A DNA stretch of 61,248 bases, counting the filler. It is 5 parts of 5 records of this genome, joined end to end, with 100 filler letters (N's around TTAATTAATTAA, not from the genome) between each part and the next. Parts side by side here need not be neighbours in the genome. Positions count along the whole stretch, not along the records: positions 1 to 25,872 come from SRR31156797_14609; 4 more parts are not named here. One strand, 5' to 3'. The notes below the pieces were generated by a model. The model was not told where the DNA came from. It made no database searches and saw nothing but the letters and a program-made list of their open reading frames with translations. This document shows, in pieces, positions 1 to 61,248 of this stretch (positions are counted from its first letter, which is position 1; every line of letters starts with the position of its first letter). The position numbers and the translations under genes were made by a program.

Positions 1-168
1 TTCTGGGGCCCCTTCTGCTGCTGGATCGTACTCGGCGTTGCTATGGGCATGGAAGGCTGGGCTATGCCTCCCATCGCATGGGCAGCAGCTGTAATTATGG
101 TAATCGGTATCTTCATCATCTCCATGAACCCCATGGATCTGTTCAAGAACAACGAGGAGGCAGCATAA
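1..168 (+). CDS. C-terminal end of a membrane protein, probably DMT/EamA-type transporter (5' truncated)
   Basis: Frame 1 open from the window start: FWGPFCCWIVLGVAMG...AAAVIMVIGIFIISMNP..., hydrophobic; TAATG overlap with the next gene. Confidence 0.6.
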   Translation, partial: FWGPFCCWIVLGVAMGMEGWAMPPIAWAAAVIMVIGIFIISMNPMDLFKNNEEAA

Positions 169-434
169 TGATCCCCCTTAACTACGCTATCCTGAAGCAC
201 TTCACCAAAGTAGAAGAAGCTTGCGCTGACTGCGTCATGGACGCACTCAAAGATCAGTACGGAACCTTCAAGGCTTTTAAAAAGCCCGCAGTCATCAACG
301 CACTGATGACCGCCGAAGCAAACGGCCTCATTGAAGAAGCCCGCTTCGACCTCGACTCCAATCAGGAACTGCGCGTTTACTACCGCGCTCACGCTGAAGG
401 AGCCGAAACAATTAATAATTATATCAAAGGTTAA
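168..434 (+). CDS. Small hypothetical protein (MIPLNYAILKHF...), possibly winged-helix
   Basis: GAGGAGG RBS and translational coupling put the start at 168 rather than 78. Confidence 0.7.
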   Translation: MIPLNYAILKHFTKVEEACADCVMDALKDQYGTFKAFKKPAVINALMTAEANGLIEEARFDLDSNQELRVYYRAHAEGAETINNYIKG

Positions 435-457
435 TAACCGATACCTCACCGAAGCAA

Positions 458-491
458 GGGGAGCTGTCTCGCAAGAGACGCTCCCCGCTTT
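458..491 (+). terminator. Stem-loop, probable terminator
   Basis: GGGGAGC-T-GTCTC-GCAA-GAGAC-GCTCCCC with a short T tail. Confidence 0.55.
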
Positions 492-581
492 CATATAAAG
501 AGGAGCGTACAGAGGCGCACGTAAAGATAGAGTTGAAAAAAAATTCGAAATACCGGACCATAAGAACTGGAGGAGATACCA

Positions 582-1433
582 GTGAAGTACAAGGAACGCT
601 ATTTCATAGGGGACATGAGCAAGATCTGTAACATCTCCAAAAAAGCACTTCGTTATTATGACCAGATCAATCTTATCCCCTCTCAGCGACACGATTACAA
701 CAACTATAGGTATTACACCCGGGAGTCCCTGCTATCAGTCCCGGTTATCAAATACTACAAACAGATGGGTTTCACCCTTGAAGAGATGAAAGAGTTCATC
801 GAGGGTAGCGCGCAACACATATTCAAATCCATCCAGCATTCGTTCCGGGCAAAGATCAGGGAGCTTGAGGACGAGCAGGAAAAAATTCGCCGCAGACACG
901 TATCGGTCAAAGACTGGTACGAACTGGTCCGCGAAGCGGAAATGGTCATTGACAACAATATTAACGTAGTCTCAATTAAATACATTGAGAGCGATGACCT
1001 GCTCTTTCATAACCAGAGATTTGAAAACGACCTGCAATGGTCAATCATCAACCTTGAATTCACCCAGCACGTAGAAGATGTAAATAACGCGATCACCGGA
1101 CCGGTTATCATCAACTACTCTTCCCGCAAGGACCGTGTCGAAGGGGTGGATCAGGACGTCACGATACTGCAGAAAACAGTAATCCCCTGCAGCGAAGAAA
1201 ATATATATGAATTTGGAGGAGACATGATGCTCTCCTGCTATCATATAGGTGCCCACGAAGACATCCACAAAACATACATGAAGATGGAACGCTGGGCAGC
1301 CAACAACGGGTACATACTGGGTAAAGAATCGTTTGAACGCTATGTCACCGATTACTGGACCACCAGTAACAGTGATAAATTCGTAACCGAAATACTGATT
1401 AAATGCTCGCGGCACGGCGATCAGAATGATTAG
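582..1433 (+). CDS. MerR-family regulator with C-terminal GyrI-like effector domain
   Basis: IGDMSKICNISKKALRYYD HTH; C-terminal HIGAHEDIHKTY...ERYVTDYW. Confidence 0.9.
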   Translation: MKYKERYFIGDMSKICNISKKALRYYDQINLIPSQRHDYNNYRYYTRESLLSVPVIKYYKQMGFTLEEMKEFIEGSAQHIFKSIQHSFRAKIRELEDEQEKIRRRHVSVKDWYELVREAEMVIDNNINVVSIKYIESDDLLFHNQRFENDLQWSIINLEFTQHVEDVNNAITGPVIINYSSRKDRVEGVDQDVTILQKTVIPCSEENIYEFGGDMMLSCYHIGAHEDIHKTYMKMERWAANNGYILGKESFERYVTDYWTTSNSDKFVTEILIKCSRHGDQND

Positions 1434-1461
1434 TTCCGCAACTCAATACGCTTTTAATATC

Positions 1462-1493
1462 AGCCCGCTTCCTGCTCGAAGCGGGCTTTTTTT
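1462..1493 (+). terminator. Rho-independent terminator
   Basis: AGCCCGCTTC-ctgctc-GAAGCGGGCT followed by a T run. Confidence 0.85.
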
Positions 1494-1766
1494 GTCCTGC
1501 TCAAAGCAGTACTTGCCAAACAAGAAGAGAAGCAATAAATTTGCATCTTATCAGATTGAGACCTTCACCACAGAAAAATTGACTATGCTTTTACTATCTC
1601 ACCTTATCGTTATTCCAACACATGCGGCAATATTAGTCCCCCGCCGTATCAAGACCGCAGTCTGACTAATTTATTTAAGCCGATTCCCTAGGATTATTGC
1701 GTCCTTTTATCAGAAACAGAGCATCACATGGTCTAGCGATAGACTATTCACTATTTGGAGACACCA

Positions 1767-2381
1767 ATGGATATAAATCCCTTTGAATCCCCATTTGAGG
1801 GATATGAAATTAGACAACACCTGAAGAACAAAAACATTACAGCTGGACGCCACAGCTACTACTCCGGATACTATCACGGTCACCACTTTGAAGAGAACGT
1901 CCGTTATCTGCACCCGGAACTGAATGATGTAGACAAGCTCATTATCGGTAAATTCTGCTCCATAGGTTCTGGGGCAACCTTCATCATGGCAGGAAACCAA
2001 GGCCATCGGCACGATTGGGCGAGCACCTATCCATTCCATTATATGGCCGAATTCAACCATGCAAAAGATGGCTTTCTCCGTAAGGGTAACACTGAAATCG
2101 GCAACGACGTATGGATTGGAACCGAAGCCATGATTATGCCGGGAGTAACTATCGGTCACGGAGCCATTATTGCTGCTCGTGCAGTTGTAACTAAAGACGT
2201 CAATCCTTATGAAATCGTAGGAGGAAACTCCGCTAAAGCTCTTCGCAAACGTTTTTCAGAAGATGAAATACGCATGCTTTTAAAACTGGCATGGTGGGAT
2301 TGGACAGATGAAAAAATCAAGCGCAACATAACTATGCTCACTGACGGCAATATAAGCCGACTGTATACTGAACACATTTAA
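1767..2381 (+). CDS. catB: CatB/Vat-type hexapeptide-repeat O-acetyltransferase (type B chloramphenicol acetyltransferase-like)
   Basis: [39 protein letters not shown]...[22 protein letters not shown] before ATG 1767. Confidence 0.85.
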
Positions 2382-2395
2382 AAACTAGGAAAACC

Positions 2396-3151
2396 ATGAA
2401 CAGCGTTGCAGAAGTAAAGTATACAAACTACCGCAGTTCCGTAGCAGAAGCACTGGATAAAATCGGAGCGGCCGAAGCCATAGCAGCTGAAGACAAGATC
2501 CTGCTCAAGCCTAATCTGGTCAACAGCTCGCCTCCGCCGGTAACCACCGAACCTGAATTTTGCCGTGCAGTAATTGAATATGCACAGATAGCCAATCCGA
2601 ACGCTGAAATCGTCATTGGCGAAGGGTGCGGGGATTTGAATTATGAAACAGATGAAATATTCAAAATACTCGGCTACGAACGTTTAGCTGAAGAATACAA
2701 TGTGAAGCTGCTGGACCTTAACCATGCCCAGCTTTGCGAAAAGAAAATGGACGGAGCAAAGGTATTCCCGACCATTTACCTGCCGGAGATAGCCTTCACT
2801 CATAAAATCATTTCCCTGCCCAATCTTAAAGCCCACTCGCTGGCCGGAATAACCGGGGCCATTAAAAACATGATGGGCTTTGCTCCCCCGGCCCATTACA
2901 ACGCCGGCAGCTGGAAAAAATCCTTTTTCCATCAGCAAATGCAGCAGTCTATAAAAGAGCTGAACAGGTTTATCCCACCATGGATCTCGGTGATGGACGC
3001 AAGTATAGGCTTGGCCGACTACCATCTCGGCGGTGCTCTTTGCGACCCGACCCCGGGACTGATCCTCGCCAGCTTTAATGCAGTTGACCTTGACCGCCGT
3101 GCCGCTGAAATACTCAACCTGAACTGGCGTGATATCGGGCATCTGAAATAG
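2396..3151 (+). CDS. DUF362 domain protein
   Basis: ILLKPNLV, TTEPEF, LKAHSLAGITGAIKNMMG motifs. Confidence 0.85.
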   Translation: MNSVAEVKYTNYRSSVAEALDKIGAAEAIAAEDKILLKPNLVNSSPPPVTTEPEFCRAVIEYAQIANPNAEIVIGEGCGDLNYETDEIFKILGYERLAEEYNVKLLDLNHAQLCEKKMDGAKVFPTIYLPEIAFTHKIISLPNLKAHSLAGITGAIKNMMGFAPPAHYNAGSWKKSFFHQQMQQSIKELNRFIPPWISVMDASIGLADYHLGGALCDPTPGLILASFNAVDLDRRAAEILNLNWRDIGHLK

Positions 3152-3228
3152 TTTTTTAAAGCTGAAAACGAATGAAAGAGTCCTTCGAAATTATTTTTTC
3201 GGGGACTTATTAAAATCAGCTCAAAAAT

Positions 3229-3690
3229 CTACGCTTCAAATTCCTGCTCCTGATCACGCAACTTCTGACATTCCGGGCAAAGACCAAAAAGAAGCATACG
3301 ATGATGGGTTAAAACATATCCATTTTCTCTGGCCAGAACCTCCTGCCTGCGCTCAATCCCATCATCAACCACTTCCACCTTCTTTTGGCACCTTGTGCAA
3401 ACAAGATGGTCATGGTGCTCATGTCCATAGGAATGCTCATACAGGGCAACTCCGCACCCGAAGTCCAGACCTTCAGCAAGCCCCGAATCCACAAGTAGTT
3501 TCAAGGTTCGATACACTGTAGCCTGTCCTACTTCCGGAACTCTTTTTTGCACCAAGAATAAAAGATCCTCGGCCGAAAAATGGCCTTCGGTTTCCAAAAA
3601 AGTCTCTACAATTACCTTACGCTGGGGAGTCATGCTCAATCCATTCTGCGCCAGATAATCGACAAATATTTTTGCTGCTTCACTTGTCAT
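3229..3690 (-). CDS. fur: Fur-family transcriptional repressor
   Basis: MTPQRKVI, HFSAEDL, ATVYRTLKLL, HHDHLVCTRC, CPEC; start uncertain (3690 or 3714). Confidence 0.9.
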   Translation of the reverse strand: MTSEAAKIFVDYLAQNGLSMTPQRKVIVETFLETEGHFSAEDLLFLVQKRVPEVGQATVYRTLKLLVDSGLAEGLDFGCGVALYEHSYGHEHHDHLVCTRCQKKVEVVDDGIERRQEVLARENGYVLTHHRMLLFGLCPECQKLRDQEQEFEA

Positions 3691-3693
3691 ATC

Positions 3694-3725
3694 GAAAATG
3701 AAATCCATTTTCATAACAATGTCAA
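3694..3725 (-). promoter_or_regulatory. 19-bp Fur-box-like palindrome plus TTGACA -35 upstream of fur
   Basis: GAAAATG-AAATC-CATTTTC at 3694-3712; minus-strand TTGACA at 3720-3725. Confidence 0.6.
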
Positions 3726-3810
3726 GCAATATTCAAATCCAAAAATACATACATGCTCGTTTTTAATATAGAAAATTTTCAGCTCAAAAATTACTTATTA
3801 ATAAACAAAA

Positions 3811-3830
3811 GCTATTCTCAAAATGAGAAT
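3811..3830. promoter_or_regulatory. Single copy of the activator-binding palindrome (probable autoregulatory site)
   Basis: GCTATTCTCAAAATGAGAA, identical to the left arm of the 5679-5720 repeat. Confidence 0.7.
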
Positions 3831-3863
3831 CTTGCGTTAACAGGATTCTCACGAGGAGAAAAT

Positions 3864-5615
3864 ATGCTGCTTAAGATTCAAGAACAGATCCAGTATTACG
3901 CGGAAACAATTTCAGCTATAACCGGGCTTGCGGTAGAGGTAGTGGATACGGAACTTATCCGTATTGCCGGAACCGGAGATTACTCCAAGAATATCGGCAA
4001 AAGCATTAAGAGCGCAGGTAATCTGCTGAAAACCACCCTGAAAGGCAGCACTCCGCTGTTCATTGAGAATCCCCGGCAAAACAAGATCTGCAAAGGCTGC
4101 CAGACCAAAGCCAACTGCCGGGAACTCTGCTCGGTCTGTGCGCCTATTTCAGATGGTGTCACTACTTACGGTGCTATGGAAATGATCTGCTTTTCCGCAG
4201 AAGCCCGCGAACAAATGCTTGAGCGGCGCGAAATATATATGAATTTCCTCTCCCTACTTTCCAGCAGTATTGCGGTGCGGGTACGTGAACGGCAGGAATT
4301 GCAAGACATAACCGACTTGCTGAACATCATGTCCCAAGTGGTAAACACCAACGAAAAAGGAATTCTCATCTACGATGCCAAAGGAAAGGTGGCTTACAAG
4401 AACGATCAGGCTGAGGAAATTCTGAGCAAAACAATCCCTTCTCAATTTGAGAATTTCTCCGTCACTCCCACCGGATTCACCCTTTCCGATCTGAACGAAT
4501 ACACAGTAGAACAGGAAGGTCGCCAGCAGATGATCGTTGGTAAACAGGCTGACATCGAATCCACAAACAGCCGTTTTTCTTCAGTTTTAGTATTCGACAC
4601 CATCCGTTCAGTTGTATCAAAATCCCTACAGGCAGCGACTGTCACCTTTGATAGCAGCCTTGATCATATCAAGGGGCAATCTCCGCACATTTTACAATTA
4701 AAAGAACAGATTACCGCAACCGGAGACACCAACTCATCGGTGTTGATCAGCGGCGAAAGCGGCACTGGTAAAGAACTTGTGGCCCGCGCCATCCACTCCA
4801 TCGGGGACAGGTCTGAAGAACCGTTTGTAGCTATCAACTGCGGAGCCATCCCTGACACCCTTCTTGAAAGTGAATTATTTGGATATGTTGGAGGAGCATT
4901 CACCGGAGCCTTGCGCCAAGGTCAAATCGGTAAATTCGAACTCGCTGATGGCGGGGTACTCTTTCTAGATGAGATATCCTGCATGCCTCTGTATTTACAG
5001 GTAAAACTACTGCGAGTTCTCCAAGAAAGAAAAATCACCCGCTTAGGCGGAAACCGCCCCATAGCCGTTGATATCCGCGTTATTGCCGCAAGCAATGACA
5101 ACCTCCATGAACTTATGGCCCAAAACATGTTCAGGGACGACCTCTACTATCGATTGAATGTCATTCCTATCCAAACCACTCCCCTGCGCGAACGGCTGGA
5201 TGATCTGGATCTGCTCATCCACCATTTTGTCGATAAGTACTGTGATTTATTCAGTAAAAACAAAATAAAATTGCAATCTTCAATCGTCCAGCGCATGCGT
5301 AAATATAACTGGCCGGGTAACATTCGCGAGCTTGAAAATGCTATTGAATATCTGGTGAATATGGCGACCCCGGAAGGGATCATCAATGAAGCCGGACTGC
5401 ACAGCGGCTTCTTGCAATGTAAAGATCATTTCCAGCAGGAGCAGGTTCAGATTTCACAAGGACCGGAATGTCCGATCATGTCCCTTAAGGAGCTAGAACA
5501 ACAAGCTATTTTGCGAGCTATTGAATATTACGGAGACACCACATCCGGCAAAAAACAAGCCGCCAAATCCCTTGGTATCGGACTGGCGACACTTTACCGC
5601 AAACTAGGCGACTGA
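3864..5615 (+). CDS. Sigma54-dependent activator (YgeV/RocR-like; N-terminal sensory region, AAA+, Fis HTH)
   Basis: GESGTGKE, GAFTGA, LFLDEI, WPGNIRELEN, LGIGLATLYRKL; GAGGAG RBS before ATG 3864. Confidence 0.92.
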   Translation: MLLKIQEQIQYYAETISAITGLAVEVVDTELIRIAGTGDYSKNIGKSIKSAGNLLKTTLKGSTPLFIENPRQNKICKGCQTKANCRELCSVCAPISDGVTTYGAMEMICFSAEAREQMLERREIYMNFLSLLSSSIAVRVRERQELQDITDLLNIMSQVVNTNEKGILIYDAKGKVAYKNDQAEEILSKTIPSQFENFSVTPTGFTLSDLNEYTVEQEGRQQMIVGKQADIESTNSRFSSVLVFDTIRSVVSKSLQAATVTFDSSLDHIKGQSPHILQLKEQITATGDTNSSVLISGESGTGKELVARAIHSIGDRSEEPFVAINCGAIPDTLLESELFGYVGGAFTGALRQGQIGKFELADGGVLFLDEISCMPLYLQVKLLRVLQERKITRLGGNRPIAVDIRVIAASNDNLHELMAQNMFRDDLYYRLNVIPIQTTPLRERLDDLDLLIHHFVDKYCDLFSKNKIKLQSSIVQRMRKYNWPGNIRELENAIEYLVNMATPEGIINEAGLHSGFLQCKDHFQQEQVQISQGPECPIMSLKELEQQAILRAIEYYGDTTSGKKQAAKSLGIGLATLYRKLGD

Positions 5616-5678
5616 CGCTCGTAAACATATTTACCTGATTCACCTGCTTTCACTCCTCTTCTTCCCGCTCGCCCTCAG

Positions 5679-5720
5679 CGCTATTCTCAAAATGAGAACT
5701 TTCTCATTTTGAGAATAGCG
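5679..5720. promoter_or_regulatory. Perfect 42-bp inverted repeat holding two TTCTCA-N3-TGAGAA sites; probable enhancer (UAS)
   Basis: CGCTATTCTCAAAATGAGAA-CT-TTCTCATTTTGAGAATAGCG, about 75 bp upstream of a sigma54 promoter. Confidence 0.75.
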
Positions 5721-5792
5721 TTTCAAACGCAACTTAGCCACTTAACTTCTCTATCATCCTGATTTTAAAAGCTTTATCATCGTGATAAAATT

Positions 5793-5809
5793 TTGGCACG
5801 CTCTCTGCT
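5793..5809 (+). promoter_or_regulatory. Sigma54 -24/-12 promoter
   Basis: TTGGCACGCTCTCTGCT (GG-N10-GC). Confidence 0.85.
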
Positions 5810-5863
5810 TTAGGGGAATCCAATCTGCAAGATTAAAATTTGAGGAGAAGAGGAGAATACACC

Positions 5864-7075
5864 TTGTCTAAAGTTAAGATTCAATACAACGGGAGCTTCA
5901 AGGCCCCGACAACCGGAGCAGACGTCTCCATGCTCAGCAGGGATGTTGCTGAAAAAGTGCGGAACTTCCATTCCACATTTGATGCATACAAACCTACACC
6001 GCTGGCAAAGCTCGACAACCTCGCCGACCACCTTGGACTCGGCGAAGTGCTGGTCAAAGACGAATCCTACCGCTTCGGCCTGAATGCCTTCAAAGTCCTC
6101 GGTGGTTCCTACGCTGTAGGTGAATACCTTGCCTGCAAACTAGGTAAAGATATCACCGAAGTCAGCTGTGACTACCTGAAGTCTCAGGAAGTTCGTGACG
6201 CAGTAGGCGACATCACCTTTGCCTCCACCACAGACGGTAACCATGGCCGCGGCCTGGCCTGGGCTGCCCAGCAGTTCAATCAGAAAGCGATCATTTACAT
6301 GCCCAAAGGGTCCGACCCGGTGCGCAGTGAGAATATCAAAGCCCACGGCGCAGAGTGCACCATCTCTGATCTCAACTATGATGATTGTGTACGCATGGCT
6401 TGGGACACCGCGCAGGAGAATGGATGGGTCACCGTACAGGACACCGCTTGGGATGGATATACTGAAATCCCCAACCTGATCATGCAGGGATATACCACCC
6501 TCGCCCTTGAAGCTCTTGAGCAGATGCAGGCTGAAGGTGTTGAGCGTCCCACCCACGTGATCCTTCAGGCCGGGGTCGGATGCTTTGCCGGAGCCATGCT
6601 CGGCTTCTTCATGTCCGCTTTCGGAGAGGATGCCCCTACTTTTATCCTTGTTGAACCTGAAGCAGCCAACTGTTTCTACGTTTCCGCCTGTGCCAACGAC
6701 GGCAAACCCCACACAGTGGACGGGGACCTGGCAACCCTGATGGCTGGACTTGCATGCGGCGAGCCCAACCTGACCAGCTGGGAAATGCTTCGCGATTATC
6801 CTCTGGCTTACGCTTCCTGCTCTGACGACATTGCCGCCAAAGGCATGCGCATTCTTGGCGCCCCCATCAAAGGAGACCAGCAGGTTGTTTCCGGTGAATC
6901 CGGCGCAGCAACCACCGGTTTCCTGCACTGGGTAATGCAGGATGAAGAAGGACGCGAAGCAAGGGAAAAACTTGGACTTAACCAAAGTTCGAAAGTTCTG
7001 TGCATCAGCACTGAAGGGGACACCTCCCCCCAGACCTACCGTGATGTGGTCTGGTTCGGACGGGAAAAATTATAG
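5864..7075 (+). CDS. dpaL: Diaminopropionate ammonia-lyase (PLP-dependent)
   Basis: KDESYRFGLNAFKVLGGSYA (PLP Lys), TDGNHGRG, QDTAWDGY, MAGLACGEP, STEGDT; AGGAG RBS and TTG start. Confidence 0.92.
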   Translation: MSKVKIQYNGSFKAPTTGADVSMLSRDVAEKVRNFHSTFDAYKPTPLAKLDNLADHLGLGEVLVKDESYRFGLNAFKVLGGSYAVGEYLACKLGKDITEVSCDYLKSQEVRDAVGDITFASTTDGNHGRGLAWAAQQFNQKAIIYMPKGSDPVRSENIKAHGAECTISDLNYDDCVRMAWDTAQENGWVTVQDTAWDGYTEIPNLIMQGYTTLALEALEQMQAEGVERPTHVILQAGVGCFAGAMLGFFMSAFGEDAPTFILVEPEAANCFYVSACANDGKPHTVDGDLATLMAGLACGEPNLTSWEMLRDYPLAYASCSDDIAAKGMRILGAPIKGDQQVVSGESGAATTGFLHWVMQDEEGREAREKLGLNQSSKVLCISTEGDTSPQTYRDVVWFGREKL

Positions 7076-7099
7076 TTCAGAACAACTTTTAAGGAGTAT

Positions 7100-8266
7100 A
7101 TGATGGAAATTCTCGATTTTGGTTTTACTACTGCTGAATTTGAAACAAGAACAGCACGCATGCAGAAACTCATGCGCGAAAAAGAACTCGATGCTGTTTT
7201 CCTGACCACCGAACCGAACATCCGCTACTATACCGGATATTACACCCAGTTCTGGGAAAGCCCGACTCGTCCTTGGTTTCTGGTCATTCCCCTTGAAGGT
7301 AAACCTATTGCCGTCATTCCCGGCATCGGCGCCAGCGGCATGCGGGCAACATGGATTGAAGACATCCGCACCTGGTCATCTCCCAACCCCGAAGATGACG
7401 GAATTACCCTTGTATCCGAAGTTCTCAATTCCCTGCCCAGCCGATTCGGCCGTATTGGTGCGACCCTCGGTTTGCAGTCCTACCTGCGCATGCCCACCGC
7501 CGATTACCTGACCATCACTGAAAAAGTCAGTAAGGAATTCGTCGATATAGCTGAAGATATGCACTACCTGCGCAGTGTTAAGTCCCCCGCGGAAGTTGAA
7601 AAAATCCGTCGCGCCTGCGCCATCACCAACCACGGCTTTGACATGATCCCCTCTCACGCCAGAGTAGGCCAGACCGAACGTGAAATCTGCACCCAGATGC
7701 GCATCAATATGCTTCAGGAAGGCGCTGAATTCGTTAAATACCTCATCTCCGGTTCCGGTCCCGACGGTTACGATTCCATCATCATGGGCCCCACTTCCCG
7801 CATAATTGAAGAAGGCGACGTGCTGATCATCGATGTAGGAGCAGTATACGACGGTTACTTCTCCGACTTTGACCGCAACTTTGCATTCGGCCGTTGCAGC
7901 GATGAAACCAAGCGCGCTTACGACTGCGTCTACGAAGCAACCGACGCAGGTTTCGCAGCAGCACGCCCCGGCGCAACCACCACTGATGTCTATAACGCCA
8001 TGTGGAAAATCATGGAAGCGGGAGGAGCACTGGGCAACGAAGTAGGCCGCCTCGGACACGGTCTGGGAACCCAGCTCACCGAATGGCCGTCCAACACCGC
8101 CACCGACAACACCGTTCTCGAACCGGGTATGGTTATCACCCTTGAACCCGGCATGACCTATGCCAAGGGCAAGGACATGGTTCACGAAGAAAATATCGTG
8201 ATCACCGAAGACGGCGCAGAATGGCTGACCCGCCGCGCCAGCGAACACATTATCGTCATTGATTAG
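7100..8266 (+). CDS. M24-family (creatinase-N + pita-bread) metallohydrolase
   Basis: Metal ligands present: DVGAVYDGYFSD, GHGLG, LEPG, HEEN. Confidence 0.88.
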   Translation: MMEILDFGFTTAEFETRTARMQKLMREKELDAVFLTTEPNIRYYTGYYTQFWESPTRPWFLVIPLEGKPIAVIPGIGASGMRATWIEDIRTWSSPNPEDDGITLVSEVLNSLPSRFGRIGATLGLQSYLRMPTADYLTITEKVSKEFVDIAEDMHYLRSVKSPAEVEKIRRACAITNHGFDMIPSHARVGQTEREICTQMRINMLQEGAEFVKYLISGSGPDGYDSIIMGPTSRIIEEGDVLIIDVGAVYDGYFSDFDRNFAFGRCSDETKRAYDCVYEATDAGFAAARPGATTTDVYNAMWKIMEAGGALGNEVGRLGHGLGTQLTEWPSNTATDNTVLEPGMVITLEPGMTYAKGKDMVHEENIVITEDGAEWLTRRASEHIIVID

Positions 8267-8289
8267 ATCAGAATAAGAGGGAGATTATT

Positions 8290-9852
8290 ATGTCAAACGG
8301 TAACGCAGCTGTCGCAGCAAAGCCCATGGCCGGAACTGAGACTGCAGAACAGGGGACAACACTTAAACAGGGCAAAATGCTGTTCACCAGCACCATGACC
8401 TTTATTGTCATGGTAGTCCTTGCAGGACTACTCTTCCCGGACAAATTATACGATGTAGGTATCGGAACAATGAACTACCTGACCGAAACCTTCGGTTGGA
8501 TCTACATGGCGGGTTCATTCCTCTATGTACTGGTTATGTTCTACTTTGCCTTCAGCAAATACGGCAACATCCGCTTTGGTGACGATGATTCCAAACCAGA
8601 ATTCAGCACCTTCTCATGGATGGGAATGCTCTTCTCCGCCGGTATGGGTACCGTAATGCTCTACTGGGGGGTTGCAGAACCTGTCTATCATTACATCAAT
8701 CCGCTGGTGACTACCGGTATTGCTCCCCAGACTCCGGAAGCAGCCGAATTCGCCATGAAACAGAGCTTCATCCATCAGGGTATTCAGGCATGGTCCGCCT
8801 TCTCTGTTGTCGGCCTGATCCTCGGCTACCTGATGTACCGTAAAAAAGAGAACGGCCTGATCTCCAACATCCTGCTGCCTTGGGGCCGCGACAAAGCCAA
8901 CGGCAACCTTGGTAAAATTGTCAACCTGATCTGTGTATTCGGTGCCATCGCCGGTATCTCCACCTCTCTGGGCCAGACCGGACTTTCCCTGAGTGTAAGC
9001 TTCTCTTACCTGCTGGGAACCCCGGACTCCACCATGACCAAACTGCTCGTGGTCGGAACCATCACCGGTATTACCGTGCTCTGCACCACCACCGGTCTTG
9101 AGAAAGGTATCAAAGTCCTTTCCGACTACAACGCATACCTGCTCATGGGCCTTATTCTGCTGGTAGGTCTCGTCGGACCGACCACCACAATGCTCAACGT
9201 ATACTTCGATTCCCTTGGAAACTACATGAACGACTTCTTCCGCGACGGCCTCATGCTGCCTACTTTCGCACCAGAAGAAGAAACTTCATGGGTCACCGGC
9301 TGGCCGATCTACTACTACGCATGGGCTATCGCATGGGCACCCTTTGTCGGTCCCTTTATTGCCCGCGTATCCAAAGGCCGCACTGTACGTGAATTCATCC
9401 TCGGTTCCATGATCCTGCCCTGCCTCGGAATCTTCCTCTGGGTAGCATTCTTCGGCACCATCGGTATTCAGGCTCCGGTTGAAGCACTCAAGGCTGCAGC
9501 AGCTTCCTCCAAGGCAGCAACGTTCATCGTCCTTGAAGGCTTCCCCTTGGGTTCCCTCATCTCATGGGGTGTAGTTCTCGCGCTGTTCACCTGCTTTATC
9601 ACTTCCCTGAACAGCTCCACCTTCACCTTAAGCTCCATGAGTCAGGACGGCGCAGCCAACCCGAGCAACAGAATGAAAACCATCTGGACCATTGCTCAGG
9701 CTTCCATGGCACTGACCCTCATGCTCGGTAGTAAGACCGGTATTGAACTCCTGCAGAGTATCAGCCTGATCTTCGCCCTGCCCCTCATGTTCGTGCTCTT
9801 CCTGTGCATGATCAGTACGGTCAAGATGTTCCGCGAGGAATTCCAGAACTAG
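8290..9852 (+). CDS. BCCT-family transporter
   Basis: PEFSTFSWMGMLFSAGMG, WAPFVGPFIARVSKGRTVREF, about 12 hydrophobic segments. Confidence 0.92.
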   Translation: MSNGNAAVAAKPMAGTETAEQGTTLKQGKMLFTSTMTFIVMVVLAGLLFPDKLYDVGIGTMNYLTETFGWIYMAGSFLYVLVMFYFAFSKYGNIRFGDDDSKPEFSTFSWMGMLFSAGMGTVMLYWGVAEPVYHYINPLVTTGIAPQTPEAAEFAMKQSFIHQGIQAWSAFSVVGLILGYLMYRKKENGLISNILLPWGRDKANGNLGKIVNLICVFGAIAGISTSLGQTGLSLSVSFSYLLGTPDSTMTKLLVVGTITGITVLCTTTGLEKGIKVLSDYNAYLLMGLILLVGLVGPTTTMLNVYFDSLGNYMNDFFRDGLMLPTFAPEEETSWVTGWPIYYYAWAIAWAPFVGPFIARVSKGRTVREFILGSMILPCLGIFLWVAFFGTIGIQAPVEALKAAAASSKAATFIVLEGFPLGSLISWGVVLALFTCFITSLNSSTFTLSSMSQDGAANPSNRMKTIWTIAQASMALTLMLGSKTGIELLQSISLIFALPLMFVLFLCMISTVKMFREEFQN

Positions 9853-9961
9853 CAACGTAGGACCTCCACTCCTAGGACATTACCTACAGAGACCCGTTGG
9901 CGCGGACAGCACCACATCCCCCGCGCCAACGGGCAAAATTTCAAAGCAAGAAGAAAGACAT

Positions 9962-11161
9962 ATGTTTGATAAAATTGTTGCACGCACCGGACATTACGAA
10001 CAGGAAATATACGATTTCGCCAGCGAACTGATCCGCATTGAAAGCCTCTCCGGTCAGGAAGGCGGGGTAGCAAAAGCTGTTTCCGCAAAAATGGAACAAC
10101 TCGGATTTGATAAGGTCGAAACAGACGAAATGGGCAATGTCTGCGGTTCAGTGGGGTACGGCCCCGCCCTTGTCTGTGTTGACGGACACATGGATGTTGT
10201 CGGTACCGGCGAAGAAAGCCTCTGGTCCCGTCCCTCCCTTTCCGGAGATCAGGATGATGACAAGATTTACGGACGCGGCGCAACAGACATGAAATCCGCC
10301 ATCGCTTCCATGGTTTACGCAGGCAGAGTCCTCAAGGATCTTGAACTGACCGACGGCCTTACTTACATGGTCTGCGCCAGCGTGCAGGAAGAGCCATGCG
10401 AAGGGCTGGCTTGGGAATATATGATTGAAGAACGCGGCATGCGCCCTGATTTCGTCATCCTTGCCGAACCCAGCGATGACAAGATTTCACTGGCCCAGAA
10501 AGGGCGTATGGAACTGAAAGTTTCTGTTTCCGGCAAAACCGCCCACGCTTCCACCCCGCATATGGGCGACAACGCCATCTACAAAATGGCCCGCATCATT
10601 GCCGATCTGGAATCACTGAATTCAAACATGGAAATTGAAGACAGTGAGCTTGGAAAAGGCTGCCTTGTTGTATCCGAAGTAAATTCCCATGCCCCTTCCA
10701 GATGCTCAGTTGCAGACTACTGTGAAATATCCATCGACAGACGACTCACTTGGGGAGAATCCGCAGAGTATGCCCTAGAACAGATCAAAAATTTGCCCAG
10801 CGTTGCCGATTCAGGGGCCCAAGTTGAGTGCTACCTTTTTGAAGAGCCTTCCTACACCGGAAAAACCTGTTCCAAAGAATGCATCTTCCCGGCTTGGAAA
10901 CTTGAAAAAGAGCATGTTGTGACCAATGCAACCAAAGAAGCATTCAAGGGTCTGTTCAGCAAAGAAGCAACCCTGACCACCTGGCCCTTTTCCACCAACG
11001 GCGTAGCCATCATGGGCAAAAATGATATTCCGGTTATCGGTTACGGTCCCGGCACCCTTGATGCCTGCCATGTTCCCGATGAGTACGTAAGCAAAGCACA
11101 GGTTCTTGATGCGGCTATGATGTACGCAGCAATTCCTGTAATATATACCAACAACAAATAG
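9962..11161 (+). CDS. ygeY: YgeY-like M20/ArgE-family hydrolase
   Basis: DGHMDVVG, GRGATDMK, VQEEPCEG, DRRLTWGE, WPFSTNGVAIMG, HVPDE. Confidence 0.82.
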   Translation: MFDKIVARTGHYEQEIYDFASELIRIESLSGQEGGVAKAVSAKMEQLGFDKVETDEMGNVCGSVGYGPALVCVDGHMDVVGTGEESLWSRPSLSGDQDDDKIYGRGATDMKSAIASMVYAGRVLKDLELTDGLTYMVCASVQEEPCEGLAWEYMIEERGMRPDFVILAEPSDDKISLAQKGRMELKVSVSGKTAHASTPHMGDNAIYKMARIIADLESLNSNMEIEDSELGKGCLVVSEVNSHAPSRCSVADYCEISIDRRLTWGESAEYALEQIKNLPSVADSGAQVECYLFEEPSYTGKTCSKECIFPAWKLEKEHVVTNATKEAFKGLFSKEATLTTWPFSTNGVAIMGKNDIPVIGYGPGTLDACHVPDEYVSKAQVLDAAMMYAAIPVIYTNNK

Positions 11162-11180
11162 TCCTAAGGAGATTAATACA

Positions 11181-11561
11181 ATGAAAACACAGATCAATAC
11201 CACCAATGCTCCCGGAGCAGTAGGCCCTTACTCTCAGGCAATCAAAGCCGGCAACACCCTTTATGTTTCCGGTCAGCTGCCCATTAACCCCGAAACCGGC
11301 AAAATGTGCGAAGGTTCCATTGAAGAGTGTACTCGTCAGGCTCTTGAGAACCTCAAAGCAATCGTAACCGAAGCAGGCGGTTCTCTGGATAACGTTGTAA
11401 AAACAACTGTATTCATGGCCGACCTCGGTGACTTTGTTGCAGCAAACGGCGTTTATGCTGAATACTTTGCTAAGCCTTTCCCCGCACGTAGCGCATTTCA
11501 GGTTGCCGCTCTGCCCCTTGGCGGCCGTATTGAAATCGAAGCAATAGTAGTTCTGGATTAA
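11181..11561 (+). CDS. ridA: RidA-family enamine/imine deaminase
   Basis: APGAVGPYSQAI, SGQLP, FPARSAFQVAALP, IEIEA. Confidence 0.93.
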   Translation: MKTQINTTNAPGAVGPYSQAIKAGNTLYVSGQLPINPETGKMCEGSIEECTRQALENLKAIVTEAGGSLDNVVKTTVFMADLGDFVAANGVYAEYFAKPFPARSAFQVAALPLGGRIEIEAIVVLD

Positions 11562-11582
11562 TTAAATTCCGGAAGGCGTAAT

Positions 11583-11619
11583 AAAGCCCCGCAATGCGTT
11601 GTTGCATTGCGGGGCTTTT
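11583..11619. terminator. Bidirectional terminator between convergent genes
   Basis: AAAGCCCCGCAATGC...GCATTGCGGGGCTTT. Confidence 0.85.
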
Positions 11620-11631
11620 GCGTTCTTCTTT

Positions 11632-13302
11632 CTATCCCCCGGCGGACTTCAATCCCATCTTACGCATCTTGCTCCTGAGCGTACTTGGGTTGAGCTCAAG
11701 CAGTTCCGCTGCACCGCCGGGACCGTTAATTCTTCCCCCTGCCTTTGCAAGGGCAGCAAGGATGGCCTCTTTTATTGTTTGTTCAAGAGGTTTAACCTCA
11801 GTCTGGTCAGACTGATCCACTTGGGGAAGCTGAATAGGCCCGGAACCGAGATTCAACTTTGCAAGATGCTTTTCAAGCATGATCTCTACCCGGGCATCGA
11901 TGGTCTTCTCAAAATAGCTCTGGCTTTCTTCAGGTGAAATATACCATCCCTCATCTTGTGGGAGCAGCTTATCCAGCAGTAAAGGACCGTGCGGATAGAG
12001 GGTCAGACCGCGCTTGACCAGGTTTTCAAGCTCGCGGACATTACCGGGCCATGAATATTGCAACAAACGGTCAACTGTCTGCTCAGGCAACTGCGGAAGA
12101 CTTTTTATACCCAACTCATCACAGCCGCGCTTCATAAATAAATAGATCAATTCCGGGATATCCTGCGTACGTTCGCGCAAAGGAGGAACTTGGACGGGAA
12201 AAACATAAAGACGGTAATAAAGGTCCTCACGGAAGGTGCCTTCCTGCAGCATGAGTTCAAGGTTACGGTTGGTGGCTGCAATAACCCGCACATCCACCTC
12301 AATTGACTTCGTGCTACCGATCCGTTCCACCACATTGTTCTGCAAAACACGCAGCAAACGGACCTGTGCCTGCAAGGGTAATTCGCCAATTTCATCAAGG
12401 AACAGAGTTCCCCCGTTGGCCTGTTCAAAGCGGCCCGGACGGGAGGTAGTTGCCCCGGTAAAGGCCCCCTTTTCATAGCCGAAGAGTTCACTATCGACCA
12501 ATGAATCAGGGATAGCCCCGCAGTTTACCTTCACAAAAGGCTTGTCCTTGCGTGGAGAAATAGCATGGATGGCATCGGCAATAAGTTCTTTACCTACCCC
12601 GGTCTCGCCCAGAATCAGAGCCGGAACCTCCCTGTTCTCAAGCTGGTGGACCACTTCCATAGTTGATTTCAAGCCACCCTGATCCCCCACAATCCGCCGT
12701 TCACGCAAAGTCTCCAGATCCTTTTCCAACCCGTCACGCTCTACGCGCAGCCTTTCCTGAAACTCCATGGTCCGCTGATATTGCAGCAGATTGGACATGG
12801 TCAGTGCAAATGGAGTGACCAGCAAAGCAAATTTACGCTCATGCTCCTGGGTAAAACAATTCGGATGCGTACCCATAAGGCAAAGATGTCCCAGAACTTC
12901 CTTTTCCGAACGCAAAACGCAAACCATATAAGCCCGTTCCTTCAGCGGGACCAGCTCTGACAGACTTTCACTATGCAGAGCTGAAACCGGAGAATCCATG
13001 TTTCGCGGTACCTTGATGACTCCGCTGACCCCCTGATTATGAAGAAAAAGGGAATTGGCCGCTTCCTCGGACAGAGGGGCCACGATTTCCACAAAATCAA
13101 ACCGCCCTTCCTGCACCAGAAACAGAAGCTTTAAGGCTTTCAAATCCGGGGAATACTGATGCAGGGAAATGGCATCAATGGGAAAATGTTCGGCAAGAAA
13201 CTCAAAGGTCTCAATGAGCGATTTCTGCATGTCCAGACTTCCGGTCAGCCGGGCCATAGCTTCGCTTAAAAATTTAAGATTACTCTCTCGGGAATGAGGC
13301 AT
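11632..13302 (-). CDS. Sigma54-dependent activator with N-terminal GAF-like domain (FhlA-like)
   Basis: GETGVGKE, GAFTGA, WPGNVRELEN, GAAELLELNPSTLRSKM; AAGGAG RBS favours ATG 13302. Confidence 0.9.
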   Translation of the reverse strand: MPHSRESNLKFLSEAMARLTGSLDMQKSLIETFEFLAEHFPIDAISLHQYSPDLKALKLLFLVQEGRFDFVEIVAPLSEEAANSLFLHNQGVSGVIKVPRNMDSPVSALHSESLSELVPLKERAYMVCVLRSEKEVLGHLCLMGTHPNCFTQEHERKFALLVTPFALTMSNLLQYQRTMEFQERLRVERDGLEKDLETLRERRIVGDQGGLKSTMEVVHQLENREVPALILGETGVGKELIADAIHAISPRKDKPFVKVNCGAIPDSLVDSELFGYEKGAFTGATTSRPGRFEQANGGTLFLDEIGELPLQAQVRLLRVLQNNVVERIGSTKSIEVDVRVIAATNRNLELMLQEGTFREDLYYRLYVFPVQVPPLRERTQDIPELIYLFMKRGCDELGIKSLPQLPEQTVDRLLQYSWPGNVRELENLVKRGLTLYPHGPLLLDKLLPQDEGWYISPEESQSYFEKTIDARVEIMLEKHLAKLNLGSGPIQLPQVDQSDQTEVKPLEQTIKEAILAALAKAGGRINGPGGAAELLELNPSTLRSKMRKMGLKSAGG

Positions 13303-13455
13303 AGTCAACTCCTTGTAAACTTAAACCTGCCACAGACTATTTAATAAAACAATAGATCTTTAAACTTAACAACTATCGTTTTATTTAGCAGCCAGAAAAG
13401 CCCTTAAAACGACCTCTCACAAATACAACACGCTGATTTTAAAGAACTTAGCACA

Positions 13456-13472
13456 TTGGCACATTTCTTGGT
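13456..13472 (+). promoter_or_regulatory. Probable sigma54 promoter of the rdh operon (variant -12)
   Basis: TTGGCACATTTCTTGG: consensus -24 element, -12 GG instead of GC. Confidence 0.6.
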
Positions 13473-13496
13473 TTATGAGCAGCAAGGAGAGAAGCC

Positions 13497-14399
13497 ATGA
13501 ACATGTCAATGCAGCAAATCAATGAAGAACGGCTCAGGAAGCGTATTTGCGAATACAAGGATGAACGCGAATACCGTTCCCTGACAGAGTACCTTATCGG
13601 GGAACTCGCCTCCGGGCATGTTCCCATGCAGCTTCAGGCCAAGGCTTACAACGAACTTGGACTGGCCCACCTGCAGCTGGATGAGCCGCTTGAAGCGGAG
13701 AAATCTTTTTTATCGGCACTTGAGCGTGATCCACAAGCGCTTAACCCAAAATTCAATCTGGCTAACCTTGCCATGTACGCCCAGAGATATGAACAGGCCG
13801 AGGAACTATTTCATGAAATTCTTGAAATGGAACCCAGCCATATCGGGGCGAGATTTCATGCCGGGCTCTGCCTAGCCATGAGCGATCAGTCGGACCAAGC
13901 CCTACCCTATTTTGAATCCAGTGCCGCGGCCGCACCGCAGGCCATGGGCCCAAATTTCTGGGCAGCTGAAACCCTTGTAGCCAAAAAACGTTTCAAGGAA
14001 GCCCTGCCCTATTTCCGCAAAGCAACTGAAATCACCCCCGACCACCGTGAATCACAACGCGGAGTTGCAATCTGCCTGCTTGAAACCGGACAGAACGATG
14101 AATGCGTTGAGCAATGTGACACGCTCATCCTCTCCGGCCAAGGAGCGGAATACCTTGCATGGCAGATAAAGGGCGATGCCCTCATCGAAATGGGTGAAAT
14201 CGAAGCCGCTGCCCTCAGTCATCTGGAGCTGGCAGACATGGATTTCGATGCCCGTGATTTCCTGATCATGCGGGCCAAGGAACTCCGTAAGGAGTACCCG
14301 CACTATGTATCCCGCTACGCAGCGGTGATCATCGACGTTATCCCCGAACTTGAGCCTGCCTTTAACGGAATCTGCAATGATTCCATGGCGGAGCAGTAA
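13497..14399 (+). CDS. Tetratricopeptide-repeat protein
   Basis: Repeated AYNELGLAH..., KFNLANLA..., RFHAGLCLA... TPR-like helices. Confidence 0.85.
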   Translation: MNMSMQQINEERLRKRICEYKDEREYRSLTEYLIGELASGHVPMQLQAKAYNELGLAHLQLDEPLEAEKSFLSALERDPQALNPKFNLANLAMYAQRYEQAEELFHEILEMEPSHIGARFHAGLCLAMSDQSDQALPYFESSAAAAPQAMGPNFWAAETLVAKKRFKEALPYFRKATEITPDHRESQRGVAICLLETGQNDECVEQCDTLILSGQGAEYLAWQIKGDALIEMGEIEAAALSHLELADMDFDARDFLIMRAKELRKEYPHYVSRYAAVIIDVIPELEPAFNGICNDSMAEQ

Positions 14400-14419
14400 A
14401 CATATTCCCGGAGGAACTC

Positions 14420-16087
14420 ATGTCTGAAGAACAAAATGCGTTGGATATAATCAACGATCCCAAGAACCGTATGTCTTCCCCGGACAGTTCTGCCACTGAG
14501 CAGCCTGAACCGGAAAACATGGATAAAGAGCAAAAGCCTGCAAAGAAAGGTTTCAGCCGCCGTAATTTCCTGAAATTCGGAGGGGTAGCAGCCGCTGCAG
14601 CCACTGTGGCCGGAGCCGGAGGAGCCGGGTTTGCCATTGGCCGTTCCGATCAGGCTTACACCGGATACGGCCAGACCTATCAGGGCGGGGACCAATTCTT
14701 TAACCGTGAGCCGTTCCGCTGCGATGTCCCGGCCATGATGACCCCGGTGGGGGAAGTCGAACGCCCCGACTGGACAGATTACCTTTTCCTGCGCCTTGCC
14801 GCGCTGGTAAAGATCATCAAATCCGGCGAGTGGAACCCGGAAATGGGAGTGGACAAACTTCCCGGTCCCGTAGGCGACCACTACCGAGCCCGTCCCGGTG
14901 AACTTGAAATCATGCTCAATTCCCTGCAACGCAACATCAAGCGCAGTGAGGCATGGAAGAACGGGAAAGACAAGAAATACGCCCTCGCAGGAGCATACAA
15001 CATGGCCCTGCGCAAGGGCGGTATGGAATTCTCCGACCACACCAACCGTCTCCCCGCCGACCCGCAGGATGAATACAATAAAACCGGAAAACCCGTACCT
15101 CCTGAAGACTGGGATTTCCGGGGTATCTGGCGCAAAGAGCCCATGGAATTCAAATCCCCGGCCCATGCATCAAAGCTAATTAAGCGCATGGCCCACCAGT
15201 TCGGCATGTCCTTGGTGGGTATCACCAAGTTCGATCCCCGTTTCATGTTCAAGAACGTCATGCGCGGTATGCCTGACAAGGGCCAGAAATGGGGAGACAA
15301 AGTTCCCGAGCACTGGAAATCCATCATCGTCTTCGGCGTACCCATGAACTGGGATGGGACATATTCCGCCATCGGCTACTCTACTTCCTTTGATGCCTAT
15401 TTCCGCTCCCGCTGTGCTGCCAGCCTCATGGAACAATTCATCAAGGAACTGGGCTATCCGGCCCGCGCCCAATTTCCGGGCCACAACTATGAAATCATGA
15501 TGAGCCCATATGTACAGCTTGCGGGACTCGGCCAGTACAGCCGTGCAGGAGTGGTCATGGTCCCCGAACTGGGCGCAAACTTCCGCCCCGCAGCAGTAGT
15601 TACCAATATCGAGTTTGAATACGACAAGCCCATCGACGTAAAAATGGCTGATTTCTGCCTGAAGTGTAAGATCTGCGCCGACAACTGCCCGTCAGGTGCC
15701 ATTCCGCATGACGACCGCCCCAAAACCGTTGTGCGCGGGTTCAAACGCTGGAAGCTGGACGAAGAGAAATGCTACTCGCAATGGGCCGGAGGCCCCACTC
15801 AGGACGGTCTCGGTTGCAGGGTCTGCATCGGTGTATGCCCCTATTCCCGCAAGAACACATGGATTCACACCATATCCCGAGAGATTGAGCCGCGCGACCC
15901 AACAGGCATGTTTGCCACCGGACTACTGGCCATGCAGAAGAACTTTTTCAAGTTCAACGAGGCCGAGGATTACCGTTCAGAGTGGGATGGCGGCAAGGAA
16001 GCAAACTACCACAATCCGCCGTGGTGGCTGCGTGCCGAGAACTTCCTCAATGTCGAAAAAGACTGGGAATACCACGGCATGGAGTAG
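14420..16087 (+). CDS. rdhA: Respiratory-type reductive dehalogenase catalytic subunit
   Basis: Tat motif SRRNFLK; AGLGQYSRAG...PELGANFRP; CLKCKICADNCP and C-x14-CRVCIGVCP Fe-S motifs. Confidence 0.92.
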   Translation: MSEEQNALDIINDPKNRMSSPDSSATEQPEPENMDKEQKPAKKGFSRRNFLKFGGVAAAAATVAGAGGAGFAIGRSDQAYTGYGQTYQGGDQFFNREPFRCDVPAMMTPVGEVERPDWTDYLFLRLAALVKIIKSGEWNPEMGVDKLPGPVGDHYRARPGELEIMLNSLQRNIKRSEAWKNGKDKKYALAGAYNMALRKGGMEFSDHTNRLPADPQDEYNKTGKPVPPEDWDFRGIWRKEPMEFKSPAHASKLIKRMAHQFGMSLVGITKFDPRFMFKNVMRGMPDKGQKWGDKVPEHWKSIIVFGVPMNWDGTYSAIGYSTSFDAYFRSRCAASLMEQFIKELGYPARAQFPGHNYEIMMSPYVQLAGLGQYSRAGVVMVPELGANFRPAAVVTNIEFEYDKPIDVKMADFCLKCKICADNCPSGAIPHDDRPKTVVRGFKRWKLDEEKCYSQWAGGPTQDGLGCRVCIGVCPYSRKNTWIHTISREIEPRDPTGMFATGLLAMQKNFFKFNEAEDYRSEWDGGKEANYHNPPWWLRAENFLNVEKDWEYHGME

Positions 16088-16090
16088 AGC

Positions 16091-16163
16091 TGATGCACTT
16101 CGCGCTTTTGATGAATTGATTTCGCCTCCGGCGGCCAAAGGGACTAAGCCCCTTTGGAATCCC
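16091..16163. repeat. REP-like palindromic intergenic repeat, copy 1
   Basis: TGATGCACTTCGCGCTTTT...GCCTCCGGCGGCCAAAGGGACTAAGCCCCTTTGGAATCCC; related copy at 25827-25872. Confidence 0.7.
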
Positions 16164-16188
16164 TATTAGCTAAGAAAGGAGAAGTATA

Positions 16189-16515
16189 ATGTTTCCCGGA
16201 ACTACTATGCTTGATTATATATTCTGGATGATCATGGGTGCTTTGCAGGTACTCGTGATCCTTGGACTTATGGAATGGCTCAAACATTACGGACGTAAAA
16301 TTATCTGGTGGCAGGTGGCCCTATTCTACGCCGGATTCGCCTCCCTGTGTTCTGTTGTAGCAGGCGGCACCACCCTCATGGGCGAATATGAATCCATTGC
16401 CGGATGGTATTTTATCGGCGTGCTCGGCCTACCCGTTGTTATTTGTCTCGCAATCGCCGTCAGACTCTTCATCATGAAGAAACCTGGAGAAAAGCGTGTC
16501 CAAGAAAACAATTGA
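16189..16515 (+). CDS. rdhB: Small 3-TM membrane anchor of the dehalogenase
   Basis: 108 aa, three hydrophobic segments, directly after rdhA. Confidence 0.75.
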   Translation: MFPGTTMLDYIFWMIMGALQVLVILGLMEWLKHYGRKIIWWQVALFYAGFASLCSVVAGGTTLMGEYESIAGWYFIGVLGLPVVICLAIAVRLFIMKKPGEKRVQENN

Positions 16516-17638
16516 GAAAATTCTGGCCGTAGCAACTATCTGCATCCTTGCTGCAGCATGGTTCGCCGGAGGGATGCGTTCCGAGGGCGCTAACCTCAGC
16601 CGGATAAAAAATATATCCCCTGAAATTGAACTGATTAAACAGGTCAGCCCTTCGGTTTATGAAGGGCAGCGCAAAGGCAATCCTTCGGAAAAGATCTACA
16701 TCGCTTTGGCAGAATACCCCAGCTACGGCGGCCCCTTGCAGGTAGCTGTTGTAGTTAACAGCAATAAAGCCATCGAACGGGTTGCGTTGATCAAATCTAC
16801 GGACACCACCACTTATATTGACCGGGTTTTGAATGAAGGTATTCTCGACGCTTTCCTCGGCGTCAAAGACACTCAACTGCCGAAGGTTGATGCCATTGCC
16901 GGGGCAACCCTTTCTTCCACAGCCATGATCATGGGTGTGCAAGATGCCATTGCCAAAATTCAGGGCAAAGAAACAGTTCAAGCAACAGTCTCCCTCTCTT
17001 CGGAAGAAATGATCAAGGCCGGACTGACCGTGGCCCTGTTCATAATGGCTGTCTTCATCGCCAGCCGTTTCTTTCGCTGGAATAAAAACTATGCCCGGTT
17101 GGGACTGTTGGCTGTATCCACTGTGCTGCTCGGTTTCATGTACGGCGCCCAACCATCTCTTGGCTCGGTAGCCCTGTTTCTATCCGGATTATGGACAAAA
17201 GGCATGGCCTCATACACAGCTTTAATCTGTCTTGTTCTCGCTTTGCTGGTCTTCTTCATGACTAAAAAGAACCTGTACTGTTCCATGATCTGTCCCTTCG
17301 GCGGAATTCAGGAAGGTCTGGGGCGGATCACCAAATGCTCCCCGCCCAAAAAGACTGAATGGATGAAATGGACTGCCCGTGGCCTTGCCCTCATCGCATT
17401 GAGTGCAGCACTCTATTTCCGCAATCCGTCTGATGCGCAGTATGCTCCTTTCGGCATGGCTTTTTCGTTTATCGGCTCTGATGCAATCTTTGCTCTTTTC
17501 GTACTGGTTGTTGTGACCTCACTGATTGTAAAACGGCCATGGTGCACTCTGCTTTGCCCGGCCAGCCCGATCTTTGATTACATCGCTTTCATGCGCAATT
17601 GGATCATACCCAAAAAGGAAAAGGAGCAGCATTCATGA
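16496..17638 (+). CDS. rdhC: RdhC/NosR/NirI-like membrane protein with FMN-binding domain
   Basis: DAIAGAT flavinylation motif; two CxxxCP motifs (CSMICP, CTLLCP); multiple TMs. Confidence 0.82.
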   Translation: MSKKTIEKILAVATICILAAAWFAGGMRSEGANLSRIKNISPEIELIKQVSPSVYEGQRKGNPSEKIYIALAEYPSYGGPLQVAVVVNSNKAIERVALIKSTDTTTYIDRVLNEGILDAFLGVKDTQLPKVDAIAGATLSSTAMIMGVQDAIAKIQGKETVQATVSLSSEEMIKAGLTVALFIMAVFIASRFFRWNKNYARLGLLAVSTVLLGFMYGAQPSLGSVALFLSGLWTKGMASYTALICLVLALLVFFMTKKNLYCSMICPFGGIQEGLGRITKCSPPKKTEWMKWTARGLALIALSAALYFRNPSDAQYAPFGMAFSFIGSDAIFALFVLVVVTSLIVKRPWCTLLCPASPIFDYIAFMRNWIIPKKEKEQHS

Positions 17639-17847
17639 AATTCAAAACAATCTTAACCATAGTGCTGTTTATTGCCTTCGTAGGCCTGTGCAGTTTTGAA
17701 ACGGCAAGCCATATCAAAAGCAGTGCAGAACGGGACATAAGCTCCGTGCGCTACACCCGCGGCATTGAAACCCCGGCAAAAAAGGAAAAGAAAAAACAAG
17801 ATTTTAATTTGAATAAAATTTTGCAAGATACTGACCTGAACGGTTAG
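17635..17847 (+). CDS. Small exported or membrane-anchored protein ending the rdh operon
   Basis: AAGGAG RBS, ATGA overlap with rdhC, N-terminal hydrophobic segment MKFKTILTIVLFIAFVGL. Confidence 0.65.
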   Translation: MKFKTILTIVLFIAFVGLCSFETASHIKSSAERDISSVRYTRGIETPAKKEKKKQDFNLNKILQDTDLNG

Positions 17848-17859
17848 TGACGCAATTTG

Positions 17860-17900
17860 AAAGGTCCGCAAACCAATAAATAATTTGCGGACCTTTTTTT
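17860..17900. terminator. Bidirectional terminator
   Basis: AAAGGTCCGCAAA...TTTGCGGACCTTTTTTT. Confidence 0.8.
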
Positions 17901-17904
17901 AAGA

Positions 17905-18465
17905 TCAATCGACAATGCATTCATGCAACGAACTCAGCAACCCAGCTGCCTTTTCCCGGACCTGTTTCAAATCCTCGGCATTGGGACGGCCCTCAATATT
18001 TCCAAGCCGTCCGCTGGTATTGAAATGCTGCATTTTTTCAGGGACAAAAGCTCCCACGACCGACCATTCGTCAGCCACGGTTATACCCATATGATCAAAA
18101 AGCTGGCCCATGTATTTAATGGCCGGGATTGCCTCGGCCTCTCCGGTATGCGGTCCGGCGTAGGTGCAATAAATGCAGGCAAATTTTCCGGGAATACGCG
18201 GAGAGCCGGGAAGAATCAGGTTATTGTCACGGGCATAACCGAGCTGGCGGTCAATCCAATCTTTGACAGATTTACCCGGAAGCCAAGTGTAGACCCCGGA
18301 ACCGATAAAAGTTAGGTCATAATTCAGCAGATCGAAAATTACGCCTTCTTTTTTAAGGTTGACGGTGCTGACATTGTGTCCGGCCTGCTCCGCAACATTT
18401 GCAATTTCAAGGGCCACCTTCTCGGTCTGGCCGTTAAGTGAGCCGTAAAGGTTGAGAATCTCCAT
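17905..18465 (-). CDS. Flavodoxin-like protein
   Basis: LYGSLNGQTEKVA phosphate-binding loop; IGSGVY. Confidence 0.8.
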   Translation of the reverse strand: MEILNLYGSLNGQTEKVALEIANVAEQAGHNVSTVNLKKEGVIFDLLNYDLTFIGSGVYTWLPGKSVKDWIDRQLGYARDNNLILPGSPRIPGKFACIYCTYAGPHTGEAEAIPAIKYMGQLFDHMGITVADEWSVVGAFVPEKMQHFNTSGRLGNIEGRPNAEDLKQVREKAAGLLSSLHECIVD

Positions 18466-18483
18466 ACTCTGACTCCTTCTGAA

Positions 18484-19086
18484 TTATTTTTTGCTAAAAC
18501 AAATCAAATAATTAAATCCAAGATCAACATATTCTGACTCAGCAAAACCAAGCGGTTCAGCCACAGCTTTAAGTTCCTCAGCGGAAATACGCATATGCAA
18601 CGGCGGACCGAAGTCTATTTTTTCTTTCTTGCATTCCAGCACAGCCACCTGCCCTGAATCTTTCAGCACCCTGCTGATTTCCTTGAAAAGAACAGGGCCG
18701 CACTCATCCAGACTCATGCAATGCAGGGAAGTGCTCATCAGGCAGGTATCCACGCTATTGTCCTCAAACAGCAGCGATCCGGTCATATCACCGAGGTGGG
18801 TGCTGATATTCTTCAATCCATTATCAACGGCCTGAATCCTGACCTGCTCAAGCATACTTGCATTACTGTCAAAGGCGTAAACCTTGCCGGACGGCCCCAC
18901 ATCACAAGCTGCGTGGATTGAATAATCCCCGGGGCCGCAGCCCAGATCTAGAAAAACATCCCCATCCTGAAGTTCCAAGGCCTTAAAAACCAGATTTGAA
19001 TCATGCATACCGTAACTGGTGGGTCCGCGCCTGTGCCTTCCATGTCCCCCGTGACAATGCATTCCGCTTTTATGTTCTTTATTCAT
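18484..19086 (-). CDS. Class I SAM-dependent methyltransferase
   Basis: FLDLGCGPG, EISRVLK, FGPP; His-rich N-terminus. Confidence 0.88.
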   Translation of the reverse strand: MNKEHKSGMHCHGGHGRHRRGPTSYGMHDSNLVFKALELQDGDVFLDLGCGPGDYSIHAACDVGPSGKVYAFDSNASMLEQVRIQAVDNGLKNISTHLGDMTGSLLFEDNSVDTCLMSTSLHCMSLDECGPVLFKEISRVLKDSGQVAVLECKKEKIDFGPPLHMRISAEELKAVAEPLGFAESEYVDLGFNYLICFSKK

Positions 19087-19105
19087 TCTTCATGCTCCGC
19101 AGGAA

Positions 19106-22100
19106 TTAAAGGTTGTACAGGAAGGAATCCACCTTGAGCCTGTTGTTTTCATTACGGTTGCCGTCAAAGGTCAGGGAAAGGATCGGGGCATAGGGCTTAT
19201 CATCCAGACGGTCCTTGAGAATCCCAAGACTGATTCCGGTATTTTCATACATGGAGGTCACCGAGATTACTCCTTTGACCCCAAGTATTTTTTCCATGAT
19301 CTTGGAACCCCGGTAACGGCCGAAGCCTCCGGAATAGAAACCAAGCCCCCGGTCTGCGGTTTTCTTCAGGGTTCCGAAACTTTTCTCATAGTGACTGAAT
19401 TCTCCCAACCGCTCGGAAACCCGCTCCATGTATTCCTTGAACCTTCCGATATTGCTGCGCAAAGAGGAGTCAGCACCAACCTTGTTAAAGTTATAATAGT
19501 CACACCAAAGATTCCAGACATATTCGCTCAAGGGAGCATAGATTACCCGCCTGCCCTGCCCTTCAAGTCTTTCAAAGGTGTTGTCGTTAAGCAGGCTTTT
19601 GAAGAGAACCAATGGTTCACCTATAGCCATGATCGCTCCGTCATGATCCTGCCGGGCAAGGGTTTCACGGACTATGCGCGCAGTTGACTCCAGTTTTTCA
19701 ATGTTCAACTGGTCGCGGGAGGCCAGCCGGAGCACAAACTCAAGGGTCTCTCCCCGCAATGCAGGAGGGGTATGCAGCACAAGGTCCCCGGCCAGCAGAC
19801 AAAGGAAAAGCATGCCTGCATCTTCATCATCCAGCAGACGCAATTCCTCCATGTACGGTGAAATCAGCTGCACATCCTCCAGCCCTTCCTGATCAAGCAC
19901 ACAACGCATAAACCGACTGTATTGCCCATCCACTTCGGCCCCCTCATTCTGGGGAATCAATACAGCAGGATGGACACCAACCTTTTGATCCTTCAAAGCA
20001 CTGAGCACATCACCCAGCAGAGCGGTCAGTGAAAAGTATTCATTGCCTGAAGAATACCTGCGGCCCATATCCACGGACTCCATTGAAGTAGCCGGGATAG
20101 CACGGGCATCAACCCCTTTGGCCTTAAGCATGGCACAACCGATGGTGGAGTAAGGATAGATATCCGGCAGCAGAAGCTGGCGGGAGCCCAACTGAGAATA
20201 GTCAGTCAGGAGATTTACCGGATCGGCACTTCCCAGACTCACATATTCTTCCACCTTCAGAGCCTCGCGCTCCGGCACTTTGCTCAGACTGTTCACGAAA
20301 GCCTCCACACGGGTCTGCACACCCACACTGGAAGAATGCTCGTCCACCTCAATGGTCAGGGAGGGTTTGTCTTTCAAAAGCTCTCCGTAATAATAAGCGA
20401 AAACCGTATCCGGTCCGCAGCCGTGATGGATCAGGAAAATGGGATAGAGATTGGGATGCTTGGCAACCAGCTTTGCCGCAGCCAGCATATGCTGTCCGAA
20501 TGGCCAGAACATGTTCGGATGTTCCATGAAGATATCCGATTCCGGGAGATCGTAAAGCGGGATAGTCCGGTAGCCCATCTCAGCAAGCTTGTCCGGGATG
20601 CCCATATTCAGCACCGGATCGGCAACACCGTAAATCTTGGAAATAAGCACAAAGGCCTTGGCATTGGGATCAAGTGAACTCAGGGTTTCCCGTCCGCGTT
20701 CCTTCATCCGCACCTGCAATCCCTCTTGCGCCCTCATTGCAGCCTTAAGAGCTGCTCCGGTTTCCTGCGCTGATTTACCGATTTGTTGCCCCAAAGCCAT
20801 GAACTGGGACTGCAAGAATTCCTGCCCCTGATTGAAAGCAAGTGTCGGGGCCAGCAACTTGCTATTCTTTTCCTCAAGCTTCATGGCCTCACTGACAATC
20901 TTAAAGGCCAGCTGCATGTAAGGGCAGCCGTAAGTCTGTCGTGATTTGGAACTGGGGTGGAACGCGGTAAACAAATCAGGGAAGAAGAGATAATCAACGC
21001 CCTGCTCAACCAGTTGGGCTGCATGTCCGTTAACCAGTTTGACCGGATAGCAGGTTTCATCGAGAGCATATTCCTGCGCCTTGCTGATGGTCGCCCCGGA
21101 GGTAGGTTCAGAAAGAACTACATTCATATCCAGTGATTTAAAAAAAGTATGGAACATGGTGAACATGCCGAAGGTAAATAAAGCCCGGGGCATGCCGACA
21201 GTTTTTTTCTGCGGATCAATAACCGGGTCATAATCGCGGAAAATAAAATCCTGCACCTGCCTGTTGAAAGTGCCGGGAGCAAATTGCGTTTCAGGCGAAA
21301 CATCAACACTGTCCGGTTTTTCATCTTCCAGATTGAAACCCTTGAAGGAAGTTTCTCCTTTCATCTCCTCACGGGCAAGAATCGCAGCGCCTACAGCTCC
21401 GCTAACACTGAAGAAAGGCGGCACCAGCACATCCATACCGTGAACAGCCCGGAAAGCATTAATAATGGCCTGATTATAGGCCACCCCGCCCTGCAGGAGA
21501 ATCTTCTTACCAACTTTTTTACGCCCAACTACGCGGTTGGTGTAGTTCTTGATAATAGAATAGCAGAGTCCGGCAGCAATATCCGGGATGGGGTCACCCT
21601 GCGCCAGATGGGCGGCAATACTGGTTTCCATAAACACGGTACAACGCTCGCCAAGATTGATAGGAGAGTTGCTCTTGAAGGCAGTATCAGCGTAATCCTC
21701 AAGGGCAATACCGATCTTCTTGGCCTGCTCTTCAATGAAAGATCCTGTTCCGGCAGCGCAAACCTTATTCATCTGAAAATCGGAAACAGCACCGTCCTTG
21801 ATGGAAATGAATTTTGAATCCTGTCCGCCGATCTCAAAAACAGTATCTACATCAGGATAAAAAGAAACCGCAGCACGGGCCTGCGCAGTAATCTCATCTT
21901 TGATCACATCCGCGCCAACCAGCCGTCCGGTCATATTCCGCCCGGAACCGGTGGTTGCCGCACCAAGCACCTTGACCTTTCCGGCAAAATCCCGGTCCAG
22001 CTCCTCAAGACCGGTTTTAACCGCCTTGACCGGATTTCCGGCAGTACGCAAATAGCGGTACCCCAATACCCGGTTAGTAGAATCCACCAAAACCACGTTG

Positions 22101-23089
22101 GTACTGGTGGAGCCGACATCCACACCGACCCAGCACTCCACGGAGGCGCTTTCCATGGAAATATCCCGGCAGATATGCTTGCCTGTTGCGTCGGCAATTC
22201 CATATCCGGCCAGCGCAGGTAAAACGATCTTTTCCTCTGCGCAAAAGAGGGGGCCGCAACTGCCCTGCAATGAATCCAGCAACAGTCCGATATTAACGGG
22301 CTTTCCTTCCTTAAGGCCGATCACCGCCGCTCCCACGGCTCCGGCAACCTTACCCTGCTGATGAAGGACAAGCTGCTCTTCGCTTAAATCCAAAACCTTT
22401 TGCAAGGCAGACACAATCGCCTTGTTCCGTGAGACTCCCCCAGCAAAAAAAAACGGAGAGTTCTTGGGCAGGCCGCGCATAACTGCATTGCGGTAATTTC
22501 TAGCCGTGGCATAGGCCAGTCCGCGCAGGATGTCTGGAATAGCTACCCCTTCCTGCTGGTGGTGGGTGATGTCGGTCTTGGCAAAGACGCTGCATCTCCC
22601 TGCAATTCTGGGAGTCGAAAAAGCTTCAGCCTCAATGCGCGAATAATCCTCAATCTCAATCCCGATACGCGATGCCTGTTCTTCAAGAAATGATCCCGTG
22701 CCGGCCGAGCAGTCAGGATTAAGTGAAAATTCCATACCGGACCGCTGGTCATCACCAAATCCGGTAATGAACCCGGCGCGCTGACCACCGATTTCAATAA
22801 TTGATGCGCAAGAAGGAGCCAGCAATCCAGCCCCTTCCACCAGCGCAGCCAGATCATTGACGCCATGGATAGTTCCTTCTCCGGAAAGGATCTTCCCGCC
22901 GGACCCGGTGATGGCTCCGCAAAGTCCTTCTACATTGAACTCCGGTTTCAGCTCTTTCAGCATGCGAGCCAAAGCCTGAATCGGTTGCCCCTTATGGAGT
23001 ATGTACCTACTGCAGATCACTTCATGATCTTCGTCGAGAACAACCACTTTAACCGAGGAATAACCGATATCTATACCTATGCTATGCAT
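19106..23089 (-). CDS. Fused acyl-CoA dehydratase activase-like protein (two BadF/BadG/BcrA/BcrD ASKHA ATPase modules + DUF2229-like region)
   Basis: GIDIGYSSVK and GVDVGSTSTN; EIGGQ twice; CSAGTGSF and CAAGTGSF; ETCYPVK, HGCGPD, VDEHSS. Confidence 0.88.
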   Translation of the reverse strand: MHSIGIDIGYSSVKVVVLDEDHEVICSRYILHKGQPIQALARMLKELKPEFNVEGLCGAITGSGGKILSGEGTIHGVNDLAALVEGAGLLAPSCASIIEIGGQRAGFITGFGDDQRSGMEFSLNPDCSAGTGSFLEEQASRIGIEIEDYSRIEAEAFSTPRIAGRCSVFAKTDITHHQQEGVAIPDILRGLAYATARNYRNAVMRGLPKNSPFFFAGGVSRNKAIVSALQKVLDLSEEQLVLHQQGKVAGAVGAAVIGLKEGKPVNIGLLLDSLQGSCGPLFCAEEKIVLPALAGYGIADATGKHICRDISMESASVECWVGVDVGSTSTNVVLVDSTNRVLGYRYLRTAGNPVKAVKTGLEELDRDFAGKVKVLGAATTGSGRNMTGRLVGADVIKDEITAQARAAVSFYPDVDTVFEIGGQDSKFISIKDGAVSDFQMNKVCAAGTGSFIEEQAKKIGIALEDYADTAFKSNSPINLGERCTVFMETSIAAHLAQGDPIPDIAAGLCYSIIKNYTNRVVGRKKVGKKILLQGGVAYNQAIINAFRAVHGMDVLVPPFFSVSGAVGAAILAREEMKGETSFKGFNLEDEKPDSVDVSPETQFAPGTFNRQVQDFIFRDYDPVIDPQKKTVGMPRALFTFGMFTMFHTFFKSLDMNVVLSEPTSGATISKAQEYALDETCYPVKLVNGHAAQLVEQGVDYLFFPDLFTAFHPSSKSRQTYGCPYMQLAFKIVSEAMKLEEKNSKLLAPTLAFNQGQEFLQSQFMALGQQIGKSAQETGAALKAAMRAQEGLQVRMKERGRETLSSLDPNAKAFVLISKIYGVADPVLNMGIPDKLAEMGYRTIPLYDLPESDIFMEHPNMFWPFGQHMLAAAKLVAKHPNLYPIFLIHHGCGPDTVFAYYYGELLKDKPSLTIEVDEHSSSVGVQTRVEAFVNSLSKVPEREALKVEEYVSLGSADPVNLLTDYSQLGSRQLLLPDIYPYSTIGCAMLKAKGVDARAIPATSMESVDMGRRYSSGNEYFSLTALLGDVLSALKDQKVGVHPAVLIPQNEGAEVDGQYSRFMRCVLDQEGLEDVQLISPYMEELRLLDDEDAGMLFLCLLAGDLVLHTPPALRGETLEFVLRLASRDQLNIEKLESTARIVRETLARQDHDGAIMAIGEPLVLFKSLLNDNTFERLEGQGRRVIYAPLSEYVWNLWCDYYNFNKVGADSSLRSNIGRFKEYMERVSERLGEFSHYEKSFGTLKKTADRGLGFYSGGFGRYRGSKIMEKILGVKGVISVTSMYENTGISLGILKDRLDDKPYAPILSLTFDGNRNENNRLKVDSFLYNL

Positions 23090-23160
23090 CTAATCCTCCA
23101 TTTTAGTTAAGGAGCTAAACCATATTAGTAAAAAATTTTACCTTGAAGACCAAAAGGGGG

Positions 23161-23652
23161 TTACCCCCTTTGACCGCCGGATGTAAAAATCTCTTCCATA
23201 CGTTCATCGACCACGGTTTCAATCACCGCAAGAATAGCGGTAGTTGTTGCCAATTGCGGATCGGAAAAATCATCCAGCCTTTCCAGCAAATTATGCATAT
23301 GGCGCTCATGAAATTCCTGATGTTTCCTGAACGCTCTCCATCCTGATTCGGTCAAGAAAGTCAACAATTCCTTATTGTTGTCCGGGGCACGTTCCTTGCG
23401 GACGAAACCACGTTTCTCCAACTTGCCGACCATTTGGGAAATAGCGCTTTTGGTCACTCCCAGCACCAGAGCAACAGACTTTAGATTGGAACCTTCATTC
23501 AGGCCGATAGCCTGCAAGCAATGAATTTCCCCGGGCCTGAGTTCCACCCCATCCCCGATTGGAATAGGTTGCCCCTCAATACGCAAATGCTTATTGATGA
23601 TACGCATTAATCTTCCGGTCATATGCTTGATGGTCTCTTCTTTATTACTCAT
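23161..23652 (-). CDS. MarR-family regulator
   Basis: LGVTKSAISQMVGKLEKRGFV...LTESG; start at MSNKEE avoids overlap with the upstream gene. Confidence 0.88.
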   Translation of the reverse strand: MSNKEETIKHMTGRLMRIINKHLRIEGQPIPIGDGVELRPGEIHCLQAIGLNEGSNLKSVALVLGVTKSAISQMVGKLEKRGFVRKERAPDNNKELLTFLTESGWRAFRKHQEFHERHMHNLLERLDDFSDPQLATTTAILAVIETVVDERMEEIFTSGGQRG

Positions 23653-23689
23653 ATCAATTTGATAAAGTCGCTTAACTGTTACTGTCAAG

Positions 23690-24994
23690 CTAAAAACTAT
23701 ACCTAATTGAACTGTAAACATTTGAGTTATTGGTGAACTGACCAAAGAAGGTCTGCTCATGGGCACCAACAAAAATATTAGCCCCGCAGCCCACGGTCAT
23801 ACGGTCCGAGACCTTATACTGCACCCCGGGCCGCAAATAGGCATCTTCATCACTGGGGGAATAATAGCCGTCAAAACTCAGGGTAAGGTTCTGGTTCATG
23901 AGCTGCTGGGTAAACTGCATGGTGATGACATGACGAAATTCATCCTTGGGATACTTGGGATTATGCACCGCAAGATAATTGCCGTAATCCAGCATCTGCT
24001 CAATGTAATACTGAACCTCACAATTGCTGTCGGTCCAGAGTTCCTGCGCATAACCGACCAGATAGCGAATTTCGGAATTATCCACCTGTGCATTGGTTCC
24101 GCCACGGCTTTTAGTTGAATCGTACCAGGCCACTTCCATATTACCGATACCCGGACCGACCTGTCCCCGAATACTTGCTCCATAAACATTGAGAGCAGGG
24201 AAAGTGGCTTCATCATCTGAATTCATCCCGGCGGGCTTCTTCCAATACCCCCAGTAACCGTAGAGAGCCAGCTCATAGTTATTGATATTCTTATAAATAC
24301 GGGCGGAGACCTCATCATTCTCAAACCATTCGTCAGGCTCGTCGGTATCAAGGAGATTATCACGACCGACTAGACGATCCTCGAGTCCGCTGAAATAGGA
24401 GATGTATTCCCCGTCAATATAACGGTCCGGTTCGAATTTAGGAGTATAAACCAGATCGACGTTGGCCAGTTCGGTAAAAAAACTGACCTTGGCTGAATTA
24501 CAGGGGGCCTTCAAATATTCAGCATCCCTGCCCATAAAGAAAGAACGCCAGTCTTTGGAAAAAAGGTCATTCAGGAAGACCAGTCCGCCTGTCCCCCAAG
24601 TCAGGACCTGCCGTCCGAATTTGATATCCATGAAATCCGTCGGCCTGGAAAACATCCACAATTCGCGGGTTTCGTAAACAATGCGGTCAGTCACCCCGTC
24701 TACACGCAAGTCGCCCTTGTATTTGAAGTCGGCCCAGTCGGTGTAGGTGAACAGTTCACCCTGCAGACGCAGCTCAGCCATGGAGATCTGCTTTTCTTCC
24801 GGGTCCTTCTGGGTACGGGCACCTGCTCGGGCTTCCACAAAGCCGTTGAATTCCAGCGGCGAGAACTGTTCACTGAATGATTCCAGCCAGCTCTCCCCGC
24901 TTTCTTCTGCCGAGGCAGGTCCGGCCATTACCTCCAGCAATGCCGCTAGTACGAACAGCCAGACCATTACGCTTATACTCCTGAGCAGGCTCAT
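23690..24994 (-). CDS. Probable outer-membrane beta-barrel protein (DUF1302-like)
   Basis: Signal peptide, GRQVLTWG motif, C-terminal YSF. Confidence 0.7.
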   Translation of the reverse strand: MSLLRSISVMVWLFVLAALLEVMAGPASAEESGESWLESFSEQFSPLEFNGFVEARAGARTQKDPEEKQISMAELRLQGELFTYTDWADFKYKGDLRVDGVTDRIVYETRELWMFSRPTDFMDIKFGRQVLTWGTGGLVFLNDLFSKDWRSFFMGRDAEYLKAPCNSAKVSFFTELANVDLVYTPKFEPDRYIDGEYISYFSGLEDRLVGRDNLLDTDEPDEWFENDEVSARIYKNINNYELALYGYWGYWKKPAGMNSDDEATFPALNVYGASIRGQVGPGIGNMEVAWYDSTKSRGGTNAQVDNSEIRYLVGYAQELWTDSNCEVQYYIEQMLDYGNYLAVHNPKYPKDEFRHVITMQFTQQLMNQNLTLSFDGYYSPSDEDAYLRPGVQYKVSDRMTVGCGANIFVGAHEQTFFGQFTNNSNVYSSIRYSF

Positions 24995-25809
24995 CGCATC
25001 AATTCCCTCGGCGGACGGCGCAGGTACCTTTCACCGAAAATGGACTCTTTAACCTGAAGGTCATAGTCCACGCCGGAAAAGGTCATCACGGTTTCGCTGC
25101 CGGTTTCAAGGTTTTTGACCTTGGAAACAGTCACCGTGGGGTAGGTCTGACCGCTCTTATCTGATGCAATTTTCTCAACCTTGAGCACTTCCATGGTCCG
25201 GTAAGGTTTATCAGAACTCTTGAAGTACTCCATACGCATGGGCAGATAGGTTTTCATGTCCACGTAGGCCACATAATGGGAGAATTCCACGTTACCGGGA
25301 TTCTTAGGAGTGTTCTTGAGCACGTAAAAGCCGTTCTCACTGCCCAGCAGTTCGTGAACATCTTCATGCAGGCTGCGCCCGGAGATATCCTCATACAGAA
25401 AATCCGATCCGGCGAAGCTGGTCCTTTTATCACCGGCGGCAATCCTTTTAACCATGTCCAGACTGGGCATATACAGCCAGCGGGAATCGTCCTTGCCCGG
25501 TTCAACTGTCTTGTGCACGAGGAAGACCATTTTGCGCACGTCTGCCGGGGATTTGAAGTAGGACATATACAACTGTCTGGCATCACCGTCGCCCACGTCT
25601 TTACGCAGGATGTTCAGATCACGCTCTCTGGTGCGCCCTTGGCTATCTATGATTTCAAGGTGCACTTTGCCCTTGCAGGTTTCGCCCTGATAAAGGGCCA
25701 TGTGGTTAGACTTGTTGACTATGGTTTCAACGTCCAGGGTTTCCGCCCAAGCCGATGCACTCGAAATCAATGCCATCACTGCGAATATTGATAATATTTT
25801 GAATTTCAT
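24991..25809 (-). CDS. Outer-membrane lipoprotein-sorting (LolA-like) protein
   Basis: Signal peptide; FKSPADVRKMVFL, WLYMPSLDMVKRIA, SFAGSDFLYED. Confidence 0.85.
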   Translation of the reverse strand: MKFKILSIFAVMALISSASAWAETLDVETIVNKSNHMALYQGETCKGKVHLEIIDSQGRTRERDLNILRKDVGDGDARQLYMSYFKSPADVRKMVFLVHKTVEPGKDDSRWLYMPSLDMVKRIAAGDKRTSFAGSDFLYEDISGRSLHEDVHELLGSENGFYVLKNTPKNPGNVEFSHYVAYVDMKTYLPMRMEYFKSSDKPYRTMEVLKVEKIASDKSGQTYPTVTVSKVKNLETGSETVMTFSGVDYDLQVKESIFGERYLRRPPRELMR

Positions 25810-25826
25810 GTTTAGCCTCTTTGATT

Positions 25827-25872
25827 TGATGCGCTTCGCGCTTTTTTATTGAACTCATTTTGCCTCCGGCGG
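25827..25872. repeat. REP-like repeat, copy 2, truncated by the contig end
   Basis: TGATGCGCTTCGCGCTTTT...TTGCCTCCGGCGG matches 16091-16134. Confidence 0.65.
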
Positions 25873-25972
25873 NNNNNNNNNNNNNNNNNNNNNNNNNNNN
25901 NNNNNNNNNNNNNNNNTTAATTAATTAANNNNNNNNNNNNNNNNNNNNNNNNNNNNNNNNNNNNNNNNNNNN
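25873..25972. other. Artificial contig spacer
   Basis: N44-TTAATTAATTAA-N44 (stops in all frames). Confidence 0.99.
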
Positions 25973-26051
25973 ATTATTTTACACAAATTTTGTTACAGTC
26001 TCTATGACAAATTCCTAGATTGAGTAATGTCAGCTTTAGTTAGTCAATAAA

Positions 26052-26251
26052 AATCAACCCCCGAGATGATGAACTGGGGGTTTTGCCTTTACGGGTGTAC
26101 GCTACTTTAATGACCATGCCTGAAAGGTGTTGATTAGTCTCGACACTTGTGGTTTTACAAGCTACTCATTAAATGAATTTTCTGTATCCATTACTAGTTG
26201 TTCTTCCAATTCATCCTCTTTCAATTGGTTTTCTATATAAGCCTTGATTTT
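26052..26251 (-). mobile_element. IS200/IS605-family remnant (TnpA C-terminal fragment and right-end hairpin)
   Basis: Minus 26251-26162 reads KIKAYIENQLKEDELEEQLVMDTENSFNE*, resembling the TnpA tail (YIxNQ); hairpin AACCCCC...GGGGGTT at 26056-26082. Confidence 0.6.
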
Positions 26252-26426
26252 TTATGATTTTGTCAATTAATAGGATACAAAATATGAGACTTAATGTTTA
26301 TAACCTCACTGTCTCATTTACTTAAATTACGTAATTTTCATATGAGTTTCTTCTATAGTTTTACTAATACTCTTCATTTGCGAGGGTTATACAAGTATCA
26401 CTTTCTGCATTGATTAAGTACAGATA

Positions 26427-26753
26427 TTAATTTATGCAGGGTAATATAATAATAAATGCTTTTGTATATTCGTCATAGGGCTGGATAACTTTTACTTCAC
26501 CACTGTGTTTTTCTATTATTTTTTGAGTAATTGATAAACCTAATCCACTATGTTCATCATTTTTTCGTGAATTATCTCCACAAACAAACGGGTTAAAAAT
26601 ATTATCTATAACACTTTCTGATATACTATTGCCAGTATCAGCAATAATCAACCTTCCAAGTATTTCATAACGATATAACTTGATAAGTACATGTATATCA
26701 CCGTCATTATGTGCAAGGAGAGTGTACTTTACTAATAATTTGCTGGGATGCAA
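26427..26753 (-). pseudogene. Histidine kinase HATPase_c fragment
   Basis: IADTG...IFNPF...SGLGLSITQKIIEKHSG; no HisKA or sensor region upstream. Confidence 0.7.
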
Positions 26754-27352
26754 AGTGGGGTATGTTTCAAATTCTGTTTATTTATCAAAATGGTAGTAAT
26801 CAAATAAGTAAAATTAAGAGGGTTTAGGGTAATAATTATCCATAATCCTTTTTATTTTTATGGGATTTAGTCAGCTGAGCACGAATATACGAAATATTAA
26901 TCACCTTCTATGTAGGTACTCACTAAATGTTATAATAGAATCACCTTCTAGCATCTAATTTAGGTTTCTAAGCCAAATCATAAATAGGAAGGTAAGTAAC
27001 GGTGAATAAAATAATTTGTTTACAGTACGTAAAATCGATGTGTAGTTATCAGATAATATTGAATTAAAGTACAGGTAAAAGATAAAAGAGTAACTTCGGC
27101 TCAAAGCTTAAAGAAGCTCTGTACTAGTACTTATAGTGACATTATTTATATCAAATTCTCAACTTTTTAGTGATTTTGCAGTGCAATAGACTATTTGATA
27201 TAATTGGCGAAAAAGGTATATGGATTTTAGAGACAACTACTTTATTAAGCTGATTAAATATATTAATAATGTTTATTATATGGAAACAGATAGAATACAT
27301 TACAGACAGCAGAATAAAAAAACAATAAGCTATAATTTGTAAGGGGAAATAT

Positions 27353-27898
27353 ATGTTTATTAATATTGATAATTTAACTATAAGAGAAGCAACTACAGAA
27401 GATGCAAAGCTATTAAGCAATTGGTGGAATGATGGAGCCGTTATGGAGCATGCAGGATTTCCCAAGGGTTTAGGTATTTCTGAAGAAGAAGTCGGAAAGA
27501 AATTACTTCCTAAAACTGCTGAAGAATGCAGAATCTTAATTATTGAAGTTGACTCTAAACCTATTGGAGAAATGAACTATCGCAAGGTTAGTGATAATTC
27601 AGCTACGATAGGTATTAAAATTTGCATACCTACAGAACGCTGTAAGGGCTATGGAACTAGATTCTTAGAATTGCTAATTCAAGAGTTATTAAATAACGGG
27701 TTTAACTATATTTTAGTTGATACTAATTTAAAAAACACACATGCGCAACATGTATATGAAAGCCTTGGTTTTACTAAGGATAGGGTAATGGTTGACTCGT
27801 GGGTAGATCAACTAGGTGTACCACAAACATTTATTTATTATGTATTGGACAGATATGATTTTAAATATGATGGAATTCATAAATATGGTAAATTATAA
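27353..27898 (+). CDS. GNAT (RimJ/RimL-like) acetyltransferase
   Basis: IREAT, KGYGT motif A, NTHAQHVYESLGF. Confidence 0.88.
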   Translation: MFINIDNLTIREATTEDAKLLSNWWNDGAVMEHAGFPKGLGISEEEVGKKLLPKTAEECRILIIEVDSKPIGEMNYRKVSDNSATIGIKICIPTERCKGYGTRFLELLIQELLNNGFNYILVDTNLKNTHAQHVYESLGFTKDRVMVDSWVDQLGVPQTFIYYVLDRYDFKYDGIHKYGKL

Positions 27899-28015
27899 GA
27901 GATTCTTTTAAAATACAAACCAACTCTGTAAGGTATTTTGCAGTGCTTTTCATTACTTCATTTCTCTCAAGTTGTTATATCTTTTTCATTTATTGTACCA
28001 ATTTGAAATACAGAA

Positions 28016-28037
28016 AAAGGCACCAAAAAGTGCCTTT
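28016..28037. terminator. Probable terminator between convergent GNAT and MATE genes
   Basis: AAAGGCAC-CAAAAA-GTGCCTTT. Confidence 0.55.
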
Positions 28038-28073
28038 AAAAACTGATTCTGAAAGTTGGAGTCGCAATCACTC

Positions 28074-29450
28074 CTAAATTTTATCTTTTGCAGCTCTTAG
28101 TTTCTTGAATTCAAGACCTACCATAATAGTTACTAATCCAATAATCACCACATCGATCAGCATTGAGCCCAAGTATACCCAGCGAATACCAAAAAGTCTT
28201 GGCAGGATAAGCATTACAGGTACATAGAATATTAATTGTCTTGCAATACCTAATATTGATGCAGGCTTTGAATTATCAATAGCAGGGAAGAATGTCATTG
28301 ACATAAACATTATCGGCAGTATCGGTAACAAGGATACAAATATCCTGAAATTGTTTAAGTCGAATGCACTGAATATTTTGTCAGGCAGCATGGTAGATAG
28401 TGCAATCTGAGGTGTAATCATCATAAATATCCAGAATGGTGCTATCAGAATTAAGCTAGCTACAGCGAATATTTTGAACCCTTTTATTACACGTTCGTTT
28501 TGATTTGCACCATAGTTTATACCTACTACCGGCTGGAATGCACGCATCAAGCCGAAAATTGGTGTCATCATCAGTGTGAATATTCTGTATACTGCTCCGT
28601 AGAAAGCAATGTCGGACTGAGTGCCGAAACTGGATATTGCATTAAACACAATAATTGCCTGAATAAAGCTCATTACAGACATAATCAGCGATGGCATTCC
28701 CATTGAAATTATTGATTTAGTGATTTCTTTATCACGAGAAACTGCAAATGGTCTTGCTTGAAATGTTGCTTTACCGCTACTAAAATATATCAGTCCGACA
28801 ACTGTATAAACAGCCATTCCTAGGTTTGTACCCCATGCTGCACCTGCTACACCCATACCAAGTATTTTTATAAAGATATAGTTTGCGATTAGATTAACTA
28901 TTAGTCCTGCAGCCATCATTACGGCAGCCTTTTTCATCCTGCCCTCTGCTCGGACAACCATGTTGCCAGCTAGACCGTGCACCCAGAAAATAGCTCCTAT
29001 TACGGTAATTCTGAAGTATTTTGCACCTAAGACCAATGTATCGCCGTAACCGCCCATAACCTTTACTAATGGTTCAGCAAAAATCAGAGCTGCAAGTGTA
29101 TATACTGCAGATATAATAAGTGTTAGGTAGTTCATATTAGGAAGTATCTTGTGCTGTTTGTCCTTATCATTTGCACCTATAGCGATGCTAAGAGCTGATC
29201 CTGCTCCAACACCTATTAATGAACCTAATCCTAATGTTAGCTGAGATAGCGGATATGCAAGTGATACTCCGGCCAAAGCTGTTTCACCTACGAACTGTCC
29301 TACAAATACAGCATCAAATACTGAGTTTAAGCCGTATAATACCATTGCGATAACCGCAGGCCATGATAATTTAAACATCACACTCCATAGGTTATCCTTT
29401 AATATCATATTTTTCTCTTTTGTTTTTGCGTTCAATTGTTCTGTCATCAA
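28074..29450 (-). CDS. MATE-family efflux transporter (MepA-like)
   Basis: DAVFVGQFVGETALAGV, GMGVAGAAWGT, QPVVGINYGA; about 12 TMs. Confidence 0.9.
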   Translation of the reverse strand: MMTEQLNAKTKEKNMILKDNLWSVMFKLSWPAVIAMVLYGLNSVFDAVFVGQFVGETALAGVSLAYPLSQLTLGLGSLIGVGAGSALSIAIGANDKDKQHKILPNMNYLTLIISAVYTLAALIFAEPLVKVMGGYGDTLVLGAKYFRITVIGAIFWVHGLAGNMVVRAEGRMKKAAVMMAAGLIVNLIANYIFIKILGMGVAGAAWGTNLGMAVYTVVGLIYFSSGKATFQARPFAVSRDKEITKSIISMGMPSLIMSVMSFIQAIIVFNAISSFGTQSDIAFYGAVYRIFTLMMTPIFGLMRAFQPVVGINYGANQNERVIKGFKIFAVASLILIAPFWIFMMITPQIALSTMLPDKIFSAFDLNNFRIFVSLLPILPIMFMSMTFFPAIDNSKPASILGIARQLIFYVPVMLILPRLFGIRWVYLGSMLIDVVIIGLVTIMVGLEFKKLRAAKDKI

Positions 29451-29482
29451 TGATTTACCTCGTTAAATATATTTAACACATT

Positions 29483-30511
29483 CTAAATGCGAATATGTTT
29501 TTGTCTTATTTCTTTTGGGTTAACCCCGTATTTAGCGCGAAATGCCTTTGCATATTTTGATGGATTTGAGTAGCCGATTTCATTAGCAATTTCTGCTATC
29601 GTAAGTTCTCTGTCATATAATTTTTCTTTTGAATATTCCAGTCTTCTATCTCGCAGATAGCCATAAACGGTATTATTAAAAGCTAATTTAAAGTCTTTTT
29701 TCAGTTTTGTTGAGTTAATACCTACTGATTTTGCCAGTTCATCGATAGAGGGTGGTTTTGCCATATTTGAATGAAGAAATGACTTGACCATATCCATTCT
29801 AGCCATATCGTAATTGTTTAAATGATTTTGTTCAGATTCAATATTTCTGCTGCTTATCTTTAGTTCTTCAATTTTTAAAGCTAGGAACTCATGAGCTTTG
29901 GCATTTAAAGCTATCATCCTAGGCACAAAGTCCATTTGGAAGTTTATCATCTCATTAATAATTTTTGTTTCTTTATCATTGATGTCTCGACCAAGGTATA
30001 ATTTATCAATCATTTCTTGATTTAGCTGCGCCCAGTTATTGCGGCAACAGTCACTATACTTATTAATCAGACTTAGCACGTATTCTTTATTTGTCATAAT
30101 TGAAATACTTTGATAATTTGTATTTTTGGGATATTTACTGCATCCGGATATATTTTTTTTTGCAAAAAGGAATACCTTGCCGCTGTCAACCCTTATTGGT
30201 ATGCTGCTGTCTGTAAATAAGTTCTCACAGTTTCCTTTAATACAACAGCTGATTTCAAACTGATTAGCTGGCATATCATACTGAATGATTTCATCATTAT
30301 ATAAATATATATTGTTTATCCATATTTCAATATTTTCATCAACTAATATACGTTCTATATACCCTTTGCCGAATTCTTTTTTGATTGTGTACCTGAAAAT
30401 CATATTATTATAACTGCTTTCTAATACTATTCTGTTTAGAAAATGAGCAGTCATATCGTCAGATGAATTAATAATTTTGGATTTTGTCATGATAAGCCCA
30501 AGCCCCTTCAT
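29483..30511 (-). CDS. AraC-family regulator (PchR/YbtA-like)
   Basis: PPSIDELAKSVGINSTKLKKDFK...IGYSNPSKYAKAFRAKYGVNP; start may be 30490. Confidence 0.88.
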   Translation of the reverse strand: MKGLGLIMTKSKIINSSDDMTAHFLNRIVLESSYNNMIFRYTIKKEFGKGYIERILVDENIEIWINNIYLYNDEIIQYDMPANQFEISCCIKGNCENLFTDSSIPIRVDSGKVFLFAKKNISGCSKYPKNTNYQSISIMTNKEYVLSLINKYSDCCRNNWAQLNQEMIDKLYLGRDINDKETKIINEMINFQMDFVPRMIALNAKAHEFLALKIEELKISSRNIESEQNHLNNYDMARMDMVKSFLHSNMAKPPSIDELAKSVGINSTKLKKDFKLAFNNTVYGYLRDRRLEYSKEKLYDRELTIAEIANEIGYSNPSKYAKAFRAKYGVNPKEIRQKHIRI

Positions 30512-30513
30512 AT

Positions 30514-30531
30514 AGTTAGCAAATGCTAACT
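30514..30531. promoter_or_regulatory. Palindromic operator, copy 1
   Basis: AGTTAGCAAATGCTAACT upstream of araC. Confidence 0.7.
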
Positions 30532-30570
30532 TACAATAGTATTTTAATATGTTTATAACTAAAAGTCCAC

Positions 30571-30606
30571 CCCTAAAGGTAATTTTTTGAGCCCTAAAGG
30601 GTATTT
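30571..30606 (+). promoter_or_regulatory. Direct repeat with 21-bp period, probable AraC-family binding site
   Basis: CCCTAAAGG at 30571 and 30592, upstream of TATAAT at 30637. Confidence 0.55.
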
Positions 30607-30655
30607 AGTCCCGGAAAGTATTGTAAATATGATAGGTATAATATAATATTACAAG

Positions 30656-30673
30656 AGTTAGCGTATGCTAATA
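30656..30673. promoter_or_regulatory. Palindromic operator, copy 2
   Basis: AGTTAGCGTATGCTAATA upstream of feoA. Confidence 0.7.
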
Positions 30674-30696
30674 ATATAAATAAAGAAGGTGATTTA

Positions 30697-30921
30697 ATGC
30701 ACGAATTAACAGAGGCTAAAGGGGATAAAAACTATAGAATTTGTAAGATTTCAGGAGACTCAAGGTTTTTGAGCAGAATAATGTCAATGGGACTTGTAGC
30801 TGGTACTGAGCTTAGCGTCATACAAAATGTAAGAAGTCTTCCAGTTCTGATTAAGGCTATGGACACTGAAATAGCATTAAACAAGCAGGAAGCTGCAAGG
30901 ATATTGGTGGAGGTAGTATAG
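30697..30921 (+). CDS. feoA: Ferrous iron transport protein A
   Basis: RIMSMGLVAGTELSV...IALNKQEAARILV; adjacent to feoB. Confidence 0.88.
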   Translation: MHELTEAKGDKNYRICKISGDSRFLSRIMSMGLVAGTELSVIQNVRSLPVLIKAMDTEIALNKQEAARILVEVV

Positions 30922-30922
30922 T

Positions 30923-32980
30923 ATGAGTGAAAGAGTTCTAAAAAATATTGCGTTAGCAGGACAGCCCAATACAGGCAAGTCATCATTATTTAATAAATTA
31001 ACTGGGCTGAATCAGCATGTAGGCAACTGGCCGGGAAAAACTGTTGAACAGAAAAAAGGAGTTTTTAAGCACAATGGGAAGCAGTATAATCTGATTGACT
31101 TACCGGGCACATACAGCCTGACAGCTAATTCATCAGAGGAAATAATATCCAGAGACTATATTGTATCAGATGATGTTGATGTAATAATAACTATGATAGA
31201 TGCTTCACAGCTAAGGCGAAGCATGTACTTGCTTGCTGAGATTATAGGCCTTAACGTACCTGTAATAGCAGTGCTTAACATGATGGATGTAGCAAAAGAC
31301 AAAGGTATAAAAGTTGATATAAATAAGATGGAAGACGCACTAGGAGTACCAGTAATTGAAATGGTTGCAGCAAAAGGGGCAGGGGTAGATGATTTGCTGT
31401 CTGAAATTGATAATAATAAATCATTATCTACTAAGCTGAAAACTGAGAAATTAGTGGAAGAATATGCTGATGCGCTGGGTGAAGACTATAAGAATATAAT
31501 TGATATAATTACAAAATATGAATATGATAATTATTCTCATGAGTGGCTGACGGTGAAGTTGTTGGAAAACGACAGTGATATATTATCCTTAGTTAAAGGA
31601 AAAATTAAGCCAGATGATTTTTATAGAATTAAGAGCATCTTAAAAGATGCTGATGGATTACAGGAAAAATCAGCAGGGGCGAGATTTAACTGGATAAATT
31701 CTATTTATTCTGATTGTGTTACATTAAGCAAGGATAAAGCCGCAAAGAAGCGTGGCGGATTTGACAGGATTGCTACAAGCAGAATTTGGGGTAAGCCACT
31801 GGCTGTGATAATAATGCTTTTTGCTTTCTTGCTTAGTTTTGTTATTATTATGCCGTTTATGCAGATTTTGCTGTCATACGCGCTGCCATCAATTTACGAA
31901 GGATTATCAAGTGCAATGGACAGTGCCAACATAGCTCCATGGCTGACTTCACTAGTTGCAGAAGCTATTATTCCTGCTGCATTCATGGCATTATTTATGG
32001 GTATATTTGTCACTGGTGTATCCTTTGTATTTGGTCTTTTAGAGGATGTTGGATACATGGCACGGGTAGCGTATGTATTTGATGGGCTAATGAGTAAAAT
32101 AGGGCTTCATGGTAAAGCTGTAATGCCTTTTGTTACAAGCTTAGGATGCAATATTGCAGGTGTAACTGGTACAAGAGTTATTGATTCATGGAAACAGAGG
32201 CTGGTTGCTGTTGCGACAAGCTTTGTAGTTCCCTGCTTAGCAATATGGGGAGTTGTAGGTCTGATGGGCTCTCTTTTCTTTGGTGCTAATGCTATTTGGG
32301 TAATATTAGCATTATTTATTGTTGCAATACTCCATATGAAATTCACATCATGGCTGTTTGGTAAAAAACTCCTAAAAGATAATGAGTATACAGGGTTAAT
32401 AATGGAACTGCCACCATATCATAAGCCAAATTGGAAAACAGTCTTTAGAGGAGTATGGAATAGAATAAAAATTGTTGTAACTAAAGCATTCTCTTTAATC
32501 ATAATAGTATCTGTGGTACTGTGGATATTGTCGTATTCGAAAGACGGCAACATAGAAAACAGTATTATTTATCCTATTGGTAAATTTATTGAGCCATTCT
32601 CAAGTCTTTTTGGTATGGACTGGAGACTGTTTATTGCATTTTTAGTATCAGCTGTGGGTAAGGAAGCAGCTCTTGGTGTAATGGCAATATTATTTGGAGC
32701 AGGACAGGGACTGACTAGCTTCTCAGCTAGTATGATACAAGGTGGTATACAATACACTTCAGCAGGCGTGGGAGAAGCTCTTTCTTCATCTATTACTGCA
32801 CCAATGGCATTAGGCTTTATGTTTGCATTTTTCTTTAATGTACCGTGTATGGCTACGATTGCTGCGGCTAACGCAGAGATTCACTCTACTAAGTGGACGA
32901 TTAGAGTTACACTATATTACATAATAACTGCTTTACTTATTGGTGGTGCAGCATATTATGTTGGACTGCTTATATTCTAA
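30923..32980 (+). CDS. feoB: Ferrous iron transport protein B
   Basis: GQPNTGKS, VGNWPGKTVE, DLPG, NMMD, EDVGYMAR, MELPPY, PC gate motifs. Confidence 0.95.
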   Translation: MSERVLKNIALAGQPNTGKSSLFNKLTGLNQHVGNWPGKTVEQKKGVFKHNGKQYNLIDLPGTYSLTANSSEEIISRDYIVSDDVDVIITMIDASQLRRSMYLLAEIIGLNVPVIAVLNMMDVAKDKGIKVDINKMEDALGVPVIEMVAAKGAGVDDLLSEIDNNKSLSTKLKTEKLVEEYADALGEDYKNIIDIITKYEYDNYSHEWLTVKLLENDSDILSLVKGKIKPDDFYRIKSILKDADGLQEKSAGARFNWINSIYSDCVTLSKDKAAKKRGGFDRIATSRIWGKPLAVIIMLFAFLLSFVIIMPFMQILLSYALPSIYEGLSSAMDSANIAPWLTSLVAEAIIPAAFMALFMGIFVTGVSFVFGLLEDVGYMARVAYVFDGLMSKIGLHGKAVMPFVTSLGCNIAGVTGTRVIDSWKQRLVAVATSFVVPCLAIWGVVGLMGSLFFGANAIWVILALFIVAILHMKFTSWLFGKKLLKDNEYTGLIMELPPYHKPNWKTVFRGVWNRIKIVVTKAFSLIIIVSVVLWILSYSKDGNIENSIIYPIGKFIEPFSSLFGMDWRLFIAFLVSAVGKEAALGVMAILFGAGQGLTSFSASMIQGGIQYTSAGVGEALSSSITAPMALGFMFAFFFNVPCMATIAAANAEIHSTKWTIRVTLYYIITALLIGGAAYYVGLLIF

Positions 32981-32997
32981 GTAATTTTCATAAAACG

Positions 32998-33060
32998 AGA
33001 AGGAAGGGCTGCTATAGCCTTTCTTTTCTTGTACTTAAAAAGAGCCCCAAAAGGCTCTTT
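32998..33060. terminator. Two stem-loops between convergent feoB and flavodoxin genes
   Basis: GAAGGGCT-GCTAT-AGCCTTTC and AAAGAGCC-CCAAAA-GGCTCTTT. Confidence 0.6.
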
Positions 33061-33081
33061 ATAAGTATTTAGATAGGATTA

Positions 33082-33510
33082 TTATAAGTTGTTTATAAAA
33101 TCTTTAATTTGAGCATCGAAATCTGCTGGATTGCCGCTAATTCTCAGATTATTGCAGATAATATTTCCGCCTAATTCTACTACCTTTTCATTGATGATAT
33201 CTGTAGCTTGACAGAAAACATCAGGGAAACTGTCTTCATCGCCGCATCCGAATACTGCAACGTGCTTACCTGACAATAGTTCTTTGGTCATACATTTATC
33301 ATAATAGTCCTGAAACTCATCCTGAAGTTCTCCGTAACCCCATGTTGAGCTGCCAAAAAGCACTAAGTCTGCTTCCTGCACCATTGTATCTGTTGCATTG
33401 CTTACACTACTGATTACAACATGTGCATCTGACAAATTGTTCTTTATCATTTCCGCAGCTGTTTCAGTATTACCTGTTGTACTGCCATAGATAATGGCTA
33501 CCTTTTTCAT
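33082..33510 (-). CDS. Short-chain flavodoxin
   Basis: YGSTTGNTE, GSSTWGYGEL, FGCGD; GGAGG RBS before ATG 33510. Confidence 0.92.
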   Translation of the reverse strand: MKKVAIIYGSTTGNTETAAEMIKNNLSDAHVVISSVSNATDTMVQEADLVLFGSSTWGYGELQDEFQDYYDKCMTKELLSGKHVAVFGCGDEDSFPDVFCQATDIINEKVVELGGNIICNNLRISGNPADFDAQIKDFINNL

Positions 33511-33532
33511 TAGTTGTACCTCCAATTATATA

Positions 33533-34096
33533 TTAAGCTGATGACTGTATGTTCATAACGAAATCATGGATTTCTTTCTTTGCTTCCTTCACTTTGAGAT
33601 ATACATTCTCAGAAAGTCTAGTATTGCCGTACATTCTCCAGCCCATTGTCTTTGTGTGGGGTAAATTGATAACGTTCATAAATCCAAGCACATCTTTTAT
33701 TGGATAACCTAAGAAAAATCCAATTTCATGAGGGAAATCACTGCTTGTTATTAGTCTATCAATTAAATGGTCAACATAAGTATTAATGTCCAATTCACTG
33801 CCATATCCAAGGCTGCGTAATTGCTCTTTCACATATTTGTTGTTAAGAGTCTTTTCCAGAGCTTTTGAATTATAAATAAAAAGATGAATACTGTCTGTTT
33901 TTTCTCTTATAATTCTTAGATTAATGCAATTACGTAAGACATAGCAATTCTCATACTGTTTATGTGTAGCGTTAATGATTTCTGCTGGCTTGATTCCTCT
34001 ATATACCACAGCGACACTAGAACAAAAATTACGCCACTTGTAATTGCATACAGCATTGTTACATATCCAATTTCTAATTGTTTTATCCATTCCCAT
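33533..34096 (-). CDS. DUF3793 family protein
   Basis: GIKPAE, FPHEIGFFLGYPIKDVLGF, WRMYG; next to flavodoxin. Confidence 0.85.
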   Translation of the reverse strand: MGMDKTIRNWICNNAVCNYKWRNFCSSVAVVYRGIKPAEIINATHKQYENCYVLRNCINLRIIREKTDSIHLFIYNSKALEKTLNNKYVKEQLRSLGYGSELDINTYVDHLIDRLITSSDFPHEIGFFLGYPIKDVLGFMNVINLPHTKTMGWRMYGNTRLSENVYLKVKEAKKEIHDFVMNIQSSA

Positions 34097-34112
34097 TACC
34101 CCTTTCTATTAA

Positions 34113-34232
34113 AGTTAGCATATGCTAACTGTATTTTAACACATATACTCAGTTTGTCAATGCTAACTTTATGTTGACTGTCACGTTTGTTTGCTTTATA
34201 ATGTCAATGAAAAAGATTAGCTTTAGCTAACT
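34113..34232. promoter_or_regulatory. Palindromic operator, copies 3-5, in a divergent promoter region
   Basis: AGTTAGCATATGCTAACT (34113-34130, perfect), AGTTTGTCAATGCTAACT (34151-34168), GATTAGCTTTAGCTAACT (34215-34232). Confidence 0.72.
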
Positions 34233-34250
34233 ATGAGTTTGGAAAGGCAG

Positions 34251-34904
34251 ATGATTTCTATTAAATCTAATATTACTGGAAGAAAAGAACAAAGATTCTG
34301 GAACAACATGGCCAAAGGCTACGATATATTTATAAAAAAGCGTGCCGATGATGAATATGAAATAATTTACCAAAAAATTTTACAAGACATCAAAAGTTCT
34401 GATAATGTCTTGGAGATGGCAACAGGTACTGGTGAAATAGCAATTAGAGTGGGTAGTAAAGCAGACAGTGTTACTGCCATTGATTTTGCTGAAAAAATGA
34501 TTGATTTAGCAAGGATCAAAGCAATAGAAAATGAAATAAATAATATTAGTTTTTTATTAAGCGACTGTTGTGAAGTACAGTTTGAGGATAAAACTTTTGA
34601 TAAAGTAATTTGCTCCAATGCATTACATCTGATGCTAAATCCTGAGTTAGCATTAAAAGAAATGCATAGAGTACTAAAAGATGATGGACAGATAATCATA
34701 CCAACATATTGTCATGGTGAAAGCATAAACAGCAGGATTCTTTCCTACATGATGAGAATATTTGGATTTAACACACATAATAGATGGTCAGCAAAATCAT
34801 TTAAAAAGTTTGTTACTGATAATGGTTTTAGAGTTAACGAATTTGATATAATTGGTGGAACAATACCATTTACATTTATTAGAGCGGTTAAAGCACTAAA
34901 CTGA
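34251..34904 (+). CDS. Class I SAM-dependent methyltransferase (UbiE-like)
   Basis: VLEMATGTG, FDKVICSNALH, EMHRVLK; start 34251 or 34233. Confidence 0.88.
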   Translation: MISIKSNITGRKEQRFWNNMAKGYDIFIKKRADDEYEIIYQKILQDIKSSDNVLEMATGTGEIAIRVGSKADSVTAIDFAEKMIDLARIKAIENEINNISFLLSDCCEVQFEDKTFDKVICSNALHLMLNPELALKEMHRVLKDDGQIIIPTYCHGESINSRILSYMMRIFGFNTHNRWSAKSFKKFVTDNGFRVNEFDIIGGTIPFTFIRAVKALN

Positions 34905-34916
34905 ATAGAGGTAAAA

Positions 34917-35306
34917 ATGAAAAAAGTATTATTAGTTATTGGTGGGTTAATAGCACTCGTACTAGGATGTATTGGAATAGTACTGCCTATTCTGCCTACA
35001 TGTCCATTTCTGATTGTTTCATCAATATGTTTTTTAAATAGTTCAGAGCGTCTGAATGAATGGTTTAAAAAGACTAAAATTTACAATAAACATGTAAAGT
35101 CATTTAAAGAAAGCGGCGGACTGACTTTGAAAGCAAAGTTATCGATATTAATTCCGGTTTATATAGTATTAGGCTTTCTGTTTGTATATAAAGATATTCT
35201 CGCTATGCGTATAACTATTGCAGTACTACTTATTATTAAGACAATTGTTTTTATTAAAATGCCTACTATAAAAAATAATAAGAAGGCAGAGGTATTAAAT
35301 GATTAA
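34917..35306 (+). CDS. YbaN/DUF454 family membrane protein
   Basis: LGCIGIVLPILPTCPF...SSERL. Confidence 0.88.
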   Translation: MKKVLLVIGGLIALVLGCIGIVLPILPTCPFLIVSSICFLNSSERLNEWFKKTKIYNKHVKSFKESGGLTLKAKLSILIPVYIVLGFLFVYKDILAMRITIAVLLIIKTIVFIKMPTIKNNKKAEVLND

Positions 35307-37062
35307 TAAAAGATTAATCAACCTATGTACTGACAGTAAAAAGTACATAGTGCTTAACATATTAACTAAATGTATTGATCTTCTGTGCAATATAGGAATT
35401 GTATATATTATAGCTTCAATAGTTAGTACATTATACAATAGTAAAGATATTAAATTAAAGAGCTTGATTCTGTACACCATAGTAATACTACTTGCCAGGT
35501 TTTTTTCAAATCGTTATGAGACAATTTTTGCATATAAGTCATCACAAAAAGCAAAAAATGCTTTAAGAGAAATGGCGTTCGTAAAGCTTTTTCGTCTAGG
35601 CATTAGCTATGAAAACCATATGTCAACAGGATCCATAGTTCAATCGGTTGGTGATGGTATTGAGTCACTAGACAATTACTTTGGTAAGTATCTGCCGCAG
35701 ATAGTGTTTGCGCTATTTTCACCAGTAATACTGTTTGTATTAATTTCACAGATTTCTTTTGCGTCTGCTGTAGCCTTAATCATTGGTGTTCCACTAATAC
35801 CTGTTTCTATAATTGCATTTATGAAGATTGCCAAAAGCGTTATGAAAAAGCATTGGAATAATTACTCTGATTTAGGTAATTCATTCTTGGAAAGCTTGCA
35901 TGGATTAACTACACTGAAACTCTTTAAGGCTGATGAACTTCATCAGAATAAGTTAAACAATGAAACTGAAAAGTTTAGAAAAATAACAATGAAAGTACTG
36001 TCAGTTCAGCTTAATTCAATAACCATAATGGACATAATCGCATATGGAGGAGCAGGCTTAGGTTGCATTATTGCCTTGACTCAGATGCAGTCAGGAAATA
36101 TTGACATAGGTCAGATGATCATAATTACTTTACTTTCAGCTAATTTCTTTATCCCCCTGAGGCTTTTGGGCTCATATTTTCACATTGCTACAACTTCTAT
36201 GGCTGCAGCAGATAAAATATTTGAATTACTTGATATAGAAGAGAATAATGATGGGGATAATATAGAAATTGAAAGTATTGAAAGTATTAAAGCAAATGAT
36301 TTAAGTTATTCTTATATAGATGGTAAAGAAGTGCTAAATAATATTAGCTTTGAGATTGAGAAAAATCAAACCATTGCTTTTGTAGGAGAATCAGGAAGCG
36401 GAAAGAGTACAATTGCCAAGCTTCTGATAAAAGTACTAAGTACTAATACTGGTAATTTGAAAATAAACGATATTGATATTAATAGAATTAGTTCAGCGAG
36501 TATTGCAAAGCATATCAACTTGTTAGCATCTGACAGTTATATTTTTAATACTACAATACTGGAAAATTTATTAATGGCAGATCTGAATGCAGCAAATGAT
36601 GAAATAAACGATAAATTAAAAACTGCACGATTATTTGATTTTGCCTATAATCAGACTGAGAAACTGAATACAAGAGTTGGCGAGGGAGGTTCTATGCTAT
36701 CTGGCGGTCAGAAGCAGAGACTGGCACTTGCCAGAAGTCTTTTATCAGGCAGGGAAGTACTTATCCTGGATGAGGCAACATCAAATATTGACAGCCAGTC
36801 CGAAGAGATGATATTTGATGCTGTTAATTCATTAAAAGGCAGCAAGACATTTGTGATAATATCACACAGATTAGCGAATGTAGTGAATGCTGATAAGATT
36901 TATTTATTAAAAGATGGTAAAATAGTAGAAGCCGGAGATCATAACCAATTAATAAGTAAAAAAGGTGAGTATTACAGAATGCACAAGAAGCAGGAGGAAT
37001 TGGAGAATATCAGAAAGAAAGGAGCTGTTGGTGAAGAAAAAAGACTATTGGGTGTTTCTTAG
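35299..37062 (+). CDS. ABC transporter fused permease/ATPase (CydD-like)
   Basis: TM domain, GESGSGKST, LSGGQKQR, LDEATS. Confidence 0.9.
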   Translation: MINKRLINLCTDSKKYIVLNILTKCIDLLCNIGIVYIIASIVSTLYNSKDIKLKSLILYTIVILLARFFSNRYETIFAYKSSQKAKNALREMAFVKLFRLGISYENHMSTGSIVQSVGDGIESLDNYFGKYLPQIVFALFSPVILFVLISQISFASAVALIIGVPLIPVSIIAFMKIAKSVMKKHWNNYSDLGNSFLESLHGLTTLKLFKADELHQNKLNNETEKFRKITMKVLSVQLNSITIMDIIAYGGAGLGCIIALTQMQSGNIDIGQMIIITLLSANFFIPLRLLGSYFHIATTSMAAADKIFELLDIEENNDGDNIEIESIESIKANDLSYSYIDGKEVLNNISFEIEKNQTIAFVGESGSGKSTIAKLLIKVLSTNTGNLKINDIDINRISSASIAKHINLLASDSYIFNTTILENLLMADLNAANDEINDKLKTARLFDFAYNQTEKLNTRVGEGGSMLSGGQKQRLALARSLLSGREVLILDEATSNIDSQSEEMIFDAVNSLKGSKTFVIISHRLANVVNADKIYLLKDGKIVEAGDHNQLISKKGEYYRMHKKQEELENIRKKGAVGEEKRLLGVS

Positions 37063-38692
37063 AATGATAAAAGAACTTGGCTGTCTGGTTCCTATGATGA
37101 TTTTGACAATTATGCTTGGAGTAATTGGATACTTAGCTGCTACTGCTATTCCTGTTGCTTCAGTTGTTGCTGCAGTAAATTTCATAGGGGATGAAGTAAT
37201 CATAAGCATTAAGACAGCGATTATAATAATTGTTATAAGTGCTGTTTTGAGGGGAGCAGCGAGATATGGAGAGCAATTGTCAGGGCACTATATAGCCTTC
37301 AAAATACTAGCAGAACTGCGTAATAAATTATTTACCAAATTGAGGGCTCTAGCACCTGCAAAGCTGGATACTAAGGAAAAAGGGAATATAATATCAATAA
37401 TCACATCTGATATTGAATTAATGGAAGTCTTTTATGCTCATACTATTGCGCCAGTTATAATTGCGGTATTTACTTCAGTGATATACTCTTTTTTTCTGTA
37501 TAAAATCAATGTTATATATGGAGTATTTTCGATTGTTTATTATATGATTTTAGGCTGGGTTTTACCAAGTTTCTTATGCAGTGCAGCAATTAAACCAGGA
37601 CAAAGAACAAGAGATACTTTTGGTAAGAATAATTCCTACTTACTGGACTCATTACGAGGCATTAAGGAGATAATTCTCTTTCGAAATCAGGAAAAGGTAC
37701 TGAATATCATTGGCGAAAATTCCAAGGAGTACTCTAAAAGTGCTGAAATCGTAAAAACAAAAGAAGGAACAGGAATGGCTATTACTAATCTGTTGATAAC
37801 TTTGGGTATATTTATCAATCTGGTAATAGGATACAGTCTTTGGGGTAGCAGTGCTGTCAGCATATCTGGAGTTATCATTGCGCTGGTTCTTTTTGCTTCG
37901 TCTTTCGGACCTGTTTTAGCTGTGTCAACGCTGTCAACTACATTGACTTCGACATTAGCTAGTGCAAGACGAGTTTTTGATATATTGGATGAAGAACCTC
38001 TTGTTAATGAGGTATGTGGTGAAATGGATATTTTAGCAGAGACTATTGAGTATTCAGATATCGTATTCTCATATCCAAAGCGAATCCAAAGGGTAATAAA
38101 TCATTTAAATCTATCAATTGAAAAAGGTGAAAAAATTGCTGTTGTTGGTGAAAGCGGATGCGGTAAGAGTACTTTGGTAAAGTTATTGATGCGATACTAT
38201 GATGCGGATAAAGGCGATATAACGATTGATAAATGCTCTACAAAAGATATTCCATCATCATCGCTAAAAGATATAAATGGCTATGCATCTCAAGATACTT
38301 TTCTTTTTAATGATACCATTGAGAATAATATTCGAATGGGGAATGCAGCAGCAAGTCACAGTCAGGTAGAGGAGGCAGCTAAGAAAGCAGCAATTCACGA
38401 TACAATAATCTCTTTCGAAAATGGGTATCAAACCATAACTGGGGAACTAGGCAGCAGATTATCTTCTGGTGAAAAGCAGAGAATTGCTCTTGCAAGATTG
38501 TTTCTAAAAGACAGTCAGGTGATGATATTTGACGAACCTACAAGCAATCTTGATATATTGAATGAAGCAGAAATACTAAACAGCATACGAAATCATTGTT
38601 CTGACAAAACAATTATTCTAATATCTCATAGGAAAACTACTACGGGAATCTGCGATAAATTATATGAAATAAAAGAGGGTAGTATTGTTTAG
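37031..38692 (+). CDS. ABC transporter fused permease/ATPase (CydC-like partner)
   Basis: RYGEQLSGH, GESGCGKST, LSSGEKQR, FDEPTS; GGAG RBS and GTG at 37031. Confidence 0.9.
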   Translation: MKKKDYWVFLRMIKELGCLVPMMILTIMLGVIGYLAATAIPVASVVAAVNFIGDEVIISIKTAIIIIVISAVLRGAARYGEQLSGHYIAFKILAELRNKLFTKLRALAPAKLDTKEKGNIISIITSDIELMEVFYAHTIAPVIIAVFTSVIYSFFLYKINVIYGVFSIVYYMILGWVLPSFLCSAAIKPGQRTRDTFGKNNSYLLDSLRGIKEIILFRNQEKVLNIIGENSKEYSKSAEIVKTKEGTGMAITNLLITLGIFINLVIGYSLWGSSAVSISGVIIALVLFASSFGPVLAVSTLSTTLTSTLASARRVFDILDEEPLVNEVCGEMDILAETIEYSDIVFSYPKRIQRVINHLNLSIEKGEKIAVVGESGCGKSTLVKLLMRYYDADKGDITIDKCSTKDIPSSSLKDINGYASQDTFLFNDTIENNIRMGNAAASHSQVEEAAKKAAIHDTIISFENGYQTITGELGSRLSSGEKQRIALARLFLKDSQVMIFDEPTSNLDILNEAEILNSIRNHCSDKTIILISHRKTTTGICDKLYEIKEGSIV

Positions 38693-38778
38693 GAATGAAC
38701 AGAGAGAAATCATTGCATGAGGAAAACCATAAACCAAATTGTATACATATAATGCTGTATTTTTGGTATTCTTATTTT

Positions 38779-39548
38779 TTAATAAAATAAACTGAACATA
38801 AAGTCAATAATGCGTTCAATCAATGTCCTATTGTCACCCGTTTTCGGATTGGTAAGTGTAAATGCGTTTTTGTTAATAACTGTAAAGGTGATTTTGGTAT
38901 CATCTGTATCATCCATATTAAAGATAAGATGGATGTTTTGTGTATAGTCTGTATATCTTAGATTGATATCGCTGTCATGTATTTCATATCCGGTGTATAC
39001 ACCTTCTGTAAAGATTAGGTCATATCGTCTGATTTCGGTTCCTGTATCATCGTTAATTACCAATGTGTGATAATCATATGCTATGTCTTCAAATGCTACT
39101 TTGCCAGCCGAATCTGTATCCATCCATATGGGATTGGAATATAGCGTTATCCTGTAACCGGGAATGCTGTTTCCGTCTGAATCCAGAAGTTCGCAGGACA
39201 AATTGGCAGTAAATGCATTTGGATCAGATTCGGGGTTATTAACGGTAATAGTACAGTAATCCTGATAGCCCATGTCATTTGTTGTAACATATATATGAGC
39301 AGTACCTGGGCTTAATGCAGTGAACTCTATAATGTATTCTTCTGTTACTGTGTATGAAACTACATTAGGATTATCACAGTACCATTCCACGCTTCTGTCG
39401 AATGCATCGTATGGAACTACATTGCAGGTCAGAGTATCTGTCTCATTTCTTATACATAATACGGCGTGTTTATCCAGAGAGACATCAGTGACATGCTGTA
39501 TTACAGTAATTGTAGCAATAGCGGTGTGATTACCGTCCTCTGTGGTTA
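38779..39548 (-). CDS. Surface protein with Ig-like (Big_2) repeats, 5' truncated
   Basis: Frame open to the contig end: TTEDGNHTAIATITV, VTDVSLDK...VEWYCDNPNVV, C-terminal NPKTGD. Confidence 0.75.
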
Positions 39549-39648
39549 NNNNNNNNNNNNNNNNNNNNNNNNNNNNNNNNNNNNNNNNNNNNTTAATTAA
39601 TTAANNNNNNNNNNNNNNNNNNNNNNNNNNNNNNNNNNNNNNNNNNNN
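39549..39648. other. Artificial contig spacer
   Basis: N44-TTAATTAATTAA-N44. Confidence 0.99.
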
Positions 39649-40572
<924 letters not shown>

Positions 40573-40713
40573 TTATCTTTTGATTAATATACTGAAGAAA
40601 CTCTTAGCAAAGCTAATTCGTTTTCGGGATTATATCCAAATCAACTAATAAGTTAGCTGAAAAGGATTTTTACACTTTTTGTGGTATGATGTGCAAAAAC
40701 TTTGGATCACTCT

Positions 40714-42477
40714 ATGGATTTCTTAAAAAAAATATATGAAGAACAAACCTCACCTATTGTCAAACTTATAGATGGTGAGTATAAACTTAGTAGTAAATAT
40801 AAAATAGGAACTATTGTTGTAGGAACTTCTCAGATTACTCTTGATATCAAAGGAAGTTCTCAAAAAATATATATAGAAAAAGAGTACCTAAATGGTGCTT
40901 ATAAAGGGGACTATGTCCTTGTACAAGTGATTTTTAATCCAAAAGGAAAAACCAAAGCGAAAGTCCTTCAAGTTCTTCAAAGAAGTAACTCTTCTATTTT
41001 ATGTTATGTGAAAGACAAAAATCTTTATTCTTTAAAAGAATCTTTACTAATTGAATGTGAGCAGGTAAATAATAAAGATGGGGATATAGTGCTTTTTGAA
41101 AATGGAAAGATTACTTCTAAACTAGGAACAATCAATGATCCAAAAGTAGATGAGCAGATCTCTTTATTTTTATATAATGAGCTGTATAGACTTGATGGAT
41201 TTAAAGAGGAGAGCTTTACTCCAATAAAACTTGAGGGAAGAGTTGATCTTACTCACTTAGATTTTTGTACTATTGATCCAGCAAGTGCAAAGGATCATGA
41301 TGATGCTATCTATTATGATGAAAAAACTTCTGAACTTTATGTAGCAATAGCAGATGTAAGCTCGTATGTAAAAGAAGGATCTAAGATTGATGAAGAGGCA
41401 TTAAAGCGATCTTTTTCTATCTACTTACCTCATAAAGTACTCCCTATGCTTCCATTTAGTCTAAGTACTGATCTATGCTCCCTTGTACCAAATAAAGTAC
41501 GTCCAGCATATGTATTTAAAATGAAGCTTGATGTAAAAGGGGTAAAGGTAACTAGATCAGAAGTGTTTGAAGCGAATATCGAATCAAAATATAAATACAG
41601 CTATGAGTATATAGATGAAGTTTTAGAAAAAAATGATGGGAATGATCTTCATGTAAAACTCTATGCTATCACTTCAAGATTTCGAAATAAACGATTAAAT
41701 AATGGATATGATTTTAGAAATGATGAAATACGAATGGGTTTAGATGAGAATGAAAACCTACAATCAATCCATGTAGAAAGTTCATCTCCATCACACTCAC
41801 TTGTAGAGGAGTGTATGCTTCTAGCAAATCAAGAGTCTGCTAAAAAACTAGGAAGTATTGGAATCTTTAGAGTCCATGAAGAGCCCTCAACTGCAAAAAT
41901 CAAAAAGCTTTTTGATGATCTGCGTGATCTAGGGATTGAAGCAAGATTGAAAAACAATCTTCATAGTACAATAGAAAGTATCCAAGCTAGAGCTGAAAAT
42001 TTGGGTCTAGAAAATGAAGTGGATGAGCTGATCATTCAAGCACAACAGCAAGCGACCTATAGCAATATTAAAGCAAAACACTTTGGACTAGGATTTAGTA
42101 ACTATTCCCATTTTACTTCACCTATTAGAAGATATGCAGACCTTGTACTTCATAGAATCCTAAAAAGTGGACAAATCCCTAGCAATATTGAAGAGATATG
42201 TGAAAAGATCAGTACGACTGAACGAGAAATTGCTAGCTTAGTTTGGGACTACGAAGATAGAAAATATGCAAGGGCACTTGATAAAGTAATAGGTCAAACC
42301 TTTGAGGGAAGAATTGTAGATATGGAAAACTGTATCGCTAAACTTATTGATGAAGATTATATGGGAGCTCGAATTGATATCGAAAACTATAGTGGAGAGA
42401 AACTATTTTTAAAAGTAAAGCTTCAAATTAAAAGTAGTAATCCTCTTACAAAAAGAATCAGTGCTATTATTGTTTAA
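40714..42477 (+). CDS. rnr: RNase R/RNase II family exoribonuclease
   Basis: TIDPASAKDHDDAI, VAIADVS, HFTSPIRRYADL; divergent from ilvC as in Campylobacterota. Confidence 0.9.
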   Translation: MDFLKKIYEEQTSPIVKLIDGEYKLSSKYKIGTIVVGTSQITLDIKGSSQKIYIEKEYLNGAYKGDYVLVQVIFNPKGKTKAKVLQVLQRSNSSILCYVKDKNLYSLKESLLIECEQVNNKDGDIVLFENGKITSKLGTINDPKVDEQISLFLYNELYRLDGFKEESFTPIKLEGRVDLTHLDFCTIDPASAKDHDDAIYYDEKTSELYVAIADVSSYVKEGSKIDEEALKRSFSIYLPHKVLPMLPFSLSTDLCSLVPNKVRPAYVFKMKLDVKGVKVTRSEVFEANIESKYKYSYEYIDEVLEKNDGNDLHVKLYAITSRFRNKRLNNGYDFRNDEIRMGLDENENLQSIHVESSSPSHSLVEECMLLANQESAKKLGSIGIFRVHEEPSTAKIKKLFDDLRDLGIEARLKNNLHSTIESIQARAENLGLENEVDELIIQAQQQATYSNIKAKHFGLGFSNYSHFTSPIRRYADLVLHRILKSGQIPSNIEEICEKISTTEREIASLVWDYEDRKYARALDKVIGQTFEGRIVDMENCIAKLIDEDYMGARIDIENYSGEKLFLKVKLQIKSSNPLTKRISAIIV

Positions 42478-42602
42478 AATTAGAGAATTTACAAATACCA
42501 ATCAGGATATTTCTAATAATTGAAAAATAGTCTAACTCTGCAAGGGTCAAGTAATTACTATTTTAGCTAGTAATACAACCATTTTCGTTAGTCTATAAAT
42601 AT

Positions 42603-42857
42603 TTAATAATGATATCTACACTGAGCTATTAAAATACTATCTTTAGTCACTTTATAAACTAACCTGTGTTCTAAAGTGATTCGTCTAGACCAATATCCAC
42701 TCCAATTATACTTCAAAGGCTCAGGTTCTCCAATACCCATAAAAGGATCTCTTTTGATCTCTTTGATAAGGGTATTTATTTTCTTTAATACTTTTTTATC
42801 ATGGTTTTGCCAATAAAGATAATCTTCCCAAGCTTGTTCTGCAAAAACTATCTTCAT
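42603..42857 (-). CDS. yoeB: Txe/YoeB-family toxin
   Basis: AWEDYLYWQ, GEPEPLK, WSRRI..EHRLVY, C-terminal RYHY. Confidence 0.95.
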   Translation of the reverse strand: MKIVFAEQAWEDYLYWQNHDKKVLKKINTLIKEIKRDPFMGIGEPEPLKYNWSGYWSRRITLEHRLVYKVTKDSILIAQCRYHY

Positions 42858-43108
42858 TCTTCTATAAGTTCTCTTTGCTTGCCTTGTCCAGCCTCTAATT
42901 CAGCTATAGCATTATTTAATCTTTGTGCATTATTCATACTTTGCATAAGATATGCTGTCTCTTCCATTGATCTATAATCTTCTAAAGAGATCATTACCAC
43001 AGCTTCTTTATTTTGTCGTGTGATTGTTACAGGAGTATGATTATCAACTACTTTATCCATCGTTTGGGATAAATGTTGTCTAGTATTTGAGAAAGTTTGT
43101 GTTTGCAT
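42854..43108 (-). CDS. yefM: Phd/YefM-family antitoxin
   Basis: TRQHLSQTMDKV, ITRQNKEAVVMISLEDY..MEETAYL; overlaps the toxin start. Confidence 0.95.
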   Translation of the reverse strand: MQTQTFSNTRQHLSQTMDKVVDNHTPVTITRQNKEAVVMISLEDYRSMEETAYLMQSMNNAQRLNNAIAELEAGQGKQRELIEE

Positions 43109-43124
43109 TAAAGTATCCTTAACA

Positions 43125-43154
43125 AAAATATGTACACATTTTAGTACATATTTT
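43125..43154. promoter_or_regulatory. YefM operator
   Basis: AAAATATGTAC-N8-GTACATATTTT; TGTACA and AGTACA cores 12 bp apart. Confidence 0.7.
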
Positions 43155-43304
43155 ATTAATTGTCACTTATAATTAGCTGTTATAATTATCTTGTATTGAG
43201 TAAGTTTAAATTTTGATTAAACTACTCTTCTAAGCTCTTAACTTTTCAATCCTTTTATAATTAAAAGTTATACTTCTAAATAAACAACTTTAAAGGAGTT
43301 AACA

Positions 43305-43625
43305 ATGGATATTCGAGGAACAAGCTATAGACAAGTTGCACATATGGAATTTGTAGGTGAAGAGAGAGATAAAATGTCAGAGCTTGAAACTTTTTGGGTT
43401 CAAACTATGGATAGAAAACACCAAAATCTACTTGCATATCAGCTAGATATTATGGTTGAAGAGATTGCCGAAGTATGTCAAAGAAAATATGTAGATATGA
43501 ATGATTTTTTTGCTTATACTGCAGAAAACGGTTCAGAGTGGATGGTATCTAAAAATCTTCAGATTCAAGATATGGATGAGTTTTTTAAAGTTTATCTTCA
43601 TGAAGATGAACTAGAAGCTGCTTAA
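43305..43625 (+). CDS. Hypothetical protein
   Basis: AAGGAG RBS, 106-aa acidic ORF followed by a terminator. Confidence 0.7.
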   Translation: MDIRGTSYRQVAHMEFVGEERDKMSELETFWVQTMDRKHQNLLAYQLDIMVEEIAEVCQRKYVDMNDFFAYTAENGSEWMVSKNLQIQDMDEFFKVYLHEDELEAA

Positions 43626-43639
43626 AAATAGCTCTTTAT

Positions 43640-43673
43640 AAAATAGTGAAAATATAAATTTTCACTATTTTTT
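43640..43673. terminator. Bidirectional terminator
   Basis: AAAATAGTGAAAAT-ATAA-ATTTTCACTATTTT. Confidence 0.7.
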
Positions 43674-44981
43674 CTATTCAAACTCTAATTGTTTAAAAAG
43701 AGTTGCAATATTTTGTTTTCCTAATTCTCTAAATGTATCAAGGTGTTGATATGGTGTCATATCAATAGCATATGCTTCATTTAATCCTCCACCATCATCG
43801 ATAACAGCTAAGATCTTTTCTCGCATATATTCAAGATAGTCTTTTGTATATTTTGTTACTGTTTCCATATCTGTTGTATCACCATGTCCTGGTACTACGA
43901 TTTTTGCTCCAAGTGCTGCAAATCCTTTCCAAGCTTCAAGCCATTTATTTGTCTCTGTTATCTCAAAAATAGGGAGTAGTCTTTGATTAAAAGCAAGGTC
44001 ACCTGCAAATACTATTTTCTCTTTTGGTAACCATAGTGCAATATCACTATGCTCATGTGCATATCCAAAATATTTTGCTTCAACGATCCTATTTCCTAGA
44101 TCTATTTTATAAGTATCTTTAAATGTTACATCTGGAAGAATGATCTTTGTTCCTAATATCTTATCAAGTTGTCTTTTTTCATATCTTTTTAAAATACTTT
44201 CACCAAGTTCTATGATCTCTTCTTTTGCAATCTCTTGGGCAATAATCGTTGCACCTTGCTCTTTCCAGTAATTACTTCCAAGCATTGCATGCCCCTGAGA
44301 GTTTTCTAAAACCACATATTTTACAGGTTTATCAGTGATCTTTTTGATCTCTTCGTGAAAAGCTCTTGCTAAAAGATATGAGGAGCTTGCATTCCAAACT
44401 GCAACTGCTTTATCTCCTACTACAAATCCAAGGTTATTATTATGTCCTGAGTTTTCATAGCTTCCTGGGCTTGTTTGTCCAATAGAAGTATAAACACCAT
44501 CTGCTACCTTTTCAAGAGGACTATATAACATAGATTCAGGATATCTATCAAGAGAACTTGTAGCTAGTCCTGCTTTTTCCCATCCTTTGTAGCTATCTTT
44601 ATAATGAAGGACATTTTTATATCCCATATGTTGTAACTGTTTTGCAGCTAAGAGGCTGATCTCACCAGTATAACAATGTACTACAAAGGTTTGATCTTTA
44701 TTCACTTCTTGATGGATCATAAATTCCATTTTGTCTCTAGGGATATTAAAAACTCTATTCGCTTTTATATATCCACCTTGTTTTAAAATATCACCACGTG
44801 TTCGTACATCTATGATCTGAAGGTTTGGATCTTTTTTTAATAAAGCTTGTAACTCGTTGGTATCAATACTTTTTACTGTCTTTTTTGCTTCTTTGATAAG
44901 ATCATCTTTACTAGCAAAAAGTGTTGTTCCTAATAAGCTTATAATAAGTAGTGTTTTAAAAAATATATTTCTTTTCATCAA
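43674..44981 (-). CDS. Exported rhodanese + MBL-fold fusion (SoxH-like)
   Basis: Signal peptide; IIDVR, VHCYTG; MBL motifs AHEHSD, FAGDL, VPGHG. Confidence 0.8.
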   Translation of the reverse strand: MMKRNIFFKTLLIISLLGTTLFASKDDLIKEAKKTVKSIDTNELQALLKKDPNLQIIDVRTRGDILKQGGYIKANRVFNIPRDKMEFMIHQEVNKDQTFVVHCYTGEISLLAAKQLQHMGYKNVLHYKDSYKGWEKAGLATSSLDRYPESMLYSPLEKVADGVYTSIGQTSPGSYENSGHNNNLGFVVGDKAVAVWNASSSYLLARAFHEEIKKITDKPVKYVVLENSQGHAMLGSNYWKEQGATIIAQEIAKEEIIELGESILKRYEKRQLDKILGTKIILPDVTFKDTYKIDLGNRIVEAKYFGYAHEHSDIALWLPKEKIVFAGDLAFNQRLLPIFEITETNKWLEAWKGFAALGAKIVVPGHGDTTDMETVTKYTKDYLEYMREKILAVIDDGGGLNEAYAIDMTPYQHLDTFRELGKQNIATLFKQLEFE

Positions 44982-44994
44982 TTTCCTTTACTGC

Positions 44995-45699
44995 TTATTC
45001 TGGTACTACTGTTGTAAGGTTTACGATTGTCCATCCGTACATCCCTGCTCTATACCACTTTAATTTCTCTTTTGGGTATCCAATACTTCTTAGGTTTTCC
45101 ATTGCCCATGAAGATTGTGGACACCATGCACCATTACAAAAAAGCAATAAAGTTTTTGCATTTTCAAAGTTATACTTTTTCCCCTCTTTTTCTACTCCAA
45201 TTGTATCTAGTACAAATTCAAAGTCTATAACATTTTTTGGATCAAACTTTTTAAAAGGGATATTGATAGCTGTTGGAATAGTTCTTTTTTTATACCAAGC
45301 TTCCATTCTAGCATCAACTAAAAGAGCATCTGGATTTTTCCCATTTTTTTGAATAAAATCGATCACTTCAAGCTCACCATACGTTTCAATACCATCTTCC
45401 ATATTCATAGGAGTGATTTTTCCCATAGTTGTTAGGTATGTTTTGGTACAAGGATTTGGAAGAGTTTTATTTGCATAATCTCCACCCCAAACATTTTCAG
45501 GATCACCGCCATTTACCTTTGCACAGACAGCATCTGGTCGTCTTTGGATATTAACACTCTTTTCCTCTCCTGAATCATCTTCATATTGGATATTAATACC
45601 ACCATTTTTTAAAGGGTTTTTTGGTTTTTCTTGAGCAAAAGAAATACCTGTCCCTAACAACAAAGTTCCAATAAGAACTCCAGCAATTTTTTTATTCAT
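44995..45699 (-). CDS. Exported rhodanese-like protein
   Basis: Signal peptide; LVDAR, TIPTAINIP, FCNGAWCPQS, WYRAGMYGW. Confidence 0.85.
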   Translation of the reverse strand: MNKKIAGVLIGTLLLGTGISFAQEKPKNPLKNGGINIQYEDDSGEEKSVNIQRRPDAVCAKVNGGDPENVWGGDYANKTLPNPCTKTYLTTMGKITPMNMEDGIETYGELEVIDFIQKNGKNPDALLVDARMEAWYKKRTIPTAINIPFKKFDPKNVIDFEFVLDTIGVEKEGKKYNFENAKTLLLFCNGAWCPQSSWAMENLRSIGYPKEKLKWYRAGMYGWTIVNLTTVVPE

Positions 45700-45813
45700 A
45701 CAACTCTCCTTTATTTTTAATATGATAAGTTTTAATTATAAACTTACAGGATTAATACTATCTTAACAGATTATTAATACTAACTTAAACAAAGAATCTG
45801 ATATAATTGCTTT

Positions 45814-46794
45814 ATGTATAAAAATCAATTTGATAAAGAACTCTCAAATAATATCCTTTATAATGCTTATATGTTTTATGGAGAGTGTGATTACTTAGTA
45901 GAAAAATATGCTTCAAATGTTGCAAACATTTTAAGCAATGGAGAAGATATCCATAAAATATATTTTGACGAATATAACTTTAAAGAGTGTGATAATTTTC
46001 TCTCACAATCCTCTTTATTCTCATCAACAAATATCTTACTTGTAAAAACTGTAAAAAAGATCCCTAAAAAAGAGGTCGATGAACTTATTGCTATTTGTAC
46101 CACTAACCCTGATAGTAAAATAGTCTTTGCATGTATCGGTGATACAGATTTTAAAACAATGGCAAAAAGTTTTACTAAAAAAACCAACTCTGTAGAAGTG
46201 CGATTTTTTACTCCTAATGATAATGAAGCGATGAATCTATTAAATCAAGAAGTAAAAAAGAAAAACCTTCAATGTGGTGTTGGAGAACTTCAATACCTTT
46301 ATAATATGCACCAAAAAGATATCGCACTTTGTGTGAATGATCTTGATAAACTCTCCATTATCAATAAGCCACTTACAATTTCTACGATCAATGCCCAGTG
46401 TTTTGGTATGGGTGCCGTAAATATAGAAGAGTTTTTTCTAAAGCTTTTTAGTGGACAACACATCAATAGAGATCTTTATATGATCTTAGAAGAGGGGATG
46501 AATGAGGTACAGCTGATAAACCAAACTCTTTCATTTATCCAACAGCTTTTTAATATCAATACCTACGTTAAACTCTATGGAAAACTTGATATCGTAGAGA
46601 TCTGGGGATATAAGCTTCCTACACCTATTGCAAATTCTCGTGCAAATGTGGCTATGAAATATCACCAGAATGATATTTTATCTATGCTTGAATATTTTCA
46701 AAATATAGAACTACAACTCAAAACAAAAACAAATTTAGATATAAATAGTTTTACCCAAGCTTCCTTTAGAAACTTTTCAGCAAGTTTAAGATAA
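45814..46794 (+). CDS. holA: DNA polymerase III delta subunit
   Basis: MYKNQFD, YFDEYNF, LSQSSLF, NDLDKL; position before rpsF. Confidence 0.82.
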   Translation: MYKNQFDKELSNNILYNAYMFYGECDYLVEKYASNVANILSNGEDIHKIYFDEYNFKECDNFLSQSSLFSSTNILLVKTVKKIPKKEVDELIAICTTNPDSKIVFACIGDTDFKTMAKSFTKKTNSVEVRFFTPNDNEAMNLLNQEVKKKNLQCGVGELQYLYNMHQKDIALCVNDLDKLSIINKPLTISTINAQCFGMGAVNIEEFFLKLFSGQHINRDLYMILEEGMNEVQLINQTLSFIQQLFNINTYVKLYGKLDIVEIWGYKLPTPIANSRANVAMKYHQNDILSMLEYFQNIELQLKTKTNLDINSFTQASFRNFSASLR

Positions 46795-46895
46795 AATTCG
46801 CCTCCCAAAGAGTGTTTTGTATTTTTTTACAAAACATCTTGACCTTACTGAATGGTGCCAACTATTCGGTTATATAACCAAAAGGAGAAAACTAA

Positions 46896-47084
46896 ATGGC
46901 TAGAATTAGACATTATGAAACTATGTTTATCGTAAAACCTACGTTAACAGAGGAAGAGACACAAGCTCAAATCGCTGGTGTAAAAGAAAGAATTGAAAAA
47001 AATGGTGGTGAGATCGTATCGTGTGATGATATGGGAACTAGAAACCTTGCTTATGAGATTGAAAAACAAAAAAGAGGTTACTAT
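46896..47084 (+). CDS. rpsF: 30S ribosomal protein S6 (3' truncated)
   Basis: [29 protein letters not shown]. Confidence 0.96.
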
Positions 47085-47184
47085 NNNNNNNNNNNNNNNN
47101 NNNNNNNNNNNNNNNNNNNNNNNNNNNNTTAATTAATTAANNNNNNNNNNNNNNNNNNNNNNNNNNNNNNNNNNNNNNNNNNNN
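47085..47184. other. Artificial contig spacer
   Basis: N44-TTAATTAATTAA-N44. Confidence 0.99.
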
Positions 47185-47765
47185 ATAAAGGCTCTGCACT
47201 GGACTCTTAATCCGGTGAGTATAAACGATCTGTTTTGTCACCAGAAAACTATTATTATTCGCTAGTATACCAACCATAATCTCACAGAACTCGCAAGGGA
47301 AGATAGATTTTATAGCGAATAATAATACCTCATGCCTCGGTTCTGGCACCATGGTATTTTTCCATTGTATCCCCCCAGTTTAAAGATACCCTGAGATCTT
47401 CGGAAATGAGAATTATTTATTAAGGTATTTTCTATTAAATTATATAAAGGTACCTAGGAAGGGCAGTAAACTAATCCTTCAAGTGTGCTAATTGATGGGA
47501 GAAGGTCAAGGCCGAGATCAAAGGTATAATTGAAATATTGAGTAAAGGGTAGTTTTTGTTAAGAACATTTTCAGATATAATTTGATAAGTATATGAAAAA
47601 CAATGGAATATAGGCATTTCTAAACTATAAATTATCGTTTTGATTTGTTATGATTCTATCTTAATTTAATAAGTAATAATAAAAAAGATTGAGAAGTGCA
47701 GCTATAGAATTGCTTATGACGGAAGTTTTTATCTATTTAGGAATAGAATAATTATCAAAAAGGAG

Positions 47766-48332
47766 ATGAAGATGAAAAAGTTATTGATGACGGTACTTTC
47801 TGTCTTGTTGATCATTGCTCTTGTAGGTTGTGCTAGCAAGGAGATGATGAGTGATCCGATTGACGAACTGTATGATTATGCAAACAAGTTAAAGAAAAGC
47901 GGTGCATTTGCGGTCGTGGGTTATGGTGAAAGCTCACGCAAGGATCTTGCTATGGAAAAATCAATTGCTAATGCTCAGCGTATGATTGGTGAATCAATCA
48001 ACACTGAGGTGGAAGCTTTGAAGAAAAAATTCATTGAAGAAGTTGGTACTGACGATACGGAAGTAAATGAGTTTTTCTCAATTGCAACCGAAGTGTTGAC
48101 AAAAGCTGAATACAGTGGAGCGACTGTAGAAAAAAGATTTAATTATGAGAGAAAAGACGGGAAAGTTGAATATTATACCGTTATGGCCTTAAATCCCGAT
48201 ATCATTGTTCAAAGTGTTGATGATCAATTGAAGAATAGAAAAATGTATGAACGCTTTAGAGCAAGTGAAGCATTTAAAGAGCTTGAAGATAAGATCGAGA
48301 AATACGAAGAATCTCAAATGATCTCGGAATAA
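47766..48332 (+). CDS. Lipoprotein, LPP20-like
   Basis: Lipobox LVGC; AVVGYGES..DLAMEKS..NAQRMI pattern; AAGGAG RBS. Confidence 0.7.
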   Translation: MKMKKLLMTVLSVLLIIALVGCASKEMMSDPIDELYDYANKLKKSGAFAVVGYGESSRKDLAMEKSIANAQRMIGESINTEVEALKKKFIEEVGTDDTEVNEFFSIATEVLTKAEYSGATVEKRFNYERKDGKVEYYTVMALNPDIIVQSVDDQLKNRKMYERFRASEAFKELEDKIEKYEESQMISE

Positions 48333-48336
48333 ATAT

Positions 48337-48367
48337 AAGGGCACGAAAGTGCCCTTTGTTTTTTTTC
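48337..48367 (+). terminator. Intra-operon terminator or stabilising hairpin
   Basis: AAGGGCAC-GAAA-GTGCCCTT followed by a T run. Confidence 0.8.
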
Positions 48368-48375
48368 TTGTTCTC

Positions 48376-49125
48376 ATGAAAAAGCAACACCTTTATTTAT
48401 TACTAGGTATATTATTCTTTAGTACGGGATTATTTTGTCGAGAATATCCCGAGTGGTTTTTATATCCTAAAGAATTTCCTGATGTCATTGTAGGTTATAA
48501 TTACAGAGGAACTGATCCATGTCATGACGCAGCTATGAATTATTGTATTTATAAAAAATGTTTTGTTATTGGAGAACAACATTATTATTCAGAATCAGAA
48601 AAGAAATTCTCGGATTATTATTATTACTGTGATAAAGAACTTTATGATATAGTAGTTGATAGTATAAAATATATTGAAACATTTATGCTAAATACATTGA
48701 CCAAAGATTACATTTCAGCTTTTAGTTTGAGTAGGGATGTGATTAAGGGCAAACTTGTTGATTCGAAACTATTAAATATACCTGAATGGACGAATAAGAA
48801 TTTTTATAGAATAAATGATTACTTTTACGGGGTCGGAATTTATACTTCAAGAGGAAATGATCCGGATGCCTGGAAAACTGCTGAAGAAGAGAGCTTTTTT
48901 TCAATTATGACAGGCTATCATATAGATATGGAATCTAGTAAAGAGATATTTCAGGATGATGAAATGGATTATTATTTTTATGAGCAAGTCATCAAATTTA
49001 AGTATGAATTGAATAACCTTAAAATTATTGAACGATTTGATAAATGTGATGAACAATTATTCTATGTCCTTTCACGAATACATGTGAATGATATTAAAAG
49101 AATTGGTGAATATTATGAAAAATAG
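48376..49125 (+). CDS. Exported protein with two PEW-initiated LPP20-like modules
   Basis: Signal peptide; YPEWF and IPEWT...FYGVGIY...AWKTAEEE. Confidence 0.6.
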   Translation: MKKQHLYLLLGILFFSTGLFCREYPEWFLYPKEFPDVIVGYNYRGTDPCHDAAMNYCIYKKCFVIGEQHYYSESEKKFSDYYYYCDKELYDIVVDSIKYIETFMLNTLTKDYISAFSLSRDVIKGKLVDSKLLNIPEWTNKNFYRINDYFYGVGIYTSRGNDPDAWKTAEEESFFSIMTGYHIDMESSKEIFQDDEMDYYFYEQVIKFKYELNNLKIIERFDKCDEQLFYVLSRIHVNDIKRIGEYYEK

Positions 49126-49885
49126 AATTATAAATATTATAATCATATGCCTTTTATTTACTTCATTTGTCTATGCAAAAGATAAATCATTTAAACAAAG
49201 AATGAATTCATCTTTTGACGAATTGAAACACAATGCTATACCCTTATATGTAAAGAATGCCATGGAGGGCAAACCTATTGCTGATGCTAAAATTGTGTTT
49301 AAGAGTATTAACAAAATATATCATTCTAACAAGGAGGGGAAGGTATTTATTAAACTTGACAATGGTCTTTATGATATTGTGATTTCTAAAGATAAGTATA
49401 TTACTTTTTCAACTCAACTGGAGATTCAGGCAGGAACAGTATTTGGAAATGATAATATTTTTACTTTATCAAAAGAGATGCCACTGGATTACATAAGAAT
49501 AGTATTGGAGTGGGGTAGTAAACCTTATGATCTTGATCTTCATCTAATAACCGATGATGGCAAACACATATCTTATCGCAATAAGAGAGTTAGTGGAGAT
49601 AAAAAAATTAAGCTCGATCGTGATGATAGATTGTCTTATGGGCCTGAAACCATTACTATCAAAGGATTAGATAATAACGTCAATTATAAAGTTTATGTAC
49701 ACAATTATTCGAAAAGGAATGATAAAATATCTAATACATTTAAAGATTCTCAGGCCAAGATCAGTGTATATATTAGAAACAAACTTTATAGTATATTTAA
49801 TGTGACAGAGGGTGAAGGTGTATTCTGGGAAGTATTTTCAATAAATAATGATGGAATAGTTGAAATTAATAAAATTAAAAATTGA
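49115..49885 (+). CDS. Exported protein with carboxypeptidase-regulatory-like and YfaP/DUF2135-like domains
   Basis: GKPIADAKI...GKV; RIVLEWGSKPYDLDLHL, LDRDD...GPETITI, YVHNYS. Confidence 0.7.
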   Translation: MKNRIINIIIICLLFTSFVYAKDKSFKQRMNSSFDELKHNAIPLYVKNAMEGKPIADAKIVFKSINKIYHSNKEGKVFIKLDNGLYDIVISKDKYITFSTQLEIQAGTVFGNDNIFTLSKEMPLDYIRIVLEWGSKPYDLDLHLITDDGKHISYRNKRVSGDKKIKLDRDDRLSYGPETITIKGLDNNVNYKVYVHNYSKRNDKISNTFKDSQAKISVYIRNKLYSIFNVTEGEGVFWEVFSINNDGIVEINKIKN

Positions 49886-49904
49886 TTTAATAAAGGATTT
49901 GGGT

Positions 49905-51743
49905 ATGAAAGGGAAAAGAATATTGTTATGTGTTTGGGTGTTAGTTTTTTGTACAAGTTTATCTGCGACCTCGATAAATGAAATAAAGAAATTCGGAAAA
50001 GATTATTTATGGGGGGAAGGATATAATCGTAATCCAAGTAGAGCGGATAAATCAGCATTACAGCATTTGATCTCACAAATATCAATTCAGGTTGAGAGTA
50101 AGTTTATTAACGTTGTTGAAGAAAACGATGATGATGTTACTGAATATACCGAAAGAGTATTAGAAACTTATTCAAACGTCATGCTTAATGATGCATATTA
50201 TTTACAGGAAGAAAAAGATGGTGTATTTCATGTGCTTAGATACATGAAAAAAGACGATATTGAAGCAGTATTTGCTAAACGAGTAGTTAAAATTTACGAT
50301 TATATTGATTGTGGATTTACCGCTGAAAATGACCTTCGTATAGGTGATGCGCTTAAATACTATTATTGGGCCTTATGTCTATTAAAAAGTCACCCGGATA
50401 TGGATGAAATTTATTATGATAGGGAATATATGAGTGGTCTGTTGATTGCAAGGCTTCCGGAAAAGATTAATATGATCATGAATACTATAGAGTTCAGGAT
50501 CAAATCAAGTGATTATAATAAAAAAGATCAGTACAGAAAATCATTATTGGAAGTGACATACAAAGGACAACAAATTTCAAATCTTGATTATCAATATTAC
50601 ACAGGCAATAATTGGACAAGTTATCTGACAACAGTAAATAATGGCCTTGGTATTGTTGAATATTTTGGCGCTCCGGCGAAAGATCTTACAGATGTGAAAT
50701 TGAGAATAGAATATATATATGACGGTAAGAGCAAGATGGATATTGCATTAAATAAAGTCATAGAAAATACGAATATTCCATATATTGCTTCATCACAAAA
50801 GAAAATTGATCAAATGATCATTCCAAAAACTCCTAAGAAAGCTAAAGTTAATACTGTTACATCAGGAATTTTGACTGAGTTGGATGAAGAAAAAGGTCAA
50901 GATGAAAAATGTTTTAATACGGTAATGAAATTCAAAAATGCTTATGAGGAAAAAAACTCAAGTAAGATCCTTGAATGTTTGACTCCTGAAGGGTTAAAAA
51001 CTTTTAGTAAATTAATGGATTATGGTCAAGCTGAAATGATTCATGAAGGAAAGATCAATCTGAATTGTTTTAAACTCAACGATCATTATTTAATCAGATC
51101 CATTCCATTTAAATTCAACTTTCCATTTAATAACAGGGAATTTATTGAAGAAGTAGTTTTTATTCTAAATGAAGATGCAAAAATAACGGCTATTAATTTT
51201 GCATTAAGTGATATTTCGATCAATGATATTATGAAGCATAGTGAGACCTGGGGATCTGTAGAGAAAAAACAGCAGATCATTCATTTTATGGAATCTTATA
51301 AGACGGCATATTGCCTCGAAAATATAGAGTATATTGAAAATATATTTTCCGATGAAGCCCTTATTATTGTTGGACAGAGTTTAAAAAAAGGGAAAAGTAT
51401 TGATAGCATGTATACAACAAAACTGAAAAATGAAGATGTCAAATTTATTCAAATGAATAAACAAGAGTATTTGGAAAGATTAGAAAGGATATTCAAAAAC
51501 TCTGAAGCGATCAATATTCATTTTGAAGAAACTGAGGTAAAACGAATGCAACGTCACGATGATTTCACCTATGGAATACAGATAGCACAATATTATTACA
51601 GTGCCAGCTATGCTGATTATGGTTATCTCTTTTTAATGTTTGATATCAATAATCCCAAAGAACCAAAGATCTATGTTCGTTCCTGGCAACCTGAAAAAAA
51701 TTCTGATGGCAGGATAATTGGGATTGAAGATTTTATATTTTAG
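49905..51743 (+). CDS. Large exported protein with LPP20-like N-terminus and NTF2-like C-terminus
   Basis: Signal peptide; YLWGEG...ADKSAL..LISQI; IFSDEALIIVG, YADYGYLFLMFD, IYVRSWQP. Confidence 0.65.
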   Translation: MKGKRILLCVWVLVFCTSLSATSINEIKKFGKDYLWGEGYNRNPSRADKSALQHLISQISIQVESKFINVVEENDDDVTEYTERVLETYSNVMLNDAYYLQEEKDGVFHVLRYMKKDDIEAVFAKRVVKIYDYIDCGFTAENDLRIGDALKYYYWALCLLKSHPDMDEIYYDREYMSGLLIARLPEKINMIMNTIEFRIKSSDYNKKDQYRKSLLEVTYKGQQISNLDYQYYTGNNWTSYLTTVNNGLGIVEYFGAPAKDLTDVKLRIEYIYDGKSKMDIALNKVIENTNIPYIASSQKKIDQMIIPKTPKKAKVNTVTSGILTELDEEKGQDEKCFNTVMKFKNAYEEKNSSKILECLTPEGLKTFSKLMDYGQAEMIHEGKINLNCFKLNDHYLIRSIPFKFNFPFNNREFIEEVVFILNEDAKITAINFALSDISINDIMKHSETWGSVEKKQQIIHFMESYKTAYCLENIEYIENIFSDEALIIVGQSLKKGKSIDSMYTTKLKNEDVKFIQMNKQEYLERLERIFKNSEAINIHFEETEVKRMQRHDDFTYGIQIAQYYYSASYADYGYLFLMFDINNPKEPKIYVRSWQPEKNSDGRIIGIEDFIF

Positions 51744-51752
51744 AGAAATTAT

Positions 51753-53399
51753 ATGAAAAAGATAATTGTGCTTGTCATTATTTGCGGTTTAATTTTTGCA
51801 CAGAGCGGATATGTGAAAACTCCAGAACAATTATACAATAGCATTGATAATAAAAAACCTACCGGAGATGAACTATTTGGTAATAATGATTTACCTGAAA
51901 TTGTAGATTTGAGCGATCATTTCCCAAAACCGGGATATCAGGGTACTATAGGTTCTTGCGCAGCCTGGGCAGTTGGTTATGCTTGCAAAAGCTATCAGGA
52001 AGGATTGGAACATGGCCAAGATCCAAACAAAGAGGAAAATCATTTTTCTCCTTCCTTTATATACAATATGGTGAATAAAGGTGAAAACAGGGGTTCAACT
52101 TTTCCTGAAGTTTTTAATTTAGTCAAAGAAGTCGGTTGTGCTACCATGAACACCATGCCATATACTACTGATTATTTACTTAAACCCAATTCAGAAGCTT
52201 TTGAGGAAGCGGCAAACTTTAAAATACTGAATTACAAACGCTTACAGAACGGTCCAGGATTGATACCGGCTATTAAATCAGCACTTGCAAAAGGTCAACC
52301 AGTTATTGTTGCTCAAAAAGTTTATGAGAATTTTAGATATTTAGAAAAAGAAATTTATGATAAAATTGAAGGTGAGAGAAGAGGTGGTCATGGAATGTGT
52401 ATTATTGGCTATAATAACAAGAATGGTACATTTAAACTTATTAACTCTTGGGGCAAAAAATGGGGTGAGAACGGTTATTGCCGCATTGCATATGAATTAG
52501 CAGATAAACTTTTTATGGAAGCTTATGTTTGTGAAGATGCAGTCGAACAAAAAGAAGTTGAAATCTTGATTGCTGAACCTAAAGGATTGGTAGCTAGCGA
52601 AGGTGCTTTTGAGAAATATATTGAACTGTCATGGAATCAAGTTGTAGGTGCCGAAAAATATGATATTTATCGTTCAAACAATAAAAAAGAACAGTTTGAT
52701 AAAGTAAAGACCATACTTGAAGCAAAATATAAAGATACCGATGTACTGGATAAAGTAAAGTACATCTATTCCATTAAAGCAATTGGCAAAGATCGAATAA
52801 GTGACTTTTCAGAAATTGCTTGCGGATGGTCCACAAAAGAGGAACTGGGAATTCCAGGCAATCTTAATGTTGAGAAATATCAAAATGGAATTCTTTTAAC
52901 TTGGTCAAGAGTAAATAGAACTGAAAAGTATAATATTTATCGAATGAAAGACAATGAAATGAATTATATACTCATTGCTCAAAGCAGTGATGAGAGTTTT
53001 TCAGATACCGAAATACTTAAGAATATTAATAGTGATTTAAGTGTTTATTATTTGGTAACAGCACAAAGAGGTAAAGAGGAAAGTCCATACAGTAATATGG
53101 TAACAATCAAGCTTTTTACTCCCAAGAACAAGGAATTGATACCAGATAAAAAGAATAATATTGCCAGGAAAATACTTCCCACAGATACTCATGATAAGAT
53201 TATCCCAAAAGATCAGCAAAAGGAATTAGAAAAATCAAGGGAACAAGTTGATTTCTACGATACCGATTATATGGAGAAATTCTTTGAAGCTGCCCGAAAA
53301 GCGGAGCAAGAAGCTTTCAGAAAAATGAAAGAAGAAGAAAAAAAATATTACAACGATTTTAAGAAATATGAAGAAGAAATGTATAAAAAATTCAAGTAA
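51753..53399 (+). CDS. Exported C1 (papain-family) cysteine protease with two FN3-like domains
   Basis: QGTIGSCAAW (Cys), GGHGMCIIGY (His), NSWGKKWGENGY (Asn); LSWNQV..YDIYRS and LTWSRV..YNIYR. Confidence 0.9.
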   Translation: MKKIIVLVIICGLIFAQSGYVKTPEQLYNSIDNKKPTGDELFGNNDLPEIVDLSDHFPKPGYQGTIGSCAAWAVGYACKSYQEGLEHGQDPNKEENHFSPSFIYNMVNKGENRGSTFPEVFNLVKEVGCATMNTMPYTTDYLLKPNSEAFEEAANFKILNYKRLQNGPGLIPAIKSALAKGQPVIVAQKVYENFRYLEKEIYDKIEGERRGGHGMCIIGYNNKNGTFKLINSWGKKWGENGYCRIAYELADKLFMEAYVCEDAVEQKEVEILIAEPKGLVASEGAFEKYIELSWNQVVGAEKYDIYRSNNKKEQFDKVKTILEAKYKDTDVLDKVKYIYSIKAIGKDRISDFSEIACGWSTKEELGIPGNLNVEKYQNGILLTWSRVNRTEKYNIYRMKDNEMNYILIAQSSDESFSDTEILKNINSDLSVYYLVTAQRGKEESPYSNMVTIKLFTPKNKELIPDKKNNIARKILPTDTHDKIIPKDQQKELEKSREQVDFYDTDYMEKFFEAARKAEQEAFRKMKEEEKKYYNDFKKYEEEMYKKFK

Positions 53400-53481
53400 G
53401 AAAATCAAATATGATTTTAAACTTGATAATGTATTTTAGGGAATAAATTATTATTGATTATATAACAAGGAAATTGAATAC

Positions 53482-53541
53482 ATGAAGAAAACGTTAATTT
53501 TACTTTTACTCATCTCATCACTTTTTGCTGATGAATTCATA
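53482..53541 (+). CDS. Start of another exported protein (truncated)
   Basis: AAGGA RBS; MKKTLILLLLISSLFADEFI. Confidence 0.6.
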
Positions 53542-53641
53542 NNNNNNNNNNNNNNNNNNNNNNNNNNNNNNNNNNNNNNNNNNNNTTAATTAATTAANNN
53601 NNNNNNNNNNNNNNNNNNNNNNNNNNNNNNNNNNNNNNNNN
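53542..53641. other. Artificial contig spacer
   Basis: N44-TTAATTAATTAA-N44. Confidence 0.99.
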
Positions 53642-53913
53642 CTGTTATAGACCAGCTATTTTCAACAAAAACACTTGAATCTTCTGCAATATTTTCCATG
53701 TACACCATATTATATTATTATTTATAAAGTTATGGCGCTGTTGTGTAGAATAATTATTTTTTAAAAATCCTGATGAAAAGATAATCTTTCCATCAAAACA
53801 GTATTCCTTGTTATTTTACCCCATAAAGACAAGTTTCTCCTGCAGAACCTGACGATATCCCCCTAGGAAACGCCAGAAAACATAACAAAATATTGTCGTA
53901 ATATCAAAAGAAC

Positions 53914-54478
53914 ATGTTAAAAAATGAGCCTTCCTGGTCAATGGTATGGGCATCCTGGGACCTTACGAGATAGATCTACTAAGAAATAGTATCCCTCAGA
54001 TGTACCTTAAAACTATCTTTGATGTGTGTTTCTGGCCAAGGATGAGATACGTAGAAGTCCAGAGATTGCATGATCATCTTGAATGGTGGTGGAAGATCCG
54101 TAGGACAATACATCTTCCAGAGGAAGCCCAGAAGAAAGCAAAACGAAAACAGCTTGAAAGATATGCTCATCCCATTCCTGGACAGCTGGAGAATGTCCTG
54201 AATTATTTCTTCAAGAATAAAAAGCCACCTTCAAGATCTGCCTTGAACGAGAATCTTTTGAGGTGGGGTGAAAAATCCAGCCTAGACTCATTAGAGTTAA
54301 GCAATAAAACAACCAGGAAAAGATGGAGTCCTGCATGGTTACTGCAGATATCCCATTAAATATAATTTGCCTTCGTCAGGGACATGATAGTTTAACGTCT
54401 ATGTTGCATTATCAGAGCTGGCCCTTCACAGATGGTGAGAAGGAGGAGATTCAGAGAATGTTGGCAGGATGGATATAA
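53914..54478 (+). pseudogene. Frameshifted small tyrosine recombinase/integrase
   Basis: MRYVEV (catalytic R region) and KTTRK in one frame; LRQGHDSLTSMLHY in another frame after about 54320; a second probable shift near 53930. Confidence 0.72.
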
Positions 54479-54547
54479 ACTTAGCATTTGTTTGCATTTA
54501 ATTGCAATAGAATTTTTCCGCTCGCTTTTCTCCATGCAATATATTTC

Positions 54548-57500
54548 CTAGTTTTGATAATCCTTTTCTACCTCTGATTCCAATTTTTGTTCCTTTAGCT
54601 TAACACCAAATTTTACGGCCAATCGCCTAAGAATATCTTTTCGATCCATCTGTTCCTCAGCAAAGTAAAGTTTATTAAGGTCATCAGAAATCACACTTGC
54701 CACATATGTGTCAGGAGTGAAGTCGTTGTTTGTATCTTTAATTAGTATTGAATCCAACAACATCAAGGTATCAAAATCACCATCATCTTTTACTGCGTCT
54801 TCAACTAATGCCTGTATCTTATCCCTTCCATCATTGAACAATTTTTGATAATCAAAAAAATTAATATTTTGATCATAGAACTCATCAGATCCATTAAAAT
54901 TTTTGTCTAATTGTAACCTAGTAATCCTCTTTTTGTATTGAGTTTGAAAATTTTCTTCCATCAGGTTTACAAGACTTGTCCAGTTATCTTTCTGCCATTC
55001 ACTTGCAATTTCCCCGCTGTCATACCATTTTTTTGCAAATTCAAATATTGAATCTGAATATGTATTTTTAAGTCCAAAAGCTGATTTCTTATTTTGAACC
55101 TCTAAAGCAAGGTTTACAAGGTATGTATCCTGATCAAAATAATTACTCCATTCATCCTCTTCTAAGCCAATAATAGCTGAGGATATTTTGTCGATTATTT
55201 CTTCGTCATCAGTGTTTTTTACTATTAAGAAGAACTCAATTGAGAAATTAGATATATCAGGATTTTGAGTCTGCATGATTTCATTTTTGAGATCAGAATG
55301 TTCAAGTAACTGATTTACTACCTTACCCAACATAAGATCATTTACATCATCTACTAACTCTACTACATACCCAAGCTTGTTGAGTGTGTCAGAACAATTA
55401 AAAAATGCAGAATTTTGATCTTCAATAGCAAGATTAATAATAGCTACAACGAGTTGATGATTCTTATTCTCTGCAAGGTCCCATAATAAATTAACAAAAT
55501 CAAACTCCTTGAGAGACGAATACATCTCTTTTGCATTTTCATCACTCTTCTTTAGCCAAACATCACGCATCTCTTGAAGACCATTATTCGAGTTTGCAAC
55601 AGGAGTTAACGAGATATCATGCAGTCCATTTTTAAAATAATATGCCATTAGTAAAGCAGAATAGATTTTCGCTTTGTTATTTATTTGATGGTGTATAAAG
55701 TTATGGAATTGTCCACTCTCAAGGATTTGTTTTATATCTGGTTTGCAAAACTCATGTGAAGTTAACCAAAGTAGAATATCAAGTACTTCTATAGAAGGTT
55801 GATTTTCGTTAATAAGTGTACCATTGTTTTGGAAAATATGGTCTCTACACGCAGATGGAAGGTCTTCCCAGTCAACAATTCCTGCATTGGTGGAATAAAT
55901 TAAAAGTTCCTTTGTACCAGGTACTATAGGAGAAGATGCCCCTATATTTAGAGCTATTTCAGTTACTATATTTTGAGGAGGTAAAATCCACCTATATGCA
56001 GGTATTTTATGGGAATCAACTTCTTGCGCCCATTTAACCCAGTTTTCAGAGATAACGTTTTGGAACGTACGTGAGCTAAGTTTATCGTCCGGATTGTTTA
56101 TACTATTATCAAAATATTCAGCAATAGTTTCCAGAGCTAACACATCTTCCTCATAACTAATTGCATCCTTTTCTCCCATAAATATCTCTATATTTGTCAA
56201 AATATGATTCCAAATATGCTTCAGTAATGAGACATCATTGATCATTTTTATAATAGGTATATAACTCTCAGTTCTTCTTCCTGTTGCAACTAAAGGCGAA
56301 CCTGATCTAAAAAATTCCTCTATTTTCACTAAAAACTTACTACATTTTTCCGGGTTCGTTTCCCATAAACCTTCATATATTGCTTTAGAATAACTAAACA
56401 AAGCATCAGTTACATCGAGATTGTTTATGTGATACTCAAATACCGACCAAAATCCACCTTCATGTTTTTTTGCTAAATTCATCAATTCATTTCCACTTGA
56501 ATTTTGCAAAATATTCTTGATTTCTGGCTCAAGAAGCAACTGCTGTCCTGTTTCAGGTTCAACTCCATAGATTATCCCTGCAAGATGTTTGCTGCATTCT
56601 GATGGTAAAAATATTTTGTCTTTCAAAATAGGCAAACTGCCATCCAATAGCCTTGTTTTTATTGAGTGAGTAGAAGCCCCTCTCAAATATTTATGGATTG
56701 AATAATAAGCAATGCTATCAATTGGAATTTGTTTGCTATGATGCATACGCAATATACCAGTCTGATTTATGTAATTTTTTATTTCACGAGGAGTTGGTGC
56801 ATCACCAATATCTTTACGTGTTAATTTTAGAATTCTCAAAACACAATCCTTATCTTTAACATCCCATCCATCAAGCGCTTTATCCAACATTTCTTTAGTG
56901 AACTGTTCCCACCCCGTAAGAACTGGTTCTGGGACATCAATACGTATTTGAAAACATTTGTCAAAAAATGATTTTGCACATGAATTCAAGCCATTTCCAT
57001 AAAAATTAGTACTGCCATTAATGTCATTCGTATTACTATTGTCGTCATTAGTATTATTATTATCATTCGTAATACTATTGCAATCATTATTAGTAGTACC
57101 TATATGGTTAGATTTTTCGTCAAATATTCCTTCTTTATTCCACAACTTAGAAAGACCATTCATATCATAAGGAACAATTATCCAAATATTTTTATACCAT
57201 TGATTATCTGAATTTGATGGGTTCCTTTGCTGCAAGAATGTTTGAAGAGTAGACCATATTTTGAGAGAATCATTTGCATCAATTCTGTCAAGATTGTCAA
57301 TAACAATAATTAATTTGTCAGAAGTATTGACTTCAAAAACTTCAATCATTATTTGTCTAAAGAATTTCTCGAATTCAATTGAAGAACGTTCTTCTTCATC
57401 CGAGATTTCTTGAGTAACGGTACGATTATTATTACTTTCCAAAAATACCCAATTATTCCCATCAAATATTTTTTTTAAACCAACTTTCTTAAATTGAAGC

Positions 57501-58075
57501 AAATACCCAATATTGAAAATAATAACCCATACTGGCATAAGCGAAAAAAAAACTCCACATAAAAACATCCATTGTGGATTTCCACCTAACTTAAAAGATA
57601 ATTGTAAAATGTCTACCCCTGAGACAAGACTTGCACCTAAAGGCACAAGTAGAAACGAAGCCGCCAATAATTTGCCAAGGTTTGTTCCATGTTGTTCAGT
57701 ACGAGTAGTAGTCGTACGCATATGATTTGAAATTTTATCACTGAGTTCTTTAAAATTATCAGAACCCGTATCAAGTTGAGATAGTAAAGATTCCAGAAAT
57801 ATTTGACGGAGGTGGTCGCCTTCATGTGCCCATGCATCAAAATAAAAATAACAGAATTGATTTTGTTCGATTTTCTTTTTTAGGAGTGATATAACCGTTG
57901 ATTTCCCTGAGCCCCACGAGCCTTCTAATCCAATGGTGAAACCGTTTTCATTTGAACAAATCAATTTGTACAACGTTTCAGCCACTTTTTCATGAGTCTG
58001 TTCCTCAAAATAATCAGTATCTGCAATTTCATCTGTAAGAAGAGTAAATTCATACTTTTTTTCGTCTTCGTTCAT
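54548..58075 (-). CDS. KAP-family P-loop NTPase with long C-terminal extension
   Basis: IGLEGSWGSGKST, FDAWAHEGD, two TM helices inside the NTPase domain, IDNLDR, FFDKCF, PTPREIK. Confidence 0.88.
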   Translation of the reverse strand: MNEDEKKYEFTLLTDEIADTDYFEEQTHEKVAETLYKLICSNENGFTIGLEGSWGSGKSTVISLLKKKIEQNQFCYFYFDAWAHEGDHLRQIFLESLLSQLDTGSDNFKELSDKISNHMRTTTTRTEQHGTNLGKLLAASFLLVPLGASLVSGVDILQLSFKLGGNPQWMFLCGVFFSLMPVWVIIFNIGYLLQFKKVGLKKIFDGNNWVFLESNNNRTVTQEISDEEERSSIEFEKFFRQIMIEVFEVNTSDKLIIVIDNLDRIDANDSLKIWSTLQTFLQQRNPSNSDNQWYKNIWIIVPYDMNGLSKLWNKEGIFDEKSNHIGTTNNDCNSITNDNNNTNDDNSNTNDINGSTNFYGNGLNSCAKSFFDKCFQIRIDVPEPVLTGWEQFTKEMLDKALDGWDVKDKDCVLRILKLTRKDIGDAPTPREIKNYINQTGILRMHHSKQIPIDSIAYYSIHKYLRGASTHSIKTRLLDGSLPILKDKIFLPSECSKHLAGIIYGVEPETGQQLLLEPEIKNILQNSSGNELMNLAKKHEGGFWSVFEYHINNLDVTDALFSYSKAIYEGLWETNPEKCSKFLVKIEEFFRSGSPLVATGRRTESYIPIIKMINDVSLLKHIWNHILTNIEIFMGEKDAISYEEDVLALETIAEYFDNSINNPDDKLSSRTFQNVISENWVKWAQEVDSHKIPAYRWILPPQNIVTEIALNIGASSPIVPGTKELLIYSTNAGIVDWEDLPSACRDHIFQNNGTLINENQPSIEVLDILLWLTSHEFCKPDIKQILESGQFHNFIHHQINNKAKIYSALLMAYYFKNGLHDISLTPVANSNNGLQEMRDVWLKKSDENAKEMYSSLKEFDFVNLLWDLAENKNHQLVVAIINLAIEDQNSAFFNCSDTLNKLGYVVELVDDVNDLMLGKVVNQLLEHSDLKNEIMQTQNPDISNFSIEFFLIVKNTDDEEIIDKISSAIIGLEEDEWSNYFDQDTYLVNLALEVQNKKSAFGLKNTYSDSIFEFAKKWYDSGEIASEWQKDNWTSLVNLMEENFQTQYKKRITRLQLDKNFNGSDEFYDQNINFFDYQKLFNDGRDKIQALVEDAVKDDGDFDTLMLLDSILIKDTNNDFTPDTYVASVISDDLNKLYFAEEQMDRKDILRRLAVKFGVKLKEQKLESEVEKDYQN
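56990..57091 (-). repeat. In-frame degenerate 21/18-nt tandem repeat encoding an Asn-rich insert
   Basis: NNDCNSI-TNDNNN-TNDDNSN-TNDINGS-TNFYGNG. Confidence 0.7.
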
Positions 58076-58664
58076 GATAAAGCCCCTAAAAAAGCTACAA
58101 TATTTTGATTTTGATCTCAATATGGGCATCCACAATTCATCCCTCAGCATTAACTCATTTTAGAAGGGAAATCATTTTTAAGTATTGCCTATGCATGTTT
58201 TCATTCTTAAACTCTATATTTCCCCGAATACAACCTAGTACTAACTCTAAGCCCATTAATTATTTCTCCAAAATTAGTAAAGGGATTGTAACTTAATAAG
58301 TTTTGTTAATAAACCACATGATTACACAAAGATGTGTAGACAAAGTAAGACGCTGAGCTGCAAAAAATTAAAGTTCTGTGGCTGCACATATTTGTGTAGC
58401 TACTCTGTGTAGATATGTGGCGTGGATGTTCCCAAGGGTGCGGGCACAACTCCAGCTCAGCTCTTAACTCATTTTGGATTTCTTCCAAGCCTGTCAGCCC
58501 ATTCCCTGCAGCACTGGACACCCCCTGCAACTCAGCCACTTATCCTTGAGAACTTCAATTCTATTGGAGACAACTGCAGTTTGAAGACTGTAACATTTAG
58601 CATATAATAAATTAGTAGAATGGGTGTTGGAAGTCCCTAATGTGCAATTTGCAGGTCATTTATG

Positions 58665-59237
58665 CTACTTGGATGCGTTAATAAAGGCTATGTCCTGAGA
58701 TACAACTCTACTTAGGAACCTATCTTTTGGATACTCTTTTTTTAACTCTTTCAAGGAGTTTATCATTTCATCAGCATTTGCCCCTCTTTCAAATGCCTTG
58801 ATAAAAATATCTTGTCTACTGCTCTTTTTCATCTTAGGTTCCCATTCATAATAATCAAGCGAGACCCATGGATATGAGTCTATTCTCTTAAAATACTCAT
58901 CTTCCATTTTATTAAGTATATGAGATGTTACAGCCTGCTTTAATCCTAAAGGTCCACCTTCATGAATTGATCTAAAAAAAGAACCACTTTGTGTGAAACA
59001 CTGCATAGCATTTTCTTCTTCATCTTCTGCTAAGAAATCAGACTCAATCCAAAAGGCTTCTGCTATGCCAAAAAAATCAATACTTTGAAGAACATCATCA
59101 GATAATTGCTCTTCTGGATTTAGCTTTTTGTAGGTCCCATCAACCCATATTGCAACTTTGAAGCCAGAGTTTGCTTCATCTTCACATTCACAAGCAGTCT
59201 GAATAGTATCCCCTACATTATCAAGATCGAATTTCAT
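58665..59237 (-). CDS. Hypothetical protein
   Basis: 190-aa ORF with GAAGGT RBS-like sequence; no recognised motif. Confidence 0.65.
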   Translation of the reverse strand: MKFDLDNVGDTIQTACECEDEANSGFKVAIWVDGTYKKLNPEEQLSDDVLQSIDFFGIAEAFWIESDFLAEDEEENAMQCFTQSGSFFRSIHEGGPLGLKQAVTSHILNKMEDEYFKRIDSYPWVSLDYYEWEPKMKKSSRQDIFIKAFERGANADEMINSLKELKKEYPKDRFLSRVVSQDIAFINASK

Positions 59238-59414
59238 ATTAAGTACCTTCTCCGAATGTAATTATTTTATGTTCAACAGTATTGTTTTTTCTTTTGTTTA
59301 TACCTGCTTATTGCACGGAAAAGAAGGTTAGGATCTCGTGAATATAGAAAGATGCTAGAATGATATTACTAAGTTAATTTTTTGTGCAGAGAAAACCATT
59401 ATTTAACTGATATT

Positions 59415-60155
59415 ATGGATGATAACACTGATATCCCAAATGTTTTGTCAGTAAGAGATCTACGAGCTAAACATATAGGCAAGAAAGTTTCAATAAAAGG
59501 AATTGTTCATGCTTTGGACATGATTAAACCAAAGCTTTTGAAAGCAGCTTTCGTATGTGAGTATTGCGAAACAGAAGTTGCTACTGATTCTTTGGAAGAT
59601 CCTGCTGTCTGTGAGAATGAAACGTGTGGTAGATCAGATGGATTGGTCTTTTTGGAAGATAAGGCGGTCTACACTGATTACTTACAAATGACACTTGCAT
59701 ACATTTTTGAGCTTGGAGATAGTTCAAAAAAGTATTCTATTCAAGTAGATCTTGAAGGTGATCTTGTAAATGGGATTAAGGAAAAAGATGTTGTGATTGT
59801 GAAAGGCATACTCCAGACCACAGCTGGCAAACATTGCAAAATTCCAAAAAATATTGATTATACATTAACTGCAAAATCAGTTGAAGTGCTTGATAAAAGC
59901 GAGCCTTCAAAAATGCATACTGCAAACAAAGATGCTGGAGAAAGTAGTCAGAGAAAAGACAGCAAGAAAATCAAAGAAGTTATAAAATCTGTAGGTGAAA
60001 AGCACCCAGGTGGGAAAGCTCCTCTGAATGAAGTTTATGTAGAAGCAAAAATACAGCACCAATTTGACACTAAACGTACTGGAGATCTGATAGAAAGAAT
60101 GAGACGTTGTGGTGACCTTATCAAACCCGACAAAGAACATGTGAAAGTGATTTAA
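59415..60155 (+). CDS. MCM-derived protein: N-terminal OB/Zn-finger region joined to C-terminal winged helix, no AAA+ domain
   Basis: VRDLRAKHIGKKVSIKGIV, KPKLLKAAFVCEYC..CENETC, LEGDLV..DVVIVKGIL; tail SQR..IKEVIK..GKAPLNEVY..GDLIKPD. Confidence 0.78.
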   Translation: MDDNTDIPNVLSVRDLRAKHIGKKVSIKGIVHALDMIKPKLLKAAFVCEYCETEVATDSLEDPAVCENETCGRSDGLVFLEDKAVYTDYLQMTLAYIFELGDSSKKYSIQVDLEGDLVNGIKEKDVVIVKGILQTTAGKHCKIPKNIDYTLTAKSVEVLDKSEPSKMHTANKDAGESSQRKDSKKIKEVIKSVGEKHPGGKAPLNEVYVEAKIQHQFDTKRTGDLIERMRRCGDLIKPDKEHVKVI

Positions 60156-60604
60156 CCTTTTAATTTTTAAAATTCTCACCGAAAGGTGGTTTTACAAAGA
60201 TGGCATATGATTGTATTTTTGGCTCTTTTTTAAATTCAACAGAAGGGCATTAAAAAGCAACAGACGTTCCTGTTTCTGAAAACTGATGTGGCAAACCCGA
60301 ACCAACACCATGGAAGTAAGTAGAACAGTAGGAGGATTGGCCAATTTCAAATGAGGAACATTTTTATTGGCCAATACGTGCGAGTCAAACGAGGGCAATC
60401 ATGAACCTGATACTCAGGAAAGTATACAGAAGTTTTCGGAGAACTCTGAAGGTTGTAGTTCCCGATCAACCCGCAAATACAAAATAGACTTTTTAGTATA
60501 TCAATGTTACGAATTTTTAAGAAAATAACACAGATTGCTTTTTTCCAATGTTGGTGTAACACCAAAATGACATGCTACCCGAATATACAACAAACCTAAA
60601 GTCC

Positions 60605-60653
60605 ACTCAAAAAAAGCAAAAAAGAAATCAAAGCAGCCCTTCAAAAGGGCTGC
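60605..60653 (-). terminator. Probable terminator of the chemoreceptor gene
   Basis: GCAGCCCTT-N3-AAGGGCTGC followed on the minus strand by T tracts. Confidence 0.6.
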
Positions 60654-60683
60654 AACCCTAATAAAATTACCAAAACCTACAGA

Positions 60684-61247
60684 TCAGACCAAAGCATCCT
60701 CTGGAAGCTCTGGATCCATTTCTTCAACATCTGAGGAGAACAAACCTTCCACCTCGTCATCAAATGAATCTTCAGAACCAACTGAAGCACCTGCCACAGA
60801 ATCCAGCTTGAACTTTGAAACCACTAACTGCATGTTGGCTGCCACATCTGCAAGCTCCTGAGCGGACCTCGAGAGTTCCTGCATAGAATTAGTTTGCTCC
60901 TGAACAGAGGCAGAAGCCTGCTGAGCCCCGGCTGCGGACTCTTCTGATATCGCAGACACTTCCTCCACAGAGGAGGTTACCTCTTCTATTGAAGCGGATT
61001 GCTCTTCTGCGGCCGCAGCTATCTCCTGTACCATCTTCACGATGGTATTTCCGGCCGCTACTACATCATCAACTGCAAGGGCCGACTTCTCAAGGGAAAC
61101 TGCACCAGCATCAACTTCATCTGCACCCTTCCCCATAGCGGAAACCGCTTCATGAGTTCCATTCTGTATCTGGCCAATAAGATCTGCGATTTGCTGGGCA
61201 GCATTACCTGATTCTTCAGCAAGCTTCCTAACCTCATCAGCTACAAC
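60684..61247 (-). CDS. Methyl-accepting chemotaxis protein, C-terminal part (5' truncated)
   Basis: VVADEVRKLAEES hairpin region; IAAAAEEQSASIEEV methylation helices. Confidence 0.92.
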   Translation of the reverse strand, partial: VVADEVRKLAEESGNAAQQIADLIGQIQNGTHEAVSAMGKGADEVDAGAVSLEKSALAVDDVVAAGNTIVKMVQEIAAAAEEQSASIEEVTSSVEEVSAISEESAAGAQQASASVQEQTNSMQELSRSAQELADVAANMQLVVSKFKLDSVAGASVGSEDSFDDEVEGLFSSDVEEMDPELPEDALV

Positions 61248-61248
61248 A

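Follow-up and report, generated by a model that had tools for sequence, protein, structure and literature searches.

A sigma-54 activator gene and five co-oriented genes form a bounded operon in the 61,248-nucleotide window, which is the whole stretch of DNA that was analysed and comes from a marine sulfate reducer, and this operon probably serves the substrate-inducible catabolism of a small, nitrogen-rich, zwitterionic solute with a 2,3-diaminopropionate (DAP) skeleton. The operon itself is confirmed. All six genes lie on the + strand and encode, in order, a sigma-54 enhancer-binding activator of 583 aa (3864-5615), the YgeX-type diaminopropionate ammonia-lyase DpaL (5864-7075), an M24 pita-bread metallohydrolase (7100-8266), a BCCT-family carrier proposed as the importer (8290-9852), a YgeY-type M20 amidohydrolase (9962-11161) and the imine/enamine deaminase RidA (11181-11561). 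The five genes from dpaL to ridA span 5864-11561 and are separated by 24, 23, 109 and 19 nt, respectively. Every element of the original prediction of such a gene set between a sigma-54 promoter and a terminator was located, and the activator start that it gave, ATG 3864, is upheld by a GAGGAG ribosome-binding site 7 nt upstream; a longer reading frame starting at 3753 was rejected. The TTG start of dpaL at 5864 is conserved among the aligned loci.

The activator consists of an N-terminal sensor region, an AAA+ core and a Fis-type helix-turn-helix, with matches to Sigma54_activat (PF00158, 227.7 bits), AAA_lid_14 and HTH_8 and a sub-threshold SpoVT_C/GAF-like match (22.3 bits) at the N-terminus. 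It reaches no NCBIfam equivalog, the best being PrdR (356 vs 795), and no YgeV model is among its NCBIfam matches. Ahead of dpaL stands a -24/-12 element, TGGCAC-N5-CTGCT (TGGCACGCTCTCTGCT, 5794-5809, + strand). Taken by itself, this pattern occurs in the window about as often as chance would give (2 matches vs 1.97 expected); its GG and GC cores and T-rich flanks are invariant in 7/7 aligned loci, where the neighbouring sequence has diverged. About 100 bp upstream of this promoter lies the upstream activating sequence (5684-5715), an inverted pair of predicted 15-mer sites at 5684 and 5701, TTCTCAAAATGAGAA and its complement, again found in 7/7 aligned loci. The motif TTCTCA-N3-TGAGAA with at most two mismatches gave 5 matches vs 0.47 expected, a count reached in 0/100 shuffles. 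A single predicted site upstream of the activator gene (TTCTCAAAATGAGAA, 3815-3829), 35 nt ahead of ATG 3864, repeats the half-sites of the pair ahead of the promoter without a mismatch and probably mediates autoregulation of the activator. A further near-palindromic copy with one or two mismatches, read on both strands, lies within the activator gene (4439-4453) and is of uncertain role. The operon ends in an intrinsic terminator hairpin (11584-11617, + strand), common to the convergent gene at 11632-13308, with a U-rich tail after a perfect 15-bp stem (-39.3 kcal/mol, z -7.73, 0/200 shuffles), although a simple consensus scan for terminators did not list it. With rpoN over its cut-off in 3/3 genomes of relatives, the enhancer-binding protein, the -24/-12 element, the upstream sites and, in the relatives, the sigma factor gene of a sigma-54 operon were all found.

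The enzymes at the end of the proposed route belong to well-defined families. DpaL exceeds the equivalog cut-offs of TIGR03528 (657.9 bits vs 532) and NF006058 (571.3 vs 276) and matches the solved DpaL structures 5ygr and 4d9g at 467 and 407 bits. FK..GG, the PLP-lysine motif of DpaL, is present as LNAFKVLGG, as is the likewise typical DGNHG. The M20 protein is of YgeY type (TIGR03526, 586.7 bits vs 321.5; NF009555, 518 vs 321), and RidA is a member of its family (TIGR00004, 171.9 bits vs 106.25). In enterobacteria, the 2-aminoacrylate that DpaL forms from diaminopropionate is cleared by RidA. The genes of both enzymes lie together in the window, in Vibrio and in Arthrobacter, but in the window they belong to the closing part of a longer operon for import and hydrolysis. 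The Rid-family reading frame in the Arthrobacter cluster is unrelated.

Published work on YgeX and YgeY (PMC12507026; 10.1101/2025.04.24.650524) describes, in its available text, the conversion of albizziin or 2-ureido-3-aminopropanoate to pyruvate by the two enzymes, the hydrolysis of mono-ureido-diaminopropionate by E. coli YgeY, and a urate pathway in which two ureido groups are taken off stepwise by two enzymes. The window resembles the end module of this reductive, 2,8-dioxopurine urate pathway in that its YgeY and DpaL pass the curated thresholds for the families found there, and the chemistry given in that text runs from ureido-DAP via DAP to pyruvate and ammonia. It differs in that the M24 and BCCT genes are inserted between dpaL and ygeY, and in that profile scans of the operon found no XdhD, YgfK, SsnA, HyuA or YgeW; the genes for urate degradation and for a selenium-dependent molybdenum hydroxylase to which YgeY is linked elsewhere are absent from the operon. 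Neither SsnA (best 224 bits vs 455.5) nor YgeW (best 46 vs 500) was over its cut-off in 3/3 relatives' genomes, each of which holds a single YgeY over cut-off. Because SsnA and YgeW are missing there, the YgeX/YgeY pair appears to be detached from urate degradation, in agreement with the expectation of a re-wired purine-pathway end module.

The M24 protein, proposed as the first catabolic step, combines a PF00557 match of 159 bits with a Creatinase_N domain and reaches no NCBIfam cut-off. It belongs to a large, unnamed clade (support 99) of at least 8000 database clusters, all under generic names such as 'Xaa-Pro peptidase family protein', and a long, well-supported branch sets this clade off from its paralogues. 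Five residues that we take to be the metal ligands, D-D-H-E-E, are kept in the alignment with the prolidase 5cdl and in 7 aligned clade members. In true EutD (n=3), E, L/Q, Y and M stand at four of these positions, and identity to the window protein is 23-25%. Identification as an EutD/DoeA ectoine hydrolase was rejected on score (TIGR02993, 75.5 bits vs 613; DoeA_2, 104.7 vs 575), and a mechanism shared with EutD was rejected on the ligands, kept here and replaced there. Creatinase has a metal-free M24 active site, and this assignment was likewise rejected, the ligands being kept and the match to 1chm just 72 bits. The BCCT carrier covers its domain in full (PF02028, 512.9 bits, positions 2-485 of 485) and scores under the glycine-betaine equivalog cut-off (NF047988, 457 vs 650). 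The W-x-W-W tryptophan motif of BCCT carriers is incomplete, YYYAWAIAW aligning with FFWAWWVAW of BetT.

The gene set is conserved across phyla. Among related sulfate reducers, loci L001-L006 keep the activator, dpaL, M24 and ygeY, and of these L007 retains only part of dpaL and a cut activator, together with ridA. Activator copies 55-95% identical flank the operon in L001-L007, the BCCT gene is found in 4/7 loci (L001, L002, L003 and L006), and ridA is co-located in L001-L005, L007 and Vibrio. On plasmid p1 of Vibrio cortegadensis, dpaL-ridA is divergent from M24-BCCT-M20, with 79% identity to the window for BCCT and 69% for M24, and with this plasmid the proposed search for co-occurrence of the five families came out in favour of the combination. 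The M24 family was found in 2/401 genomes sampled from the phylum of the sulfate reducers, both known beforehand. This scarcity, together with a GC content of 0.52-0.56 in the operon vs 0.43-0.48 in the flanks, makes lateral transfer of the operon among marine sulfate reducers probable.

Neighbourhoods of the M24 family were counted in the 73 loci, out of 99 in all, that have at least 4 kb on each side, with partners sought within 6 kb. Partners were DpaL (37 loci), an EutA-like racemase (43) and an M20 protein (33); 16 loci had none of these, an observation against the catabolic reading. Of 400 genomes sampled evenly from one proteobacterial class, 21 (about 5%) carry the family; in the 19 loci fetched from these carriers DpaL and the EutA-like gene occurred 11 times each. 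DpaL-linked members are scattered across the whole clade. Some members pair with other lyases, namely a CysK-like enzyme (8/73 full-flank loci, 9/99 of all) and, in Aminobacter, cystathionine beta-lyase, so the clade may handle several related substrates. The M20 partners come from four subfamilies, YgeY, DoeB2-like TIGR01891, ArgE/DapE and the carbamoylase TIGR01879, a diversity that suggests recruitment on several occasions to a single, simple deacylation. The Agrobacterium partner is of the carbamoylase type (TIGR01879, 418 bits vs 204), and the genes in the same position in Rhizobium and Sinorhizobium are 'Zn-dependent hydrolase' by annotation only. These partners and the YgeY activity on ureido-diaminopropionate given in the available text make an N-carbamoyl intermediate appear favoured over an acetyl one; of the N-acyl- or N-carbamoyl-DAP first suggested, the carbamoyl form thus gained and the acetyl form lost ground. 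M20 is missing nearby in 14/37 DpaL-linked full-flank loci, and streamlined marine genomes hold DpaL-M24-EutA alone. The scheme of two successive hydrolases, M24 and M20, is therefore not universal, and M24 may yield DAP by a single reaction while YgeY has some other purpose.

Ectoine catabolism as given in the available text of two sources proceeds by EutD/DoeA, EutE/DoeB and EutABC under AsnC/EnuR, with uptake by UehABC, EhuABCD or BCCT (PMC8739950, PMC13188858). Both systems would share import of a zwitterion, opening by an M24 fold, deacylation and the passage of a diamino acid to central metabolism. Beside the M24 family stand EutA-like racemases (TIGR02990, 179-206 bits, under cut-off), DoeB2-like M20 proteins, AsnC regulators and BCCT, TRAP or EhuABCD-type carriers, all three ectoine-carrying families; in Bosea, ehuBCDA directly precedes M24 (EhuB, 309.6 bits vs 190.9). 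The end enzyme here is DpaL, for a C3 diamino acid, where ectoine catabolism has diaminobutyrate transaminase; the deacylase is M20 and not of EutE type, and M24 keeps five metal ligands that EutD lacks. The ectoine analogy of the original prediction accordingly holds for partners and carriers but not for the mechanism of the M24 enzyme. Hydantoin and 2-aminothiazoline-4-carboxylate systems combine a racemase, a ring-opening hydrolase and an M20 N-carbamoyl-amino-acid amidohydrolase. The likeness extends to a two-Cys racemase, a ring-opening hydrolase and, at the Agrobacterium locus, a carbamoylase-type M20 yielding a free amino acid, and the C-S lyase that ends the Aminobacter locus fits what a sulfur analogue would lead one to expect. 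The opener here has an M24 fold, unlike the ring-opening hydrolases known from those systems, and a lyase breaks the product down, whereas there it is kept.

From these comparisons we infer the order of steps, the action of M24 before DAP and the nature of the substrate. The activator would sense the solute or an intermediate, bind the TTCTCA-N3-TGAGAA sites about 100 bp upstream and open the sigma-54 promoter. The solute would be imported by the BCCT carrier and opened or cleaved by the dinuclear-metal M24 enzyme to N-carbamoyl- or N-acyl-DAP, from which YgeY would strip the carbamoyl or acyl group. DpaL would remove both amino groups of the resulting DAP to give pyruvate + 2 NH3 via 2-aminoacrylate, which RidA would quench. 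The likeliest substrate class, put forward tentatively, is a five-membered ectoine analogue, either 2-amino-imidazoline-4-carboxylate, leading to ureido-DAP, or 2-methyl-imidazoline-4-carboxylate, leading to N-acetyl-DAP. Such analogues are unknown as natural products in the literature searched, and the methyl compound named at the outset (DHMICA) is known there as a synthetic compound only, which tells against that suggestion.

Scavenging of linear ureido- or acyl-DAP derivatives (such as 2,3-diureidopropionate, albizziin and oxalyl-DAP) that leak from purine fermenters or plants, with M24 in the place of YgeW/UacY removing one group and YgeY the other, is an unlikely account. It would suit YgeX and YgeY of the urate-cluster type, the stepwise removal of two ureido groups by two enzymes in the available text on the urate pathway, and the carbamoylase-type M20 partners on rhizobial plasmids. 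BCCT carriers, however, take cationic or zwitterionic solutes and not diureido acids, this account gives no role to the EutA-like racemase or to the ectoine-type Ehu and TRAP carriers, and M20 is missing at many loci. A variant ectoine or 5-hydroxyectoine route with a DpaL-like lyase in place of EutB is still less probable. The DpaL of the window is a high-scoring equivalog near solved DpaL, the operon lacks diaminobutyrate transaminase and EutC, canonical EutD occurs elsewhere in 3/5 other M24-carrier genomes, so that both systems coexist, and no EutD was over cut-off in 3/3 genomes of sulfate-reducer relatives. These points outweigh the position of EhuBCDA in Bosea, the DoeB2-like and EutA-like partners and the adjacent lyases (n=44), of which 33 have the DpaL motif DGNHG and 10 the more dehydratase-like AGNHG.

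Generic peptide use, with M24 as a dipeptidase of the prolidase type, M20 as another dipeptidase and DpaL and RidA handling serine- or DAP-type products, is as improbable as the variant ectoine route. The best solved relatives of M24 are Xaa-Pro dipeptidases (125.9 bits to prolidases vs 66 to EutD), in line with its public annotation, and since the metal site of the peptidases is kept with all five ligands the enzyme may act on a peptide-like substrate. It scores, however, far below the peptidase models PepQ (151 bits vs 630) and PRK09795 (113.5 vs 393). The His of GHG..HE.P, catalytic in M24B peptidases, is Thr in 7 aligned members, with TEWP in place of HEGP of prolidase. The long branch that parts the clade from its paralogues also speaks against peptide use, as do the links of the clade to DpaL, solute carriers and the EutA-like racemase; annotated M24 loci showed no peptide carriers.

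The catabolism of a DAP-based solute is thus the preferred reading of the operon. Literature searches gave no description of this module, as the original prediction had supposed for the gene combination, yet the module also resides on Vibrio and rhizobial plasmids, and numerous bacteria from sea and soil have its enzymes. It is possible, if doubtful, that the operon and the wider M24-DpaL-racemase module degrade a widespread, natural, compatible-solute-like metabolite that has gone chemically unrecognised, 2-amino- or 2-methyl-imidazoline-4-carboxylate, a DAP-based relative of ectoine with a five-membered ring. If so, the M24 clade would constitute a new class of metal-dependent hydrolases acting on cyclic amidines or guanidines.

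ORF calls and profile searches placed six co-oriented genes on the plus strand at 3864-11561, which bears out the gene set of the original prediction. The activator start proposed there, ATG 3864, was upheld by the GAGGAG that precedes it, and a longer ORF from 3753 was rejected as the gene. Besides a sigma-54 interaction domain (227.7 bits), the activator contains an AAA lid and a Fis-type HTH. No family passed threshold over its ~260 N-terminal residues, where the sole match is SpoVT_C/GAF-like at 22.3 bits. Over their cut-offs were dpaL, encoding a YgeX-type diaminopropionate ammonia-lyase (TIGR03528, 657.9 bits against 532; 467 bits against a solved DpaL), ygeY (TIGR03526, 586.7 against 321.5) and ridA (TIGR00004, 171.9 against 106). 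The dpaL start was fixed at TTG 5864 by alignment of the upstream regions of seven loci. The M24 protein consists of Creatinase_N and Peptidase_M24 domains and reached the cut-off of no curated family. The BCCT domain is full length and scored 457 with the glycine-betaine equivalog, under the cut-off of 650, and among solved carriers those for choline, trimethylamine and betaine scored alike. In its signature region the carrier (8290-9852) reads YYYAWAIAW against FFWAWWVAW in the choline carrier BetT, and in an earlier helix it has Q at the position where BetT has Y. The aromatic box for quaternary ammonium groups, known from work on BetP, seems to be partly replaced in this carrier.

A -24/-12 element, TGGCAC-N5-CTGCT, was located at 5794-5809 by pattern and by conservation in seven loci. 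The pattern occurs twice in the window against 1.97 expected, which taken alone is chance level; in the alignment of dpaL upstream regions all seven loci share identical GG and GC cores while the neighbouring sequence has drifted. About 100 bp upstream the 15-mer TTCTCAAAATGAGAA forms an inverted pair that is kept in all seven loci, and another exact copy directly precedes the activator gene, which itself contains a near copy. The five sites compare with 0.47 expected, and none of 100 shuffles reached five. Such a layout is the one expected for an enhancer-binding protein predicted to control the operon and its own gene. The rpoN gene was found in all three relatives' genomes searched (those behind the closely related loci L001, L002 and L004, used as stand-ins for the genome of the window). 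Downstream of ridA there is a hairpin with a 15-bp perfect stem and a U-rich tail (-39.3 kcal/mol, z -7.7), which a simple terminator scan missed.

Several other features were recorded in the window. Of the four genes at 582-3729, one encodes a choline-utilisation activator that passes its cut-off (NF053782, 505 bits) and another a CatB-like hexapeptide acetyltransferase that falls short (325 bits, cut-off 350). The other two encode a DUF362 protein and a regulator of the Fur family, the latter gene being divergent from that of the operon's activator. A second sigma-54 activator gene, at 11632-13308 on the minus strand, is convergent with ridA. The -24/-12-like site TGGCACATTTCTTGGT at 13457-13472 precedes genes for a TPR protein and a TAT-signal protein (13497-16087, plus strand), the latter resembling a reductive dehalogenase with 157 bits for TIGR02486, just under the cut-off of 160. 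At 19106-23089 (minus strand) a 1327-aa fusion joins a BadF/BcrA-type activase ATPase to DUF2229 (CoA-enzyme activase). The region 47766-60155, possibly a mobile or defence island, holds a run of proteins without Pfam match followed by a papain-family protease domain, then by a KAP-family NTPase of 1200 aa and by an MCM OB-domain protein.

Scanning one genome per species for M24 relatives gave 181 confirmed cases among 189 matched stretches, and the best 80 of the 181 were kept as loci, a choice biased toward close relatives. Among these 80, the seven closest M24 proteins are 78-97% identical and come from Maridesulfovibrio, Desulfogranum mediterraneum, Halodesulfovibrio, other Desulfovibrionaceae and a Desulfobulbaceae MAG. 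Activator, dpaL, M24 and ygeY are kept together in six of these loci (L001-L006) and BCCT in four of the seven, the Halodesulfovibrio locus having an EutA-like racemase and a TRAP carrier in its place. The seventh locus, that of the MAG, has an activator (L007:6113-7808) ending at residue 526 in the numbering of a 620-codon ORF and running directly into the final 80 codons of dpaL; the activator HTH, the promoter and the greater part of dpaL were lost through deletion or misassembly. On plasmid p1 of Vibrio cortegadensis, dpaL and ridA are divergent from M24-BCCT-M20. Since BCCT (79% identical) and M24 (69%) are close to those of the window, whereas DpaL is only 50% identical and the M20 protein belongs to a different subfamily, the M24-BCCT pair travels together across phyla. 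The neighbourhood check suggested with the original prediction thus found the combination conserved, in L001-L006 and on the Vibrio plasmid. An even sample of 401 genomes from the phylum of the sulfate reducers contained the M24 family in two, both of them known carriers. This rarity, 80-91% identity of the operon proteins to those of Desulfogranum mediterraneum, and a GC content of 0.52-0.556 over 5500-10500 (dpaL-ygeY) against 0.43-0.48 in the flanks suggest that the operon was recently acquired by lateral transfer.

In a tree, 81 M24 sequences formed one clade with support 99, separated from paralogues by a long branch. The protein database held at least 8000 M24 clusters at E < 1e-30, every one generically named, from Desulfotalea, Desulfobacula, Shewanella, Enterovibrio, Psychrobacter, Pseudovibrio, Endozoicomonas and others, and comparison with the ESM Atlas returned generic M24 clusters only. 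Even sampling of one proteobacterial class found the family in 21/400 genomes, four genomes flagged as unpublished being counted in the denominator only, here and in the SbnA tally below. Gene partners were censused by tblastn with our own query set in the 80 loci and 19 from the class sample, of which 73 had 4 kb or more on either side and were kept. Within 6 kb of M24, DpaL was found in 37 of these, an EutA-like two-cysteine racemase in 43, an M20 hydrolase in 33 and DpaL or a CysK-like lyase in 44, whereas 16 had no such partner nearby. This search undercounts RidA or M20 genes that are divergent in sequence. Of 44 lyases adjacent to M24, 33 have the DpaL motif DGNHG and 10 have AGNHG. The class sample alone, with 13 full loci, gave DpaL in 9, EutA-like in 8 and M20 in 3. 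DpaL-linked members are scattered across the whole tree, Actinobacteria included; in Arthrobacter RidA-M20-DpaL is divergent from M24-EutA-like-alanine symporter, and in three streamlined genomes DpaL-M24-EutA stands alone amid housekeeping genes.

The original prediction drew on ectoine catabolism, and much of the gene context agrees. The racemase of the module is EutA-like (TIGR02990, 179-206 bits, under the cut-off of 318), the commonest M20 partner is DoeB2-like (about 313-320 bits, under 550) and AsnC regulators are frequent at M24 loci. BCCT, TRAP and Ehu are the three carrier families for ectoine, and BCCT, TRAP and, in Bosea, ehuBCDA are the carriers linked here, ehuBCDA immediately preceding M24 (EhuB 309.6 bits against 190.9). 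In Halodesulfovibrio and Photobacterium the linked binding protein is DctP. The M24 protein itself differs. True EutD is encoded elsewhere in three of five genomes carrying M24, and was absent from the relatives' sulfate reducer genomes searched. In our alignment EutD has lost four canonical metal ligands, whereas the M24 clade retains D-D-H-E-E; it shares with EutD the Trp of its TEWP motif, in which Thr replaces the His of the HE.P motif of prolidases. Because the ligands are retained and this His is replaced, the protein was rejected as an ectoine hydrolase, creatinase or standard prolidase, and it is predicted to be a metal-dependent hydrolase. Racemase, deacylase, regulators and carriers support the analogy; the M24 protein speaks against identity with EutD. 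As to purines, YgeY and YgeX end the reductive urate pathway in E. coli and clostridia. Profile searches found neither SsnA nor YgeW over cut-off in the three relatives' genomes, and each has exactly one YgeY, the operon copy. This supports the proposed rewiring of the end module, and the YgeY/YgeX pair of the operon is detached from the urate pathway. PMC12507026 reports that albizziin (3-ureido-alanine) is converted to pyruvate by YgeY with YgeX, and preprint 10.1101/2025.04.24.650524 assigns to YgeY the 2-ureido group of 3-amino-2-ureidopropanoate. This known chemistry argues for N-carbamoyl-2,3-diaminopropionate (N-carbamoyl-DAP) or a close acyl analogue as the probable YgeY substrate here.

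The M20 slot is filled by four unrelated subfamilies: sulfate reducers have YgeY, roseobacters, Vibrio and Photobacterium a TIGR01891 aminoacylase, Arthrobacter and Aminobacter an ArgE/DapE protein, and an Agrobacterium plasmid encodes a TIGR01879 hydantoinase/carbamoylase-family amidase (418 bits against 204), in the order DpaL-M24-amino-acid ABC carrier-amidase. This gene order recurs on plasmids of Rhizobium and Sinorhizobium, where the slot gene is annotated only as a 'Zn-dependent hydrolase'. Repeated recruitment suggests one simple reaction at this step, and because two of the four subfamilies are carbamoyl-removing types a ureido compound is favoured as the likely intermediate. No M20 gene lies near 14 of the 37 DpaL-linked loci; in these the enzyme for the step would be encoded elsewhere, or M24 would release DAP directly.

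From gene context we infer the M24 function, the step order and the substrate. BCCT would import the solute, M24 would hydrolyse it to N-carbamoyl- or N-acyl-DAP, YgeY would yield DAP, DpaL would convert this via 2-aminoacrylate to pyruvate and two ammonia, and RidA would clear the reactive enamine. A 2-substituted imidazoline-4-carboxylate could fit: as a carboxylate with a delocalised cation it would suit the carriers, its chiral alpha carbon would suit the racemase, and it would also suit the two hydrolases. The 2-amino compound would open to ureido-DAP and the 2-methyl compound (DHMICA) to N-acetyl-DAP. The papers found describe DHMICA solely as a synthetic analogue of ectoine, and since we know of no natural source for it the imidazoline is offered as a hypothesis. 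In a search for a biosynthetic counterpart, in which the diaminopropionate synthase SbnA might neighbour an EctC-like gene, SbnA was over cut-off in 1/400 sampled genomes.

Some modules vary at the lyase. A CysK/CBS-like PLP enzyme (486-565 aa) accompanies M24 in 9/99 loci, often where DpaL is absent (L004:14713-16173, L007:10802-12262 and L026:9312-11009, for example); its relatives are only remote cysteine synthase or CBS, and it may be an alternative beta-lyase or beta-replacement enzyme. On plasmid pSR3 of Aminobacter sp. SR38 (L120) the order is amino-acid ABC carrier, racemase, M24, M20 (ArgE/DapE-type) and cystathionine beta-lyase (NF005456, 559 bits, over cut-off), and a module ending in a C-S lyase is as expected for a putative cysteine-yielding analogue. 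These lyases hint that sister M24 members may handle sulfur analogues. Directly upstream of M24 in two unrelated loci (L030:1423-7935 and L095:3289-5727) are sarcosine-oxidase-alpha-like and dimethylglycine-dehydrogenase-like genes (DAO and GCV_T domains), which hints that some substrates may be N-methylated.

Full-text literature searches found no published description of this gene combination, in line with the original prediction, which named none. Three metatranscriptome runs of one study contained a small share of the operon's sequence words and two gave no contigs; one gave contigs of a relative, ~90% identical, over dpaL, M24, the M24-BCCT junction and BCCT, matches that as contigs show neither transcription nor a single transcript. 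The gene set was found in marine plankton, sediments, sponge and squid associates and rhizobial plasmids. The reading is directly testable, as the pathway's end product pyruvate is easily measured and cultured carriers exist, among them Desulfogranum mediterraneum DSM 13871, Halodesulfovibrio spirochaetisodalis, Vibrio cortegadensis CECT 7227, Leisingera aquimarina DSM 24565 and Agrobacterium pusense. If true, a very common gene set signals the degradation of a small nitrogen-rich molecule missing from current marine and soil metabolite lists. Knowing its identity would bring a new term into dissolved organic nitrogen cycling, assign a function to the thousands of genes named only 'Xaa-Pro peptidase', explain the spread of DpaL outside purine fermenters and show a sulfate reducer gaining pyruvate and ammonia from an osmolyte-like compound.

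Follow-up and report, generated by a model that had tools for sequence, protein, structure and literature searches.

The closest described relatives of the protein studied here are the archaeal replicative MCMs, represented by the 696-residue Methanolobus MCM (P0005-P0017), by 1LTL from M. thermautotrophicus and by 4POF/4POG from P. furiosus. These share with it the same OB/zinc fold, the four cysteine ligands, the interface aromatic and the beta-turn, and the C-terminal winged helix (WH) of our protein is 67-72% identical to the WHs of the Methanolobus replicative MCMs. However, our protein lacks subdomain A, the AAA+ core and lid, and the Walker and arginine-finger motifs, and its OB is highly diverged (~35% identity) and forms a clade of its own. 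Catalytically inactive relatives of MCM exist: the eukaryotic MCM-binding protein (MCMBP) and Methanopyrus kandleri MCM2 are likewise non-catalytic MCM derivatives under selection, presumed to act as partners or regulators of the helicase. Most inactive relatives keep a degenerate AAA+ body, whereas the protein considered here, which we call a mini MCM, is made of the two terminal modules only. The nearest experimental counterparts are the PfMCM-N and MthMCM-N constructs, and the papers on motor-less N-tiers (PMC3970758; PMC4627082) state that such a tier can form hexameric rings and bind DNA. Our model of the mini protein reproduces the inter-subunit contacts of these constructs, yet they are laboratory truncations with subdomain A and without the WH, whereas the mini protein is the product of a natural gene and is the opposite on both counts.

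The mini gene lies in a window (the whole stretch of DNA analysed, 61,248 nucleotides) that is a chain of unlinked contigs, so that only positions 53642-61248 are physically linked to it. On this piece we distinguish the following features.

54548..58150, minus strand: KAP-family P-loop NTPase neighbour, 1200 aa (Pfam, PADLOC)
58665..59237, minus strand: acidic ORF of 190 aa, divergent, of no family, neighbour of the mini gene
59415..60155, plus strand: coding sequence of the motor-less MCM, protein P0001, 246 aa and stop (orthologue start and Logan contig agree)
59433..59897, plus strand: MCM OB/zinc subdomains B and C, aa 7-161 (Pfam, BLASTP, AF2 model with Foldseek)
59556..59627, plus strand: zinc motif Cys48-x2-Cys51 ... 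Cys66-x4-Cys71 (family alignment)
59898..59945, plus strand: linker, aa 162-177 (16 codons between the OB and WH matches)
59946..60152, plus strand: MCM-type C-terminal WH, aa 178-246 (BLASTP)
60156..60185, plus strand: T-rich stretch directly 3' of the stop, possible archaeal oligo-T terminator (sequence reading)

The original prediction described an uninterrupted reading frame of 246 residues and named a misassembled junction as one way in which it could be wrong. Translation confirms the first point: the ORF is intact, running from an ATG at 59415 to a stop at 60153-60155, and its start methionine is common to the orthologues P0002 and P0003. As to the second, 58600-60700 lies within a single Logan contig from run X1 (33,938 nt, depth 42) that is identical to it over this span, with no gaps or joints; X1 is possibly the source sample, so the identical contig counts as a second assembly and not as independent data. 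Run X3 gave no cover of the locus, and X2 contributed only a 241-nt piece from the intergenic stretch 60389-60629.

Now we consider how the protein is built. Subdomains B and C of P0001 are 31-35% identical to their counterpart in full-length Methanolobus MCM, residues 89-249, and Pfam MCM_OB matches residues 13-135 over nearly its whole length (model positions 2-124 of 126, E 2.1e-17). The four proposed zinc ligands, Cys48, 51, 66 and 71, are invariant in 16/16 aligned family members and in the 4/4 full-length MCMs added to the alignment, so the MCM N-domain motifs and cysteines that had been read from the sequence hold up. Measured against a complete MCM the match is partial: the NCBIfam MCM model NF040949 is matched only at positions 93-258 of 682, with 87 bits against a cut-off of 940. 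The N-terminal helical subdomain had been thought absent, and it is: subdomain A (MCM_N, PF14551) finds no match in P0001, and only six residues stand ahead of the OB alignment, which begins at MCM residue 89.

Downstream of the OB, a 16-residue linker takes the place of the AAA+ core and lid, which in MCM span ~379 residues. This linker is predicted to be disordered (pLDDT <50 at residues 161-176 of the AF2 model) and is variable among orthologues, with in-frame indels. The MCM-like tail expected after it is found, since residues 178-246 align with MCM residues 629-696 at 67-68% identity (E 2e-25 and 3e-21, BLASTP against full-length Methanolobus MCMs). It is this comparison that decides the identity of the WH, because the Pfam MCM_WH_arc match in P0001 is sub-threshold (E 0.048, 14.1 bits, below the 26.1 cut-off); the same model scores above its cut-off in the relative P0020. 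The motor itself is missing, as first proposed. Pfam finds neither PF00493 nor PF17855 in P0001, PF00493 is absent also from 9 further relatives scanned (6 of them minis), and a tblastn search with two full-length MCMs against the whole window finds no AAA+ remnant elsewhere below E 0.4. Judged from its sequence, P0001 has no ATPase, and lacking the AAA+ core and lid and the Walker and arginine-finger motifs it cannot work as a helicase; its role is probably to mimic or regulate the true helicase, not to unwind DNA.

A search for the same architecture in Methanosarcinales had been suggested as a check, and the architecture is indeed found there, in Methanolobus and Methanococcoides. We define the mini family by alignment A2, that is, proteins of ~224-265 aa with an OB/zinc module, no subdomain A, a variable linker and a C-terminal WH. 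Two orthologues, 73% and 68% identical to P0001, have the OB+WH layout, and so do at least 13 other clusters at 50% identity: among the 150 representatives listed, at least 13, of 224-265 aa, match over their full length, and another is extended at its N-terminus. Together with the 2 orthologues, 13 representatives align with P0001 from end to end, giving a family alignment of 16 sequences. The source organism is named for WP_407282154.1 (Methanolobus sp. WCC1), WP_309308919.1 (M. mangrovi) and WP_250869331.1 (Methanococcoides seepicolus); all the family's records are unnamed or auto-named, and its proteins are labelled 'hypothetical protein' or, misleadingly, 'DNA helicase'. The top match in the ESM Atlas is an archaeal cluster of 75 members (representative 233 aa, score 0.97), and a profile search with A2 in a word-indexed database returned 5 proteins only.

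Conservation within the family follows the domains. Among the three orthologues, invariant columns make up 98/150 of the OB and 45/69 of the WH, against 3/17 of the linker. The DNA of the WH, compared with that of the WHs of four full-length mcm genes, gives dN 0.20-0.24 and pS 0.60-0.83, with synonymous change near saturation, and dN/dS of 0.10-0.19 against full-length mcm at the 3/4 loci where it can be computed. The WH of P0001 is under purifying selection. The argument that the protein has a retained function and is no decaying singleton is thus borne out by recurrence of the architecture in orthologues and at least 13 clusters and by domain-specific conservation. No description of an OB+WH-only architecture was found in the openly readable literature searched, and a term look-up in PMC3984812, PMC3972481, PMC3307487 and PMC7159879 did not return it. 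Our best explanation takes these proteins for a conserved family of Methanosarcinaceae, hitherto undescribed, whose members derive from MCM but are non-catalytic.

The two modules have strikingly unequal relations to the replicative helicase. Averaged over 11 Methanolobus MCMs (not including that of the window organism itself), the WHs of P0001-P0003 are 68-77% identical and their OBs 32-37%, while the OBs of the Methanolobus MCMs are 82-89% identical among themselves. In the WH, the similarity of the window clade to the Methanolobus MCMs is about the lowest similarity found among those MCM WHs, and the WH of P0003 is closer to an MCM (83.6%) than to that of its own orthologue P0001 (69.6%). 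In an OB tree, all 18 mini proteins, P0001 included, fall on one branch apart from 105 full-length MCMs; the SH-aLRT support of this clade is 96 with 125 rows and 69 with 40 rows, and the single clade could partly reflect long-branch attraction. An AU test rejects one common clade for the WHs of the minis (p 0.0017), and the WH-type grouping is in turn rejected by the OB data (AU p 0.013). An OB that is old and fast-evolving joined to a WH that is host-like makes this a clean case in which to study how a core replication gene and its accessory derivative recombine or co-evolve at the level of domains. It also bears on the clean in-frame loss of the AAA+ domain that had been proposed: no AAA+ sequence is left, but the gene is not a recent deletion of the host mcm, because the OB is only ~35% identical to those of the Methanolobus MCMs and sits in an old, separate clade. 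Mimicry of the host WH is not universal in the family, since in M. mangrovi, the only same-genome pair compared, mini P0028 and the WH of its own MCM P0013 are 29% identical over 42 residues.

As modelled by AF2 (mean pLDDT 78.7), P0001 folds like the MCM N-tier. The top Foldseek matches of the model are MCM N-domains at E ~1e-13, including 1ltl, 4ywm, 5iy0 and 4pof, and a profile of the family finds 8x7t (E 6.7e-34, with a second stretch on the C-terminal WH of that chain), 1ltl (1.9e-33) and 4pof (2.2e-31). PMC4627082 places F179 of PfMCM at the heart of the hexamer interface; its equivalent is aromatic in 10/16 family members and Ile in 3/16. When four copies of residues 1-165 are modelled together, the complex scores 0.50, compared with 0.01 for the best of 3 controls. 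A score of 0.50 is reached by 21/30 proteins solved as same-chain pairs and by 0/23 solved as single chains, a calibration made with two copies whereas the mini model has four. Separate runs agree in at least 81% of contacts, with partner pLDDT of at least 75. Two contacts known from PfMCM-N (PMC4627082), the P130-F240 beta-bridge and that of F179, recur in the four-copy model as its lowest-error contacts, in which P39 pairs with I147 and Y86 meets the adjacent copy. Interface residues and four-copy model together point to an MCM N-tier-like ring, and the complex score may reflect memory of solved MCM N-tier rings. The equivalents of R124, which binds single-stranded DNA in PfMCM, and of R186 are both non-basic in P0001, and the pI is 5.4 for the OB module and 9.7 for the WH. 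At the R124 position we find Ala in P0001, Asp in P0002 and P0003 and Lys in 6/16 members, which leaves DNA binding in the window clade uncertain.

These properties suggest how such a protein might work. Copies of P0001 would self-assemble head-to-tail through the canonical MCM N-tier interface, as modelling and residue mapping indicate, and the resulting ring would display several MCM-type WHs and no motor. With several WHs on a ring that has no motor, it would be expected to engage the usual partner of the helicase WH. In Sulfolobus, the only genus from which the contact is known, this partner is origin-bound Orc1-1: according to PMC12141716, ORB-bound Orc1-1 interacts with the MCM C-terminal WH. 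A helicase mimic of this kind would modulate or block helicase recruitment. Our preferred reading, tentative and still somewhat short of an even chance, is thus a non-catalytic MCM mimic that forms a self-assembling ring and binds, through its WH, the protein that the helicase itself would bind there, probably the initiator Orc1/Cdc6. Archaeal MCM recruitment and loading, and the role of the WH tail in them, are known from only a few model organisms, and the mini family offers a natural N-tier-plus-tail protein, a ready-made probe of the contacts of both modules. It may also be an example of replication control or interference through molecular mimicry of the helicase.

The neighbourhood of the gene bears on what the mimicry might be for. 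The KAP NTPase reported nearby is confirmed by Pfam at 54548..58150, and its P-loop region alone resembles the defence-associated models of KAP systems (QatA of Qat, PifA, PDC-S20); at this one locus neither P0001 nor the 190-aa ORF matches any of them. The 190-aa ORF has no Pfam, PADLOC or PHROGs match and none in the Atlas at a score of at least 0.9, and for P0001 no PADLOC model matched and PHROGs gave a generic 'DNA helicase' phrog only. The KAP gene, the 190-aa ORF and the mini gene have a GC content of 33-36%, compared with 50% for the flanking MCP gene, and GC3 is 26% in the mini gene against 39% in Methanolobus-type mcm. We could not uphold the integrase relic (53946-54478), which has no match in Pfam (E up to 10), PHROGs or PADLOC and, read by eye only, loosely resembles a frameshifted tyrosine recombinase; the contig has no tRNA genes, Rfam matches or meaningful or terminal repeats. 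Taken with the patchy occurrence and the fast evolution of the OB, the AT-rich setting beside a KAP NTPase suggests a role that is accessory and tied to conflict, not part of core replication, in a context drawn from one 7.6-kb contig piece. A bolder version, which we regard as doubtful, places the helicase mimic in a genetic conflict: an OB/zinc ring with MCM tails would occupy or hijack Orc1/Cdc6-dependent loading, its tail re-copied from the host mcm by recombination in some lineages, and would either block invaders or divert host machinery to a mobile element.

How does this compare with other explanations of the same data? The gene might be the accessory of an integrated mobile element, whose WH and ring or DNA-binding module would bring the initiator or helicase of the host to the element's origin, making it a take-over adaptor and not an inhibitor. 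The AT-rich setting fits, as does a patchy and rare occurrence in which most 90% clusters hold 1-2 sequences; MCM genes are present in archaeal plasmids and viruses, and the variant P0024 may carry an extra N-terminal HARE-HTH (E 0.0014, below cut-off). Yet no integrase, tRNA or terminal repeat is supported on the contig, two members sit on chromosome-sized contigs (2.6 and 3.2 Mb), and the mini protein did not turn up among the mobile elements searched. Narrow peptide patterns, with which blanks are weak evidence, found in IMG/VR no mini protein and one viral 699-aa MCM only, in genome contigs no mini relative, and in metagenomes no mini protein and four C-terminal WH matches to mcm genes; of these, L005 is a complete mcm of 696 aa, and L004 is the C-terminal part of an mcm cut by the contig end, which lacks the OB region. 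In phage and plasmid records tblastn found no mini and only partial OB matches below 30% identity, and the matches examined are long ORFs (675 aa in a Halorubrum virus, 690 and 701 aa in plasmid/virus frames). We consider this explanation unlikely. Somewhat more unlikely is a poison or decoy subunit, whose OB/zinc module would enter the MCM rings of the host or of mobile elements to give mixed hexamers that cannot unwind DNA. It would account for the host-like WH, for the canonical N-tier interface residues that are kept and for the predicted head-to-tail interface. The OB, however, is where it meets difficulty: fit to a conserved partner surface should keep this module closer to the Methanolobus OBs than the identities above, and the contrast between a fast-evolving mini OB and a host OB that is well conserved makes it somewhat less likely. 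The protein also lacks subdomain A and the entire AAA+ tier, through which the subunits of full-length MCM make many of their contacts with one another.

A more distant reading, which we hold to be improbable, makes the protein an RPA-like DNA-binding hub that coats or clamps DNA while its WH recruits repair or replication factors, independently of helicase loading. RPA subunits of archaea and eukaryotes likewise have an OB with an embedded zinc ribbon followed by a C-terminal WH, the basic pI of the WH in P0001 and a weak match to a generic OB model (tRNA_anti-codon, E 0.0019, below cut-off) are in keeping with it, and PMC11686378, counted in its favour, has archaeal RPA binding primase and PolD through the WH. 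What tells against it is that both domains are MCM-type by sequence, that Pfam finds no RPA_C in P0001, and that the OB is acidic with neither arginine equivalent basic. Finally, a functionless, decaying remnant of a duplicated mcm could be imagined from the loss of two of the four MCM modules and the sub-threshold Pfam WH score, but we think it highly improbable: proteins that are only 22-40% identical still have the open frame, the architecture and the invariant zinc ligands, and conserved domains flank a variable linker, with the WH under purifying selection.

The mini family is not the only motor-less arrangement of MCM domains. P0034 (307 aa) and P0164 (323 aa), like the mini protein, have an OB joined directly to an MCM WH with no AAA+ domain. 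P0164 keeps subdomain A (MCM_N match), and in P0034 subdomain A is deduced from the residues ahead of the OB, where MCM_N has no match. In the OB tree the two nest separately inside clades of full-length MCMs and not with the mini family, and on this placement they look like separate, possibly more recent losses of the AAA+ domain.

The gene considered here encodes P0001, a 246-aa protein derived from MCM that lacks the motor. It lies on the last of the joined pieces, together with the following features:

54548-58150, minus strand: 1200-aa KAP-family NTPase (Pfam E 2.6e-26)
59415-60155, plus strand: mini-MCM coding sequence, 246 codons and a stop, uninterrupted on translation
60684-61247, minus strand: terminal (3') part of a chemoreceptor (MCP) gene, which the end of the window truncates

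A longer frame with a TTG start at 59382 is also present; we take the ATG at 59415 as the start because the orthologues P0002 and P0003 begin at the same Met. Pfam finds a nearly whole MCM_OB domain at residues 13-135 (E 2.1e-17) and places MCM_WH_arc weakly at 184-244, where the match (E 0.048) falls short of the cut-off. The NCBIfam MCM model is matched only over positions 93-258 of 682, scoring 87 bits where the cut-off is 940. In BLASTP against full-length 696-aa Methanolobus MCMs, residues 7-161 align to MCM 89-249 at 31-35% identity, and residues 178-246 align to the extreme C-terminus, MCM 629-696, at 67-68% identity (E 2e-25 and 3e-21). At the level of sequence, these alignments settle the tail as the MCM C-terminal winged helix (WH). 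When two full-length MCMs are searched by tblastn against the whole window, the OB and WH pieces, 16 codons apart, are the only matches, all others having E of at least 0.4; P0001 therefore has neither subdomain A (MCM 1-88) nor the AAA+ core and lid, about 379 residues, and no remnant of them lies nearby. Cysteines 48, 51, 66 and 71 are unchanged in all 16 aligned family members. The original prediction of an OB/Zn region joined to a WH, with neither motor nor N-terminal helical subdomain, is thus upheld in every point by Pfam, BLASTP, tblastn and the cysteine alignment, and the analysis shows a conserved, non-catalytic protein with an MCM N-tier-like module, an intact zinc site and an MCM-type WH.

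P0001 should not be annotated as a helicase, since it lacks two features that define the MCM helicase, subdomain A and the AAA+ core. It is MCM-derived and belongs to a family of distinct and apparently undescribed architecture; in the main texts of open papers we found no description of an MCM reduced to OB and WH. Laboratory MCM N-domain constructs are close in concept but do not have this layout. MCMBP and M. kandleri MCM2 are catalytically dead MCM relatives, also close in concept, and to our knowledge neither has the OB-plus-WH-only layout.

Nor is P0001 a singleton, as a search for the same architecture makes clear. A word-indexed search returns P0002 (249 aa, 73% identity, Methanolobus sp. 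WCC1, labeled 'hypothetical protein') and P0003 (250 aa, 68% identity). An exhaustive search of 50%-identity representatives gives 497 matches at E <= 1e-3, and among the 150 listed at least 13 representatives of 224-265 aa match P0001 end to end. The top ESM Atlas match (score 0.97) is an archaeal cluster of 75 members, represented by a protein of 233 aa, and 14 matches share its family set. None of nine relatives scanned, six of them mini proteins, has an AAA+ match. Those members with a named source are from Methanolobus sp. WCC1, Methanolobus mangrovi and Methanococcoides seepicolus; another sits on a 3-kb MAG contig labeled Bacteroidota, a probable mis-binning. Database labels are 'hypothetical protein' or the automatic 'DNA helicase' and 'MCM subunit'. 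The family is rare and patchily distributed, as most of its 90% clusters contain one or two sequences. In a further listed representative, P0024 (370 aa, on a 3357-nt Logan contig), the family body is preceded by an N-terminal extension, which matches HARE-HTH below threshold (E 0.0014). Outside the family, two motor-less MCMs, P0034 (307 aa) and P0164 (323 aa), have OB joined straight to WH and keep N-terminal sequence before the OB, which an MCM_N match confirms as subdomain A in P0164.

Do the two retained domains share one history? In an OB tree of 125 rows (18 mini proteins, 105 full-length MCMs, P0034 and P0164; non-mini fragments under 600 aa, five near-identical cluster members and matches under 135 model positions were left out), one branch (SH-aLRT 96) has all 18 mini proteins on one side and the 105 full-length MCMs on the other. 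In a 40-row subset the support for this split drops to 69, so long-branch attraction may partly lie behind the mini OB clade. P0034 and P0164 are nested separately within full-length MCM clades and are therefore independent motor losses; motor loss in MCM has happened more than once. The history of the WH differs. On the WH tree the mini proteins need 7-9 changes, none of 200 bootstrap trees recovers a single mini clade, which the AU test also rejects (p 0.0017), and the WHs of P0001-P0003 and of two further members, P0019 and P0020, fall among those of Methanolobus MCMs. The OB data reject the WH-type grouping (AU p 0.013). The mean identities diverge in the same way:

Mean identity by domain
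P0001-P0003 against 11 Methanolobus MCMs: OB 32-37%, WH 68-77%
The 11 Methanolobus MCMs among themselves: OB 89%, WH 85% (lowest pair 69%)

The WH of P0003 is 83.6% identical to that of an MCM versus 69.6% to that of its orthologue P0001. Two readings fit: in some lineages the mini WH was replaced or homogenized from host mcm by recombination, or the WH evolves slowly and stays near the MCM form while the OB, freed from motor coupling, evolves fast. Universal host tracking is disfavored because the M. mangrovi mini protein, P0028, has only 29% identity over 42 residues to the WH of its own MCM.

The AlphaFold2 model of P0001 (mean pLDDT 78.7, 16-sequence alignment) has a beta-rich OB/zinc module at 10-159, a linker at 161-176 predicted disordered (pLDDT <50), and a three-helix, two-strand WH at 176-245. 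Its top Foldseek matches are the MCM N-terminal domains 1ltl, 4ywm and 5iy0 (E about 1e-13, query TM about 0.45-0.5). The mini-family profile matches 8x7t (E 6.7e-34), with a second stretch on the C-terminal WH of the same chain, and also 1ltl and 4pof. We mapped residues onto PfMCM through the 4pof alignment, in which chain indices run one ahead of residue numbers. Two reports put F179 at the heart of the hexamer interface and K129 and P130 in an inter-subunit contact (PMC3970758, PMC4627082). In P0001, F179 corresponds to Y86, a position that is aromatic in 10 of 16 members, Ile in 3 and Arg/Lys in 3; K129 and P130 correspond to K38 and P39. A four-copy model of residues 1-165 scores 0.50, versus 0.01 for the best of three controls, a mark that 21 of the 30 proteins solved as one-chain pairs attain, and 0 of the 23 solved as single chains. 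It is to be read as likeness to N-tier rings and not as proof of assembly, since such rings have been solved and the calibration is two-copy. Contacts agree between runs at 81% or more, with partner pLDDT of at least 75. Each modeled copy uses two distinct faces, as in a ring (33, 35-41, 44, 79-89 and 13-22, 106-108, 134-149), and the lowest-error contacts, P39-I147 and Y86 with 18, 21 and 135, correspond to the P130-F240 beta-bridge and to the contact made by F179 in the PfMCM-N hexamer. Self-assembly of P0001 via the canonical MCM ring interface is thus supported by modeling and residue mapping.

The window is not a single molecule but a chain of at least five contigs: joints of 44 N's, TTAATTAATTAA and 44 N's lie at 25873-25972, 39549-39648, 47085-47184 and 53542-53641, and only 53642-61248 is physically linked to the mini-MCM gene. 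Piece 1 (1-25872) has 50% GC, the remaining pieces 31-36%, and the genes seen on piece 1 are of bacterial type, among them those for two sigma-54 activators, a LolA-like protein and regulators of the MerR, Fur and MarR kinds. A common organism for piece 1 and the gene is not to be assumed, and the assembly may mix organisms. The region 58600-60700 lies within one 33,938-nt contig (depth 42) of a second assembly from the public run X1, possibly of the same reads and so not independent data, with zero differences, gaps or joints; this continuity across the OB-WH junction speaks against a misjoin.

The KAP NTPase that the original prediction placed nearby is present on the linked piece and resembles the defense-associated models QatA, PifA and PDC-S20 in its P-loop region only; the upstream "integrase relic" finds zero support in Pfam, PHROGs and PADLOC. 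The NTPase has an Asn/Asp-rich low-complexity insert at about residues 350-390. Adjoining the mini-MCM gene in divergent orientation is a 190-aa acidic ORF with no family assignment in Pfam, PADLOC, PHROGs or ESM Atlas. On this piece we found no tRNA genes, Rfam matches or flanking repeats. GC is 33-36% in the KAP gene, the 190-aa ORF and the mini-MCM gene, and GC3 of the last is 26% versus 39% for Methanolobus-type mcm, which suggests an AT-rich accessory island, observed at one locus. At about 60650, where the window enters the MCP gene, GC climbs from about 36-38% to about 50%; this may be an island boundary or merely Ala/Glu/Val-rich chemoreceptor composition. A gene-free 520-nt stretch (60156-60683), with no Rfam match, separates the mini-MCM and MCP genes, and within it 60389-60629 is matched, with 3 differences, by a 241-nt contig from X2, an unrelated run labeled plant metagenome.

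The retained function proposed originally is supported: the open frame, length, zinc ligands and both domains are kept between mini proteins of only 22-40% identity, and conservation among the three close orthologues is concentrated in the domains, the linker being variable:

Invariant columns, P0001-P0003
N-terminal tail: 2 of 9
OB: 98 of 150
Linker: 3 of 17, plus four in-frame indel columns
WH: 45 of 69

Between the WH codons of P0001 and four mcm genes on metagenome contigs, dN is 0.20-0.24 with synonymous sites near saturation (pS 0.60-0.83), and dN/dS, along a path that mixes mini and MCM lineages, is 0.10-0.19 at the three of four loci where dS is computable. This comparison shows that WH likeness to MCM is kept at the protein level and that the WH is no very recent copy of those four genes. 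A decaying remnant is highly improbable.

What, then, might the protein do? One report describes the C-terminal WH of Sulfolobus MCM contacting origin-bound Orc1-1 and thereby orienting loaded hexamers (PMC12141716), and another describes the archaeal WH region modulating ATPase and helicase (PMC4357721). If the mini-protein WH does what the helicase's WH does, partner binding would be its remaining role, there being no motor to regulate, and a motor-less ring with several host-type WHs would compete with, or replace, MCM at recruitment. By this analogy we tentatively favor a helicase mimic at the loading step. The fast evolution of the OB, the rarity of the family, its AT-rich surroundings and the neighboring KAP NTPase tilt this reading, short of proof, toward an accessory or conflict role. 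A poison subunit of mixed rings, as first envisaged, is unlikely; a mobile-element adaptor drawing in host machinery is conceivable, if rather doubtful. For PfMCM, R124 and R186 are described as binding ssDNA (PMC3970758, PMC4627082). The first is Ala in P0001, Asp in P0002 and P0003 and Lys in 6 of 16 members; the second is non-basic in P0001 and Gln in Methanolobus MCMs too, and the family's beta-turn keeps 2-5 basic residues. We regard an RPA-like DNA-binding hub as improbable.

MCM genes also occur on two other records. Plasmid pMETHO01 of Methanomethylovorans hollandica has a full-length one in the region 4602-10155, beside nrdD and overlapping an 'AAA family ATPase' gene that lies upstream. 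A tailed archaeal virus contig in IMG/VR (regions 9215-11314 and 12897-15051) encodes a 699-aa Methanosarcinales-like MCM, and downstream of it is a gene run that by eye resembles 7-deazaguanine synthesis (QueD, QueE, QueC, FolE-like).
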